Shown here: piece after piece, positions 1-64,000 of the stretch
Layout: every line of letters begins with the position of its first letter
Position numbering within the stretch: the stretch's first letter is position 1
Origin: Eledone cirrhosa
Lineage: Eukaryota
Assembly: GCA_964016885.1 (NCBI GenBank)
Contig: OZ024744.1
Span: 28,582,001-28,646,000, forward strand
Length of the DNA stretch: 64,000 bases
Reading direction: 5' to 3'
Notes under the pieces: model-generated
Told to the model about the DNA's origin: nothing
The model's input: the letters and a program-made list of their open reading frames with translations, nothing else
The model's database searches: none
Position numbers and translations under genes: made by a program

Positions 1-3000
1 AACCTAATGGATTCTATTCTAATCGGTCTTTTCAGAGCAAACCACCACTTGTTGTTGACGATGGCCCCCGTCAACGCCCGCTTAACTAGTTCGCTAATCC
101 GGTCTCTGTAGGCCTTGCGCGCTGGTAAGGACGCGTTTAGCTTCCAGTAGCCGGGTCCTCGTCTATGAAGCCTATCTAAGTCAAGCACACAGGTCACGAA
201 TTTGTGGTCCGTGTAGCTGACTATCTTGAATTGTGGACAGCCTATGCTAGACCTATCTATTTCCCTACAAAATACTCTATCTAGATATGATCTGGATGAC
301 CCTATGCGGTTTGTCCAAGTCCACATTGGCACATTCGGGAAATCCAATCGGTATCTGTCAGACAGTTCAAAACGCCTGAGCAGGTTGGTGAGGCTCTTGC
401 ACCCTCCACCCCTATCCGCTAATCCCACACAGTCCCAGCGTGCATCTAAGATCCCGTTTCAGTCGCCCACTAACACTAATGAGCGGGACGTTTCAAGAAA
501 GGTCTCCAGACGCCGGAAGAAATCAGGCCGCCCTGCTCCTGTCGGGGCATAGACGGCCACTAGCCTGAAATCTTGCCCGTCTCCGCTGGTCACGTCCAGC
601 ACCACCAACTTACCCTCTGGGTCCAGGAAGATGGGCCGTATGGCGAGATCCAAACCTCTCCGAAAAAGCACAGCAACCCCCCCCCCCGATCCAGGACGGC
701 TGGGAGATGCGTACACATCGTAGCCGCCGAAGATCGGTGCGAAGGCCCGTGCTTCGGAGATTCTGGTCTCGCTGATCGCCACTACATCTATGTTTAGTGA
801 CCTGAGGTCGTTGAGCAGTTGACCCTGCTTCCATGACGACCCCAAGCCACGCGCATTTATGCTGCCTATTCTGAGTGAAGTCATGTTTAAAATAGAGTGG
901 AAAAGATGAGAAAGACCACTTACCGTACTTTTCGTAGAGGAGGGATGGTTTTTCCATCCCTTTTCACTTGATCGTCTGGTGAAGGGACCGTTGAATCGTC
1001 CCTTCGGCTGGTCGTCGGCTCTTCTATGAATATGTCCGAATATACTCTTCGGTTGAGTGTCCCTCCTAGGTCTCTGAAATCACCAACTGCGTTGGGGAAT
1101 TTCGTTTTAATGTTTGTGTATTGTTTCTGTGCTATTTTTAGCAGTCTTATGTTAGTTGGCGTTTTGATTGGTGCTGGTATTATGTAGTCGTGTTGTGAAA
1201 TGTCTGTGTGTTCAATTATGTAAGTCATTAGTTTCTTGTTGTGTGTATTTATTGCCGTGCATTTGTTTTTCTGGGGGTGGGGTGTGGTTCTGCTATTTTC
1301 TTGTTGTTGCTGGGTGTGTGTGTTTTGTTGTTGTGTTTGCGATGTTGGTGCTTGTGGTGGTGGTATTGAAGGTGTTGTTGGCGGTGGGGTTGTCGCTGGT
1401 GGTGCTAGTGTGGGTGGTGATGGTGTTGGTGGTGTTACTGCTGTGAGTCTCTTTGCAGTAGCCTTTACCCTTTTTTCATTTCTTTCCTCCCTTTTCAAAT
1501 GCGACGATGCGCTGCTTCTGTGTTTGTGCCTTCTTACGACCTTTTGCCATCCCTCTCCCACCTCACACTCCATGTCTGATTCTGTGAGGTCGGGGAGGGT
1601 TACCAGCTCCACTCTTTCACTTGTTGTTGTTGGTGATGTTTGCACTGGAGTCTCTGTTGCAGTTGCATTTGGTATTGCTGTTGTTGTTGTTAATACTTCC
1701 ACTGCTGCTGCTGTTTTTGATTTCCGTGGCGTGGGTATGGGTGCCACGGACCTATCGTTCCTGGTTGCCGCTTGTCGTGTTGCTGGTAGCCGTTGGGCCG
1801 GTTTCGGAAGGAGGGGGTTTTCTCCTTTCTCAGGGTCTTCTCGTTGCAGAAGGCCCTGAGGTGAGTCTTCGATCCACAGCGAAAGTATTTCGGGCGTTTG
1901 TCCTCAACACTTATGGGCAGTTGAGTGCCGTTATCGAAGTCTATCACATCCGGGATAGCTTCGATGCACTCCTGGTTGGTTTGGATTAACATCTCAATGG
2001 AGGTGCCGACCCAATCTTCTCTTACTTTTTTCTGTACTTGCAGTACAGTTGTTTTGTCCTCGATTCCGACGAGGACAGACGCGGCCAGCCAAGAAGGGGC
2101 CATCCCGGGGGGACGTGGGTCAGTTTGACCCTCACAATTTTTTACCCGCAGTAGGAGGGCACCAACACCATTTCCTCGCTCCTTAGGGTCACTACGGATT
2201 GAGCCTTTGCCTCCTGGGGTGTGGCAAAAAGTACGTCTACGGTGGCATATTTCTTGCCTCGGGTGATGTGCATTTTCCGCTGCCACACAGACCCCAAGGC
2301 TGTTTGTATTTGAGCCTTTGTGGCTCTTTCAACCCTACGGGATTTTGTACTTACTGTACGGTACGTGACCGTACAGTGCTGTTGGGTTTCGAAACAATTT
2401 TCCGCTGCCTTGCAGATTGCTCGGTGTCCAGTCTTTGTCACCATCTTCTTCGCTTCCTCTAATTCCTCATTTGTTATGAGGATTGTTTCCAGGTTCTTCG
2501 CGATACCTGCAAACGAGATTGGTTTTTCTTTGCTGCTGTTGTTGTTGTTGTTGTCGTCAGAGCTGCTGTTACTTTTGTTGTTGCTGTAGGTACTACGACT
2601 ACTGCCGCCGCCGCTGTTGCTGTGGTTGTTGTTGTTGATGCTGCTGCTGCTGTTGCGGCTGCTACTGTTGTTTTCCTTATCACTGTTGCTGCTGTTATTA
2701 CGGCTGCTACTGCTATTATTCCTGACGTCAGACGAATGAAATGGGTTTTCGTATTTCCCGCACACTTTTTTCGTCGTTGTCGTCGTCGTCGTGGAGAAAC
2801 CTTGCTCGCTTTGCACGTGATTTTTCTTTTCTGGCGTCGCTTGCGAAAGAGAAGGGAGGGAGAGAGACACATTTAGAGAAGGGAGGGAGAGAGACAATCT
2901 TCTCTCTGCTGTAGTGACGATTGAGGAAGAAGAAGAAGGAATGAGTGGGAGTGACGTATGAACATTCATTTTCGTAGCCATGTTGTTTTTTTGTTTAAAA

Positions 3001-3196
3001 TAAATATTGGGCACAAAACCCCAATAGGCGGTTATTTAACCCCGAAGGGCCAAATAGCGGGCAGAAAGACCCCTCTCACAAGGAGGAGGGTGTTTTTGTC
3101 TACAAGTTGGTTAAAGTTTTAAACAATTTACAATTGTTATAGCGGTCAAAATTTACAATACCTTACAGAGCCGAGCCTCCGTCAACCATACCATTC
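1..3196 (-). mobile_element. Tx1-clade (L1 group) non-LTR retrotransposon, type A, copy 1 (3' part runs off the window)
   Basis: 5'UTR starts at the (AAT)15 run. ORF1 (ATG 2981, stop 920) is broken by a stop and frameshifts and has a degenerate zinc knuckle. The ORF2 APE domain (MTSLRIGSINARGL..., YAP, GDxN) starts at 884 with a nonsense codon at 459. Very similar to copy 2. Confidence 0.93.

Positions 3197-3241
<45 letters not shown>
3197..3241. repeat. (AAT)15 microsatellite separating two Tx1 copies
   Basis: Read directly; lies between the 5' end of copy 1 and the 3' end of copy 2. Confidence 0.97.
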
Positions 3242-3243
<2 letters not shown>

Positions 3244-3503
3244 TTTCTTTATTAACCACAAGGGTTTACATAAAGTAGACATTAAGGACAGTGCAGGACA
3301 ATGCAGGACGGTACAAATGGGCATTTCTGCGTGTAAAAAAACAAAAATAGAGGATGTAACAAAAATAACAATGAAAATAACAATGAAAAATTCCCCAATA
3401 GGGGGGAGACTTCGGAGGGACATTTGTGGAGAAAGCCCAGTAAAAAGCCACAATGACCCTGACCACCAAGGCAAGTGCCCTCTCCCAGTTTTCCACCTTT
3501 AGT

Positions 3504-6500
3504 TTACAGATATATACTCAGAGTCGGCCCATTCACTCGGGCCATTCTTGCTTCTCTCACCCATCTTTCAACAAAATGCTGGGAAGAGAGCACTTCCTTC
3601 TCTACTCTGATTTTCCTTTTCAAATGAAATTTGAAAAAGTCAATCAGAGCATCACCGAAGAGGTAAGTGCTCGTCTTCAGCCCTTTCAAACGTGTCCACC
3701 ATACTATCTCTTTCGCCATGGCCACCAGACAGATAAAAACTGCCTGCCCTTCCCGGCTAAAGGAGGAGGGCGGGGCAATCCTCACGATAGACTCAGATGA
3801 TAGCTGGATCCGTCCTAAACGCGACAGCAGGTGTTCGACATAAACACACAAGTCAGCAATTTTCGGACACTGGACGAGTGCGTGCAGGACGGTTTCGTCG
3901 CCCTGCGCGCATCTCGGACATGCCCGGCTGACGGCACCTCCATGCCTGTAGAGTTTATCCCGAACTGGCAAGGCTCCTCGGTAGCACTGCCAGGCCAGAG
4001 ATTTCTGGAAGTTGTCCATAGGCCCTGGCCCGAAAGTTCTTCCGAAGAGATTGGCTAGTTAATTTTCGTCGACGCCTAGAGTTTCCCCAAGTACGTCGTC
4101 GCTCTTCCCCTCCACTAATCCTCTATAGAACGCCGAGGTGGAGTTTCCACCGATCACATTGCCCGATTGGTCGAGGGCTGTGAGCGCCTGAAGACATTCC
4201 AGTCTCCAGGCGCTCCCTCTCGGTCTTCGCTTGACCCAGGACTGCAGCTCCGTCAAGGAAACGAGCTGGGGAAAAACGCGTCTAGCAAACGGCGACCACA
4301 CCTGATCACCGTCGAGGAAGAGGTGGAGATGTCGTAGCCTGAGCGCGTGCCTGCGCATCATCAGCCACGGCATGCCCAGCCCTCCACGTAGCGGGTGTTG
4401 ACAACAGATGGACCGCCTGACCATCGGAGCACGTCCCTTCCACAAAAAGCGAAAGAGCAAACGCTCCAGCGCAGTCAGGCGAGGCTTAGGACAAGGTACG
4501 ACGGTTAGGCGGTAGCAGATGACAGACGCGATGTACGCGTTAGCCACCTCCGCTCGACCTTTCAGGGATAGCTTCCTCTCCGCCCATTTCTGGGTGAGAG
4601 AAGCCACCCTGCTCGTCACCTCGTCCCAGCTTTTGTCCGTCTGGAGGTCCGGACCGAACCAGACCCCTAGCAATTTAACCGGTCCGTCCGTCCAGCGCCC
4701 GACGACGCTGTTGGACGGCATGGACCTGCCTCTCCAGGTGCCGAGCTGCAGGCCCACTGACTTTTCCTGGTTGATCATTGCTCCTGTCACCGCTTCGTAT
4801 TCTCTTAGTGTAGTGCCGATCGCCTCGATGTGTTTGGCGTTCGACACCACTACGGTGACATCGTCCGCATATGCTGACACGGATCTTCCGCATCCTAGTT
4901 CGCGCGGGACTCCCCTCAACGTCTCCAGTTTGTGCAGTAATGGCTCGAGAGTCAATACGTACAAGAGGGACGAGAGGGGACATCCTTGGCGGACCGAGCG
5001 CATGATGTTGAACGGTTCCGACAGGTGACCGTTCACTCTCACTACAGAGCAGATGTCGCTGTGCATGTCAGCGATCCAGCCTCTGAAGACGGGCCCAAAG
5101 CCAGCCGCCCTCAGGACTGCCGCTAGGTAACGATGGTCGACCCTATCGAAAGCTTTCGACTGATCTAAATTGATCAAGGACCCACCCGTGCCAGGTTCCC
5201 TAGCTACCCTCTCTACGATGTATCGCATGAGGTGGAGGTTGTCGTGGATGGATCTGTCGGGAATGGCGCATGTCTGCGCCTCTCCCACCAGACCACCAAC
5301 GACAAGCGCCAACCTCTTTGCTAGCACCTTGGCCAAAATCTTAAACTCTGTGTTTAGCAGAGTTATGGGCCGGAAATTGTCTATGTTATCCCCCTTGTTC
5401 GGATCCTTTCTCAGCAGTGCCACCGCTCCTCGGCTCACAGAACTGGGAATTCTCCCGTTCTGTTGCCAGTTGCAGTAGACGTCCGCCAAGAGGCCTCCGA
5501 ACAAGTCTGGCATCTGTACGTAAAGTTCATAGGGCAGACCATCCAAACCAGGCGATTTACCCCTTGTGCAGCCAGTCATTGCCTCCCGTACTTCAGCGGC
5601 TGTTATCGGCTTTTCGCAACACTTCGCCTCAGTGGCCGAGAGCCGCGGCAGTCCGTCGAGGTAGACACTAAAGTCCATCCCTCTACCCGGCCCACCGCTG
5701 CCCCCGAACAGCTGAGCGAAGTGTCGCTGAAAAGCTTCACACATTTGCCCGGGATCGAGTAGCATGCGCCCGTCGTGGTCCACCAAAGACCGGATCGTGG
5801 CTTTGTTGCCACGACGCGCCTCCGCCACTCGGGCCCATTGCACGGCTTTCGTCCCCTCGTGTCTGAGAGCACGCACCCTTGCTCTGACAACGCAGCCTTC
5901 GTGCTTTGCATTGAAGAATTGGTCAAGGGCCAATTTCGCCGCAAGCACGTCGGTCGCAATGCCTTTGCTAAGCGCCTCGTCTAATTTTCTAACTAGTTCT
6001 CCCTCTGCTCTATTTTTCTCTATTGCTAAAGCCTTACTAAACCTAATCGATTCTATTCTAATCGCTCTTTTCAGAGCAAACCACCACTTGTTGTTGACGA
6101 TGGCCCCCGTCAATGCCCGCTTAACTAGTTCGCTAATCCGGTCTCTGTAGGCCTTGCGCGCTGGTAAGGACGCGTTTAGCTTCCAGTAGCCGGGTCCTCG
6201 TCTATGAAGCCTATCTAAGTCAAGCACACAGATCACGAATTTGTGGTCCGTGTAGCTGACTATCTTGAATTGTGGACAGCCTATGCTAGACCTATCTATT
6301 TCCCTACAAAATACTCTATCTAGATATGATCTGGATGACCCTATGCGGTTTGTCCAAGTCCACATTGGCACATTCGGGAAATCCAATCGGTACCTGTCAG
6401 ACAGTTCAAAACGCCTGAGCAGGTTGGTGAGGCTCTTGCACCCTCCACCCCTATCCGCTAATCCCACACAGTCCCAGCGTGCATCTAAGATCCCGTTCCA

Positions 6501-6923
6501 GTCGCCCACTAACACTAAAGAGCGGGACGTTCCAAGAAAGGTCTCCAGACGCCGGAAGAAATCAGGCCGCCCTGCTCCTGTCGGGGCATAGACGGCCACT
6601 AGCCTGAAAGCTTGCCCGTCTCCGCTGGTCACATCCAGCACCACCAGCTTACCCTCTGGGTCCAGGAAGATGGCCTGTATGGCGAGATCCAAACCTCTCC
6701 GAAAAAGCACAGCAACTCCTCCACCCGATCCAGGACGGCTGGGAGATGCGTACACATCGTAGCCGCCGAAGATCGGTGCGAAGGCCCGTGCTTCGGAGAT
6801 TCTGGTCTCGCTGATGGCCACTACATCTATGTTTAGTGACCTGAGGTCGTTGAGCAGGTGACCCTGCTTCCATGACGACCCCAAGCCACGCGCATTTATG
6901 CTGCCTATTCTGAGTGAGGTCAT
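3504..6923 (-). pseudogene. Tx1 ORF2: APE endonuclease, reverse transcriptase and C-terminal zinc knuckle; one premature stop at 4059-4061
   Basis: The 954-aa ORF continues in frame to 3504. Motifs: SINARGL, GDWN, YLDR, TDH (APE); SPGLDG, FRPITLLN, KAFDRV, QGCPLS, YADD (RT); CPRC...H...C. Confidence 0.95.
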
Positions 6924-6957
6924 GTTTAAATAGAGTGGAAAAGATGGGAAAGACCAC

Positions 6958-9047
6958 TTACCGTACTTTTGGTAGAGGAGGGATGGTTTTTACATCCCTT
7001 TTCACTTGATCGTCTGGTGAAGGGACCGTTGAATCGTCCCTTCGGCTGGTCGTCGGCTCTTCTAAGAGAATGTCTGAATATACTCTTCGATTGATGGTTC
7101 CTCCTAGGTCCCTGAAATCACCAACTGCGTTGGGGAATTTCGTTTTAATGTTTGTGTATTGTTTCTGTGCTATTTTTAGCAGTCTTATGTTAGTTGGCGT
7201 TTTGATTGGTGCTAGTATTATGTAGTCCTGTTGTGAAATGTCTGTGTGTTCAATTATGTAAGTCATTAGTTTCTTGTTGTGTGTGTTTATTGCCGTGCAT
7301 TTGTTTTTCTGGGGGTGGGGTGTGGTTCTGCTATTTTCTTGTCGTTGTTGCTGGGTGTGTGTGTTTTGTTGTTGTGTTTGCGATGTTGGTGCTTGTGGTG
7401 GTGGTGTTGAAGGTGTTGTTGGCGGTGGGGTTGTCGCCGGTGGTGATGGTGGTGCTGGTGTGGGTGGTGATGGTGTTGTTGGTGGTGTTGCTGCTGTGGG
7501 TCTCTTTGCAGTAGACTTTACCCTTTTCTCATTTCTTTCCTCCCTTTTCAAAGGCGACGATGCGCTGCTTCTGCGTTTGTGCCTTCTTGCGACCTTTTGC
7601 CATCCCTCTCCCACCTCACACTCCATGTCTGATTCTGTAAGGTCGGGGAGGGGTACCAGCTCCATTCTTTCACTTGTTGTTGTTGGTGATGTTTGCACTG
7701 GAGTCTCTGTTGCAGCTGCATTTGGTATTGCTGTTGTTGTTGTTAATATTTCCACTGCTGCTGCTGTTTTTGATTTCCGTGGAGTGGGTATGGGTGCCAC
7801 GGACCTATCGTTCCTGGTTGCCGCTTGTCCTGTTGCTGGTAGCCGTGGAGCCGGATTCGGAAGGAGGGGGGTTTTCTCCTTTCTCAGGGTCTTCTCGTTG
7901 CAGAAGGCCCTGAGGTGAGTCTTCGATCCACAGCGAAAGCATTTCGGGCGTTTGCCCTCAACACTTATGGGCAGTTGAGTGCCGTTATCGAAGTCTATCA
8001 CATCCGGGATAGCTTCGATGCACTCCTGGTTGGTTTGGATTAGCATCTCAATGGAGGAGCCGACCCAATCTTCTCTTACTTTTTTCTGTACTTGCAGTAC
8101 AGTTGTTTTGATTCCGACGAGGACAGACGCGGCCAGCCAAGAAGGGGTCATTCCGGGGGGGACGTGGGTCAGTTTGACCCTCACAATTTTTTGCCCGCAG
8201 TAGGAGGGCACCAACACCATTTCCTCGCTCCTTAGGGTCACTACTGATTGGGCCTTTGCCTCCTGGGGTGTGGCAAAAAGTACGTCTACGGTGGCGTATT
8301 TTTTGCCTCGGGTGATGTGCGTTTTCCTCTGCCACACAGACCCCAAGGCTTTTTGTATTTGGGCCTCTGTGGCTCTTTCCACCCTACGGGATTTTGTACT
8401 TACTGTACGGTACGTGACCGTACAGTGCTCTTGGGTTTCGAAAAAATTTTCGCTGCCTTGCAGATTGCTCGGTGTCCGTTCTTTGTCACCATCTTCTTCG
8501 CTTCCTCTAATTCCTCATTTGTTATGAGGATTGTTTCCAAGTTTTTCGCAATACCTGCAAATGAGATTGGTTTTTCTCTGCTGTTGTTGTTGTCGTCAGA
8601 GCTGCTGGTACTTTTGTTGCTGCAGGTACTACGACTACTGCCTCCGCCGCTGTTGCTGTGGTTGTTGTTGGTGTTGCTGCTGCTAATGCTGTTGTTGTTT
8701 ATGCTGCTGGTGATGCTGTTGCGGCTGCTACTGTTGTTTTCATTGTCACTGTTGCTGTTGTTATAACGGCTGCTACTGCTATTATTCCTGACGTCAGACG
8801 AATGAACTGGGTTTTCGTATTTCCCGCACACCTGTTTCGTCGCTGTCGTCGTCGTCGTGGAGAAACCTTGCACGCTTTGCACGAGACTTTTCTTTTCTTT
8901 CGTCGCTTGCGAAAGAGAAGGGAGGGAGAGAGACACATTTAAAGAAGGGAGGGAGAGAGACAATCTTCTCTCTGCTGTAGTGATGATTGAGGAAGAAGAA
9001 GACGGAATGAGTGGGAGTGACGTATGAAATTTCTTTTTGGTAGCCAT
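6958..9047 (-). pseudogene. Tx1 type A ORF1 (gag-like, CCHC knuckle), frameshift near 8440
   Basis: ORFs 8400-9080 and 6958-8382; CFRCGSKTHLRAFC fits CX2CX4HX4C; Ser/Asn- and Pro/Thr-rich linkers. Confidence 0.88.
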
Positions 9048-9278
9048 GTTTTTTTGTTTAAAATGAAATTTTGGGTACAAAACCCCAATAACTGGTTATT
9101 TAACCCCGAAGGGCCAAATAACGGACAGAAAGACCCCTCTCACGAGGAGGAGGGTGTCTTTATCAACAATTTGGTTCAAGTTTTAAACAATTTACAATTG
9201 TTTTAACGGTTAAAAATTACTATACCTTACAGAGCCGAGCCTCCGTCAACCATGGCATTCAATAATAATAATAATAAT

Positions 9279-9443
9279 GGTTTCTTTATTGGCCAAAAAG
9301 GCTAACATGAAGAAAAACATTACAGACGCACAGGACGATACAAAGTGGGTTTTAACCGTGTAAAAAGGTTATAAAAGACAGAAACGTGTAAAATAAATGA
9401 AATTCAAATAACAAAAATTCCCCAATAAGGGGGATGCTTCTGA
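9279..9443 (-). mobile_element. 5'-truncated Tx1 3'UTR fragment
   Basis: AATAAAGAAACC abuts (AAT)6 at 9261-9278; carries the same CCCC..TATTGGGGAATTTTT motif as the other Tx1 3'UTRs. Confidence 0.75.
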
Positions 9444-9458
9444 TAATATATATGTATG

Positions 9459-9492
<34 letters not shown>

Positions 9493-9519
9493 TGTATGTA
9501 TGTATGTATGTATGTATGT

Positions 9520-10124
9520 CAGGTCACCAGTTGGTGCTACTGGTAACATGTATCCCAGTACAACCTGTCTCATGGTCGGGTCGTTGGCGACTAAACTGGC
9601 AACCCCACCAAGGTTTCTTGGTGAGGAGGGTGACTTTGGACATCCTGCAGGACTAAAAACAAACCTGTCAAAGGGCAAAGGAGCTCTTAAGAGTCAATGG
9701 CCATCCAAAATCACCGGGAGAGATGACCCCTTAGCCTTTGTCAAGGCAGAATTCTAGGAGAAGGAAAACACTGATATAACACCTGCAACCCTGATGGTAT
9801 CCAATGATGTTGACTTGTTCTTCTTTTTGGTACATATCATCTTGGTTAAGAGAGTGGGACTGGCTTTGTGCAGTGCCTTTGCTCACTATAAAAGCTTCAC
9901 AGCACAGGCATTGCTTTATATCTGGAGATCTCTCTGCACTTGTCGTCACATGGTACCATGGGCCCAGCACTATGTGTCAATAATTGTCAAAAGTGTAGTG
10001 TTTGTACCAGAGTTTTCAAATCGCTGGCTGAACTAAAAAGTCACACTCGTTCAGCGCATCCGTAGGGGTTCTCCTACATGGATATAAAGTAGTGGCCGTA
10101 CTCGAAAACGAGTTGGCAGCCACC
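9520..10124 (+). mobile_element. Unclassified interspersed repeat flanked by (TATG)n; first ~200 bp homologous to 44575-44790 (-)
   Basis: Shares GGTCAC...CTGGTAA.ATGTA.CCCA.TACAACCTGTC.CATGGTCGGGTCGT...GGCAACCCCACCAAG with the second locus; both start after (TATG)n. Confidence 0.6.
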
Positions 10125-11047
10125 ATGTATGTATGTATGTAAGTATGTATGTATATGTATTAAGAGAGAAAGAAAGAGGAGAGAGAAAAAAGAGGGAGAG
10201 ATAGCATGATGGAGCGAGTGTGAGTGATTTTTAGATAGATAGATAGAGGGTGAGGAGAATTGACACAGATAAGGTAAAATGCAAAGAGACTAACATACAG
10301 GAACGATGACGTTTAGACGGTTAAGAGTCATTGATTTGTACATAGAAACACAAAGATGGTAACACGAAGTGGGCAAAAAACTCCGTGGTCATCAACTATC
10401 TGTAATGAGCATACATGGTTTCAACACCAAAAAAATATACTGCTGGTCTATTTGAAGTCACAGCGTGTAGTATCAAGTTAGTTAAACACTGTCCTTGTGT
10501 ATTCTAATGGCTGTCGTAGTGCAAGAACGCAGGCATGGACAACAAAGTATTAGCTTCGATTTGTATAAATCTGATAGACTAGTGTACAAGTAACATTAGA
10601 TGACGTAGTCCTAGCTAAACTGTGGCGTCTGATTAAAAGAATATGTGAGATGTTCGTAGCTAAAATATCTTGGATGACAGCTGAACTGAAGGTAATCAAA
10701 GCAATAGAAATAACAACTGAAAAACAAAGCAGTGACACGTTAGATAACATAGTCCTAACTACACTATGGCGTCCGAAAAAAAAAAGAGTACGAGACATGG
10801 TCATAGATAAAACGTCTCTTGATTTAAAGTTTGCTGGATCATGGCTGCCTGGATAATAATCAGAAACAACAACAACAACAAAACATAAGAATATCTGCAG
10901 TTTTGCCATGAAGAAACATTAAATAATGTAGTCCACTGTGGTATCTGAATAAAAACATATTCGTATGAGATACAGTTAGAGGTAAAACATCTTTTGATCA
11001 TGTCTGCTAAATCAACGCTGATCTTGTGATAAACTACGATAACAACA

Positions 11048-11266
11048 TTGGTTTCTGATTTAGGCACAAGGCCAGAATTTTGAAGGGAAGGGGAAAGTCG
11101 ATTAAATTGATCCCAGTGTATTACTGGCACTTTATTTTATCGACCCCGTAAGGATGAAAGGTAAATCTAACCTCGCTGGGATTTGAAATCAGAACGTACG
11201 TAAAAGGCCGTAATTATATGCCGTGAAGCATTTGGTCCGACGCTCTATCGATTCTGCTAATCCACC
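11048..11266 (-). mobile_element. tRNA-derived SINE
   Basis: Pol III A-box and B-box-like head; central CCTTTCATCCTTACGGGGTCGATAAAATAAAGT.CCAG block shared with other copies in the window. Confidence 0.8.
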
Positions 11267-11352
11267 GAGAGTTTTAGTAACAACAACATCAACAACAGCA
11301 ACATCAACAACAACAGCAAGAGCAGCAAGAGCAGCAGCTTTAGAAGCAGGAA

Positions 11353-11491
11353 TCTTCTTCTTCTTCTTCTTCTTCTTCTTCTTCTTCTTCTTCTTCTTCT
11401 TCTTCTTCTTCTTCTTCTTCTTCTTCTTCTTCTTCTTCTTCTTCTTCTTCTTCTTCTTCTTCTTCTTCTTCTTCTTCTTCTTCTTCTTCTT
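11353..11491. repeat. (TTC)n microsatellite, ~46 units
   Basis: Read directly. Confidence 0.97.
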
Positions 11492-12025
11492 CCTGAGAGG
11501 ATCGTTGGGCCAGAGTCATCAAGCACTCCTTCCAGCGGCTCCTGTCAGAAGCAACTGTCTCCAACTGATCCGGGTGGATACCCAAGTGAGACCAGCCAAT
11601 CTCATCGATAGTATCCAACTATCTTGCTCCAGTTCTGCCCCTGAGTCTTCTACAAGTTGGTTTTGTCTGTAAAATATGTCCAACAATTCTTTCCTGAGAC
11701 ATTCTAGCCACATGTCCATAGTATCAGAGCTGTGATCTCTCAATTCAGAGAAGTAGCAGCTCTATCTGGAGTGACACTCTTTCGGTCATTACCAAAGATT
11801 TATGACCATAGGTAAGGGTTGGCACAAAAACGAATTGAAGGTAGCAGAGTTTGGCTTTTACACCTACCTCCTTCTTCTGATTACTGAATGCTGAAGCTGG
11901 CTCATTACTGTCCCAGCCTTTTCAATTCTTGCTCTTAGTTCAGCCTCTTGCCTTCCATCACTCGTGAACACGGACGCGAGATACGTGAACTTATTTACCT
12001 GCTACAGAGGAATCGACTGGCTAAA
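11492..12025 (-). mobile_element. Degenerate RTE-like LINE 3' fragment ending in (GAA)n
   Basis: Minus-strand remnants (QVNKFTYLAS..., YGH-like, R..W.DTI, ASDRSRW) typical of an RTE C-terminus. Confidence 0.6.
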
Positions 12026-12112
12026 AAAGATTGATCTTCTCTGAAAATAAAATATATATGAATGTATCTCCTCCCTGATATTTTATGCCATCAGCCAAGG
12101 GGAGTGGGAATA

Positions 12113-12499
12113 TCTTTATATATATAAAAGCGAGGATGTGTGTGTGTCTGTGTACAACTTGGCATGCATACGGCTTTCACAATTACCAACTGAATTTGAC
12201 CAAATTTTCTGTGCACGTTGCACAGATCGATAGGATTGTCACATCACAATCATTTTTCAAATCGACCCACGTTGAGCAATAAAACATCGATATATAAATT
12301 ATCGGTAGAAAAATTGATGTAAGGGAGATAACAAACTTTATTGACCTTATAAAAAAGGGAGATAACCTTTTCACCAAATACATTGAAGACTTCTGCTTAT
12401 TTTGACAGGTTGGGGACAAATGATGTTCTTCTTTTTCTTCCTAGCTGTATATTCTTAGCATAATTTCAAACCCCGAGCAACGCCGGGTAAATCTGCTAG
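12113..12499 (+). mobile_element. Non-autonomous Helitron
   Basis: 5' A|TCTTTATATATATAAAAG; 3' subterminal hairpin CCCGAGCAACGCCGGG followed by CTAG|T; inserted at an AT site with no TSD. Confidence 0.8.
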
Positions 12500-12855
12500 T
12501 CTCTTATAAAGCCCACTTCAACGACTCAGTAGAAAGAGAGAGAGAGAAAGAGATAGAGATCCACCCCCAAGTCATTGGCAGCTGGTCTCCGATCATATGA
12601 CATTACACACTGCCACTCCTTAACCCTTCATGTATCTACATTCCCACTCTGTCCCACCCATACATTCAGTGTCACAGTGAAGGTTATCTTCACCACCACC
12701 ACCAATATCACTAGGTGCACTCACATATATACATGCATATCATCACACATATTTGCATACACACGCAGCACACATACACACACACATATATATGTATATA
12801 TGGACAATGTATACTATCCATCTCAAAGTACTTGTCCAGGTTCTTCACATCACAA

Positions 12856-13472
<617 letters not shown>

Positions 13473-13829
13473 AGTGAGTTCTGGTTTCAGTTGAGGGTAA
13501 CCACAGTAAGGAACTCAATACAATAGTAGAGTATATACAATATTAAATATAGAAATGGCTTCTACATTCTTCATTATAACCTCATAAGTCGACTTTCCTG
13601 ATGATTTCCTTCGAATGAAACAGTTCTAGTCCTGTATAAGCCATATATATATAGTAATAATAATAAATGTGAAGACTAAAATCCAAAGAGGGCTCGATAA
13701 GGATAAATATATATCAAATATATAAGAACCGTAGAGCAAATATTTATTAAAATAACATTAATGTTTAAGCAAAGAATCGCTGCTTTCACCCTTAACGGGA
13801 TCTTCTGTTATTTGAATATATATATATTT

Positions 13830-15031
13830 GACTTACTTGACTAATTTTTATTGAACTTCTATTTCAGAAAATAACAATGAAAATAACTATGCTTAATAAT
13901 GAAATGAAAAGGCATGTTGTGATTGTGGCTTTGAAGGCTAAGCATGATGATTTAGAAATTTCTCGTTTTCTGAAAGTTGCAAGATCTTTTGTCCATAAGA
14001 TTCGGTGGAGTTAGAGAAAGAAATGGAAGCATATTACCTGTATCAAAACGTAAAAAACACTTCAAACGCTCTGATTCTATCAGGACACTTAATTTATTCA
14101 GGGAGTTAAGCAAAACATTGATGACAATCCAGGAAAATCAATGAAGTCAATTGCAAAAAATGTTAGTGTGTTAGAAAAAGCAATCAGAAATGTTGTGCAT
14201 GAAGACATCAGATACAAATCTTACGTGGTGAGGAGAGGTCATTTCATGTCAGAAAAAACAAAAGAAAACCGTTTAATCAGATCCAAAAACTTTTGAATAA
14301 AATTAAAAATCCATCAGAAGATGGTGTGATTTGGTTGTGTCTCAGATGAGAGAAACATTGACCAGGACCAGAAAATTAACAGAAAAAATGACGGGTGGCT
14401 ATGTGAAGGTCCTTCTGAGGTTCCAAGAGTAATGCACACAAAATCTCCTGCAAGTGTCATGATTTGGGGTGTTGTTCGCAATGAAGGTCATGGGATCTTC
14501 CTCACTTTTTTCCACAAGGTCTTAGGGTGAATGCTGCTGCATATATTGAGGTTCTGGATAAAGTTGTTAAGCCTTGGATCAACAGTGTATGCAATGGAAG
14601 GCCTTATGTCTTTCAACAATATTCTGCACCATGATATAAGACTCAAATGACACAAGAATGGATGGTCAACAATTTGCCTGATCACATCACCCCCTTCTAA
14701 TTCTCCAGATGTCAATCCACTGAACTACTATGTATGGGGCATCGTTGAGAAAAAGGTCAATGAACACCCCCATAGCACCAAAGATTCTTTGACAGCCGCA
14801 ATAGTTCGAGTCATGTCCAATATAAACAAGGACCACTTAATCCGAGCTTGTAAACGATTTCAACCACACATAGAGGCAGTTATTGATGCCTATGGTGGTT
14901 TTATTGAATGAAATTATTAAATTGATAATTTAGCTTTATGTTTATGTTATTTTGATAAGAATACAGTTTTTTTCTGTTATATAAGCGTTTTTTTTAACCC
15001 TAAATCTGTCCTCAATACCGTCCGCACCCTG
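13830..15031 (+). mobile_element. Degenerate Tc1/mariner DNA transposon (maT/DD37D-like); right TIR intact, left TIR not seen
   Basis: Frameshifted transposase at 13903-14911 with SDE, VMIWGVV, YVFQQxSAP and NSPDxNPLxYYVWG; ends ...CCGTCCGCACCCTG|TA. Confidence 0.85.
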
Positions 15032-15137
15032 TATATATATATATATACACACACATATATATATATATATACACATATATATAAATATATATATTTGTGT
15101 TTGTATTTCTGTCAGTATATATATATATATATGTATG

Positions 15138-15176
<39 letters not shown>

Positions 15177-15596
15177 ATTTGTCATCTGTATATTCTAACA
15201 TACATATATACGTATATACAAACTTCATATTGACTTGTAAAAAAGCATCTACATACAGATGCATGCATACCCAAACAGATTGAGACAAGCACACACCCAA
15301 ACACACACCCAAACACACACAGACACAAACAGACTCACAGATATACACACATACAAACCACTGATCTGACATATCTCCTTTTAGTGTCTTGTTGGTTTTG
15401 TTTTCTTAATACCACTTCTTATCTCGTCCTTTAGCACATGGCTATATAAGCTAAGACATTTAAGTAAGTTAAATGGCTTTAGGAAAATAATATATTTACA
15501 CACATACATATAGGACTTACAGACGTATATATGTATATATTTATATATATACAAATATACATATATACATATATACATATATACATATTCGTGTGT

Positions 15597-15940
15597 GCAT
15601 AGAACAACAAAACCAGAAGTCAGATGTAGGCAGATAGTTAGTTCATTGTTTTACGATCGTTTCTGAAGGTCAATTGATCTATGGATATCGATGTATCGAC
15701 TAGCATGGTAGTTGTCAAGTTACTACATATTTCTAGACTCGAAATCTCAGTGTTTCTGAGGAGGGCGGCCGATTGAACAGGGACTTTGAGACCGAAATAA
15801 GTCGTAACTTAACCACTACCATACTAGTCGATACATCAATCAATCGATATAATATCCATCAATCAATCGACCCTCTGAAACGATCGTAAAACTGAACTAA
15901 CTATCTTCCTACACCTGACTTCTGTTTTTATTGTTCTATA
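15597..15940. repeat. Diverged long inverted repeat (arms ~150 bp)
   Basis: TAGAACAA..CAGAAGTCAG.TGTAGG.AGATAGTTAGTTCA pairs with TGAACTAACTATCT.CCTACA.CTGACTTCTG..TTGTTCTA. Confidence 0.85.
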
Positions 15941-16130
15941 CATACATACATATATGTAAATAATTCTGTAACTCGGACGAATATTCTTCGAGATTAACGT
16001 AGGCGGTGATCACCTACCACCGGTCACTGAACCTCGCTGAAACATTCCTACCAGATATATTGAGTTTAACAAGGTTATCAGCCTCACCACAACCTGGTGG
16101 GTTACTATATATAAATATATATATATATAT

Positions 16131-16200
<70 letters not shown>

Positions 16201-16625
16201 ATACGATTCGGGGATGTTCTATTCGGAGATGTTCTAATTTCTATGTCAAGGGCCATCGAATCAAATATTTTTTCTATATTTTCTCTGTTTGTGTATGCCA
16301 TAATTCCTTAATTAATTATGCAATCCACACCTGATGATATCCCCAGGATCTTATTGAAATATATATACAGTGTTTTTTGCAAAATAAAACTTTAAAGGAA
16401 CATCACCAGTCTGGACTCCTATTATTTTAATCAATCTAATATTTAACTCTGTTCCTGCACGAGCCACAGGATCCAATACAAACGATGGGTGAGTTGCTTT
16501 TCCTGCTATTAAATAATGGTTAACTAAACGGAATGAGCAGTTCTATCTAGTGGTGAATCACAAAACATATATAAATATATATACAATATATTAACAAATG
16601 GAAACTATATTTATAAAACCATATT

Positions 16626-16691
16626 TATTTTATTATACATATTTCAAGGGCCACCAAGGCAAATTATGGTGCGCTTTCATCAGATAAAATA
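16626..16691 (-). ncRNA. Minimal type I hammerhead ribozyme
   Basis: Mirror copy of 16841-16906. Confidence 0.75.
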
Positions 16692-16840
16692 CAGATTTGT
16701 TCCACAAATAAATATTGACATACCCGAAAAAAATACAAACTTAATGGTTGGAGCTTCCTGGATATCCAGGAAGCTCCAACCGTTAAGGTTGTCTTTTTTC
16801 AGGGTGTATCAATATTTATTTATAAAACTAATCTGTATTG

Positions 16841-16906
16841 TATTTTATCTGATGAAAGCGCACCATAATTTGCCTTGGTGGCCCTTGAAATATGTATAAT
16901 AAAATA
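16841..16906 (+). ncRNA. Minimal type I hammerhead ribozyme
   Basis: TATTTTAT-CTGATGA-[stem II]-GAAA-TATGTA-TA-ATAAAATA, with an 8-bp stem I and intact core boxes. Confidence 0.78.
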
Positions 16907-17509
16907 AATATGGTTTTATAAATATAGTTTCCATTTGTTAATATATTGTATATTTACTCCAATAATTTGTTGAGTGCTTTATATCAGTTATAAAAATATT
17001 TTTAAGCTTGTATCCCAACAAATTAAATATAACCTCTGCATAAATATATATATATATAGAAAGATGGATAGATAGATACAAACATATATATACATACATA
17101 CATACATGCACACACATAATTATATATATATATATTTCTATAATAAAATGGATATACATATACTCTACTAACACACTTAATACTTTTTTGACAGCGGTTG
17201 TCACCCGACTTACAACGGAATCCGTTATATATACATACATAGATATACACACAGACGCGCACACACGAACCCACACATGCATACATATATATATATATAT
17301 ATACATTTATATATACGTACATATACATACATACATACACACGCAGATACGCACACTCACATACACATATATATACAAACACTACTACTAACCAAATAAA
17401 CTCGCATAATATATATTGTAAGTATAGCAAGACTCAGGCTGGAATTGGTAGGCTGGCAGTGTTTAACGTGTTAATGCTAATACTTAATGTTTCATATATC
17501 TGTGAAGAG

Positions 17510-17990
17510 AGGCAGCTTTACTCTGTCTGGTGGCTATGGTGAAAGAGGTAATATGGTGGACAATGTTAAAAGCACTGAGGGCAAACACCTTCCTCTCTGG
17601 ACAACAACTCATCCCCTTCATCAAATACCACTTCAGAAGGAAGGTGAAAGTGGAGAGTGAGGTGCTACACCCCAGTAAATTCGCTGAAAGGTGGGTGAAT
17701 GTGGCAAAAATAGCCCGTGTGAATGGGCCTTCTCTGTATATAAACTTGTCGGTTCAAGAAGACAAAAGGGGGAAGACGGGAACACCTACAAAACGCGCTC
17801 CTGGTTTTGAGGGTTTTTCTCTCTATGGGGTGTAAAACATCCCTGCAGTAACGTGCCTCCCTAATGGGGACTTCGATTGTTTAACATTTATATTGCTATA
17901 ACCTCTTTACCCGATTTTATGTAAAACCCCCGCCTTCACGTCTGGTAATGTCCCATTTCTGTGTGCCCTGGTGGCAAATAAAGAAATCTA
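17510..17990 (+). mobile_element. Old Tx1 3' fragment
   Basis: The ORF at 17530 (MAMVKEVIWWT...ERWV...ARVNGP) is homologous to the ORF2 C-terminus; ends GGCAAATAAAGAAATC. Confidence 0.85.
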
Positions 17991-18846
17991 TCTGCGAAGC
18001 AAAGCTGAAGTAGAACACAGACTGACAAATATTTTATTAAATGTGGGTTGTCCTCTTTGGGAATAGTTACATACACCACTAAAACAGAATCCAAGAATTT
18101 GGAATGGGAGTAGTTTTAGAAATTGACGGTTTTTTATTTTACTTTTTACTTTTTATTTTTAAATTTCTATTTTATTTATTCGTTCTTTTTTATGTTCTTT
18201 TTTTGTTTGTTGTTTTAGTTCTTTAGTTTATTTTTTTATTTTTTTATTTTTTAAATATCAAAATTATTTAAGCAAGTATAATTCTTTCTTGTAAATAGTC
18301 TGAAATGAAAATAAAGTTTCTTTTAAATGAAATAATAATTATGAAATGTTGAAATGTTTAGAAATGTTGAAAATTAATTTTCCATATGCTTTGCTGAGCC
18401 TCTACTTTTGTTTTAGTTGTTTTTGTTGTTTATATTTTTGTTTTCTTCATTTTCAGACTTTTTCTTTTCCTTTTTCTTTTTTGAAATGTTTATGTTGTTC
18501 TTAATTGTATAGTCTTCCTTTACTACTTTCAGTCACAAGACTGCGGCCATTCTGGGATACCACTTTGAAGAGATTTAGTCGATCATATTGACACCAGTAC
18601 ATATTTTATGGATTTCTTTTATGTTGAACCAGTGATTTACACATCTACACACACGGCCCATATCCCCAAGCACCCCGCAAACAGCCCTCCATATAATATA
18701 TATATATACTGTAAGTGATTCAGTAAAAATACTGGTGGTGGTGCCAAAATGAGCACTTGATGCTCAAGCAGAGTAAATATAAGAAAAAGCGATGAAATTT
18801 TGTTTACATGTATTGATGTTTTATTATTACGTATCGACCCGTGTAG

Positions 18847-19040
18847 GGGGTGGATTGGCAGTATCGGTAGAGGGTCGGATGCCATGCTTTGCAGCATAGA
18901 GTTATGGCCCTTTATGATCTGAGTTCAAATCCCGCCGAGGTTAACTTTGCCTTTCATCCTTACGGGGTCGATAAAATAAAGTACCAGTAATATACTGGGA
19001 TAATTGCTGGCCTTGTGCCAAAAGTAGAAACAATTATTAT
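18847..19040 (+). mobile_element. tRNA-derived SINE
   Basis: TGGCAGTATCGGTAG (A box), GAGTTCAAATCCC (B box) and the shared central block. Confidence 0.85.
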
Positions 19041-19509
19041 GTATCGACCTGTTATGCTCGTTTCGCAGGTGAGTAGCTCAAGATTATCCATCAACGTTAT
19101 GGTCCCGACTCCAGCATTAGTCTGCTCATCAGACTGGAGTTTCAACAAAAAGAAATGAGAGATTTTGTGGTTTTAATCTAAAACAATTGATCACAAGGGG
19201 GCGGTCTAACTGAGGCTGTAAAGGATTAAGTATCTTGCCTAAGGTATAAAGCAATACCATAGGAGTGAACGCCTTAACCACACAGTTATGCCTTCGCCTT
19301 GTGTTTATTTAACTTTCTTTTTTGTCTTGTTTGTTTGTTTGTTCTGTTTTGCTTTAGATTTTGTTCAACCCAAAACACACCACGCCACCCCACCTAAATC
19401 TCGCCCTACCATTCCTACCCCAGATTTCTCTTAATGGAATCACAATAGGCTGCCACCTGCTTAGAATTATACAATTATAGAATTAGAAGTTAATTAATTT
19501 ACCCCTTAA

Positions 19510-19806
<297 letters not shown>

Positions 19807-20019
19807 TATATAATTCTGTCCAATTTGGTCCACAACGTAAAAGTATTATTTACCTCCTTCAATACACTGCAAAGTATACATATGTGCGTGTGTTGGAACT
19901 CCGTCGATCCAGACGATGAATGCACCTGTTAATATAATCAACAGAACATACCTCTACCATTACCTCTACAACCACTACCACTACCACCACCACTACCATC
20001 ACTACTACCTCCAGATGAA

Positions 20020-20590
20020 AAAAAAAATGTGACGAGATAAATCATTCCTAAAAGGTCGCAGAAAGTTGTCGAACGTGTACATAGCGTCCGTCATGTCCTG
20101 ATCAAGTCTAACTGCACTGATACATTTAATCTTTCGCTTTTTGTGGAAGAGACAGGTTCACATGGTCATGGAGTCCATTTGCTGTCAACACCCGCTACGG
20201 AGATACCGTGGCTGAGGTTATGACATGTCCAACTTTTAGTTGGGTCAAACAATATCCAAGGAGGTGCGCGAGGAAATTGGAATATCTTCAAGTCCTCAGC
20301 CCTGAGCCAATCGGGCAGTATGATCGGTGGAAACTCCACCTCGGGGTTCTATATAGGTTTAATGGCGGATAAAAGCGACGATATTCTTGGGAAAAATGTG
20401 GGCATCTACGGTAATCAACTAACCACTCTTTTCCGTAGAACTTTCAATTCGGGGACACATGGATAACATCCAGAAATTCCTGACCTGGCGCTGCTACTGA
20501 GAATCATTGCCAGTTTGAGGTAATCTCTACAGGCATGGAAGAGCCGTTAGCCGGGTCTGTCCAAGATGCGCGCAGGACGATCAAACCTGT
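20020..20590 (+). mobile_element. Highly degenerate Tx1 ORF2 internal fragment
   Basis: Nucleotide similarity to ORF2, e.g. CTTTCGCTTTTTGTGGAAG, GCTGTCAACACCCGCTACG, GATCGGTGGAAACTCCACC, TGTCCAAGATGCGCGCAGG. Confidence 0.8.
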
Positions 20591-20825
20591 CATAATCATC
20601 ACCATCATCTTTATCACCATCATGAACACCATCATCATCGCCAATAACTTCATCACCACCGTTATCATTTCCACCATCACCATTGCAATCACACACATCT
20701 TTATCCTCATCATCAATAACATCATGACCATCATCATCAACAAAACTAACATCATCATCACCACCACCATCATCATCATCATCACCACTACCACCACCAC
20801 CATCATCATCATCATCACCACCACC

Positions 20826-20883
<58 letters not shown>

Positions 20884-20896
20884 CCATCATCATAAA

Positions 20897-20934
<38 letters not shown>

Positions 20935-21035
20935 CCATCATCATAAACATCATCATCATCATCATCATCATCACCATCAAGGCAACATTATCATCAACAC
21001 CATCACCAGCACCACCACCATCATCACCATAATCA
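20590..21035. repeat. Imperfect (CAT/CAC)n tract
   Basis: Read directly. Confidence 0.95.
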
Positions 21036-21076
21036 TGAACAACAACACCATGGTTATTATTATTATTATTATTTTT

Positions 21077-24000
21077 CTTTGAGTCTCAGTCATTGATGTT
21101 GGTTAACTGGAAAGTTTGTTGAAATGAACATCAAGCCACTACCTGCAGCCTCAGATATTCAGGACGTATCGGAGGGTTCTTGCTGTTCCCAGCAAGCATG
21201 CCTTTTGAAGTGTTCCAAAAAGCGGAACGGGACCAATCTTCTTTAACCATCCCTGGAAACTCTTTGAGATAGTACCTAGTGCGCCTATGACAATCGGGAC
21301 CACTTTGACCTCATGGCAGTTCCAAATCCTTTTTACCTCCCACTTTAAGTCCTGGTATCGGTTAATTTTCTCCCTCTCCTTCTCTTGCACTCTCGTGTCG
21401 AATGAACAGGCCACATCCACAATCAGGCACGATCTTTTTTCCTTGTCCAAAACCACCAGGTCATGTCTTATTGTGTTCCAGTTTCTTGTCCGTCTGTATC
21501 CTAAAATCCCACAGCACCTTCACCTGATCGTTCTCCATCACCGCCTCTGGCTTATGCTCATACCACTTCTCAGAATGTGGTAAATTGTTTACTTTGCATA
21601 GGTGCCAGTGGATCACCCTGCCCATCACATCATGTCTCCAGCCTTTATAGTGAGCCCGGCTAGGTGTTTACACTCGGATACAATGCGAGCCACAGTCTCC
21701 TCTCTCTCTCTCCACATATCCTGCACAGTGGGCTAGCCCCCTCCTTGTAAATATGGTGTTTCACCCACTTCGTTTTGAGGGCCTGCTCTTGCGCAGCTGT
21801 AGCATCCCTTCTGTAGCCTATGCAAGGTCTCCTCTTTTCAACCTGTTCCATGTATATGGATCTCTAAATTCAGTTTTCTCAAAGAAGGTACTATGAAGGG
21901 ATTTTTCATGAAAGTTTCTCTTCCTCCTTGGACATCCCCTGGCCTATTGTCCCCTCCTTCAGTACAATTCTGAACATTGGCTCCCTACTGTCAGTCATGT
22001 ATTTGTGTAGGTTGTTTTTCTCCATCTGAACACAGTCCTCTATGCTGATAAGACCTCTTCCACCTTCAGATCTCCTTAAGTGGAGTCTATTGACATCACT
22101 CCTCTTGTGGAACATATTGTAGATAGTCAATAGCTTCCTAGTCTTCCTATCCATTTCTTTTTGTTCAGCAACATTCCATCTCAGAATTCCCGCACTCTAT
22201 CTAATAATAGACACAGCTCGGGAATTTATTGCACTTATGGCATTCCTACTGTTCAGATGTGACTTCAATACGCTCCTTACTCTCCGAATGTATTCCTTCA
22301 TTTTTTTGTTCTTGATGTCATCAGCCTCCAGAACACTTAATATCTGAATCCTTCTTCAGTGTCAATTTCCTTTATCATCTCACCTGTTGGTACCCGGATT
22401 ACGTTGCTTCTGCTCAATTTACCTCTCCTTATCACTAGTACTCCACACTTACTAATACCAAATTGCATACATATATCATTGCGGGAAAATACGGACAGTG
22501 TCAACAAGCACATCCAACTCCTTCTCACTCTTCCCGAAGAGCTTAAGATCATTCCATGAAGAGGAGGCGATTGATCGTAAGCTCTCCCTTTCCCAACCTG
22601 TATCCTGCTCTCACCTTTCGCAGTATAATGGTCAGGGTATCAGGGCAAGGACAAACAACAGGGGGGACAAACTATCTCCCTGGAAGATACCTCTCTTGAT
22701 CTTCACGCTTCCCAAGGATTCTCCACCCCATGTTAACTCTGTTTTCCAGGACTTCATACTTTTGCTCAACAACTGTCAGATGTTATCTGCCACCTTGAAG
22801 ATCTCTAGGCTTTTGGTTATCCAAGAATGAGGTACCATGTCCATTGCCTTTTTGTAGTCTATCCATCCGATGGCAAGACCAGTCTCCTCTTACAATTCCT
22901 CATTACCATCTTATCAATAAGTAACTGGTCCTTTGTACCACGGGACTTCTTTCGGCATCCTTTCTGTTCGTCCGGTAACAAGTTGTTTGTGTGGAGGTGA
23001 TGGTAGATTTCCTCAGATACAATGCTTGTCAACAGTTTCCACATTACGGACAGACATGTGATAGGTCTATAGTTGGTAACATCATTACCCTTGATTCGGT
23101 CTTTCATTACCAGAACTGTGGTACCTTTTGTCAACCACTCTGGTACCTCACCTGACATCAAGCAGTCATTGAACATGGCTGTCACTTTTGGGTGGAGGGA
23201 TGTTATGTTTTTAATCCAATACCCTTGCACACCATCTGGGCCTGGTGATTTCCAGTTGGTTAGTTTTCTGGCCTGCCTTTTAATAGTTTCAACTGTGATA
23301 CTCAAATCAGTTTGTTGGTGTGCCTGTTCACTAATCTTCTTTTGTACTGTCCCAATCCACACTGCCTGATCATTATGTTCAACATCCTGCTCCCATATTC
23401 CTCTCCAGAATATCTTAGTCTGTTCCGCCTCAGGGATCAAGTTGTTGCTTCTTTCTTTCCCTTCAAGCTCTCCAAACAACATCTTCTGGTTGTTGTCAAA
23501 CATGCGGTTCTGTCTATACTGACTGACTCTGCTCTCATATCGCCTAATCTTTGTACTATTTGCTACAATGCGTTGCTTCAGTTCCTCTATGATAATATTT
23601 AGCATTTTCCTCCTAGTTTTGTACTTTATTTCCAACTTATTTTTAATGTCTAAGTTTTGTATTGTTCCATTCAGTAGGGACTCAAGCTTTCCAATGTCAT
23701 TTCTCATTTCCCTGATTTGACCATTCAGTCGTTTCTTCCAACAAGGTTCTGATCTTTCTTGTTTGTTGTTTCCTCAAGTATTTATGTCAAGTAATTTTCT
23801 CACCGCATTTGCTGTTGCTTTGAGGATATTGTTGCACTGCTGAAGGCTCCTCGCCTCAAGGTATGGGATGACTTTGTTTACCTTAGCTATTGTTTCTTTT
23901 AACTTTTTCCTGTCTACAAATCATAGGTTCATATGTTTCCCACGATCATTGTTCATTTCATCTACCATTAAGTTTAGGATATCAACCAAATCTTGTCCTA

Positions 24001-24430
24001 GCCCTTCAGCATTCATTTCCTCAATGGCCGTATCTTTGTTCCAGGTCTTATTTATTTCAGCATTCAGATCATTGTCTACTTCGGATGGTGCCTCCGTTCT
24101 CTCAACCTCTTCACCTTCATTTCCCACTGGCTCGTTTGCCTGGCATACTCCACTCTCCATTTCCAATCTAATCTCTCTGCTCAGTTCCTTCAGTTCCAGC
24201 TCGCTTATCCACCCATTAGTTCTTATTACCCGAGCCTGCCCGGCCAATTTTTGTTCATCTAATTTAAATAGACCCATCTCGTTCCAGATGTTATGCATCC
24301 GTTTCCTATAGCCTTTTTCCTTGGGGATACTCGTCAGGTAACATTACATAACAATTCTATTCAATTATTTCGTCCAGTTGGTTCTGGTCCCTTTCCTTCT
24401 TCTTCTACCTCCAACACCAGCAGTATTTGG
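21077..24430 (-). mobile_element. R4/Dong-clade non-LTR retrotransposon, 5'-truncated and degenerate
   Basis: Fragmented ORFs homologous to 36400-39788 (WKSPGPDG, YRPITCL, RLE domain); flanked by (TTA)n at 21054-21072 and 24437-24475. Confidence 0.9.
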
Positions 24431-24436
24431 ATGATG

Positions 24437-24475
<39 letters not shown>

Positions 24476-27400
24476 GGCGACCTACGTAGTAAATCGTATC
24501 ATCGTGAGCTCCGCAAAGGTTTGTTATTTCCGTTTGTTAAAAATTGTCATTTATGGAAAATTTTATTGTTAACTGTTTATAAGCGCACATACATTGTTTT
24601 CCGAAAAGGACACCCAAAAAGATTGGGGCCTTGTGCCCAAAATTTAAACTTTTATTATTATCAAAAATTTCTTTGAAAAAAAATGGCTAATTCACCTCTG
24701 CACCAAGCAGCTGAAAGCCTTCCTCACAAATTAACACCTCACACCGACACCACCATTGTAAATGTTACTACATTTGCCAACACAAAAACAAATATAAGCA
24801 GTAGCAATATTTTAAATTTGTCTCAGGCAGACATTCATTTCCCGCCATTACCAATGACTGCAGGTGTTAAAGCCTCCACCACCACCACCACCGCGGCACC
24901 CCCCCCCCCCCCACCACCGCGACAACAGAAACAAAAGAAGAAAAAATAAATTAACTCGTGATGTCGAAATGAAATCAAGCAAAATGGACTCTTCCCCACC
25001 AAAGACGACTGACGTCACCACCACCACAACTGAAACTAAAATTAATATTAACGATAGCAACAACAACAACAATGACATTATAACCCCCCCCCCCTCAGTT
25101 TCGCCAGAGTAGCAAAACAATTCGAAGCATTTACCGTAACTCAGGAAGATTTAGAAAATGCCAAACAAATGGTAAAGAAAGATGGGTACAGGGTCAGCCT
25201 CACCCCCCCACCTAATAAAATGGAGCATCGGCGCCTATGCACCGTGTCTTATAGAACAATAAATGTAAAATCGCGCCGAGTGGAACGGGCATCCGAGTCC
25301 CAAATCCAAAAAGCTTTGGGACATGTGTGGGCAAGAAAAACCCACATCAGACGTGGGAAAAAGTAAGGAACCGTGGACGTGTTCTTTGAAACACCAGAGG
25401 AGGCTAGAGAACACTCCATGGCCTCATTAAAAAGAGACGACTTCACACTCGTCCCAAGCTATTGTGGCCAGAGACTCGTAAAGATCAGGGTGACCCACGT
25501 TCCACCGGCCATCGAAATTCCCTGGCTAATAGCGGCCGTCCTCGCCGGCATCGAAGCCAACACGAAAATAATAGCAATAGCAAAAGAAAAGCAGGAAAAC
25601 TGGTCCGGATCTGGGACGGAGCTCCTGATCCAAGCGGACCAAAAAAGCATTGAGGAGATCCCAGAGGTAATAGACCTCACTGACGGCAGCCACCTCACGG
25701 TAATTGTCGAGGGCAGAAGACCTAGGTGTGTCGTTTGTGGTGAAGGAACCCACCTAAGGGCTTTCTGCCCTCAGGCTAAAAGGTTGAGGCCACCTCTCCT
25801 ACCCACCCCAGTGACACAACCATCAACACCACCAGTAGCAGAGATGGCAGCAACAACTGTAGCAGCAACAACAGAAGCAACTATAACAGCAACAACCCCA
25901 GCAACAGTAGCAAAACCAACACCACCACCACCACCACCAGCAAAACCAACACCACCACCACCCAACGTTTCAGAACTAGCACCAGCGCCTACACCATCCA
26001 CCACGCCACAACCAAAACTAACGGCTGTGGAGGATTTTCCACTCCCCGGCCTATCACAACTGGAGACAGATTGTGACGACGAGGAGTGGGAAACGATATC
26101 CGGAAAAAAAAAAAAGAAACCAACAAAGAAAAAAATCTCTTCCTTCCCCCTCCAAAAACAAAATACAGAGGGAAACAAATAAATTAAGAAACAAAAAAGT
26201 TAGGACAGATATGCCACCATCCACACCAGCATCACCAACCCCATCAACCCAAACACCAACACCATCACCATCATTAACCCCAACACCACCATCACCTACA
26301 CCACAAAAGTCACCAAAATGCGAAACAGAAACAAACCCACAACAAACGCAAACAAAACAAAACAACGAAAACGATACACACTACACAGCATTAAATTTGA
26401 ACAACAAGCAATTATTACACTACATCCAACACAACACCAGCATCACAGAAAAAGACTACACAACATCCCCAAAATTCACACCACCTCCACACATACAAAT
26501 CACTCGCATCACACAGAAAACGTACATGACACTAAAACAAAAATTCCCCAAAGACATCGGAGACTTCCGACAAGCACTCTCCAGGAGGATTTATAAGGAC
26601 ATCCTTCCTGAGGAGGCCACAAGCAGTGAAAAGGATGGAAAAACCGTCCTTCCCCTACGAGAAGTAAGGTAAGTGGTCTTTCCCATCTTTTCCACTCCTT
26701 TTCAACATGACCTCACTCAGAATAGGCAGCATAAATGCGCGTGGCTTGGGGTCGTCATGGAAGCAGGGCCACCTGCTCAACGACCTCAGGTGACTAAACA
26801 TAGATGTAGTGGCCATCAGCGAGACCAGAATCTCCGAAGCACAGGCTTTCGCACCGATCTTCGGCGGCTACGGTGTGTACGCATCTCCCAGCCGTCCGGG
26901 ATCGGGGGAGGAGTTGCTGTGCTTTTTCGGAGACGTTTGGATCTTGCCATACGGGCCATCTTCCTGGACCCAGAAGGTAAGTTGGTGGTGCTGTACGTGA
27001 CCAGCGGAGACGGGCAAGCTTTCAGGTTAGTGGCCGTCTATGCCCCGACAGGAGCAGGGCGGCCTGATTTCTTCCGGCGTCTGGAGACCTTTCTTGGAAC
27101 GTCCCGCTCTTTAGTGTTAGTGGGCGACTGGAACGGGATCTTAGATGCACGCTGGGATTGTGTGGGATTAGTGGATAGGGAAGGAGGGCGCAAGAGTCTC
27201 ACCAACCTGCTCAGACGTTTTGAACTGTCTGACAGGTACCGAATGGATTTCCCGAATGTACCAATGTGGACTTGGACAAATCGCATAAGGTCATCCAAAT
27301 CATATCTAGATAGAGTATTTTGTAGGGAAATAGATAGGTCTAGCATAGGCTGTCCACAATTCAAGATAGTCAGCTACACGGACCACAAATTCGTGATCTG

Positions 27401-30367
27401 TGTGCTTGACTTAGATAGGCTTCATAGACAAGGACCCGGCTACTGGAAGCTAAACGCGTCCTTACCAGCGCGCAAGGCCTACAGAGACCGGATTAGCGAA
27501 CTAGTTAAGCGGGCGTTGACGGGGGCCATCGTCAACAACAAGTGGTGGTTTGCTCTGAAAAGAGCAATTAGAATAGAGTCCATTAGGTTTAGTAAGACTT
27601 TAGCAATATAGAAAAATAGAGCAGAGGGAGAATTAGTTAGAAAATTAGATGAGGCGCTTAGCAAAGGCATCGCGACCGACGTACTTGCGGCGAAATTGGC
27701 CCTTGACCAATTCTTCAATGCAAAGCACGAAGGCTGCGTTGTCAGAGCTAGGGTGCGTGCTCTCAAACACGAGGGGACGAAAGCCGTTCAATGGGCCCGA
27801 GTGGCGGAGGCGCGTCGTTGCAACAAAGCCACGATCCGGTCTTTGGTGGACCACGACGGGCGCATGCTACTCGATCCCGGGCAAATGTGTGAAGCTTTTC
27901 AGCGACACTTCGCTCAACTGTTCGGGGGCAGTGGCGGGCCGGATCGAGGGATGAACTTTAGTGTCTACCTCGACGGACTGCCGCGGCTTTCGGCCACTGA
28001 GGCGGAGTGTTGCGAAAAGCCGATAACAACCGCTGAAGTACGGGATGCAATGACTAGTTGCACAAGGGGTAAATCACCTGGTTTGGATGGTCTGCCCTAT
28101 GAACTTTACGTACAAATGCCAAACTTGTTCGGAGGCCTCTTGGCGGACGTCTACTGCAACTGGCAACAGAACGGGAGAATTCCCAGCTCTGTGAGCCGAG
28201 GAGCGGTGGCGCTGCTGAGAAAGGATCCGAACAAGGGGGATAACATAGATAATTTTAGGCCCATAACTCTGCTAAACACAGAGTTCAAGATTTTGGCCAA
28301 GGTGCTAGCAAAGAGGTTGGCGCTTGTCGTTGGTGGTCTGGTGGGAGAGGCACAGACATGCGCCATTCCCGACAGATCCATCCACGACAACCTCCACCTC
28401 ATGCGATACATCGTAGAGAGGGTAGCTAGGGAACCTGGCACGGGTGGGTCTTTGATCAATTTAGATCAGTCGAAAGCCTTCGATGGGTCGACCATCGTTA
28501 CCTAGCGGCAGTCCTGAGGGCGGCTGGCTTTGGGCCCGTCTTCAGAGGCTGGATCGCTGCCATGCACAGCGACATCTGCTCTGTAGTGAGAGTGAACGGT
28601 CACCTTTCGGAACCGTTCAACATCATGCGCTCGGTCCACCAAGGATGTCCCCTCTCGTCCCTATTGTACGTATTGACTCTCGAGCCATTACTGCACAAAC
28701 TGGAGACGTTGAGGGGCGTCCCGCGCGAACTAGGATGCGGAAGATCCGTGTCAGCATATGCCGACGATGTCACCGTAGTGGTGTCGAACGCCAAACACAT
28801 CAAGGCGATCGGCACTACACTAAGAGAATACGAAGCGGTGACAGGAGCAATGATCAACCAGGAAAAGTCAGTGGGCCTGCAGCTCGGCACCTGGAGAGGC
28901 AGGTCCATGCCGTCCAACAGCGTCGTCGGGCGCTGGACGGACGGACCGGTTAAATTACTAGGGGTCTGGTTCGGTCCAGACCTCCAGACGGACAAAAACT
29001 GGGACGAGGTGACGAGCAGGGTGGCTTCCCTCACCCAGAAATGTGCCGAGAGGAAGCTATCCCTGAAAGGTCGAGCGGAGGTGGCGAATGCGTACATCGC
29101 ATCCGTCATCTACTACCGCCTGACCGTCGTACCTTGTCCTCAGCCCCGCCTGACTGCGCTGGAGCGTTTGCTCTTTCGCTTTTTGTGGAAGGGACGCGCT
29201 CCGATGGTCAGGAGGTCCATCTGCTGTCAAGACCCACTACGTGGAGGGCTGGGCATGCCGTGGCTGATGATGCGCAGACACGCGCTCAGGCTACGACATC
29301 TCCACCTCTTCCTCGACGGTGATCAGGTGTGGTCGCCGTTTGCGAGACACGTATTTCCCCAGCTCGTTTCCTTGACGGAGCTGCAGTCCTGGGTCAAGCG
29401 AAGACCGAGAGGGAGCGCTTGGAGACTGGAATGTGTTCAGGCGCTCACAGCCCTCGACCAATCGGGCAATGTGATCGGTGGAAACTCCACCTTGGCGTTC
29501 TATAGGGGATTAGTGGAGGGGAAGAGCGACGACATACTTGGAGAAACTCTAGGCGTCGACGAAAATCAACTAGCGAATCTCTTCGGAAGGACTTTCGGGC
29601 CGGGGCCTATGGACAACTTCCAGAAATCCCTGGCCTGGCAGTGCTACCGAGGAGCTTTGCCAGTTCGGGATAAACTCTACAGGCATGGAGGTGTCGTCAG
29701 CCGGGCATGTCCGAGATGCGCGCAGGGCGACGAAACTGTCCTGCACGCACTCGTCCAGTGTCCGAGCATTGCTGACTTGTGGGTTTATGTCGAACACCTG
29801 CTGTCACGTGTAGGACGGATCCAGCTATCAGCTGAGTCCATCGTGAGGATTGCCCCAACCCCTTCCTTTAGCCGGGAGGGGCAGGCAGTTTTTATCTGTC
29901 TGGTGGCCATGGCGAAAGAGATAGTATGGTGGACACGTTTGAAAGGGCTGAAGACGAGCACTTACCTCTTCGGTGATGCTCTGATTAACTTTTTCAAATT
30001 TCATTTGAAAAGGAAAATCAGGGTAGAGAGGGAAGTGCTCTCTTCCCAGCATTTTGTTGAAAGATGGGTGAGAGAAGCAAGTATGGCCCGAATGAATGGG
30101 CCTTCTCTGAGTATGTGTCTGTAAATTAAAGGTGGAAAACTGGGAGAGGGCACTTGCCCTGGTGGTCAGGGCCACTGTGGTCTTTTAATGGGCTTTCTCC
30201 ACAAATGTCCCTCGGAAGTCTCCCCCCTATTGGGGAATTTTTCTTTGTTATTTTATTTCAACCTCTGTTCTTTTTACACGCAGAAATGCCCATTTGTACC
30301 GTCCTGTATTGTCCTGTACTGTCCTTAATGTCTACTTTATGTAAACCCTTGTTGTTAATAAAGAAAA

Positions 30368-30368
<1 letters not shown>
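24476..30368 (+). mobile_element. Full-length Tx1-clade element, type B, copy 1
   Basis: 5'UTR GGCGACCTACG...; fragmented ORF1 at 24683-26672 (CVVCGEGTHLRAFC); ORF2 at 26707-30124 with frameshifts and stops; 3' AATAAAGAAAAC followed by (ATT)19. Confidence 0.94.
26707..30124 (+). pseudogene. Tx1 ORF2 (APE-RT-zinc knuckle), disrupted
   Basis: ORF pieces 26673-27611, 27696-28505 and 28562-30124 are nearly identical in sequence to 3504-6923. Confidence 0.93.
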
Positions 30369-30425
<57 letters not shown>

Positions 30426-33400
30426 GGCGACCTACGTAGGAAATCGTATCATAGTGAGCTCCGCAAAGGTTTGTTATTTCCGTTTGTTAAAAATTGCCAT
30501 TTATGGAAAATTTTATTGTTAACTGTTTATAAGCACACATACATTGTTTTCCGAAAAGGACACCCAAAAAGATTGGGGCCTTGTGCCCAAAATTTTAACT
30601 TTTATTATTATCCAAAAATTTCTTTGAGAAAAAATGGCTAATTCCCCTCTGCACGAAGCAGCTGAAAGCCTTCCTCACAAAATAACACCTCACACCGACA
30701 CCACCATTGTAAATGTTACTACGTTTGCCAACACAAATAAAATATAAGCAGTAGCAATAATTTAAATTTGTCTCAGGCAGACATTCATTTCCCGCCATTG
30801 CCAATGACTGCAGGTGTTAAATCCTCCACCACCACCACCACCGCGACAACCACCACCCCCTCCACCACCGCGACAACAGAAACAAAAGAAGAAAAAAATT
30901 AATTAACTCATGATGTCGAAATGAAATCAAGCAAAATGGACTCTTCCGCACCAAAGACGACTGACGTCACCACCACCACAACTGAAACTAAAATTAATAT
31001 TAACACAAGTAACGATAGCAACAACAACAACAATGACATTATAACCCCCCCCCCCCGCCTCAATTTCGCCAGAGTAGCAAAACAATTTGAAGCATTCACG
31101 GTAACTCAAGACGATTAAGAAAATGCCAAACAAATGGTAAAGAAAAATGGGTACAGGGTCAGCCTCCCCCCCCACCTAATAAAATGGAGCATCGGCGCCT
31201 ATGCACCGTGTCGTATAGAACAATAAATGTAAAATCGCGCCGAGTGGAACGGGCATCCGAGTCCTAAATCCAAAAAGCTTTGGGACATGTGTGGGCAAGA
31301 AAAATCCACATCAGACGTGGGCAAAAGTATGGAACCGTGGATGTGTTCTTTGAAACACCAGAGGAGGCTAGAGAACACTCCATGGCCCCATTAAAAAGTG
31401 ACGACTTCACACTCGTCCCAAGCTATTGTGGCCAGAGACCCGTAAAGATCAGGGTGACCCACGTTCCACCGGCCATCGAAATTCCCTGGCTAATAGCGGC
31501 TGTCCTCGCCGGCATCGAAGCCAACACGAAAATAATAGCAATAGCAAAAGAAAAGCAGGAAAACTGGTCCGGATCTGGGATGGAGCTCCTAATCCAAGCG
31601 GACCAAAAAAGCATTGAGGAGATCCCAGAGGTAATAGACCTCACTGACGGCAGCCACCTCACGGTAATTGTCGAGGGCAGAAGTCCTAGGTGTGTCGTTT
31701 GTGGTGAAGGAACCCACCTAAGGGCTTTCTGCCCTCAGGCTAAAAAGTTGAGGTCACCTCTCCTACCCACCCAGTGACACAACCATCAACACCACCAGTA
31801 GCAGAGATGGCAGCAACAACTGTAGCAGCAACAACAGAAGCAACTATAACAGCAACAACCCCAGCAACAGTAGCAAAACCAACACCACCCAACGCTACAG
31901 AACTAGCACCAGCGCCTACACCATCCACCACACCACAACCAAAACTAACGGCTGTGGAGGATTTTCCACTCCCCGGCCTATCACAACTGGAGACAGATTG
32001 TGACGACGAGGAGTGGGAAACGATATCCGGAAAAAAAAAGAAACCAAAAAAGAAAAAATTCTCTTCCTTCCCCCTCCAAAAACAAAATACAGAGGGAAAC
32101 AAATAAATTAAGAAACAAAAAAGTTAGGACAGATATGCCACCATCCACACCAGCATCACCAATCCCATCAACCCAAACACCAACACCATCATTAACCCCA
32201 GCACCACCATCACCTACAGCACAAAAGTCACCAAAATGCGAAACAGAAACAAACCCACAACAAACGCAAACAAAACAAAACAACCAAAACGATACACACT
32301 ACACAGCATTAAATTTGAACAACAAGCAATTATTACACTACATCCAACACAACACCAGCATCACAGAAAAAGACTACACAACAACCCCAAAATTCACACC
32401 ACCTCCACACATACAAATCACTCGCATCACACAGAAAACGTACATGACACTAAAACAAAAATTCCCCAAAGACATCGGAAACTTCCGACAAGCACTCTCC
32501 AGGAGGATTTATAAGGACATCCTTCCTGAGGAGGCCACAAGCAGTGAAAAGGATGGAAAAACTGTCCTTCCCCTACGAGAAGTAAGGTAAGTGGTCTTTC
32601 CCATCTTTTCCACTCCTTTTCAACATGACCTCACTCAGAATAGGCAGCATAAATGCGCGTGGCTTGGGGTCGTCATGGAAGCAGGGCCACCTGCTCAACG
32701 ACCTCAGGTCACTAAACATAGATGTAGTGGCCATCAGCGAGACCAGAATCTCCGAAGCACAGGCTTTCGCACCGATCTTCGGCGGCTACGGTGTGTACGC
32801 ATCTCCCAGCCGCCCGGGATCGGGGGAGGAGTTGCTGTGCTTTTTCGGAGACGTTTGGATCTTGCCATACGGGCCATCTTCCTGGACCCAGAAGGTAAGT
32901 TGGTGGTGCTGGACGTGATCAGCGGAGACGGGCAAGCTTTCAGGTTAGTGGCCGTCTATGCCCCGACAGGAGCAGGGCGGCCTGATTTCTTCCGGCGTCT
33001 GGAGACCTTTCTTGGAACGTCCCGCTCTTTAGTGTTAGTGGGCGACTGGAACGGGATCTTAGTTACACGCTGGGATTGTGTGGGATTAGTGGATAGGGAA
33101 GGAGGGCGCAAGAGTCTCACCAACCTGCTCAGACGTTTTGAACTGTCTGACAGGTACCGAATGGATTTCCCGAATGTACCAATGTGGACTTGGACAAATC
33201 GCATAAGGTCATCCAAATCATATCTAGATAGAGTATTTTGTAGGGAAATAGATAGGTCTAGCATAGGCTGTCCACAATTCAAGATAGTCAGCTACACGGA
33301 CCACAAATTCGTGATCTGTGTGCTTGACTTAGATAGGCTTCATAGACAAGGACCCGGCTACTGGAAGCTAAATGCGTCCTTACCAGCGCGCAAGGCCTAC

Positions 33401-36285
33401 AGAGACCGGATTAGCGAACTAGTTAAGCGGGCGTTGACGGGGGCCATCGTCAACAACAAGTGGTGGTTTGCTCTGAAAAGAGCAATTAGAATAGAGTCCA
33501 TTAGGTTTAGTAAGACTTTAGCAATAGAGAAAAATAGAGCAGAGGGAGAATTAGTTAGAAAATTAGATGAGGCGCTTAGCAAAGGCATCGCGACCGACGT
33601 ACTTGCGGCGAAATTGGCCCTTGACCAATTCTTCAATGCAAAGCACGAAGGCTGCGTTGTCAGAGCTAGGGTGCGTGCTCTCAGACACGAGGCGACGAAA
33701 GCCGTTCAATGGGCCCGAGTGGCAGAGGCGCGTCGTGGCAACAAAGCCACGATCCGGTTTTGGTGGACCACGACGGGCGCATGCTACTCGATCCCGGGCA
33801 AATGTGTGAAGCTTTTCAGCGACACTTCGCTCAACTGTTCGGGGGCAGTGGCGGGCCGGATCGAGGGATGGACTTTAGTGTCTACCTCGACGGACTGCCG
33901 CGGCTTTCGGCCACTGAGGCGGAGTGTTGCGAAAAGCCGATAACAACCGCTGAAGTACGGGATGCAATGACTAGTTGCTCAAGGGGTAAATCACCTGGTT
34001 TGGATGGTCTGCCCTATGAACTTTACGTACAAATGCCAAACTTGTTCGGAGGCCTCTTGGCGGACGTCTACTGCAACTGGCAACAGAACGGGAGAATTCC
34101 CAGCTCTGTGAGCCGAGGAGCGGTGGCGCTGCTGAAGAAGGATCCGAACAAGGGGGATAACATAGATAATTTTAGGCCCATAACTCTGCTAAACACAGAG
34201 TTCAAGATTTTGGCCAAGGTGCTAGCAAAGAAGTTGGCGCTTGTCGTTGGTGGTCTGGTGGGAGAGGCACAGACATGCGCCATTCCCGACAGATCCATCC
34301 ACGACAACCTCCACCTCATGCGATACATCGTAGAGAGGGTAGCTAGGGAATCTGGCACGGGTGGGTCTTTGATCAATTTAGATCAGTCGAAAGCCTTCGA
34401 TAGGGTTGACCATCGTTACCTAGCGGCAGTCCTGAGGGCGGCTGGCTTTGGGCCTGTCTTCAGAGGCTGGATCGCTGCCATGCACAGCGACATCTGCTCT
34501 GTAGTGAGAGTGAACGGTCACCTTTCGGAACCGTTCAACATCATGCGCTCGGTCCACCAAGGATGTCCCCTCTCGTCCCTATTGTACGTATTGACTCTCG
34601 AGCCATTACTGCACAAACTGGAGAGGTTGAGGGGGGTCCCGCGCGAACTAGGATGCGGAAGATCCGTGTCAGCATATGCCGACGATGTCACCGTAGTGGT
34701 GTCGAACGCCAAACACATCGAGGCGATCGGCACTACACTAAGAGAATACGAAGCGGTGACAGGAGCAATGATCAACCAGGAAAAGTCAGTGGGCCTGCAG
34801 TTCGGCACCTGGAGAGGCAGGTCCATGCCGTCCATCAGCGTCGTCGGGCGCTGGACGGACGGACCGGTTAAATTGCTAGGGGTCTGGTTCGGTCCAGACC
34901 TCCAGACGGACAAAAACTGGGACGAGGTGACGAGCAGGGTGGCTTCTCTCACCCAGAAATAGGCCGAGAGGAAGCTATCCCTGAAAGGTCGAGCGGAGGT
35001 GGCGAGTGCGTACATCGCATCCGTCATCTACTACCGGCTGACCGTTGTACCTTGTCCTAAGCCCCGCCTGACTGCGCTGGAGCGTTTGCTCTTTCGCTTC
35101 TTGTGGAAAGGACGCGCTCCGATGGTCAGGCGGTCCATCTGCTGTCAACACCCGCTACGTGGAGGGCTGGGCATGCCGTAGCTGATGATGCGCAGACACT
35201 TGCTCAGGCTACGACATCTCCACCTCTTCCTCGACTGTGATCAGGTGTGGTCGCCGTTTGCTAGACACGTTTTTCCCCAGCTCATCTCCTTGACGGAGCT
35301 GCAGTCCTGGGTCAAGCGAAGACCGAGAGGGAGCGCTTGGAGACTGGAATGTCTTCAGGCGCTCACAGCCCTCGACCAATCGGGCAATGTGATCGGTGGA
35401 AACTCCACCTTGGCGTTCTATAGGGGATTAGTGGAGGGGAAGAGCGACGACGTACTTGGAGAAACTCTAGGCGTCGACGAAAATCAACTAGCCAATCTCT
35501 TCGGAAGGACTTTCGGGCCGGGGCCTATGGACAACTTCCAGAAATCCCTGGCCTGGCAGTGCTACCGAGGAGCTCTGCCAGTTCGGGATAAACTCTACAG
35601 GCATGGAGGTGCCGTCAGCCGGGCATGTCCGAGATGCGCGCAGGGCGACGAAACCGTCCTGCACGCACTCGTCCAGTGTCCGAGCATTGCTGACTTGTGG
35701 GTTTATGTCGAACACCTGCTGTCACGTGTAGGACCTACCCAGCTATCAGCTGAGTCCATCGTGAGGATTGCCCCGCCCCCTTCCTTTAGCCTGGAAGGGC
35801 AGGCAGTTTTTATCTGTCTGGTGGCCATGGCGAAAGAGATAGTATGGTGGACACGTTTGAAAGGGCTGAAGACGAGCACTTACCTATTCGGTGATGCCCT
35901 GATTAACTTTTTCAAATTTCATTTGAAAAGGAAAATCAGGGTAGAGAGGGAAGTTCTCTCTTCCCAGCATTTTGTTGAAAGATGGGTGAGAGAAGCAAGT
36001 ATGGCCCGAATGAATGGGCCTTCTCTGAGTATGTGTCTGTAAATTAAAGGTGGAAAACTGGGAGAGGGCACTTGCCCTGGTGGTCAGGGCCACTGTGGTC
36101 TTTTAATGGGCTTTCTCCACAAATGTCCCTCGGAAGTCTCCCCCCTATTGGGGAATTTTTCTTTGTTATTTTATTTCAACCTCTGTTCTTTTTACACCCA
36201 GAAATGCCCATTTGTACCGTCCTGTATTGTCCTGTACTGTCCTTAATGTCTACTTTATGTAAACCCTTGTGGTTAATATAGAAAA

Positions 36286-36286
<1 letters not shown>
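30426..36286 (+). mobile_element. Full-length Tx1-clade element, type B, copy 2
   Basis: Near-identical to 24476-30368; ORF2 at 32625-36042 is disrupted; flanked by (ATT)19 and (ATT)13. Confidence 0.94.
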
Positions 36287-36326
<40 letters not shown>

Positions 36327-36399
36327 CTTGAATCTCAGTCATTGATGTTGGTTAACTGGAAAGTCCGTTGGATTGAATATCAAGCCACTACCTGCAGCC

Positions 36400-39300
36400 T
36401 CAGATATTCAGGACGTATCGGTTGGTTCTTGCCGTTCCAAGCAAGCATGCCTTTTGAAGCGTTCCAAAAAGCGTGAAGGGGCCGATTTTCTTTAACCATC
36501 CCTGGAAATCTTTGGAGATAGTCCCCAGTGCGCCTATGACAATCGGGATCACTTTGACTTCATGGCAGTTCCAAATCCTTTTCACCTCCCACTTTAGGTC
36601 CTGGTATCGGTTAATTTTCTCCCTCTCCTTCTCTTGCACTCTCGTGTCGAACGGGCAGGCCACATCCACAATCAGGCACGATCTTTTTTCTTTGTCCACA
36701 ACCACCAGGTCAGGTCTATTGTGTTCCAGTTTTTTGTCCGTCTGTATCCTAAAATCCCACAGCACCTTCACCTGACTGTTCTCCATCACCGCCTCTGGCT
36801 TATGCTCATACCATTTCTCAGAATGTGGTAGATTGTTTACTTTGCACAGGTGCCAGTGGATCACCCTGCCCATCACATCGTGTCTCCAGCCCTTATAGTG
36901 GGTCTGGGCTAGGTGTTTACACTCGGACACAATGTGAGCCACAGTCTCCTCTCTCCACAGATCCTGCACAGTGGGCTAGCCTCCTCCTTGTAGATATGGT
37001 GCTTCAACCACTTCGTTTTGAGGGCCTGCACCTGCGCAGCCATTAGCATTCCTTCTGTAGCCTTTTTGAGGTCTCCTCTTCTCAACCAGTTCCATGTCTG
37101 TGGATCTCTAAATTCAGTTTTCTCAAAGAAGGTACTATGAAGGGATTTTCCCTTAAGGCTGCTCTTCCTCCTTGATGTTATTTCCTCCTTGGGTATCCCC
37201 TGGCCTACTGTCCCCTCCTTCAGTACAGCTCTGAGCATTGGCTCCTTACTATAGGTCACGTATTTGTATAGGTTGTTTTTCTCCATCTGAACACAGTCCT
37301 CTATGCTGATAAGACCTCTTCCACCCTCAGATCTCCTTAGGTAGAGTCTATCGACATCACTCCTCTTGTGGAACATGTTGTAGATAGTCAATAGCTTCCT
37401 AGTCTTCCTATCCATTTCTTTTTGTTCAGCAACATTCCATCTCAGAATTCCCGCACTGTACCTAATAATAGACACAGCTCGGGAATTTACTGCGCTTATG
37501 GCATTTCTGCTGTTCAGATGTGACTTCAATACGCTCCTTACTCTCCGAATGTATTCAGTTCTTAACAATTCCTTCATTTTTTTGTTCTTTATGCCATCAG
37601 CCTCCAGAACGCCCAAATACTTGTATCCTTCCTCAGAGTCAATTTCCTTTATCATCTCACCTGTTGGTATCTGGATCCCGTTACTTCTGCTCAACCTACC
37701 CCTCCTCATCACAATGACTCCACATTTACCAATACCAAACTGCATACATATATCACTGCTGAAAATACGGACAGTGTCAACAAGCACATCCAACTCCTTC
37801 TCACTTTTCCCGAAGAGCTTAAGATCGTCCATGAAGAGGAGGTGATTGATGGTAAGCTCTCCCCTTCCCAACTTGTATCCTGCTCTCACTTTTCGCAGCA
37901 TAATGGTCAAGGGTATCAGGGCAAGGACAAACAACAGAGGGGACAGGCTATCTCCCTCGAAGATACCTCTCTTGATCTTCACGCTTCCCAAGGATACTCC
38001 AGTTGATGTCAACTCTGTCTCCCAGGACCCCATACTCCTGCCCAGCAACTGTCTGATGTTATCTGCCACCCTGAAGATCTCCAGGCTTTTGGTGATCCAG
38101 GAATGAGGCACCATGTCAAATGCCTTTCTGTAGTCTATCCATCCCATGGCAAGATCAGTGTGTCTCCTCCTGCAATTCCCCATTACCATCTTATCAATAA
38201 GCAACTGGTCCTTTGTACCACGTGACTTCTTTCGGCATCCTTTCTGTTCGTCCGGCAACAAGTTGTTTGTGTGGAGGTGATGGTAGATTTCCTCAGACAC
38301 AATGCTCGTCAACAGTTTCCACATTACGGGCAGACATGTGATAGGTCTATAGTTGGTAACATCATTACCCTTGATTCGGTCTTTCATTATCAGAACTGTG
38401 GTACCTTTTGTCAACCACTCTGGCACCTCACCCGACACCAAGCAGTCATTGAACATGGCCGTCAGCTTCGGGTGGAGGGATGTTAAATGTTTAATCCAAT
38501 ACCCCTGCACACCATCTGGGCCTGGTGATTTCCAGTTGGTTAGTTTTTTGGCTTGCCCCTTAAGAGTTTCAACTGTGATACTCAAATCAGTCTGTTGCTG
38601 TGCCTGCTCACCGATCTCCCTCTGTACTGTCTCAATCCACCCTGCCTGGGCATTGTGTCTAACATCCTGCTCCCATATTCCTCTCCAGAATGTTTTAGCT
38701 TGTTCCGCCCCAGGGATCAAGTCGTTGCCTCTTTCTTTCCCCTCAAGCTGTCCAAACAGCATCTTCTGGTTGTTGTCGAACATGCGGTTCTGTTTATACT
38801 GACTGACTCTGTTCTCGTATCGCCTGATTTTGGCACTCTTTGCTACAATGCGTTGCTTCAATTCCTCTATGATAATATTTAGCTTTTTACTCCTAGTTTT
38901 GTATTTTATTTCCAGTCTATTTTTAGTGCCTATGTTTTTTAGTGTCCCATTCAGTAGTGACTCAAGCTTTCCTATGTCATTTCTCATTTCCCCGATTTGC
39001 CCACTCAGTCGCTTCTTCCACCACGGCTCTGCTCTTTCTTGTCTGTTGTTTCCTCTCGCTTTTATACCAAGTAGTTTCCTCACCGTATTTGCTGTTGCTT
39101 TGAGGATATTGTTGCACTGGTGAAGACTCATCGCCTCAAGATATGGGATGACTTTGTTTACCTTAGCTGTTGTTTCTTTTAACTTTTTCCTGTCTACAAA
39201 TCTTAGGTTCATAGGTCTCCCACTATCATTGTTCAACTCATCTACCACTAAATTTAGGATGTCAACCGAATCTTGTCCTAGCCCGTCAGCATTCATCTCC

Positions 39301-39788
39301 TCAGTGGCCGTATCTCTGTTCCAGGTATTATTTATCTCAGTATTCAGATCATTGTCTGCTTCGGGTGGTTCCTCCGTTCTCAGGACCTCCTCACCTTCAT
39401 TTCCCGCCGGCTCGCTTGTCTGGCATACTACACCCGCCATCTCCAAGCCATTCTCTCTGCTCAGTTCCTCCAGTTCCAGCTCGCTTATCCACCCATTAGT
39501 TCTTATTACCCGAGCCTGCCCGGCCAATTTTTGTTCATCTAATTTAAATAAACCAATCTCGTTCCAGATGTTATGCATCCGTCTCCTGTAGCCCCTCTCC
39601 TTGGGGTTACTTTTCAGGTAGCATTGCATAACAGTTCTATTCAATTCTTTCGTCCAGTTGGTTCTGGCCCCTTTCCTTCTTCTTCTTCCTCCAACATCAG
39701 CAGTATTTGGTTGACAGTCAGGTTCCTGCTGCTGAGCCAGGGGGCACCTGTTGGGTGAGAGTCTGTCACATGACGTTCTAGTCTCCAT
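36400..39788 (-). pseudogene. R4/Dong single ORF: RT, CCHC knuckle and PD-(D/E)xK restriction-like endonuclease; one frameshift near 36950
   Basis: 959-aa ORF (WKSPGPDG, IDYRKAFD, GDSLSP, HLLFMDD) plus a 189-aa ORF (CRIC..ETVAHIVSEC, RHD, RPDLV, E.EK..RY). Confidence 0.93.
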
Positions 39789-40357
39789 TTCACCGTTATT
39801 CGAACTGTTTATGTTCGATATTTAAACACTCTTATCGAGGATTGGCGAATGTATGTTTACATAGCCATCTGTGGATCCGCCATCCCACTTGGCCCTTGTG
39901 TGGCATTATCACCACGCTGTATACGGACACACATAAACAAACAAACACACGGGCAGAAAGGGCCCCAAAAATGAATAAGCATAAGTTTCATTGTAATGTA
40001 GTATTCGAATGTCTGACTTAGTTTTTGTTTTTTAAGTTTTACTTTTTCCCCCCTCTTCTCTGTCCGTCCGCCTGCTTCTCTCTTCATTCTTATTTTCTTT
40101 ACGTTTTTGGGGTTTCTTTTTTTGTTTTTGTTTTTCTCTGTTTTTCTCGTTTTTTACTGTTGTTGCTGTGCTGCTTTTGTTGTTTGTTTTTTATTTTTTC
40201 TTTTGAGTCTATCTATATATTTTGATGCCTTCCTCTTTGTTAGTAGTAGGAATTCTATAATGTGGAAGTGGTAGCCAGCAGAGACTGGCGGCGTTGGCGA
40301 TACTGAGACAGTGGTGGTGGTGATGTCGATACCGAGGCAGTGGTGGCGGTGATGCGA

Positions 40358-41000
40358 CCGTATTACTGTAGTGATGGTGCTGTAGCGGTGGCAGCAGCAG
40401 TGAAGGAGTCAGGGGGTGGTGGCGGCGGTGATGGGATAGTGGTGGTAATGATGGCCGTAGTGAGCGGTGGCGGTGAAGGTGAAAATGCTGTTGTGTTTAG
40501 TGTACACAGATGATGGGGTGGGTGGTGTATCTAGTTTCTGGTGTTGGTGAGTTTCGTTGTCCTATATAGTGTAGCCAGAGGAGAGGAGGGGGGGGGGTTC
40601 TTCTTCTTCCATTTATAGCCATTTTATTTTGTTTGGGATATACAGTGTACAATACAAAGTTGAATATTTGAATATTTGAGCCGTATTACTGTAGTGATGG
40701 TGCTGTAGCGGTGGCAGCAGCAGTGAAGGAGTCAAAGGGTGGTGGCGGCGGTGATGGGATAGTGGTGGTAATGATGGCCGTAGTGAGCGGTGGCGGTGAA
40801 GGTGAAAATGCTGTTGTGTTTAGTGTACACAGATGATGGGGTGGGTGGTGTATCTAGTTTCTGGTGTTGGTGAGTTTAGCTGTCCTATATAGTGTAGCCA
40901 GAGGAGAGGAGGGGGGGGGGGGTTCTTCTTCTTCCATTTATAGCCATTTTTTTTGGATATACAGTGTACAATACAAAGTTGAATATTTGAATATTTGAGC
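40358..41000. repeat. Tandem duplication of a ~323-bp unit inside the Dong leader
   Basis: 40358-40680 is near-identical to 40681-41000. Confidence 0.92.
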
Positions 41001-41167
41001 CTTATAACAATATATTTTGGGTCCGAATTTTTTTGGGGCTCAAGCCGGGTGCTTTACGTAGCATTTGTACTAAGAGTTGTTATTTCACAAATGATTTAAA
41101 TATGTTAAAAATTCAAAACTTACGGGAGCGATTTCATGACCTCCGTCACCTCGTGCGTTTTCTTCCC

Positions 41168-41240
<73 letters not shown>

Positions 41241-41244
41241 TATT

Positions 41245-43783
41245 GAAGGTGAAGCCTCCAGTTTTTTTTTCAACAAATTACCTCGTCTTCAAACATTCTA
41301 AACCTCTTATTGAAGTTTTAAACTTGATAAAAGGTTATAAGAAGTGACCCACCTAATACAGGAGTTCACTCGTAAATAATAAGGCACCCCTTTACGGGAT
41401 GTCGTATTGTGAAAAAGTATTATTTGAAAGAAATTTCTTTCAACATGGATAACACAAGAAAGAGAGAGAATGCTGTCAGACAACACAGAGAGAGGGAGAT
41501 TTTGTCAACATGTCAACAACACAATGTTCTAGTGAAGGTAAATATAAAAGAAAATATTACGAAGGAAAAGAGGAACAATATCATTTTTAATTACCTCGGA
41601 GTGCGTCTGGGCGCGCAAACCCACATCATCTGAAGCAGAAAGTACGCCACAGTAGACGTATTTTTGGACACGGTGTTAGCAACGAGGTTGGCGCTTTTCG
41701 TTGGGTGCCTGGTGGGAGAGACGCAGATTGCGCCATTCCGGACAGATCCATACACTACAACCTCCACCTCATTCGATACTTCGTAGAGACGGTGGTTAAG
41801 GAACCTGGCACGGGTGGGGCCCTGATCAACTTAGATCAATCCAAAGCATTCGATAGGGTCGACCATCGGATCATGGCGGCGGTCTCGAGGCAGCCCGTTT
41901 CGAGCCCGTTTTCGGGGGTTGGACGCTGCAATGTATAGCGACATCTGCTCAGTTGTGAGGGTGAACGGTCACCTGTCGCAGCCGTTCAGCATCATGCGTT
42001 CGGTCCGCCAGGGTTGTCCCCTCTCGTCCTTCATTTACGTATTGGCCCTCGAGCCGTTACTGCACAAACTGGGAGCGGTGAGAGGCGTCCCACGCGAACT
42101 AGGATGCGGGAAATCCGAGTCGGCTTACGCTGACGAGGTCACCGTGGTGGTGTCGAGCACCAGATACGTCCAGATGCTCGGCACCGCTCTCAAGGAATAC
42201 GAAGCGGTGACAGGAGCAAAGATAAACCAGGAAAAGTCGGTGGGCTTGCAGCTCTGCACCTGGAGAGGCAAGTATATGCCGTCCGACAGCGTCATGGGCG
42301 TTGGACAAACAGACCGGTTAAATTGCTCGTGGTCTGGTTCGGACCGGACCTCTAAATGGAGAAAAACTGGAGCGATGTGACGTGCAGGGTGGCCTCCCTA
42401 ATCCAAAAATGGGCCGAGAGGAAGCTGTCCCTGAAAGGCCAGGCGGAGGTGGCGAATGCGTACATCGCATCCGTCATCTACCGCCTCACCGTCGTCCCTT
42501 GCCCCTGCCCAACTCTCACCAAAATGGAGCGCCTCCTCTTTCGCTTTTTGTGGAAGGGACGCGCTCCCATGGCCAGGCGATCGATCTGCTGTCAACACCC
42601 GTTGCGTGGAGGACTGGGCATGCCATGGCTGATGATGTACAAACAGGTGCTGAGGCTGCAACATCTCTGGTGCTTCCTTGAAGGTGAACAGGTGTGGTCG
42701 CTGTTTGCCAGGCACGTTTTCCCACAGCTCGTCTCCTTGTCGGGGCTGCAGTCCTGGGTCAGGAAAAGACCGAGGGATAGCGCTTGGAAACTGGAATGTC
42801 TCCAGGCGCTCACTACCCTCTGCCAGCTAGGCACCAGAATCGGTGGAACATCCACATCAGCGTTTTATAGAGGACTAGTGGTGGGAAGAGTGACGACGTT
42901 CTCGGAGAGATCCTGGGCGTCGAAGAAGATCAGCTGTTTGCCCTCTTCCGGAGAACTTTCAGCCCAAGGCCTATAGATAACTTCTAAAAACCCAGGCTTG
43001 GCAGTGCTACCGCGGAGCGTTGCCGGTTCGAGATAAGCTCTACAGGCACGGAAGTGCTGTCAGCCGAGTCTGTCCGACATGCGCGCAGAGCGATGAAACC
43101 GTCATGCACGCACTCGTTCAATGCCCAAGCATTGCTAACTTGTGGAGCTATGTCGAACAGTTGCTGTCGCGTGTAGGACTGATCCGGTTATCGACTGAGT
43201 CCATTGTGCAGATGGTCTCGCCGTCTTCCTTCGAGGAGGAAGAGCAGGCGGTTTTCATCTGCCTGGTGGCCATGGCGAAAGAGATTGTGTGGTGGACAAG
43301 TTTGAAAGGGTTACAGACAGACACTTTCCTCTTCGGCGAATCCCTAATTAACTTTTTCAAGTTTCTCTTGAAGAGAAAAATCAGGGTGGAGAGGCAAGTG
43401 CTGCCTTCTAGCAAGTTTGTTGAATGTAGCGAGAATGGTCTGAGTGAACGGGACCGCTCTGAATATACGCATGTAGTTTGAGAAATGGAAAAATTGAGAG
43501 AGGGCGCTTGCCCTGGTGGTCAGGGTGGCCGTGGTCTTTTGTGTGGCTTTCGCCACGAGTAACCCTCGGAGGTTTAGCTCATATTGGGGGATTTTTTATT
43601 GTTTCAATTTTCATTTTTATTCCTTATATATATATATGTTTCTATGTCTTTTTTTTCTGTTCTTATATAAATAATAAAAATCTGTACACGCACAAAACCC
43701 ACATCGTACCGTCCTGTACCGTCCTGTGCCGTATGTAATGTTTGTCTTGATGTCAGTCCTTGTGGCAAATAAAGAAATAATAA
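41245..43783 (+). mobile_element. Older, internally deleted Tx1 element (type C)
   Basis: Starts after (TTA)n. The ORF1 remnant KYATVDVF (~41640-41670) joins directly to the ORF2 RT region (VLAxRLA). Diverged RT and C-terminus run to ~43480; 3' end GGCAAATAAAGAAAT. Confidence 0.85.
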
Positions 43784-43977
43784 TTGTTTCTACTTTTGGC
43801 ACAAGGCCATCAATTAACCAGTACATTACTGGTACTTTATTTTATCGACCCCGTAAGGATGAAAGGCAAAGTTAACCTCGGCGGGATTTGAACTCAGACC
43901 GCAAAGGGACGTAACTATGCTAGAAAGCATGGCGTCCGACCCTCTACCGGTACTGCCAATCCACCACCCTTAGATAT
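43784..43977 (-). mobile_element. tRNA-derived SINE with a ~17-bp TSD
   Basis: A and B boxes plus the central block; AAATAAAGAAATAATAA is duplicated at 43767-43783 and 43978-43994. Confidence 0.85.
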
Positions 43978-44057
43978 AAATAAAGAAATAATAAAAATTA
44001 TTATTATTATTATTATTAATATTTTCTTTCATTATTGTTTCTGAGATATCCTGATAA

Positions 44058-44170
44058 TCCCGCCGAGGTTAACTTTGCCTTTCATCCTTACGTGGTCGAT
44101 AAAATAAAGTACCAGTAATACACTGGGATAATTGCTGGCCTTATGCCAAAAGTAGAAACAATTATTGTTT
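44058..44170 (+). mobile_element. 5'-truncated SINE of the same family
   Basis: Central block and tail; flanked by a direct repeat ATTATTGTTTCTGAGATAT. Confidence 0.75.
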
Positions 44171-44877
44171 CTGAGATATATGCCGAGTGTCTTCCCTACA
44201 CCTAGCGCAAATAAATTCACAGTGTGCATTGGTAAGCCAGTTAATACAGTACATTGATTATAATTAAAACAAAAGAAATCAGTATACATATATACACATG
44301 TCTATATGTAAATACGAGGAGGGATATCAATCTTACAGAGATAGTGCTCCTCTCAATACGTGTGCAGTACCAGTCAAAACAATTGTTTGCACCTCGTAGC
44401 GACAGTAACTATAACCGAAGAGAAGAAAAGATCAACATCATCGGTAACTACTGAGCCACAGGTTTTATATCGGAGTTATCCCAGTTTCCTGAGTTGCCTT
44501 CTCCTGGAAGAATGCCCTGACAAAGGCTAGGGGTCATTCACTCCCAGTGGTTTAACGCGCGGTACATGTGTATATACATATTTACACACTTTCGGATGGC
44601 CGTTGACCCTTTTGAGTCCTTCCGCCCTTTATCAGATTTTGTTTTTTGTCCTGCAGGTTGTCCAAAATCACCATCGTCACTTGGTGGGGTTGCCGGTTTA
44701 ATTCGCTGACGACCCGACCATGCGACAGGTTGTAGTGGGTTACATCTTACCAGTATCACTCAAGAGTGACCCGACATACCATACATATATTATCATACAT
44801 ACATACATACATACATACATACATAATACATACATACATACATATAAACATACATACATGTAGACATACATACATAT

Positions 44878-45700
44878 CTACCGAGTTGATGTTGTGTAAA
44901 TTCCAATAAGAGAGTCTTGTGTCTATGTTAGAAACCGACTCTTTCTCTATTGGTAAAACTTTGTGAAATTATAAAACCAGAAGAACATACATAGACACAT
45001 ACATACATGCCTCGATAATAAATACATTAAAAGCTACAACAATGTGGAAGACATCCATGTACATAATATGAAAGTGTACTGGTGGAATGTTCCAGTAAAA
45101 ACCCCAATAAATGCAGGAATAACAGACCAGATATTATGATATGGGACAGGGAGAAGAAAACATGCACAGTAGTGAAAATTAGCTGCCCAGCAGATGCCAA
45201 TATAATATCAAAGATTAGTGAAAAGGAGAATAATTATGCAGAACTGATGAGAAATCTGCAGATATTCCACCCTGATTACACCTTCAGATTTGTTTCTGTG
45301 GTTATTGGGGCACTGGGATATGTTAGTAACTGCCATAGTACAAATCTTGAGAAGCTAGGCTTCACAGGAACAGAAAGAACACAACTAGTTAGGAAATTAC
45401 AAGTACAATCAATTAATGGAACAGTAAAAATATGTAAAACATTCCAAAAATGTTGCATCTAATAACTGCATATACACTTCTACAGATACAAAGCATATAC
45501 ACATGCACGCATACAACTCAAAACATACACATCCACACATACAATAACATCCATATCTACACATGCAGACATACATATATACCTAGTTGATGTTGTGTAA
45601 ATTCCAATGAGAGAGTCTTGTGTCTATGTTAGAAACCGACTCTCTCTCTATTGGTAACACTTTATGAAATTATAAAACCAGAAGAACATACATACATATA
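44878..45700 (+). mobile_element. Two head-to-tail 3' fragments of an RLE-type (R4/NeSL-like) LINE in (CATA)n
   Basis: ORF 45082-45462 (NRPDIMIWD...ISCP...EKENNY...VVIGALG); the ~120-bp 3' end is repeated at 44878-44995 and 45580-45695, each followed by CATA repeats. Confidence 0.8.
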
Positions 45701-45715
45701 TACATGCATACATAT

Positions 45716-45805
<90 letters not shown>

Positions 45806-45999
45806 ATGTGTGTGTATATATATATAATAAGCATAATTGAGTCTCCATTGTCATCCCATCTGCGTCCATGACTCTGTAGATGACCTTAGACCAGCTGTAG
45901 ATCTACAGGGGACAGAAGAGAGTTGCACTTTCCACAGGACCGATGGTGTCACCATGTGGGACACAATCTTTATGTACCACCATGTGTCTGTTTAGTCCA

Positions 46000-47150
46000 G
46001 AACTAGTTCTACACACTTTGTTGCATGTCACACACGTTGTTTCACCAGGTCTTTGTTGAGTGGTGTTGCGGGTGGTTATCCTGCTGACATGACTTCAGGT
46101 GTCTAAGATAACCAGTCTTTGAGAGGAGTACACGTTGACAGGACTTGTATGTCCAGCTACTGATGACATCATCAAGACTGTGAGTACAGCCCTTCCGCCT
46201 AACCCTAACCAGCCTTTGAGAGGAGTACACGTTGACGGGACTTGTATGTCCAGCTACTGATGGCATCATCAAGACTGTGAGCAAAGCTCTTCCGGAGTTG
46301 ACGCTTCAGTTGTTTATATTCTAGACGACATTCCTCAAAAGTTTTGTAACTGCCCTTTATGTGCTATCTCCACTCAGCCCTATTTAGATCTCTCTCCTCC
46401 CAGTTGTCTATATCAAATGTCAGCTCTTTCAGGTTGTTCTTGATGCTGTCCCTGAACCTCATTTTCGGTTTGTGTTGAAGCCTTTTTCCAAGATGGAGCT
46501 CACCGTAAAACAGTTGCTTCGGTATCCTGCTTTCTTTCATGCGGACGATATGTCCTGTCCAGCACATTTGAGAGGATGTTACTTGGTACTCAATGCTTGG
46601 ACATTCTACTTTGATAAGAACATGGATGCCTGGAGTTCTGTCTTGCCATTTGATGTTGAACATCTGCCTTAAACATTTCTGCTGAAAACGCTCAAGCAAT
46701 TTGGTGTGTTTGTGGAATAGCGTCCAGGTTTCGGCGGAGTACAAAAGAGCAGACAGAACACACGATCGATACACACACATTTTGGTATAATTGGTAATGT
46801 TGCGATATGCCCAAACTCTCTTTTGCAATTTTCCGAAGGCAACAGAGGGCTTCTGGATGCGCAGCTGTATTTCAGCATCCAATACGCCATCATTTGATAG
46901 TGTCCTACCCACGTAGACAAATGTATCTACTACTTCCAACATAGTTCTATCAACCATTATATTGGGTTCAGTATATGGTTCTCCAGGAGCAGGGTTAAAT
47001 ATTACTTTGGTCTTTTTAAGGCTGATTATAAGCCCAAATACTGTAGACGAGGGTGAGAAACGATCCATAGTGTGTTGTATGTCAGCTTCTGTGTGTGCTA
47101 GGAAGTCAGCGTTGTTGGCGTAAAGAAGGTCTCTGGAAAAGTTTTTGTCT
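46000..47150 (-). mobile_element. RTE (BovB-like) LINE 3' fragment
   Basis: The 234-aa ORF has FGLIISLKKTKV, LLYSAETW, WTGHIVRM and RIPKQLFYGEL; a degenerate LLYADD-like motif lies near 47110. Confidence 0.88.
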
Positions 47151-47339
47151 TGGCATTAAACCTTCTTACTTACATATAGATATATGTACATATATAGACA
47201 AAGTTCTCACTCCTCACTCCATCACACCCGAAAAAGAGAGAGGGGGAGGGAGAGAGAGATAGACAGAGAGAAAAGGGGAAAAAGAGAGAGGAAGATAGAA
47301 GTGGGAGAACAGACTGAGAGAGATAGAAAGACAGGTTGA

Positions 47340-47605
47340 GAGAGAGAGAGAAAGACAGACTAAGAGAGAGAGAGAGAGATTGAGAGAGAGAGAGAGAAAG
47401 GCAGACTAAGAGAGAGAAAGACAGACTGGGGAAGACAGAGAGATAGACTGGGGGAGATAGAGAGACAGACTGGGGAGGACAGAGAGATAGACTGGGAGAG
47501 ACAGAGAGACAGACTGGGGGAGACTATCAGAGAGACTGAGTGAGGGAGAAACTTTGAGAAAGTTCTAGAGACTGACAGAGAGACTGATAGAGAGAGAGAG
47601 AAAGA
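47340..47605. repeat. GA-rich minisatellite (~22-bp GACAGAGAGATAGACTGGGGGA units)
   Basis: Read directly. Confidence 0.85.
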
Positions 47606-47878
47606 GCCAAGTAGAGTGAAGCAGCAAGCACATAAGTGTACTAACATATGTTGACACATTGGCTACGATGAACTGAGCAATTGTGGAGTATCCATTTACA
47701 GAATGCCCTACTTTTATTTTCATTTTATTACATTTTTCTTTTCTTTCTTTTTTTTTAATTTTCTTTCCACCATCCTCCAAAGTAGTGTCACCCTGCAGTG
47801 GAAGAAAGACATTATTTATTTTCTTTTATTTAGTCATTTCTATGATTATTTTTATCATTTTTATCATTGTTGTTGCTG

Positions 47879-48105
47879 AGGGTGGTGGACTGGCAGTAGT
47901 GGTAGGGCGTCGGACACCATGTTTCCAGGCATATAATTATAGTCCTTTATGCTCAGAGTTCAAATCCTGACGAGGTTAACTTTGCCTTTTGTTCATAGAA
48001 GGCCGATAAAATAAAGTACCAGTAACACACTGGGGTCGATTTTATCGACTTTCTCCTCCCGCCAAAAAATTGTTGGCCTTGTGTCTAAATCAGAATCGAT
48101 TATTA
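47879..48105 (+). mobile_element. tRNA-derived SINE
   Basis: GGTGGTGGACTGGCAG head, GAGTTCAAATCC B box and the central block. Confidence 0.8.
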
Positions 48106-48149
48106 TTCTAATCACTACCATCTTGAGAAACACGAGCCCAAAATTAGCT

Positions 48150-49340
48150 AAACATACAAGGTTGGATCATGAAGAGGCGATACTAGAGCAGTGAAATCGT
48201 ACATGCATTAATGTCAACTTCTTATTAATAACTGCATTGTCTCTTTCTAGGCAAACAGACGTCTGTTTGTTCAAAGAATACTTCAAATGTAACTGGTTGC
48301 CACTTCCCTTGAAAATGAACAAAAAGTAGCATCGTAGTGTTATCAAGTACAGGCAGAAAAATGATTTAGCCTCCAAGGATATTCGTGTTGACATGGGTGT
48401 CACCTTAGGAGACAATGCTCCCGCTTTATCAGCAGTGCAAAAGTGGGCAGCTGAATTTAGGAGAGGAAGGGAGAATCTTGAAAAATGACCCAAGGTCTGG
48501 ATGTTTTGCAGCTGCTACCACCGAGGAAAACATTGATCGTGTTCACCACATGGTAATGGATGACAGATGATGGACTATCAATTAAATGAGAGTGTTGAGA
48601 ATATTCTGCGCAACGAACTTGGCATGACGAAGGTTTCTGCTCAGTGGGTGCCACATCTTCTGACACCTGATCAAAAGCGCACCAGGCTGATCACATCTCG
48701 GGAAAATCTGACATTGAGGCAGATCCAGCTAGATTTTTTTAACATTTTCTAACCCAGGATGACTTTGATCCAGAGACAAAGAGACAAGCCATGCAGTGGA
48801 AACACCCCCTCCTCACCTGCTCTAAAGAAGGCCAAGGTAATTTCATCTGCATTGAAGGTGATGGTCTCAGTATTTTGGAATGCAAAATGTATTGTTTTTA
48901 TTGACTCTTCACAGGAACCACACTATCAATGGAGAGTAGTATGACAACTTGCTGAGGCAGTTACGAAAAAGCTATCAAAACAAATATCAGAAAAACTAAC
49001 AAAAGGTGTCTTGTTTCATCTGGACAATGCTCCAATACACAAGTTCTTGGTTTCATTAGCTGCTTGTGCTTGACTGTGACTTTGAACTGGTTGATCACCT
49101 TCTATATTCTCTTGATTTGGCTCCATCTCGTTATCATCTGTTCCCCAAAATGAAAAAAAAAACACTTGGCTGGGAACCAGTATTACAGTGGTGATGACGT
49201 CATATCTTCTGTTGAAAACTTTTTTTCCCAAGGGGATCCAATCCCTACAACACTGGAGGAAGAAGTGAGGGGTCCGCACCGGAGACTATGTTGAACAATA
49301 AACTTCATTTGCTAACATCCCATGCACTTATTAAACCAGT
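48150..49340 (+). mobile_element. Degenerate mariner (DD34D-type) transposon
   Basis: Frameshifted transposase with WVPHLL, KVMVSVFW, HxDNAP and YSxDLAPS.YHLFP motifs. Confidence 0.85.
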
Positions 49341-49498
49341 GTGACGAAAACAAACAAATTAATTAAATTGAAATAAAAGTTAAAATAAAACAATTTAGAA
49401 GAAAATACAATAAAATGAAATAAATTTGATGAACTAAAAACAAACTATATGAACACAAAAAGGGGGAAGTAAAACAGGAAATTGAAAAGAACCATACA

Positions 49499-49499
<1 letters not shown>

Positions 49500-49574
<75 letters not shown>

Positions 49575-49626
49575 TTACTACTACTACTACTACTACTAAT
49601 ACTACTACTACTACTACCACCACCAT

Positions 49627-49682
<56 letters not shown>

Positions 49683-49701
49683 TTACTACTACTACTACTA
49701 C

Positions 49702-49754
<53 letters not shown>

Positions 49755-49782
49755 TTACTACTACTACTACTACTACTACTAT

Positions 49783-49814
<32 letters not shown>

Positions 49815-49891
49815 TTACTGCTACTACTGCTACTACTACTACCACCGCTACTACTACTACTACTACTACTACTATTACTACTACTGCTACA

Positions 49892-49924
<33 letters not shown>

Positions 49925-49952
49925 GCTACTACTGCTACTACTACTACCACCG

Positions 49953-50012
<60 letters not shown>
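49500..50012. repeat. (ACT)n microsatellite, ~500 bp
   Basis: Read directly. Confidence 0.97.
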
Positions 50013-50044
50013 TTTTGGTGTAATTGAATATAGTATAATAAAAG

Positions 50045-50103
<59 letters not shown>

Positions 50104-50187
50104 AAGTTATATTTAAAATTGTTGGGTTACAACTAGTAAATATTTATAACTGATATAAAAGCACTCGACAAATACTTGGAGTATATT

Positions 50188-50562
50188 TACAATATTAAAT
50201 AAATGGAAAACTATATTTATAAAACCATATCTATTTCATTATATATATTTCGGGGATATCATATTAACAATATGCTATGCCTTCATCAGACAAAATACAA
50301 TATAAACAGTTTTATAGATAAATATATTCGACATACCGTAATAAACATCAACTTCATTTGAAGAGGTTCACTGCTAGAGTGAACCTCTTCAAATGAAGTT
50401 GATGTTTATTACGGTATGTCGAATATATTTATCTATAAAACTGTTTATATTGTATTTTGTCTGATGAAGGCATAGCATATTGTTAATATGATATCCCCGA
50501 AATATATATAATGAAATAGATATGGTTTTATAAATATAGTTTTCCATTTATTTAATATTGTA
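50188..50562. repeat. Near-perfect palindrome (arms ~185 bp, 5-nt spacer), probably inverted Penelope pLTRs
   Basis: Centre GTTCACT-GCTAG-AGTGAAC; hammerheads at 50232-50297 (-) and 50453-50518 (+); flanked by (TA)n. Confidence 0.92.
50453..50518 (+). ncRNA. Minimal type I hammerhead ribozyme (mirror copy at 50232-50297 on -)
   Basis: TATTTTGT-CTGATGA-...-GAAA-TATATA-TA-ATGAAATA; stem I includes two G-U pairs. Confidence 0.72.
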
Positions 50563-50580
50563 TATATATATATATATATA

Positions 50581-51252
50581 TATGAAGACAAACATAGAAT
50601 ATTCGAAAATATTCTGTATGTTTATAATAAACATTTCGAAGACCCAATCGCTATAGAATAGAATACGTCACGTATTACAATTTGAGATTCTCGATAAAAG
50701 CAAGGGAAGTAACCTACGCGTTTCATTCTTATTAGAAATCATCAGGATTACATATCCAGTGCTTTTATCGAGAATGACACAGCTAGAGACTTATAGAATA
50801 CTTAGCTGTGTACAGGAACTGGTTTGAAAGAGCGGTTGCCGGTCCGGCAGAAATTAGAATTTGGATATAATGCTCTGAAATAGCGATATATATGTGAAGA
50901 CAAACATAGAATATTCGAAAATATTCTGTATGTTTATAATAAACATTTCGAAGACCCAATCGCTATAGAATAGAATACGTCACGTATTACAATTTGAGAT
51001 TCTCGATAAAAGCAAGGGAAGTAACCTACGCGTTTCATTCTTATTAGAAATCATCAGGATTACATATCCAGTGCTTTTATCGAGCAACCACTCTTTCAAA
51101 CCAGTTCCTGTACACAGATAAGTATTCTATAAGTCTCTAGCTGTGTCATTCTCGATAAAAGCACTGGATATGTAATCCTGATGATTTCTAATAAGAATGA
51201 AACGCGTAGGTTACTTCCCTTGCTTTTATCGAGAATCTCAAATTGTAATACG
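50581..51252. repeat. Tandem plus inverted copies of a second hammerhead-bearing repeat unit
   Basis: 50581-50839 and 50890-51083 are direct copies; 51084-51252 is inverted. Confidence 0.88.
51172..51214 (+). ncRNA. Minimal hammerhead with palindromic stem III (ACGCGU); further copies at 50709-50751 (-) and 51021-51063 (-)
   Basis: GTAATC-CTGATGA-T-TTCT-AATA-AGAA-T-GAAA-CGCG-TA-GGTTAC. Confidence 0.8.
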
Positions 51253-51322
51253 TTTATTTCATTATATATATTTCAGGGATACCAAATTAAATTATGGTAT
51301 GCCTTCATCAGACAAAATACAA

Positions 51323-53331
51323 GTAGAAAATGATATCGTATCTATCATCCAAGGCATCAAATTCAAAGAAAACTTCAAAGGCCAGGATTACCTAAGGAGT
51401 ATTAAGGATAATATTGAAAACTTGGAGAAAACAGAGAAAATTCTAGTGAAGTCGGACAAAACTAATAATCTTTATGGAATACAAAAGGACATGTATAACG
51501 ACCTTATATTGAAAGAACTAAGGAAAAAGTACAAGGTAGCAAATAAGGACGAACTTGAAAAACTGAATACAGATGCATCTTGTATAATGCATGAATTAAA
51601 CATTGAGAATAAAACACAACCCTTCATGCCTAGGAAACCTAAGATCAATATGAAGGATCACAAAAGAAACTTTGAAAATGATTTACCAGTCAGATTAATT
51701 GCACCATCTAAATCTGACCTGGGAAAACTTAGCAAAAATATTCTAGACAGGGTAATACAACAAATTAAAAACTTACCTAATTTATCTTACTTAAAATTAT
51801 GGAAAGGGACTAGTGAGGTTATCGATTGGTTTAAAGAAATTAAATATAACTATAATAATAAGTTTATTCAGCTGGATATTGCTAACTACTATTCATCTAT
51901 CACTCCTAATCTACTGAATAAGGCACTAAATTACGCATTTAAACATACAGACCTAACTAGCAATGAAATGCACATTATATTATCGGCAAGGAAAACATTG
52001 ATAGAATTTAATAACCAACTCTGGACTAGGGCAGATAGAAATAATAATTTCGAGATAACTATGGGATCATCAGACTCAGCTCAGGTAACGGACCTTGTGG
52101 GCCTATTTATAATTAATTCGCTACATAGAAAAATACCAGGTGTAACCGGAGGCTTATATCGTGATGACATGCTTTTATTTATACAAAATAATAGCTGTGA
52201 ACTAAATAGAAAAAGAAAACAAATTATACAATTTTTTAATTACCTTAATCTAAAAGTAGAAATAGAGAATAACCATACAATAGTCAATTTTCTTGACGTA
52301 ACACTAAATCTCAACACATGTCTTCATTATCCATTTCACAAACTAAATGAGAACTTGAATTATGTTAATTTTAAATCTATCACCCCAGATCTGTTAAAAA
52401 TACTATAGTGAACTCTGTTCAAGAAAGAATTTCAAGAATTTCATCTAATAAAAATATAATTGATGAAAAAGCGCAGTATTACAACGAAGCGTTAGGTAGA
52501 GCTGGATATAGAAATGAAATTAAATACATTGATAATAATAATAATAAGCAAACTAACCAAAATAATAACAATTTTAATTATGGTAACAACTTTAGCAACT
52601 ATAATAGAAAACATTACAATAATTCCAAAAGCCGAAAAAGAAATAGAACTAGAAACATATTATGGTTTGCTCCCCCTTTCTCACTAAATATTAAAACCCC
52701 TATTGCAAAACTATTCTTTAAAGCTCTTGACAAACGCTTCCCTAGAACACATAAATGTTACTCAATTTTTAATAGACACACTATAAAATTAACTTACACG
52801 TCCACCAAAAATTTAGCACAAAATATTAATAGAATTAATAATAGAAATTTAAAACCTAACCAAAATACCAATAATAACCCAAGCAATATTCAATTGAATA
52901 ACTGTAACTGTAGAAATAAATCTAACTGTCCGTTAAATACCAACTGCTTAGCTAAAAATGTAGTGTACAATTGTAATGTTAAAACTAATTTAAATTCATT
53001 TAACTATGTTGGTTCTACCTCTACTTAATTTAAATTTCACTTCAATAATCATAAACATTCTTTCACAGATCCAAACAAAAAATCTTCAACTTCTCTATCT
53101 AGCCTACTATGGGACCTAAAACGAGATAATATTAAATATTCGATGACTTGGAATATTATTTCATAAGCTACTCCTTTTAATTCCTCTTCAGAAAATTGTG
53201 ATCTTTGTATTGAAGAAATATTCTTTATATTAAAGTCCAAAAATTCCCTTAATTTAAGGAACAATTTATTCAGTTGCGGCAGACATAGATTGAACTCAAC
53301 GTTTAAATATAAATATAAATTTAAAATGTAG
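51323..53331 (+). pseudogene. Penelope RT and GIY-YIG endonuclease (frameshift near 52380; TAA stops at 53026 and 53164)
   Basis: KxDK, KDHK, RLI, DIxNYY, GLYRDD, NFLDVTLNL, WFxPPF, CNCRxxxxCPLxxxC, VVY...YVGST, CDLC..E, LN.R. Confidence 0.88.
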
Positions 53332-55055
53332 TATAATTAATTAAGTAATTTAGTTAATATATAAAACCTGTCGATAAATCATTAGATTCCTTCACCTTTT
53401 TCTTTTTAAACTTTCTTCCTAAATATAAATATAGATATAATAAACTACTTTAAAATGTCTATACTTACAATATCTTAAATAAAATATACGTAGGATAAAT
53501 TTCTATACTAAATATAAGGATATCTGTAGAATCCTTGGGATTTTTAAATCTTTTGAATTTTTGAGTTTTAAAAATTTTTGAAATTTTTTTTTGAAATTTT
53601 TTGAAATTTTTGAATTTTTAAATTTTTAAATTTTTAAATTATATTGATATAATATTTATTTAACTTTTATTTTATTTTTATTTTTATTTATTTTTATTAG
53701 TTTTGCTTTGATTCTGATAGCTTCTCATAATTCTCATAAGTCTACCCTTTCAATATCTTGATTGAAATATAAGTAGGATAATTTTCTATACTAAATATAT
53801 GAAACATATTATTTTAACTTAAGATACTCTATAGTGTTTTAAAGATATTTAATGCTTTGACATTTCTAGAATTCGTTTGTCCTTTTGACTATATTGATAT
53901 AGTTGTATTTCCAAAATATAATCCTTTGGTATTTTAAATTTATATTGGTATAATTATATTTCCAAAGTATAATCCTTAGTAATATATTGATATTTGATTA
54001 TCTCTATACAAATGTCTATGTATGTATTAACATGCATATAAAAGTGTTATAGGTTTTTTATGATTGTATATATGTCTGTATGTATACATGAGTGATGCGT
54101 GGACGCACGCAGATATTTATTTATACATATATAGGTGTATATGTATATGTGTGTGTGTATGTATATGTGTGGGTAAGAGTTATGTTGCATAACCACGCAG
54201 TTTGGATAGCAGATATGCATAATTTTAACAAAATGTTAAATGCATGAATGGTAATCATATATATGAAGACATGAATGTTAATCGTATATATTTATGTATA
54301 TATACTGTGAACTTTTTATAACACAAGGAATGTATAGTAGTGATTAAGAGAAATCGTCTGCGTTTTATGTCTATATTGTTGACTTGAGTAAATATAATTT
54401 CTATTTTCAGGACGTGCGTGTATATATATATATATATTTGTGTGTCTTTGCCTGAGATACTGACTTCTCTAGCAATGTGTACATTTTGGAGATTAAATCC
54501 AAATTTTGGAATCTCAAGGTTTAAACTAAACATATAGTCATTATTAAACAATGTTTAATTTCTCATATTATATATTTATGTCCCATTCATGAATATTAAT
54601 ATTTATATTTTTATTATTCATTTCATATGAATTGTTAACTCAACTTAATATGACATGACGTAAAGTTTTCATAATCTCCCTCTCTCTATATATACTATTT
54701 CTCTCTCTTGAGTTTTTCTATCTGTCTGTTGACTTAATATCTCTCTGTTGCTTTCCTCTGTTTTTTTCTTATTTCTTCCTTTTTTCTTCTTTTTTTTTCT
54801 TCTTTCTTCCTTTCTTCCTGTCTTTACTTATCTCTTTCTTTTTTCTCCATGCATCTCTCTCTCCGATATTTCTCCACGTTTTTTTCTTTTTCTTTCTCTC
54901 CGTCTTTTTCTTTCTCTCCGTCTTTTTCTAATTGTCCTTAACACTATGACTTATTAAAGTAATATAAACAAATCACTATCCGGATTGCTTCCAAAAACAA
55001 TGGTTGCATTTTAATAGGGTACGTCAAAGCTTATTTGTAAAACTGTTATATATTG

Positions 55056-55120
55056 TATTTTGTCTGATGAAGGCATACCATAATTTAATTTGGTATCCCT
55101 GAAATATGTATAATGAAATA
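55056..55120 (+). ncRNA. Minimal type I hammerhead in the Penelope 3' pLTR (mirror copy at 51255-51319 on -)
   Basis: TATTTTGT-CTGATGA-AGGCATACCA...TGGTATCCCT-GAAA-TATGTA-TA-ATGAAATA; stem II pairs at 9 of 10 positions. Confidence 0.82.
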
Positions 55121-55453
55121 AATATGGTTTTATAAATATAGTTTCCATTTATTAATATCGTATATATATATATATATATATACTATTGCCCCGTCTGGCT
55201 GGCTCCCGTCTAGGTATACCTGCCCCCACCACTCCACTGCAAAGATAGCACACACCCTCCCGTGTCACAGTGTCCTTCCGTCTCTCTCTCTCCCCCCCCT
55301 CTCTCTCTCTCTCCCCCTCTCTCTCTCTCTCTCTCTGAATAACTAACACTTGAATTGTATCTCTCTCTGTTTAACTGCCTCTCTCTCTCTCTCTTTTCCC
55401 CTCCCTCTGTTTTTCTGTCTCTCTCTGTAGATGTGTGTGTGTAGTTTTCCTAA

Positions 55454-55500
<47 letters not shown>

Positions 55501-55763
55501 GTGTGTGTATATATTGAAGGGAGATATGGAAACTAAAACAGTGTTGTCATAGAGAGTGAAGAGCGACAGAGAGAGTAAAGCAGTTAAATTATAGAGAGGG
55601 GGAATGATCTTACATACTTAAATACATACATACATATAAAGTATAGATATGTGTGTGTTTGTGTATGTGTCCTTGTGTATGTGTGTATGTACATGTGTGT
55701 GTCTGTGTTTTGTTTTGATGTTATCTGGCAATTGACGAAATCAGGTGTGAAAGTATGTGCATT

Positions 55764-55798
<35 letters not shown>

Positions 55799-55954
55799 CT
55801 GTTACTTATGGGAGCAACGACAGGAAAAGTGTGTGGGATACATACATTATTATATTTGTCTGTACTTTCGTTCTGCAACCATTATATTATATTTGTATCC
55901 AAATGATTTTAGATGTATGTATTACCTGCTTGCCCGTCCCTCTGTTTCTTTTTG

Positions 55955-56039
<85 letters not shown>

Positions 56040-56199
56040 AGATGTGTGTGTGTGTGTAGTTTTCCTAATCTGTCTCTTTCCCTCTCTGTCTCTCTAAGAG
56101 GGTTGCCTTTTGATGTATGTATTACCTGCTTGTTTGTTGACCGAATTTGAATGAGGTTATCCTTTTGAAATAAACATACAAAAGACGTTCATCTCTATG

Positions 56200-56500
56200 T
56201 TGATATATGATATAAATAATGGGATTGATGAGTTAATATCTGTATACAACAACTAGAACGGTACGCGATGGGGCCCACCCACAGCCCCGGCGGAGAGAAT
56301 GGAGAAGGCGTTTCTCCGGAGGACGGCAAGGGACACGTGTTGGAAAAGCCACTCCAACTCGCGGGGCTCACACCTGCGGCTAGCCAGCTCATCGCCTATG
56401 GTGGTGAGTAAGGAGGTAGCCCTGGAGGCGAGGACACCAGAAGTCTCCACTGCCAGGGGTACGACCGCAACCTGTCGGAGAGCGGCCGGTATTTGAGGAT
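56200..56500 (-). mobile_element. CRE-like non-LTR retrotransposon 3' fragment
   Basis: PLAVETSG...IG...E.RE..WLFQ..SLAV.RRNA.SIL resembles the C-terminal RLE of CRE elements. Confidence 0.65.
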
Positions 56501-56647
56501 TTGCCCCCCCCCCCCCAGTCCGATGTGCAGCAGAACATGGATATATATTGATGTATTGACAGTAGATACGGAAAGAAAAAGAGTTTTGTCATATAGAGAG
56601 TGAAGAAAGACAGAGAGTAAAGCAGTTAAATTATAGAGAGGGTGAAA

Positions 56648-56733
<86 letters not shown>

Positions 56734-57722
56734 ACGACGCTCAGCTTTATAATATTTGAGAGTGAAGAGCGACAGACAGAATAAAGCAGTTAAATTTTAG
56801 AGAGGGGGAATAATCTATTATAGAGAGAGGGAAGAGCGACGGAGAGAGTAAAGCTAAGAAAATATAGGGAGGTGTGTATGATACATACATAATACATACA
56901 TACAACGCTCAGCTTTATATATATATATATATATATTCAAAATAGTGGGCGCACAGGAAAAAGACAATGGTTAAAAACAACGGAAAGACAGACAATCCCA
57001 TCTCCTCAGTCAACCTGTGGAAATCTACGGGTTTGGATATATTAAGGCCGAAACTATTCATCCTGATGCAAATTGGGTCATAACAAAACAGATAGAGACA
57101 AGTTCTGTCTTTTAGGCAAATTACACAAATATAGAGTGAGCATGGGTTTAGCCAAAGGAGAAATATATTAGGAAATAGTAAAAGAGAAGAAAGGAAGGGG
57201 TGGAGGGCATTTCATTACTTCCCCATTAAACTACATCCAAAAAAGAGAGTATCCGTTTTGTCCCATGTTTATGATGATGATGATAATAATGATTATAATG
57301 ATGGTGGTAATTCTGCTCCTGCTGCTGTTGGTAATGGTGGTAATGGTGGTGTTAGAGATGGTTGTGATGACGAAGATGATAATAACAACACAAACAATAA
57401 CAAAAGAATATCGGATTATTCCTTCTAAAAATTTCGATGACATATTTTCATACTTTCGAGATTGAAACAAAAGACAAAATATACTGCTTTACCAACCCTG
57501 CTCACCCTGCCCACACCCCACTGAAAACAACCCCACGAGGACATAGTATTCCCAGAGAAATAAAAATAAATTGAGAATTTAAGATAAAAATTTAGAATTC
57601 TACATACATAAGATATACAATATTTAAAATACCATTTGAAAATGGTATTTTAATATGTTGGTATTGCACCAATTCCAAGTACGCAAGCATGCATGTAAAC
57701 ACCCTACACCCTCAAATATATA

Positions 57723-57826
<104 letters not shown>

Positions 57827-57847
57827 TATATATATACATATATACGT

Positions 57848-57885
<38 letters not shown>

Positions 57886-58010
57886 ATATATATGTAAATA
57901 TATATATACATATATAAATTAGCAAGAATCGTATTTCGGCTTTGGAAATTAGCGAAAAACAACTCCCGAGATGTGTGGCAAGCGCTTAATAATTCTAACG
58001 AACCAGAGTT

Positions 58011-58070
<60 letters not shown>

Positions 58071-58073
<3 letters not shown>

Positions 58074-59663
58074 CGCCCGTGCTGTCCACCGCTCTACCAC
58101 TCTCACCCCTCGCCACCGCACACCTACCCACCGTCTCCCCTTCCCCATCACCTACCAGCCCTCCACCCAACCCTCCACCGCACCATCCTCCGCCTCTTCC
58201 GACGCCTCCTGACCGACCCCTCCACCTCCCACATATTCCCATCCCCTCCACTCCCCTCCTTCAAACGCGCACGCAATCTCCGCACCCTCCTAGTCCGCAG
58301 CTCCCCCCCCCCCAGGTCCCCTTCCCTGTTCCAGCCCTCGTTGCAACACCTGCCCCACATCACAATCACCACCACGTTCCAGGGTTCCAACGGCCACTCT
58401 CTCTCTGTCCGGCACACCTTCCGCGGCACCTCCTCCAACTTAGTCTATGGACTTCGCTGCACTCTGTGCAGCGAAACCTACGTCGGACAGACTGGACGTC
58501 GCCTTGCGGACCGTTTCACCGAACACCTCGTCTCGGCGGGAGTTCCCCCATCGCCCGCCACTTTGACTCCCCTGTACATTCCGTGCACCACCTCACAGTC
58601 TGTGGCCTACTCCAATGTCACGGAACACCCGCCGCCCGCTTCAGGGTCGAACAACGCACCATCTTCACCCTACAGACTTACACTCCCCCCGGCTTGGACT
58701 CCTCACCCCTATACATTTAGCCTTCGACTGCCCTGCCCCCCCACACACATATCCCCCACTAATACCACTAATACACTCCTCCTTTTCACCGCCCACCCAC
58801 TTGGCCCACCCCACAACTAACAATACTTGACCCTCTGACCACTTCTCCGACTGTGTGTCTGTCAGTCCTCTCCACCTGTCATTCTCCTCTACCCTCATCC
58901 TGCCTTGACCCTCTGACCACTTCCTGTTGCGCGCACCCCACATCTCCCATCTTCCGACTACCACAACCAACGGATTACACACCATCGACTATCGTTTCCA
59001 GTATCCACTCCATAACATGGAAAATATCCGGCAACTCTTCACACCCTCTACGGAACTACCTTAGAAACTTACCCACGGACATACACTCACAATTTTTTTC
59101 GAACCACGCCACCTACATCCACAAAACGTATAAACACCAACACACACGTGCGTACTCCGACATATATACACACTCAGCCTCCCCTCTGACTCCTCCCCAT
59201 CCACACGCACACACACACCGACCCACACACCACCCCACACACACCGTTTCCTGAACATGGAACCTCGTTCTTCCCCCAGCTCTCACATTCACATACACAC
59301 ACACACACACATACACCTACACACATACACAAACACCACCTTCAACCCTCCCCGCTCGGACACCCCGCCTCCCTCTCCCCACTCCATCTACCACCACCCC
59401 TACACGCCCCACACCCTTGCACCATTTGTTTATCTTCATGTTTATTTTTATTTTTATTTGTACCCCTTCCACCGCCCCCCCCCCCTTTTTCTAAATGTCT
59501 CTCCACCACTCCCCCACACACCCTCGGAACTCTCTTCCCACCAACTTTTCTCCTGAAGGAGGGCTTATGACCGAAACGCCCCCCCCACCAGTCCACTCTC
59601 AAGAGCATGAAACTAATAAAACTTCGTTTGTACTGCCTCTCTGTTTTGTTCCCGTTCCATTTT

Positions 59664-59668
<5 letters not shown>
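58071..59668 (+). mobile_element. Penelope-like element 3' fragment (GIY-YIG remnant and long C-rich 3' region) in (TA)n
   Basis: TSSNLVYGLRCTLCSETYVGQTGRRLADRFTEHL; degenerate hammerhead CTGAAGGAGGGCTTATGACCGAAAC at ~59553-59577. Confidence 0.8.
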
Positions 59669-59694
<26 letters not shown>

Positions 59695-59698
<4 letters not shown>

Positions 59699-59850
59699 AT
59701 AATAAAAATGTGAAGAGTAAAATCCAAAGAGGGCACGATAAGAATAAATATATATTAAATATATAAGAACCGTAGAGCAAATATTTATTAAAATAACAGA
59801 TTAAATTTTAAGCAAAGAATCGTTGCTTTCTACCCTTAACGGGATCTTCT
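59695..59850 (+). repeat. Interspersed repeat near-identical to 13653-13808
   Basis: AGTAATAATAA...AATCCAAAGAGGGC...CCCTTAACGGGATCTTCTG occurs at both loci, each next to (TA)n. Confidence 0.85.
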
Positions 59851-59955
59851 GAAACTAACAAAGTCAATCTGTGAAAGCAGAGGAAGTTTGTTTTTACTCT
59901 TAACATGGTAGATACCTAAATGTATTCGTGAGTGAACAATAACAATATTACAATA

Positions 59956-60057
59956 ATTGTTTCTACTTTTGGCACAAGGCCAGCAATTATCCCAGTGCAT
60001 TACTGGTACTTTATTTTATCGATTCCGTAAGGATGAAAGGCAAAGTTAACCTCGGCG
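59956..60057 (-). mobile_element. Truncated tRNA-SINE (3' half)
   Basis: Central block and tail of the same SINE family. Confidence 0.75.
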
Positions 60058-60436
60058 ATCATAATATTATTAATATTTATAAATAAACAGTTTCATAAAA
60101 TGCAACGTGGTAGAGATGATGACGTCATCCTTTTGTGCCTGACGATAGATAATGAGCAGAGTACACAATCTTGACAAAGAGCAAGACACCCCGAAACAAT
60201 TGTCAATTGTCGAATGTTTTCTCTCAACTACAAAAGGATGAAATTGTCATCTATCACGTAGTGTTTTATGAGGCGGTTTTCTTCTAAACAAACTGAACAT
60301 TATGATAATATTATGATATTATTGTAATACCAGTAATACACTAGGATAATTGCTGGACTTGTGCTAAAAAGTACGAACAATTATATTATCATTACTATTA
60401 TTATTCACTTACGAATGCATTCACACACACACACAA

Positions 60437-60507
<71 letters not shown>

Positions 60508-61034
60508 CCAGGGAGAACTCGATAAAACTTATACATATGGGTATGTTGTAATATATATAACCGCACAATGAATATTCATTAGCAATCTGTCCAAATAATT
60601 AATACACACACAGAGAAACTCACACACACATATATAAAGCAGTATAACTCTTATATCTTACATGTATGAGCGTGGCAAAGAGGGCGTAAACACGAGGAGG
60701 ATAATAATAAGGATGATGTTGATATATATATATATGAGTTTATCCCGGGTTCAACCACAGTAAGTAGGACACTCAATACAAAGCAGAGTATAAATATCTA
60801 ATATAGAAATGGCTTCTAAAGGACTAGAACTGTTTAATTCGGGAGAAATCATCAGATGATTTCTCTTCAATATATATATATGTATATTAAATATAAGAAA
60901 AATGGAGTGCTGCGTGGTTGCACATGGGTTACATATGAATAAAATTAGTCCTTCATCAGTGATCTTCCAACCTTCATTGGTATTTCATCGCTTTAGAAAT
61001 CATATTATATATATATACAGTATATATATATATT

Positions 61035-61352
61035 ATTCAAAATTTTAACAAATGAAAAATATTCACATAATCAAAATAAATACTTTATTATATATATTTC
61101 AAAGGTACTGTGTTGGTTTTTTCAGTACGTCCTCATCAGACAAAATACATGATTTGATATATGACATACCGCTACGGTCGTGCCAATACGGGAATTGAAT
61201 AGTCAAGACCGTGGCGGTATCTCATATATCAAATCATATATTTTGTCTGATGAGGACGTTCTGAAAAAACAACACAGTACATTTGAAATCTATATAATAA
61301 AGTATATATTTTGATTATGAGAATATTTTTCATTTGTTAACATTTTGAATTA
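61035..61352. repeat. Diverged palindrome of inverted pLTR-like arms with hammerheads at 61081-61147 (-) and 61239-61304 (+)
   Basis: TATTTTGT-CTGATGA-GGACGTACTG..CAGTACCTTT-GAAA-TATATA-TA-ATAAAGTA on the minus arm, with a variant on the plus arm; ~27-nt spacer. Confidence 0.85.
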
Positions 61353-61469
61353 TATTAAAAACTCCAGGAAAACTTTTAACTGTTGTGTGATTCTAATCGA
61401 TTGTAAAACTGTATTCGTTGAGTAATCAACGAACCATTTCGATCTTTGGTTATATATATATATATATGC

Positions 61470-61800
61470 TGCACTTCTTTGTCATTTCCTCTGAGATTCA
61501 ACCTTTTAAGATCCATTCTCACAACCTCTGTCCACGTTGTGTTTGGGGGTCTTCCGCTACTGCAGCTTTCTTCTACCTGGAACTATTGATACTTTATCCA
61601 ACAATCATCCTCTATGTGAATCACATGCCCGTACGAGTGCAGTCTTCTCTCTTGCTCACTACACATGATTCCTCATATATCCAGGCTTTGCCTCAGTTTG
61701 CTGTTCGTGCACATTAACTTCACACATCAATCAGAGCATTCTGACTGCATTTCTCTCCAACCCTTGCACAACGTCTGCCTTTACTATATATTTGCATTTT
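61470..61800 (-). mobile_element. Degenerate RTE-like 3' fragment
   Basis: Minus-strand remnants RRL..YGHV and GRP...W.EVVR.DL. Confidence 0.55.
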
Positions 61801-61812
61801 CAATATTTTCCC

Positions 61813-61845
<33 letters not shown>

Positions 61846-62207
61846 AGATAAATCTACCAAAATATACGGTAGTGTCCAATCCGTATGAAGAGATCAATGT
61901 AATCCAAATATCATGAAAAGAGAAAATGTATTCAAAATTTTTGTCGATGAAAAACACAGGAAAACAGAGTCAAGATAAATTAAGAAAAATAATGAATAAA
62001 AACAAAGAAACAGTGCCTTATATTAAAAAATTCATCATTATACGATCGTTTCTAGGAGATATATGTGTGTGTTGGTATGTATATCATATAGATCTATGTA
62101 AAGTTTTACAAACTATCAGAGAGAATATACATAGCTACACATATATATGCTGTCTTCAGAAATAATCATTATTGTTTTAGAGTAGTGACAGACTCACTTA
62201 CTTTAAT

Positions 62208-62299
62208 TTTCAGCAAACAGGGGGAGATAAAGCTGACAAGGCCTTGTTTCGCATTTATTGATGCTTATCAAAGCCAACTACTCCTCCTGTTTGCTGAAA
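62208..62299 (-). ncRNA. Extended type I hammerhead ribozyme with a U3-A8 variant core
   Basis: 5'-TTTCAGCAAACAGGAGGAG-TAGTT-GGCT-TTGATAA-GCAT-CAATAA-ATGC-GAAA-CAAGGCCTTG-TC|AGCT-TTAT-CTCCCCCTGTTTGCTGAAA-3'. Confidence 0.8.
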
Positions 62300-62408
62300 T
62301 CATGGATGTTTGTTTCTTATAGAATTCTAGTAAATAAACAATAGCATAAGGTCTTCGAAATGCTTTTAATTAAGCATACAGTGTATTTCAAAATACACTA
62401 TATATACA

Positions 62409-62447
<39 letters not shown>

Positions 62448-62619
62448 AAGGTATATATTGAGTTAGGAAATCAAAATAGTCTCTTACATCAAAATACCTC
62501 TAAGAAAGAGGTATTTCCGAGACGTATATTATAATTGAATATAAAAGAAAAAACGAACACAGATATATATATATGTGTTCAAATCATAAGGGACCAGATT
62601 CGCTTTTCTTTTATATTCA

Positions 62620-62655
<36 letters not shown>

Positions 62656-62665
<10 letters not shown>

Positions 62666-63366
62666 GGAAATTTAGTAAAATCGAACCTCTGGCGGTTTAT
62701 AAGCAATTTCGGCCTACTTATATGAAATGATGAGTTAGCAAAGCATTCGATAAGGTAGGTCCTTAGAGTAATAACATACGTTTAAATAGCTTGACAAATC
62801 GAACATTGTGGTAGACAAAATCTAACACACAATAATATACCAAAGTAACGATAGAACTAACAGGTTGAGAAATTACACCTGGGAAAATCAAACGATTATA
62901 CGTTTAAAGTGTTTCTTTGAATCCGAAATCAAATATCAGACTTACGTGACTGGCAAGCTCGTGGTATTCATAATCGAACAGAGGATTCAGTTCTTCAGGT
63001 TTTCGTTCTACCCAGGACGGGTGATAGGCTAAATGTTGCCGCTAGATGCAGCGTATCGTATCTATAGCTGTCACGTGTTAATTCCAGCAAGGGAAATAAC
63101 CCCCGGTTTTTGGCGCGACATTCAAAATGTTAGACAAAGGAAATATTTTAATTTCCGCTAATCATCATGATAAGCTCTCGACTAGATGTTATAAAACAAA
63201 CACAAATAATTAACCAGTCAACAGAATTGTCTAATTAAATTAATTAGTTAATTATTAAATCTAGGAGAATAATATAATTGGAAATTTAGTAAAATCGAAT
63301 CTCTGGCGGTTTGCAAGCAAATTCGGCCTACTTATATGAAATGATGAGTTAGCAAAGCACTCGATT
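62656..63366. repeat. ~95-bp direct repeat pair (62656-62751 and 63272-63366)
   Basis: TATATAATTGGAAATTTAGTAAAATCGAA.CTCTGGCGGTTT...GTTAGCAAAGCA.TCGAT occurs twice. Confidence 0.85.
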
Positions 63367-64000
63367 ATATATATATATATATGAAAACACTCATCGCTAG
63401 AACATCCGCTAAAACAGCAAAATGCTGTCAAATACTGTGATGGGGAAAATACCGCAGAGGTGAGAGACCAGCAGCGAGTGGTCAACAGAGAGATGATCCT
63501 CAAGGTGGGGACAGGCAGATGAAATGTAGAAAAGATTAAAAGAATAGGTGGATAAGGAAAATTGTGTTGGCGCATAGAAGTGACTGGAAAAAGAAAATAA
63601 AGAAAGGCGATGTACAAGACAAGTTTTCGCACACACATCTTCACCCTCATTCGTTCTGAAACCAACAAAAATGGTTTTGCACGATTTAATTGTAAGAGTT
63701 GTATTCCAGCATGGCCACGGTCTAATTGCTAAAACCAGTAAAAGAATAAAAGAACGAGGTGCCCCAGCATGGCGGTGGTCTAATGACCGAACAAGAAAAG
63801 AGATTTTATAAATTATAAAATGTGGTATTGGTTTCTAAACAGGCATTATTGGCATTCCATGTCCCTTATTATAATTTTTGGGGTGGGGGTGCAGAAGGAA
63901 GTTGCTACTCCTTTGGTTTATTATTTAAACTACGTGGTTCATTTTTTTTATTTACTATATTGCTGTTAATTAAAATAACTTATATTTGCAACTTAAAATC

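Follow-up and report, generated by a model that had tools for sequence, protein, structure and literature searches.

The 64,000-nt stretch of the Eledone cirrhosa genome analysed here (the window; contig OZ024744.1, positions 28,582,001 to 28,646,000, forward strand) holds, between 21,054 and 44,023, a stack of five LINEs joined by ATT repeats. We consider it probable that Tx1-like elements with an APE endonuclease and Dong/R4-like elements with an RLE endonuclease built this stack within one microsatellite by serial target-primed reverse transcription (TPRT), led by the endonucleases and helped by the RNA. Many such arrays exist in the genome, where stacks of this kind are common.

The array and its members

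From 21056 to 44023 the layout reads (ATT)6–Dong(−)–(ATT)13–Tx1B(+)–(ATT)19–Tx1B(+)–(ATT)13–Dong(−)–(TTA)~25–Tx1C(+)–SINE(−)–(ATT)7–9, and the element order, strands, and spacer lengths that an earlier note had read from the sequence were all borne out on re-mapping. The left edge is an unstranded (TTA/ATT)6 tract (21054..21073, with (ATT)6 at 21056–21073), as are all the repeat tracts that follow. It abuts Dong copy 1 (21074..24436, minus strand), a 5′-truncated, frame-broken, and older Dong/R4-type LINE that is 89.5% identical to Dong copy 2. Its truncated 5′ end is separated by (ATT)13 (24437..24475) from the head of Tx1B copy 1 (24476..30368, plus strand), a Tx1-like LINE of full length, with broken frames and no poly(A), whose ORF1 carries one CCHC knuckle and whose ORF2 reads APE–RT–zf-RVT. 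Across (ATT)19 (30369..30425) stands Tx1B copy 2 (30426..36286, plus strand), also of full length, which is likely a separate insertion because it is closer to a copy on another contig (97.9%) than to copy 1 (96.8%).

The 3′ ends of this second Tx1B and of Dong copy 2 (36326..41167, minus strand) face each other across (ATT)13 (36287..36325). The inner Dong is full length and the youngest member of the array; its 970-codon frame (36909–39821) contains the RT, a frameshift precedes the RLE domain, and its 5′ UTR holds a 330-bp duplication (40358–41008). Its head is separated by (TTA)~25 (41168..41244) from the head of Tx1C (41245..43780, plus strand), a Tx1-like LINE, 80% identical to Tx1B, reduced by an internal deletion of ~3.5 kb to a 325-nt head and the 3′ 2.1 kb. 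Within the Tx1C 3′ end lies a 184-nt SINE (43786..43969, minus strand), bounded by a 17-bp duplication (43767–43783 and 43978–43994), in whose head ARAGORN found no tRNA. The claim that Tx1C, like the other Tx1 copies, reads into ATT thus holds only once this inserted SINE is set aside, the right edge of the array being (ATT)7–9 (43997..44023).

A second array, of two Tx1A copies and one Tx1 3′ end on the minus strand (1..9420), has (AAT)15 at 3197 and (AAT)6 at 9261 as spacers and extends 6.7 kb left of the window. Tx1A and Tx1B are 95% identical in ORF2 and differ in the head and ORF1.

Identity of the elements

An intact Tx1B ORF2 from elsewhere in the genome (locus L128, 1152 codons stop to stop) matches Pfam Exo_endo_phos, RVT_1, and zf-RVT, and the nearest solved structure to Tx1B ORF2 is L1 ORF2p (E 9e-49), with R2 at E 1e-18. 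ORF1 followed by an ORF2 with an N-terminal APE, an RT, and a C-terminal zinc finger is the layout of the L1 group (L1/Tx1). The ORF1s of Tx1A and Tx1B each hold one CX2CX4HX4C knuckle, and a Gag-like CCHC knuckle in ORF1 is a feature of the Tx1 clade; a Pfam search with ORF1 matched no ORF1 family. A proposed kinship of ORF1 with the ZCCHC3-like N-terminus of P0021 was rejected, as only the knuckle aligned (E 0.14 or worse).

An intact Dong (L162) is a single 1141-codon frame with an RT and C-terminal CCHC, RHD, and PD..D motifs; its C-terminal stretch aligns with the R2 RLE, its best solved-structure matches are R2 proteins, and the Pfam search gave no Exo_endo_phos (APE) match. This long ORF, with an RT, a C-terminal zinc knuckle, and a PD..D RLE and without an APE, has the layout of the Dong/R4 clade. 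Judged by these predicted domains, the Tx1-like and Dong elements are unrelated in endonuclease.

The clade labels come from domain layout and general clade features, in comparisons whose matches included no named Tx1 or Dong sequence. For the Tx1-like elements the name, which we presume to be apt, follows the first reading of the sequence and such general features; none of the named Tx1 elements Tx1L, Kibi, Koshi, and Keno was among the matches of the homologue searches and cluster look-up. Among named proteins, one from Argonauta hians comes closest to the Tx1B RT region (72%), and a tree joins the genome's Tx1-like families and two database proteins in a single octopod clade (support 1.0), the surrounding homologues being unnamed.

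Repeats at the element junctions

The earlier note took the repeats to be targets of insertion, and the 5′ junctions agree. In exact-pattern counts over the whole 3.0-Gb genome, TTATTATT lies directly upstream of 1473/1567 Tx1B heads (94%), ATTAT comes next after 6572/7148 Tx1A/B 3′ ends (92%), and AATAATAA, in that exact phase, lies directly upstream of only 281/654 Dong heads. By a looser score of at least three repeat units within 30 nt, in samples made up of the closest matches to the window's copies rather than random copies, and with the window's own copies left out, ATT is present at 29/29 Tx1B heads and 24/28 3′ ends, and AAT at 29/29 Dong 3′ ends and 28/29 full-length Dong heads; the opposite strand's repeat was found at none of these Tx1B and Dong junctions. 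The occurrence of ATT at element junctions exceeds chance: the 29/29 Tx1B heads compare with a background of 103/39,880 sampled positions with (ATT)3 within 30 nt (0.26%; 40 evenly spaced 10-kb regions). In the available portion of PMC4494074, a Tx1 counts as microsatellite-specific when more than 20% of its flanks carry the target, a level exceeded both by the 94% of heads and by the 92% of 3′ ends. The sense strand of Dong carries (TAA)n at the insertion site, as expected for the Dong/R4 clade.

Among the Dong copies traced upstream, 17/20 are truncated, and by eye AAT adjoins the 5′ junction in 11/17 of these. The Tx1A/B copies traced upstream reach the head in 28/38 cases, and ATT precedes all 28/28 heads. 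Plainly truncated Tx1 copies, scored by eye, have clear ATT at the 5′ junction in 6/16 cases, degenerate ATT in 4/16, and none in 6/16, the sixteen excluding the internally deleted, chimaeric, or rearranged copies at L121, L131, L133, L135, L137, L146, L152, L155, L221, and L234; clear ATT is thus far rarer at truncated Tx1 5′ ends than at full-length heads. Since the repeats stand at 5′ as well as 3′ junctions and in fixed orientation, they are mostly targets and not tails.

Orientation, stacking, and copy age

Random orientation, which would have undone the earlier note's claim of two fixed and opposite orientations, is ruled out: across 309 distinct tracts (all fetched loci, picked for holding elements and not for orientation), 186/188 Tx1 ends are co-oriented with ATT and 226/228 Dong ends are opposite, and two of the four exceptions fall on inverted tracts lying next to each other. 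Another Dong family, and Tx1 subfamilies A, C, and D, occupy the same tracts, their orientations unchanged. Stacks are frequent: 34/99 gaps between the first 100 Tx1 3′ ends on one contig (C1) are no longer than 15 kb, against 2.7% expected, and such arrays were met in 1/40 evenly spaced 10-kb regions.

Identity to the nearest fetched relative is 89–90% for Tx1C, 92–93% for the left Dong, ~98% for both Tx1B copies, and 99.3–99.7% for the inner Dong, whose relatives lie at other loci. The oldest members of the array are outermost and the youngest inside, a nesting of ages such as serial insertion would give; because the ages of the copies differ, the stack would have grown by separate insertions.

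Mechanism and alternative explanations

Target-primed reverse transcription starts with a nick in the target strand that is antisense to the inserted element. By this mechanism the Tx1-like APE would prime from the (AAT)n strand and the Dong RLE from the (ATT)n strand, and the nicking of opposite strands put forward in the earlier note would concern the first, priming nick only. The convergence on one target that it also proposed would apply to the Tx1 side alone, the TAA target of Dong being old and known. Because the Tx1 3′ junction is fixed at C|ATT and the duplications start at ATT, the Tx1 nick probably falls at AAT|AAT, a TpA step as for L1, whose endonuclease cuts at TpA (PMC13295347, in the part available). 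Each insertion would split the tract and duplicate a short stretch of it, and since repeats flank both sides, each would leave new target for the next element of either family.

An off-target Tx1B copy (L127/L039) has a 16–18 nt target duplication beginning at ATT, and L140 has one of at least 11 nt, also beginning at ATT; in three full-length Tx1 copies with a broken 3′ tract (L132, L134, and L156), no 16-nt duplication to match it was seen on the 5′ side. Duplications of at least 8 nt accompany 37/68 SINE 3′ ends, with a median of 12 and mostly starting ATTATT. The base before them is C in 14, T in 14, A in 9, and G in 0 (C or T in 28/37), a count that leaves out the 31/68 SINE ends without an 8-nt duplication. 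Duplications inside ATT tracts are uninformative. The SINE tail resembles the Tx1 tail, and it is from this likeness only that we infer use of the Tx1 enzyme by the SINE.

It is unlikely, in our judgment, that the RNA rather than the enzyme remembers both target and orientation. Under this idea a loosely AT-specific nick would be productive only if the freed strand could pair with an RNA that ends in (AUU)n or (AAU)n, the elements being transcribed into the flanking repeat and, for Tx1B, also from it. Such homing would suit the want of poly(A), which the earlier note had asserted for Tx1 and which we find throughout, with no A-run after any of 111 Tx1A/B 3′ ends (0/111; fetched loci, overlapping ones included), as well as the interrupted tails common to Dong copies, the exact phase at 92–94% of Tx1 junctions, the far greater frequency of ATT at full-length heads than at truncated ends, and the occupation of different repeats by sister families that share one 3′ tail motif. 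It has precedents in the RNA–target pairing of SART1 and R1Bm and in the role of repeat tails in Bov-B (available portions of PMC7265360 and PMC13295347, respectively). However, pairing downstream of the nick leaves unexplained the C or T (28/37), and never G, that stands outside the SINE duplications; specificity moves with endonuclease swaps between SART1 and TRAS1 (PMC7265360, same portion); and the Tx1L endonuclease is sequence-specific by itself, as given in the part of PMC1950540 available.

In the serial, endonuclease-led insertion that we favour, the endonuclease would likely be the main selector, and the repeat-like RNA ends would assist with priming and with attachment of the 5′ end. 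Targeting may also owe something to the repeat tail of the RNA. AAT-like tails broken by other bases (AATAAC...) turn up at many Dong loci, which argues that part of the Dong 3′ repeat is copied from RNA. These tails, the scarcity of ATT at truncated Tx1 5′ ends, and the three full-length copies lacking a matching duplication all speak against an enzyme acting by itself, and the low share of Dong heads in one exact phase also weighs against the favoured reading.

Very unlikely is a purely element-made origin, in which the repeats are 3′ tails only and the stacks arise from AT-rich tails attracting insertions, from 3′ transduction, or from tandem duplication. The truncated Tx1 copies L141, L153, L157, and L248, in which a long (ATT)n follows the 3′ end but ATT is missing at the 5′ end, fit it, as does the finding that 19/29 Tx1B heads are preceded, across the tract, by the end of another recognised element (Dong, Tx1, or SINE). 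Yet AAT adjoins truncated Dong 5′ ends, and head-to-head spacers, for which 3′ tails cannot account, are frequent and at least as long as the tail-to-tail ones (median 45–51 nt, n=45, vs 34.5 nt, n=34). On these two grounds the tail-only origin was rejected, the counts at 5′ junctions largely refuting it as well. The members of the array, moreover, have their closer relatives elsewhere and not beside them; tandem duplication of the two Tx1B copies was set aside in particular, each being closer to copies elsewhere. Least credible of all are an assembly artefact by misjoining through ATT tracts, for which it can be said that short-read contigs, those from four runs being swamped by other copies at 43400–44700, fail to bridge the array but against which stand copies differing by 3–20% and a junction phase and orientation fixed at thousands of loci, and a passive accumulation of random insertions where they are harmless, since selection for harmlessness would leave orientation unfixed.

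Related families on other repeats

Some Tx1-like relatives that share the tail motif continue into (TATC)n or, in one case, (TAG)n. A 3′ pattern taken from such copies has 3759 exact matches in the genome, and a TATC-type repeat comes next in ~22 of the first 30; by eye, TATC stands at the 5′ junction in ~15/20 regions traced upstream, truncated copies included, 8/20 of these regions having been picked from tandem pairs. These sister families on other repeats are 60–80% alike, and the tree, some rows of which are partial, nests the TATC and TAG families among the ATT ones.

A broader reading, which we offer tentatively and rate somewhat below an even chance, is that an octopod Tx1-like lineage radiated over (ATT)n (at least four subfamilies), (TATC)n, and perhaps (TAG)n, with a self-renewing ATT niche shared with two Dong families that use the other strand. 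Were this so, the Tx1 enzyme would also mobilise a SINE present in some 250,000 copies, much of the long (ATT)n in the genome would be created and kept up by the niche, and the residues that switch APE specificity could be sought in the natural series formed by the close sister endonucleases.

Novelty and significance

A Tx1-like lineage that targets ATT seems not to have been reported before. A search confined to the mostly open-access paper literature found neither an ATT- or TATC-specific Tx1-like family, of which a prior description is quite possible, nor APE and RLE elements together in one microsatellite, and the available parts of PMC4640811 and PMC4758252 hold nothing on ATT. Recent activity in Octopus vulgaris is recorded for Dong-R4 (PMC13282606), and octopod genomes are described as rich in Dong-R4 and L1-Tx1 or as having them active, the portions available naming no target (PMC13282606, PMC8967140, PMC9115989).

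The interest of the system is threefold. First, few LINEs are target-specific, and those few attract study as tools for integration; here a family that is young, mostly full length, and high in copy number has a new target of three bases, and together with its sister families on other repeats it lets the shares of endonuclease and RNA tail be tested directly. Second, APE and RLE elements on opposite strands of one repeat make a clean case of niche sharing. Third, for cephalopod genomics, a single site can gain tens of kilobases from such a stack, and in these animals an ATT microsatellite is often a transposon junction and not a free marker.

Comparison with known systems

In 28S rDNA, R1 and R2 are an APE and an RLE element that exploit one multicopy target; they occupy different sites of the gene in the same orientation, and no shared simple repeat is regenerated. 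Opposite insertion of two families into one repeat is seen in TRAS and SART, which enter (TTAGG)n (PMC7265360, available portion). Those two families are both R1-clade APE elements and telomeric, whereas here an APE and an RLE element meet on dispersed interstitial microsatellites.

On the Dong side, TAA-specific elements are reported from silkworm, mosquito, and snail (Bombyx Dong, DongAg, and DongBg), with the same TAA-repeat target (PMC3812793, available portion), and an RT plus a C-terminal RLE is common to them and the elements here. The same source lists Dong among the APE elements, whereas the copy here is of RLE type. For Bombyx Dong, a junction primer of (TAA)7-G implies the orientation and phase seen here, and an HDV-like ribozyme is reported for that element (both in the accessible part of PMC3774820). 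At the Dong heads here none was detected, Rfam giving no match and folds and a crude descriptor giving only chance-like results. Unlike known Dong, two families here share their tracts with Tx1-like elements in large stacks.

On the Tx1 side, Kibi in (TC)n and Koshi in (TTC)n (PMC3812793), and the crocodilian Tx1 elements in (TTCC)n and (TTTC)n (PMC4494074), are, in the portions available, likewise L1-group APE elements in microsatellites. The present families differ from these in target, using (ATT)n and, in a sister family, (TATC)n, and in their octopod host, and the closest named protein is the Argonauta one. The pairing of the SINE with Tx1 recalls the crocodilian SINEU, which shares the target preference of Tx1-Mar and forms tandem insertions; there, insertion is into a Mariner transposon and not into a microsatellite (PMC4494074, same portion). 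TAA-specific Dong, microsatellite-specific Tx1, and opposite insertion into one repeat are all already known, and with a precedent for every ingredient the array is a good case study and does not amount to a system of a new kind.

5′ ends and full-length copies

First, the Tx1-like elements that read into ATT retain an unusually large full-length fraction: the 5′ head is reached in 28 of the 38 sampled Tx1A and Tx1B copies, as against only 3 of 20 for Dong, the Dong/R4-type LINE that reads into AAT. Tx1A (window 3242-9260) and Tx1B (24476-30368) are 95% identical over ORF2, yet their heads are unlike and their ORF1 regions 72% alike (also L253, L257, loci elsewhere in the genome); L257 apparently bears a further, distinct head, which suggests that 5′ modules have been exchanged. 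Unrelated as they are, Tx1A (window 9225-9260, minus strand) and Dong (41115-41167, minus strand) have a short head motif in common, TGACGGAGG and then a stretch resembling CTCYGTAAG; it recurs at L238 and is possibly a promoter element common to both. The Dong 5′ UTR further contains a 330-bp tandem duplication (window 40358-41008), and full-length copies elsewhere vary by ~330 bp in length (4840 at L163, 4529 at L164).

Related families and neighboring features

Second, a sister Tx1-like family, with 3759 exact 3′ ends by exact-pattern count in the genome, has (TATC)n on both flanks (L215, L187, window 17509-18000, L266-L315) and builds separate tandem arrays, while L194, another relative, reads into (TAG)n. 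A second Dong/R4 family (L251, L254, L257, L258), too diverged to align to the first as DNA, is likewise oriented into (AAT)n and is frequent in the ATT arrays. Immediately left of the array, an old Tx1-like fragment (window 20048-21050; 76% to Tx1B) breaks off in a (CAT/CAC)n tract 450 bp long. A Pfam search of the 263-, 407- and 217-codon open frames at 46364-47155 (minus) and 51185-53028 (plus) returned no match.

Finally, the SINE at window 43786-43969 is highly abundant (35 copies in 400 kb of evenly spaced regions); its 3′ tail resembles that of Tx1 and its target duplications mostly begin with ATTATT. The Tx1-like LINE lineage likely mobilizes it, mostly into short ATT-like sites.

Follow-up and report, generated by a model that had tools for sequence, protein, structure and literature searches.

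The hammerhead motif at positions 62208–62299 of the window (the whole stretch of 64,000 nucleotides analysed here) is very probably the ribozyme of a non-LTR retrozyme with a unit of about 320 bp and approximately 2,000 copies, likely cleaved as a dimer and likely reinserted into (TA)n tracts by a Penelope-type reverse transcriptase (RT)/endonuclease. The ribozyme variant, which carries U3 and A8 in its core, is modest when taken alone; the new point is the footprint of the insertions, most of which end at one of two positions inside the unit, one short and one tailed. On the question of which enzyme mobilises retrozymes in animals, the paired short and tailed ends provide a direct footprint; they predict two exact priming sites, for which the in vitro assay already published for a PLE offers a test. 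Coordinates are given in Table 1.

Table 1. Features of the retrozyme insertions, the ribozyme and the neighbouring PLE, in window coordinates.
Feature	Positions	Strand	Details
Family B insertion, 312-bp unit, two inverted arms	50574..51253		C3–G8 hammerheads at 50745 (−), 51057 (−) and 51178 (+)
Frameshifted, 5′-truncated Hydra-like Penelope	51247..55160	plus	pLTR hammerheads at 51311 (−) and 55064 (+); (TA)n end; candidate mobiliser type
Inverted arm of the family A insertion, phases ~220 via ribozyme to ~65	62170..62340	minus	98.8% over 171 bp to family dimer
Type I hammerhead motif, family A	62208..62299	minus	long distal stem I and 4-bp proximal stem I on either side of an internal loop; stem II; stem III a palindrome
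Predicted cleavage site after GUC	62234..62235	minus	C17 = 62235; by position only
Stem III, 12-nt self-complementary ACAAGGCCUUGU	62236..62247	minus	predicted pairing between two tandem copies
Stem II GCAU/AUGC, 4 bp, loop CAAUAA	62251..62264	minus	
Core box UUGAUAA	62265..62271	minus	U3 = 62271, A8 = 62266
Direct arm of the family A insertion, phases ~58–146, ending at the family's short end	62336..62424	plus	95.5% over 89 bp
(TA)n tract entered by the direct arm, likely target site	62412..62445		read from the sequence

Anatomy of the Hammerhead

The locus has the layout of a type I hammerhead, with a YUGANRA box including a 3–8 pair, GAAA (62250–62247, minus strand), UH, three stems and an open stem I. 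The distal stem I is paired at 18/19, and the proximal stem I comprises 4 bp, including one G–U. The core, stems, palindrome and GUC site all lie where the original prediction had placed them. The fold of the 92-mer has a z-score of −6.75, and equal stability was reached in none of 200 shuffles.

In the Rfam check proposed along with the prediction, a 301-bp search aligned the motif weakly with HH9 (RF02275), with a score of 20.5 bits (E = 0.0094), under the gathering threshold of 52 bits. A scan of the entire window (E ≤ 1) revealed no hammerhead, giving instead microsatellite-driven miRNA matches and three other weak ones. The motif shares with HH9 the type I topology, the 4-bp stem II, the GUC site and a CAA-N-AA loop II, which is conserved among the copies and resembles the HH9 loop (consensus CAAAAA); HH9, however, has C3–G8 and a longer proximal stem I, whereas the window motif has U3–A8 and 4 bp there.

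Copies and Unit of Family A

The motif had been taken for a solitary one, which the genome contradicts: among the 40 scored of 2,234 candidates in the 3.0-Gb genome, 27 full-length matches, that of the window included, are 100% identical. An exact 36-mer occurs 189 times genome-wide, and a looser U3–A8 pattern for the family (family A) gave 2,023 genome matches. The C3–G8 version of this pattern had no genome-wide matches; a pattern with N at positions 3 and 8 found 197, and, among the first 100 listed, 98 had U3–A8, one U3–G8 and one U3–U8. Searches of the CUGANGA type do miss the motif, as was expected, since the C3–G8 pattern found nothing and the Rfam score fell under gathering; thousands of extended hammerheads can escape such searches and the Rfam thresholds.

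Seventy loci were studied, comprising the 30 best matches and 40 chosen for subfamily coverage (first 100 listed on contig 1). The unit of family A is 315–324 bp long and is seen in incomplete monomers, in dimers and in longer arrays, which reach at least 12.7 units; the flanks of the motif are the repeat's own sequence, common to other copies. Contigs from two sequencing runs (one study) show subfamily variants.

At the level of sequence, family A has the properties of non-LTR retrozymes, a known class: the tandem units fall within the required 150–450 bp and each carries a type I hammerhead, while the unit sequence and copy maps indicate no coding capacity, no LTR structure, a GC content below 50% and dispersed copies. 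The suggestion that the motif marks an unannotated retrozyme family therefore holds, with a tandem unit of about 320 bp and about 2,000 copies. The suggestion of an autonomous PLE does not, because the unit, of about 320 bp, contains no ORF with RT and GIY-YIG domains, and because the matches listed for 30 PLE loci show no homology other than in TA tracts and in retrozyme copies that lie nearby.

Selection on the Fold

Covariation was assessed in 94 distinct copies of family A. The hammerhead structure is 94% paired over these copies, compared with 34–49% in slid controls, and changes on both sides of a pair fill 187 cells versus 65 in shuffles, with 0 of 500 shuffles as high; relatedness among the copies inflates these tests, and, apart from the covariation score, only two of five whole-structure measures exceeded every shuffle, two count measures falling short of this (54 and 33 of 500). 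The swaps occur in stem II (AU/UA, 62/25; UA/CG, 67/22), where two of four pairs change both sides between subfamilies, in stem III (AU/GC/UA, 41/30/12; GC/AU, 51/25) and in stem I (UA/CG, 54/34; distal UA/CG, 52/32).

U3 and A8 are kept together in 89 of the 94 copies. Variants common to at least four loci affect 0 of 12 core positions versus 49 of 208 others (one-sided p = 0.044) when the count is limited to the reliably aligned part, with the four 5′-most and the last two bins dropped; a first count (0/12 vs. 119/313) was discarded as inflated by non-homologous 5′ flanks. Compensatory changes in stems I–III around a fixed core, as in a type I hammerhead, bear out the claim that the motif has been under selection.

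Sister Family B

Family B has a tandem unit of 310–312 bp and is collinear with family A, ribozyme over ribozyme, with 66% identity over 397 columns. Its hammerhead has a C3–G8 core, a GUA site, a 6-nt palindrome and U–U at the base of stem II. The family B pattern gave 18,141 C3–G8 matches genome-wide and its U3–A8 version none; since, by these patterns, family A is all U3–A8 and family B all C3–G8, the 3–8 pair swaps between homologous families and not inside them. The reading of U3–A8 as a compensatory swap is supported by the collinear sister family, which carries C3–G8. By the same patterns, family A has roughly one ninth as many matches as family B, and it is less homogeneous.

The two-armed arrays of family B are perfectly homogeneous, e.g., at G000:C1:1.240–1.244 Mb, and the family looks, judging by such sequences, very recently active. 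The segment about 60–220 nt after the cut shows 73–83% identity between A and B, above that of the ribozyme region, and spans both putative priming sites; one motif from this segment has 17,134 occurrences. The conserved segment may be a binding site for the PLE protein or a promoter.

Monomer and Dimer Folding

A lone family A ribozyme is predicted to misfold into an inactive shape. The minimum free energy (MFE) structure of the 92-mer (−41.2 kcal/mol) is not the hammerhead, as the palindrome is occupied by the 5′ strand of stem I together with U3-U4-G5. For the hammerhead fold, the value is −32.9 kcal/mol, and the probability of its stem I closing pair is 0.001. The palindrome forms no hairpin alone, and its self-duplex has −19.5 kcal/mol. 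For the natural dimers L027, L020 and L008, pairing of the palindromes is predicted over all 12 bp with stems I swapped; in L020 and L008, the full double hammerhead is the MFE structure, and in L027 it forms in part. Dimers of the window copy's subfamily are predicted to form double hammerheads; among 20 natural family A dimers, the inter-copy stem III reached P ≥ 0.5 in only nine, with most dimers of the GCUU-stem-II subfamily missing this value, in nearest-neighbour predictions made without tertiary contacts. A palindromic, weak stem III is described as making metazoan type I hammerheads act as dimers (PMC4209133), and a report on Xenopus retrozymes gives no cleavage for eight of nine predicted dimers (bioRxiv 10.64898/2026.07.22.740005).

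The alternative helix, in which the 5′ strand of stem I and U3-U4-G5 meet the palindrome (alignment A1 columns 32–38 with 61–68), is 88% paired over the 94 copies. It could hypothetically be a latch that holds the monomer inactive; this is put forward as a hypothesis only, because the covariation of the helix largely follows from the constraints on stem I and the palindrome.

The predicted misfolding of monomers, and the lower number and homogeneity of family A copies relative to family B, would also suit a weak or inactive U3–A8 ribozyme, family A having multiplied either as a passenger or, through unequal crossover, as satellite DNA. Nevertheless, the copies are dispersed over many contigs and have fixed insertion ends, the compensatory changes arose in lineages all carrying U3–A8, and PMC3088659 reports, with reference to earlier work, that U3–A8 has in vitro activity, which makes such an origin most improbable.

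Insertion Ends

The arms of the insertions were mapped onto the unit, with position 1 taken after GUC; loci L024 and L027 were dropped as duplicates, and so was the portion of L067 that belongs to family B. The mapping yielded 72 insertion clusters, of which 45 are inverted pairs whose two 3′ ends both face outward; a further 26 are single or other clusters, and one was cut by the locus edge. Two classes account for most of the 115 outward ends: 56 lie at 130–147 (short), 45 at 165–179 (tailed) and 14 elsewhere, and the GUC cleavage site is never a preferred class. TA tracts adjoin 82 of the 101 canonical ends versus 5 of the 14 others, as expected for (TA)n targets. The tail is about 25–40 nt long, so that a tailed end exceeds a short one by some 30 nt; the short-end class falls at the internal TA tract of the unit, which blurs the short end.

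Both ends are canonical in 33 of the 45 inverted pairs, and the remaining 12 have one non-canonical end. The 33 pairs consist of 32 short + tailed and one short + short, with no tailed + tailed pair (p = 8 × 10⁻⁹ vs. independent choice); in family B, all seven two-armed insertions with both ends present are short + tailed. The insertions thus have the form of PLE-mobilised elements, with an inverted 5′-truncated arm and a tail at one end only; an inverted 5′-truncated copy and a 30–40-bp tail at one end are given as typical of PLEs in PMC8557442, and PMC11167929 places the tail between two internal reverse transcription start sites and describes both the tail and these sites as PLE-specific. 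The short + tailed pairing matches this Penelope 'tail' signature of two internal RT start sites.

The Window Copy

The family A insertion of the window contains one ribozyme and arms of 171 and 89 bp, without the usual tailed outer end; built in this way, it could not release a unit-length monomer. The arms do not overlap, there is a duplication of about 8 nt at their junction, and no target-site duplication is discernible at this copy. It is likely a dead insertion, in which either the second arm was primed ectopically by microhomology or the outer part was later lost; in itself, the copy is ordinary, a truncated repeat and a sub-monomer fragment.

Viewed alone, with its non-overlapping arms and the small duplication, this copy resembles classical twin priming, and LINE-type RT ORFs are present in the window, where L1/Tx1- or RTE-like elements are abundant. 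Mobilisation of the retrozymes by LINEs, with inversions made by twin priming, is nonetheless very unlikely: in most two-armed copies, the arms overlap and each ends at one of two fixed sites, one at each site in 32 of 33, poly(A) tails are absent, and the pLTR pairs of the window PLE share the layout of one short and one longer end in TA.

The proposal that the motif is a domesticated ribozyme has next to no probability left. It would mean that a single ribozyme processes a host transcript at the window locus, and the window copy does have an intact motif; but this copy is truncated, belongs to a family with about 2,000 copies and lies among repeats only, flanked by the repeat's own sequence, and 26 other matches (among 40 scored) are 100% identical to it over 92 bp. 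Moreover, the frames that make up the window's long ORFs come from retroelements or simple repeats, and a lone copy is predicted to be inactive.

Candidate Mobiliser and Neighbouring Elements

Relatives of the window PLE at 92–98% identity include several open frames of about 740 aa, and they have RWR, DKT and CxCx5C motifs, a C-terminal endonuclease, a pLTR hammerhead and TA ends. First-look searches with the window PLE gave 31,982 RT candidates genome-wide. Pfam recognised none of the window PLE frames, so the Hydra assignment rests on motifs matched by eye to the description of the clade; on this basis, the genome contains Hydra-like Penelope elements with near-intact ORFs. Among the matches listed for 30 loci of one PLE family and the window, the retrozymes and the PLE have no sequence in common. 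The PLE's own inverted pLTR pairs at ~16600–17050 and ~50130–50570 (CUGAUGA hammerheads) each combine a short end, lying in TA, with a longer one.

At 51247–51253, an inverted pLTR fragment of the PLE follows directly on the right arm of the family B insertion, and the normal end of each element is missing there; the junction may stem from a switch of template from one RNA to the other, retrozyme and PLE, or else from a later deletion. Another inverted pLTR pair with a CUGAUGA hammerhead, at 61040–61400, belongs to another family. A minimal CUGAUGA motif is carried by one more repeat, which occurs at 13598 (+) and ~60800–60870 (−), and also beside L008 and L009. Near-complete LINE-type copies are located at 459–8514, 25367–36042 and 36400–39821, with one RT frame of 976 aa and one of 970 aa.

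Proposed Mechanism

The proposed cycle would begin with the transcription of tandem copies. Neighbouring ribozymes would pair via the 12-nt palindrome into a double hammerhead predicted to cut after GUC, and the monomer would circularise, as in published retrozymes. The insertion ends suggest that a PLE protein would then nick both strands of a TA tract and that cDNA would be primed at internal sites, about 135–146 and 171–174 nt downstream of the cut and not at the cut itself; copying round the circle or along a multimer would give two inverted 5′-truncated arms, one short and one tailed. Cutting and extension of both strands of AT-rich DNA are described for PLEs in PMC11167929. We give an about even chance to the complete scheme for both families, i.e., circles made by the ribozymes and rolling-circle reverse transcription by a Hydra-type Penelope from two fixed internal starts on both nicked TA strands.

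In two long family B arrays, all units of both arms are identical and differ by 1% from the nearest other insertion (overlapping loci double-count some units); a single circular monomer as the template would fit this, and so would an array that was homogeneous beforehand. The units of family A arrays differ by 0.3–12%, which means that these arrays are older or less uniform, and, as they are not internally identical, family B alone gives a clear signal of a single template. The circular monomers are predicted to fold well, with z-scores of −4.9 (A) and −5.1 (B) in 60 shuffles.

The circle would be superfluous if the retrozymes were non-autonomous Penelope derivatives made from linear multimeric transcripts, the ribozyme trimming ends or simply riding along. 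The cleavage site is never preferred among the insertion ends, some family A arrays are heterogeneous, and ribozyme mutants of an anole PLE still inserted in vitro, hammerhead cleavage not being needed (PMC11167929). Against this stand the fixed core and the stems that covary across subfamilies, private variants present in every unit of both arms of the two family B arrays, which imply a monomer bottleneck, the good predicted folding of the circular monomers, and the unit-length circles known for comparable repeats of coral, mussel and axolotl (PMC7229834); on balance, the linear route is improbable. If the route through circles is true, it would give a sequence-level mechanism for the integration of animal retrozymes and a natural C3–G8 versus U3–A8 pair of homologous extended hammerheads, one of them with a conserved anti-recutting latch helix.

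Comparison with Known Systems

Metazoan non-LTR retrozymes were described by Cervera and de la Pena in 2020 (PMC7229834), with units of 350–390 bp in mussel and 330/350 bp in axolotl. Family A resembles them in having AT-rich tandem units within 150–450 bp, one type I hammerhead in each and no ORF, as well as a stem III that is weak or palindromic, copy numbers in the thousands and coexisting PLEs. It differs in its U3–A8 core, which is fixed throughout the family. The stem III of family A is a 12-nt palindrome, whereas the canonical one has 1–2 bp and a 2–4-nt loop (PMC4209133). Furthermore, family A is inserted into (TA)n as inverted arms, a short end being paired with a tailed one, an arrangement that PMC7229834 does not mention; the word 'inverted' is absent from it.

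PLEs are proposed in PMC7229834 as strong candidate mobilisers of animal retrozymes. Co-occurrence of retrozymes and PLEs in vertebrates, with pLTR homology, is described in bioRxiv 10.64898/2026.07.22.740005, which presents no insertion mechanism, tails or inverted arms; 21 PLE matches are given there for Xenopus, whereas the comparison of family A with one PLE family gave no sequence homology. Among open-access titles and abstract beginnings, the literature search found neither PLE tails on retrozyme insertions nor a retrozyme with U3–A8 fixed.

Natural U3–A8 cores have already been published by Perreault in 2011 (PMC3088659) and for the Cercyon min-HHR of Schistosoma (PMC4209133). The Schistosoma motifs (~1,300 matches) have the same core swap, but they are minimal, heterogeneous and mostly single PLE motifs; family A has an extended type I hammerhead in a homogeneous tandem retrozyme, with a C3–G8 sister in the same genome.

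PLEs of the Hydra clade (PMC8557442, PMC11167929) differ from family A in that the retrozyme has neither RT nor endonuclease and carries a canonical extended hammerhead, not one of the pLTR type. The two are alike in their (TA)n targets, 5′ truncation, partial tandems and inverted copy, and also in the one-ended tail and the internal start of reverse transcription.
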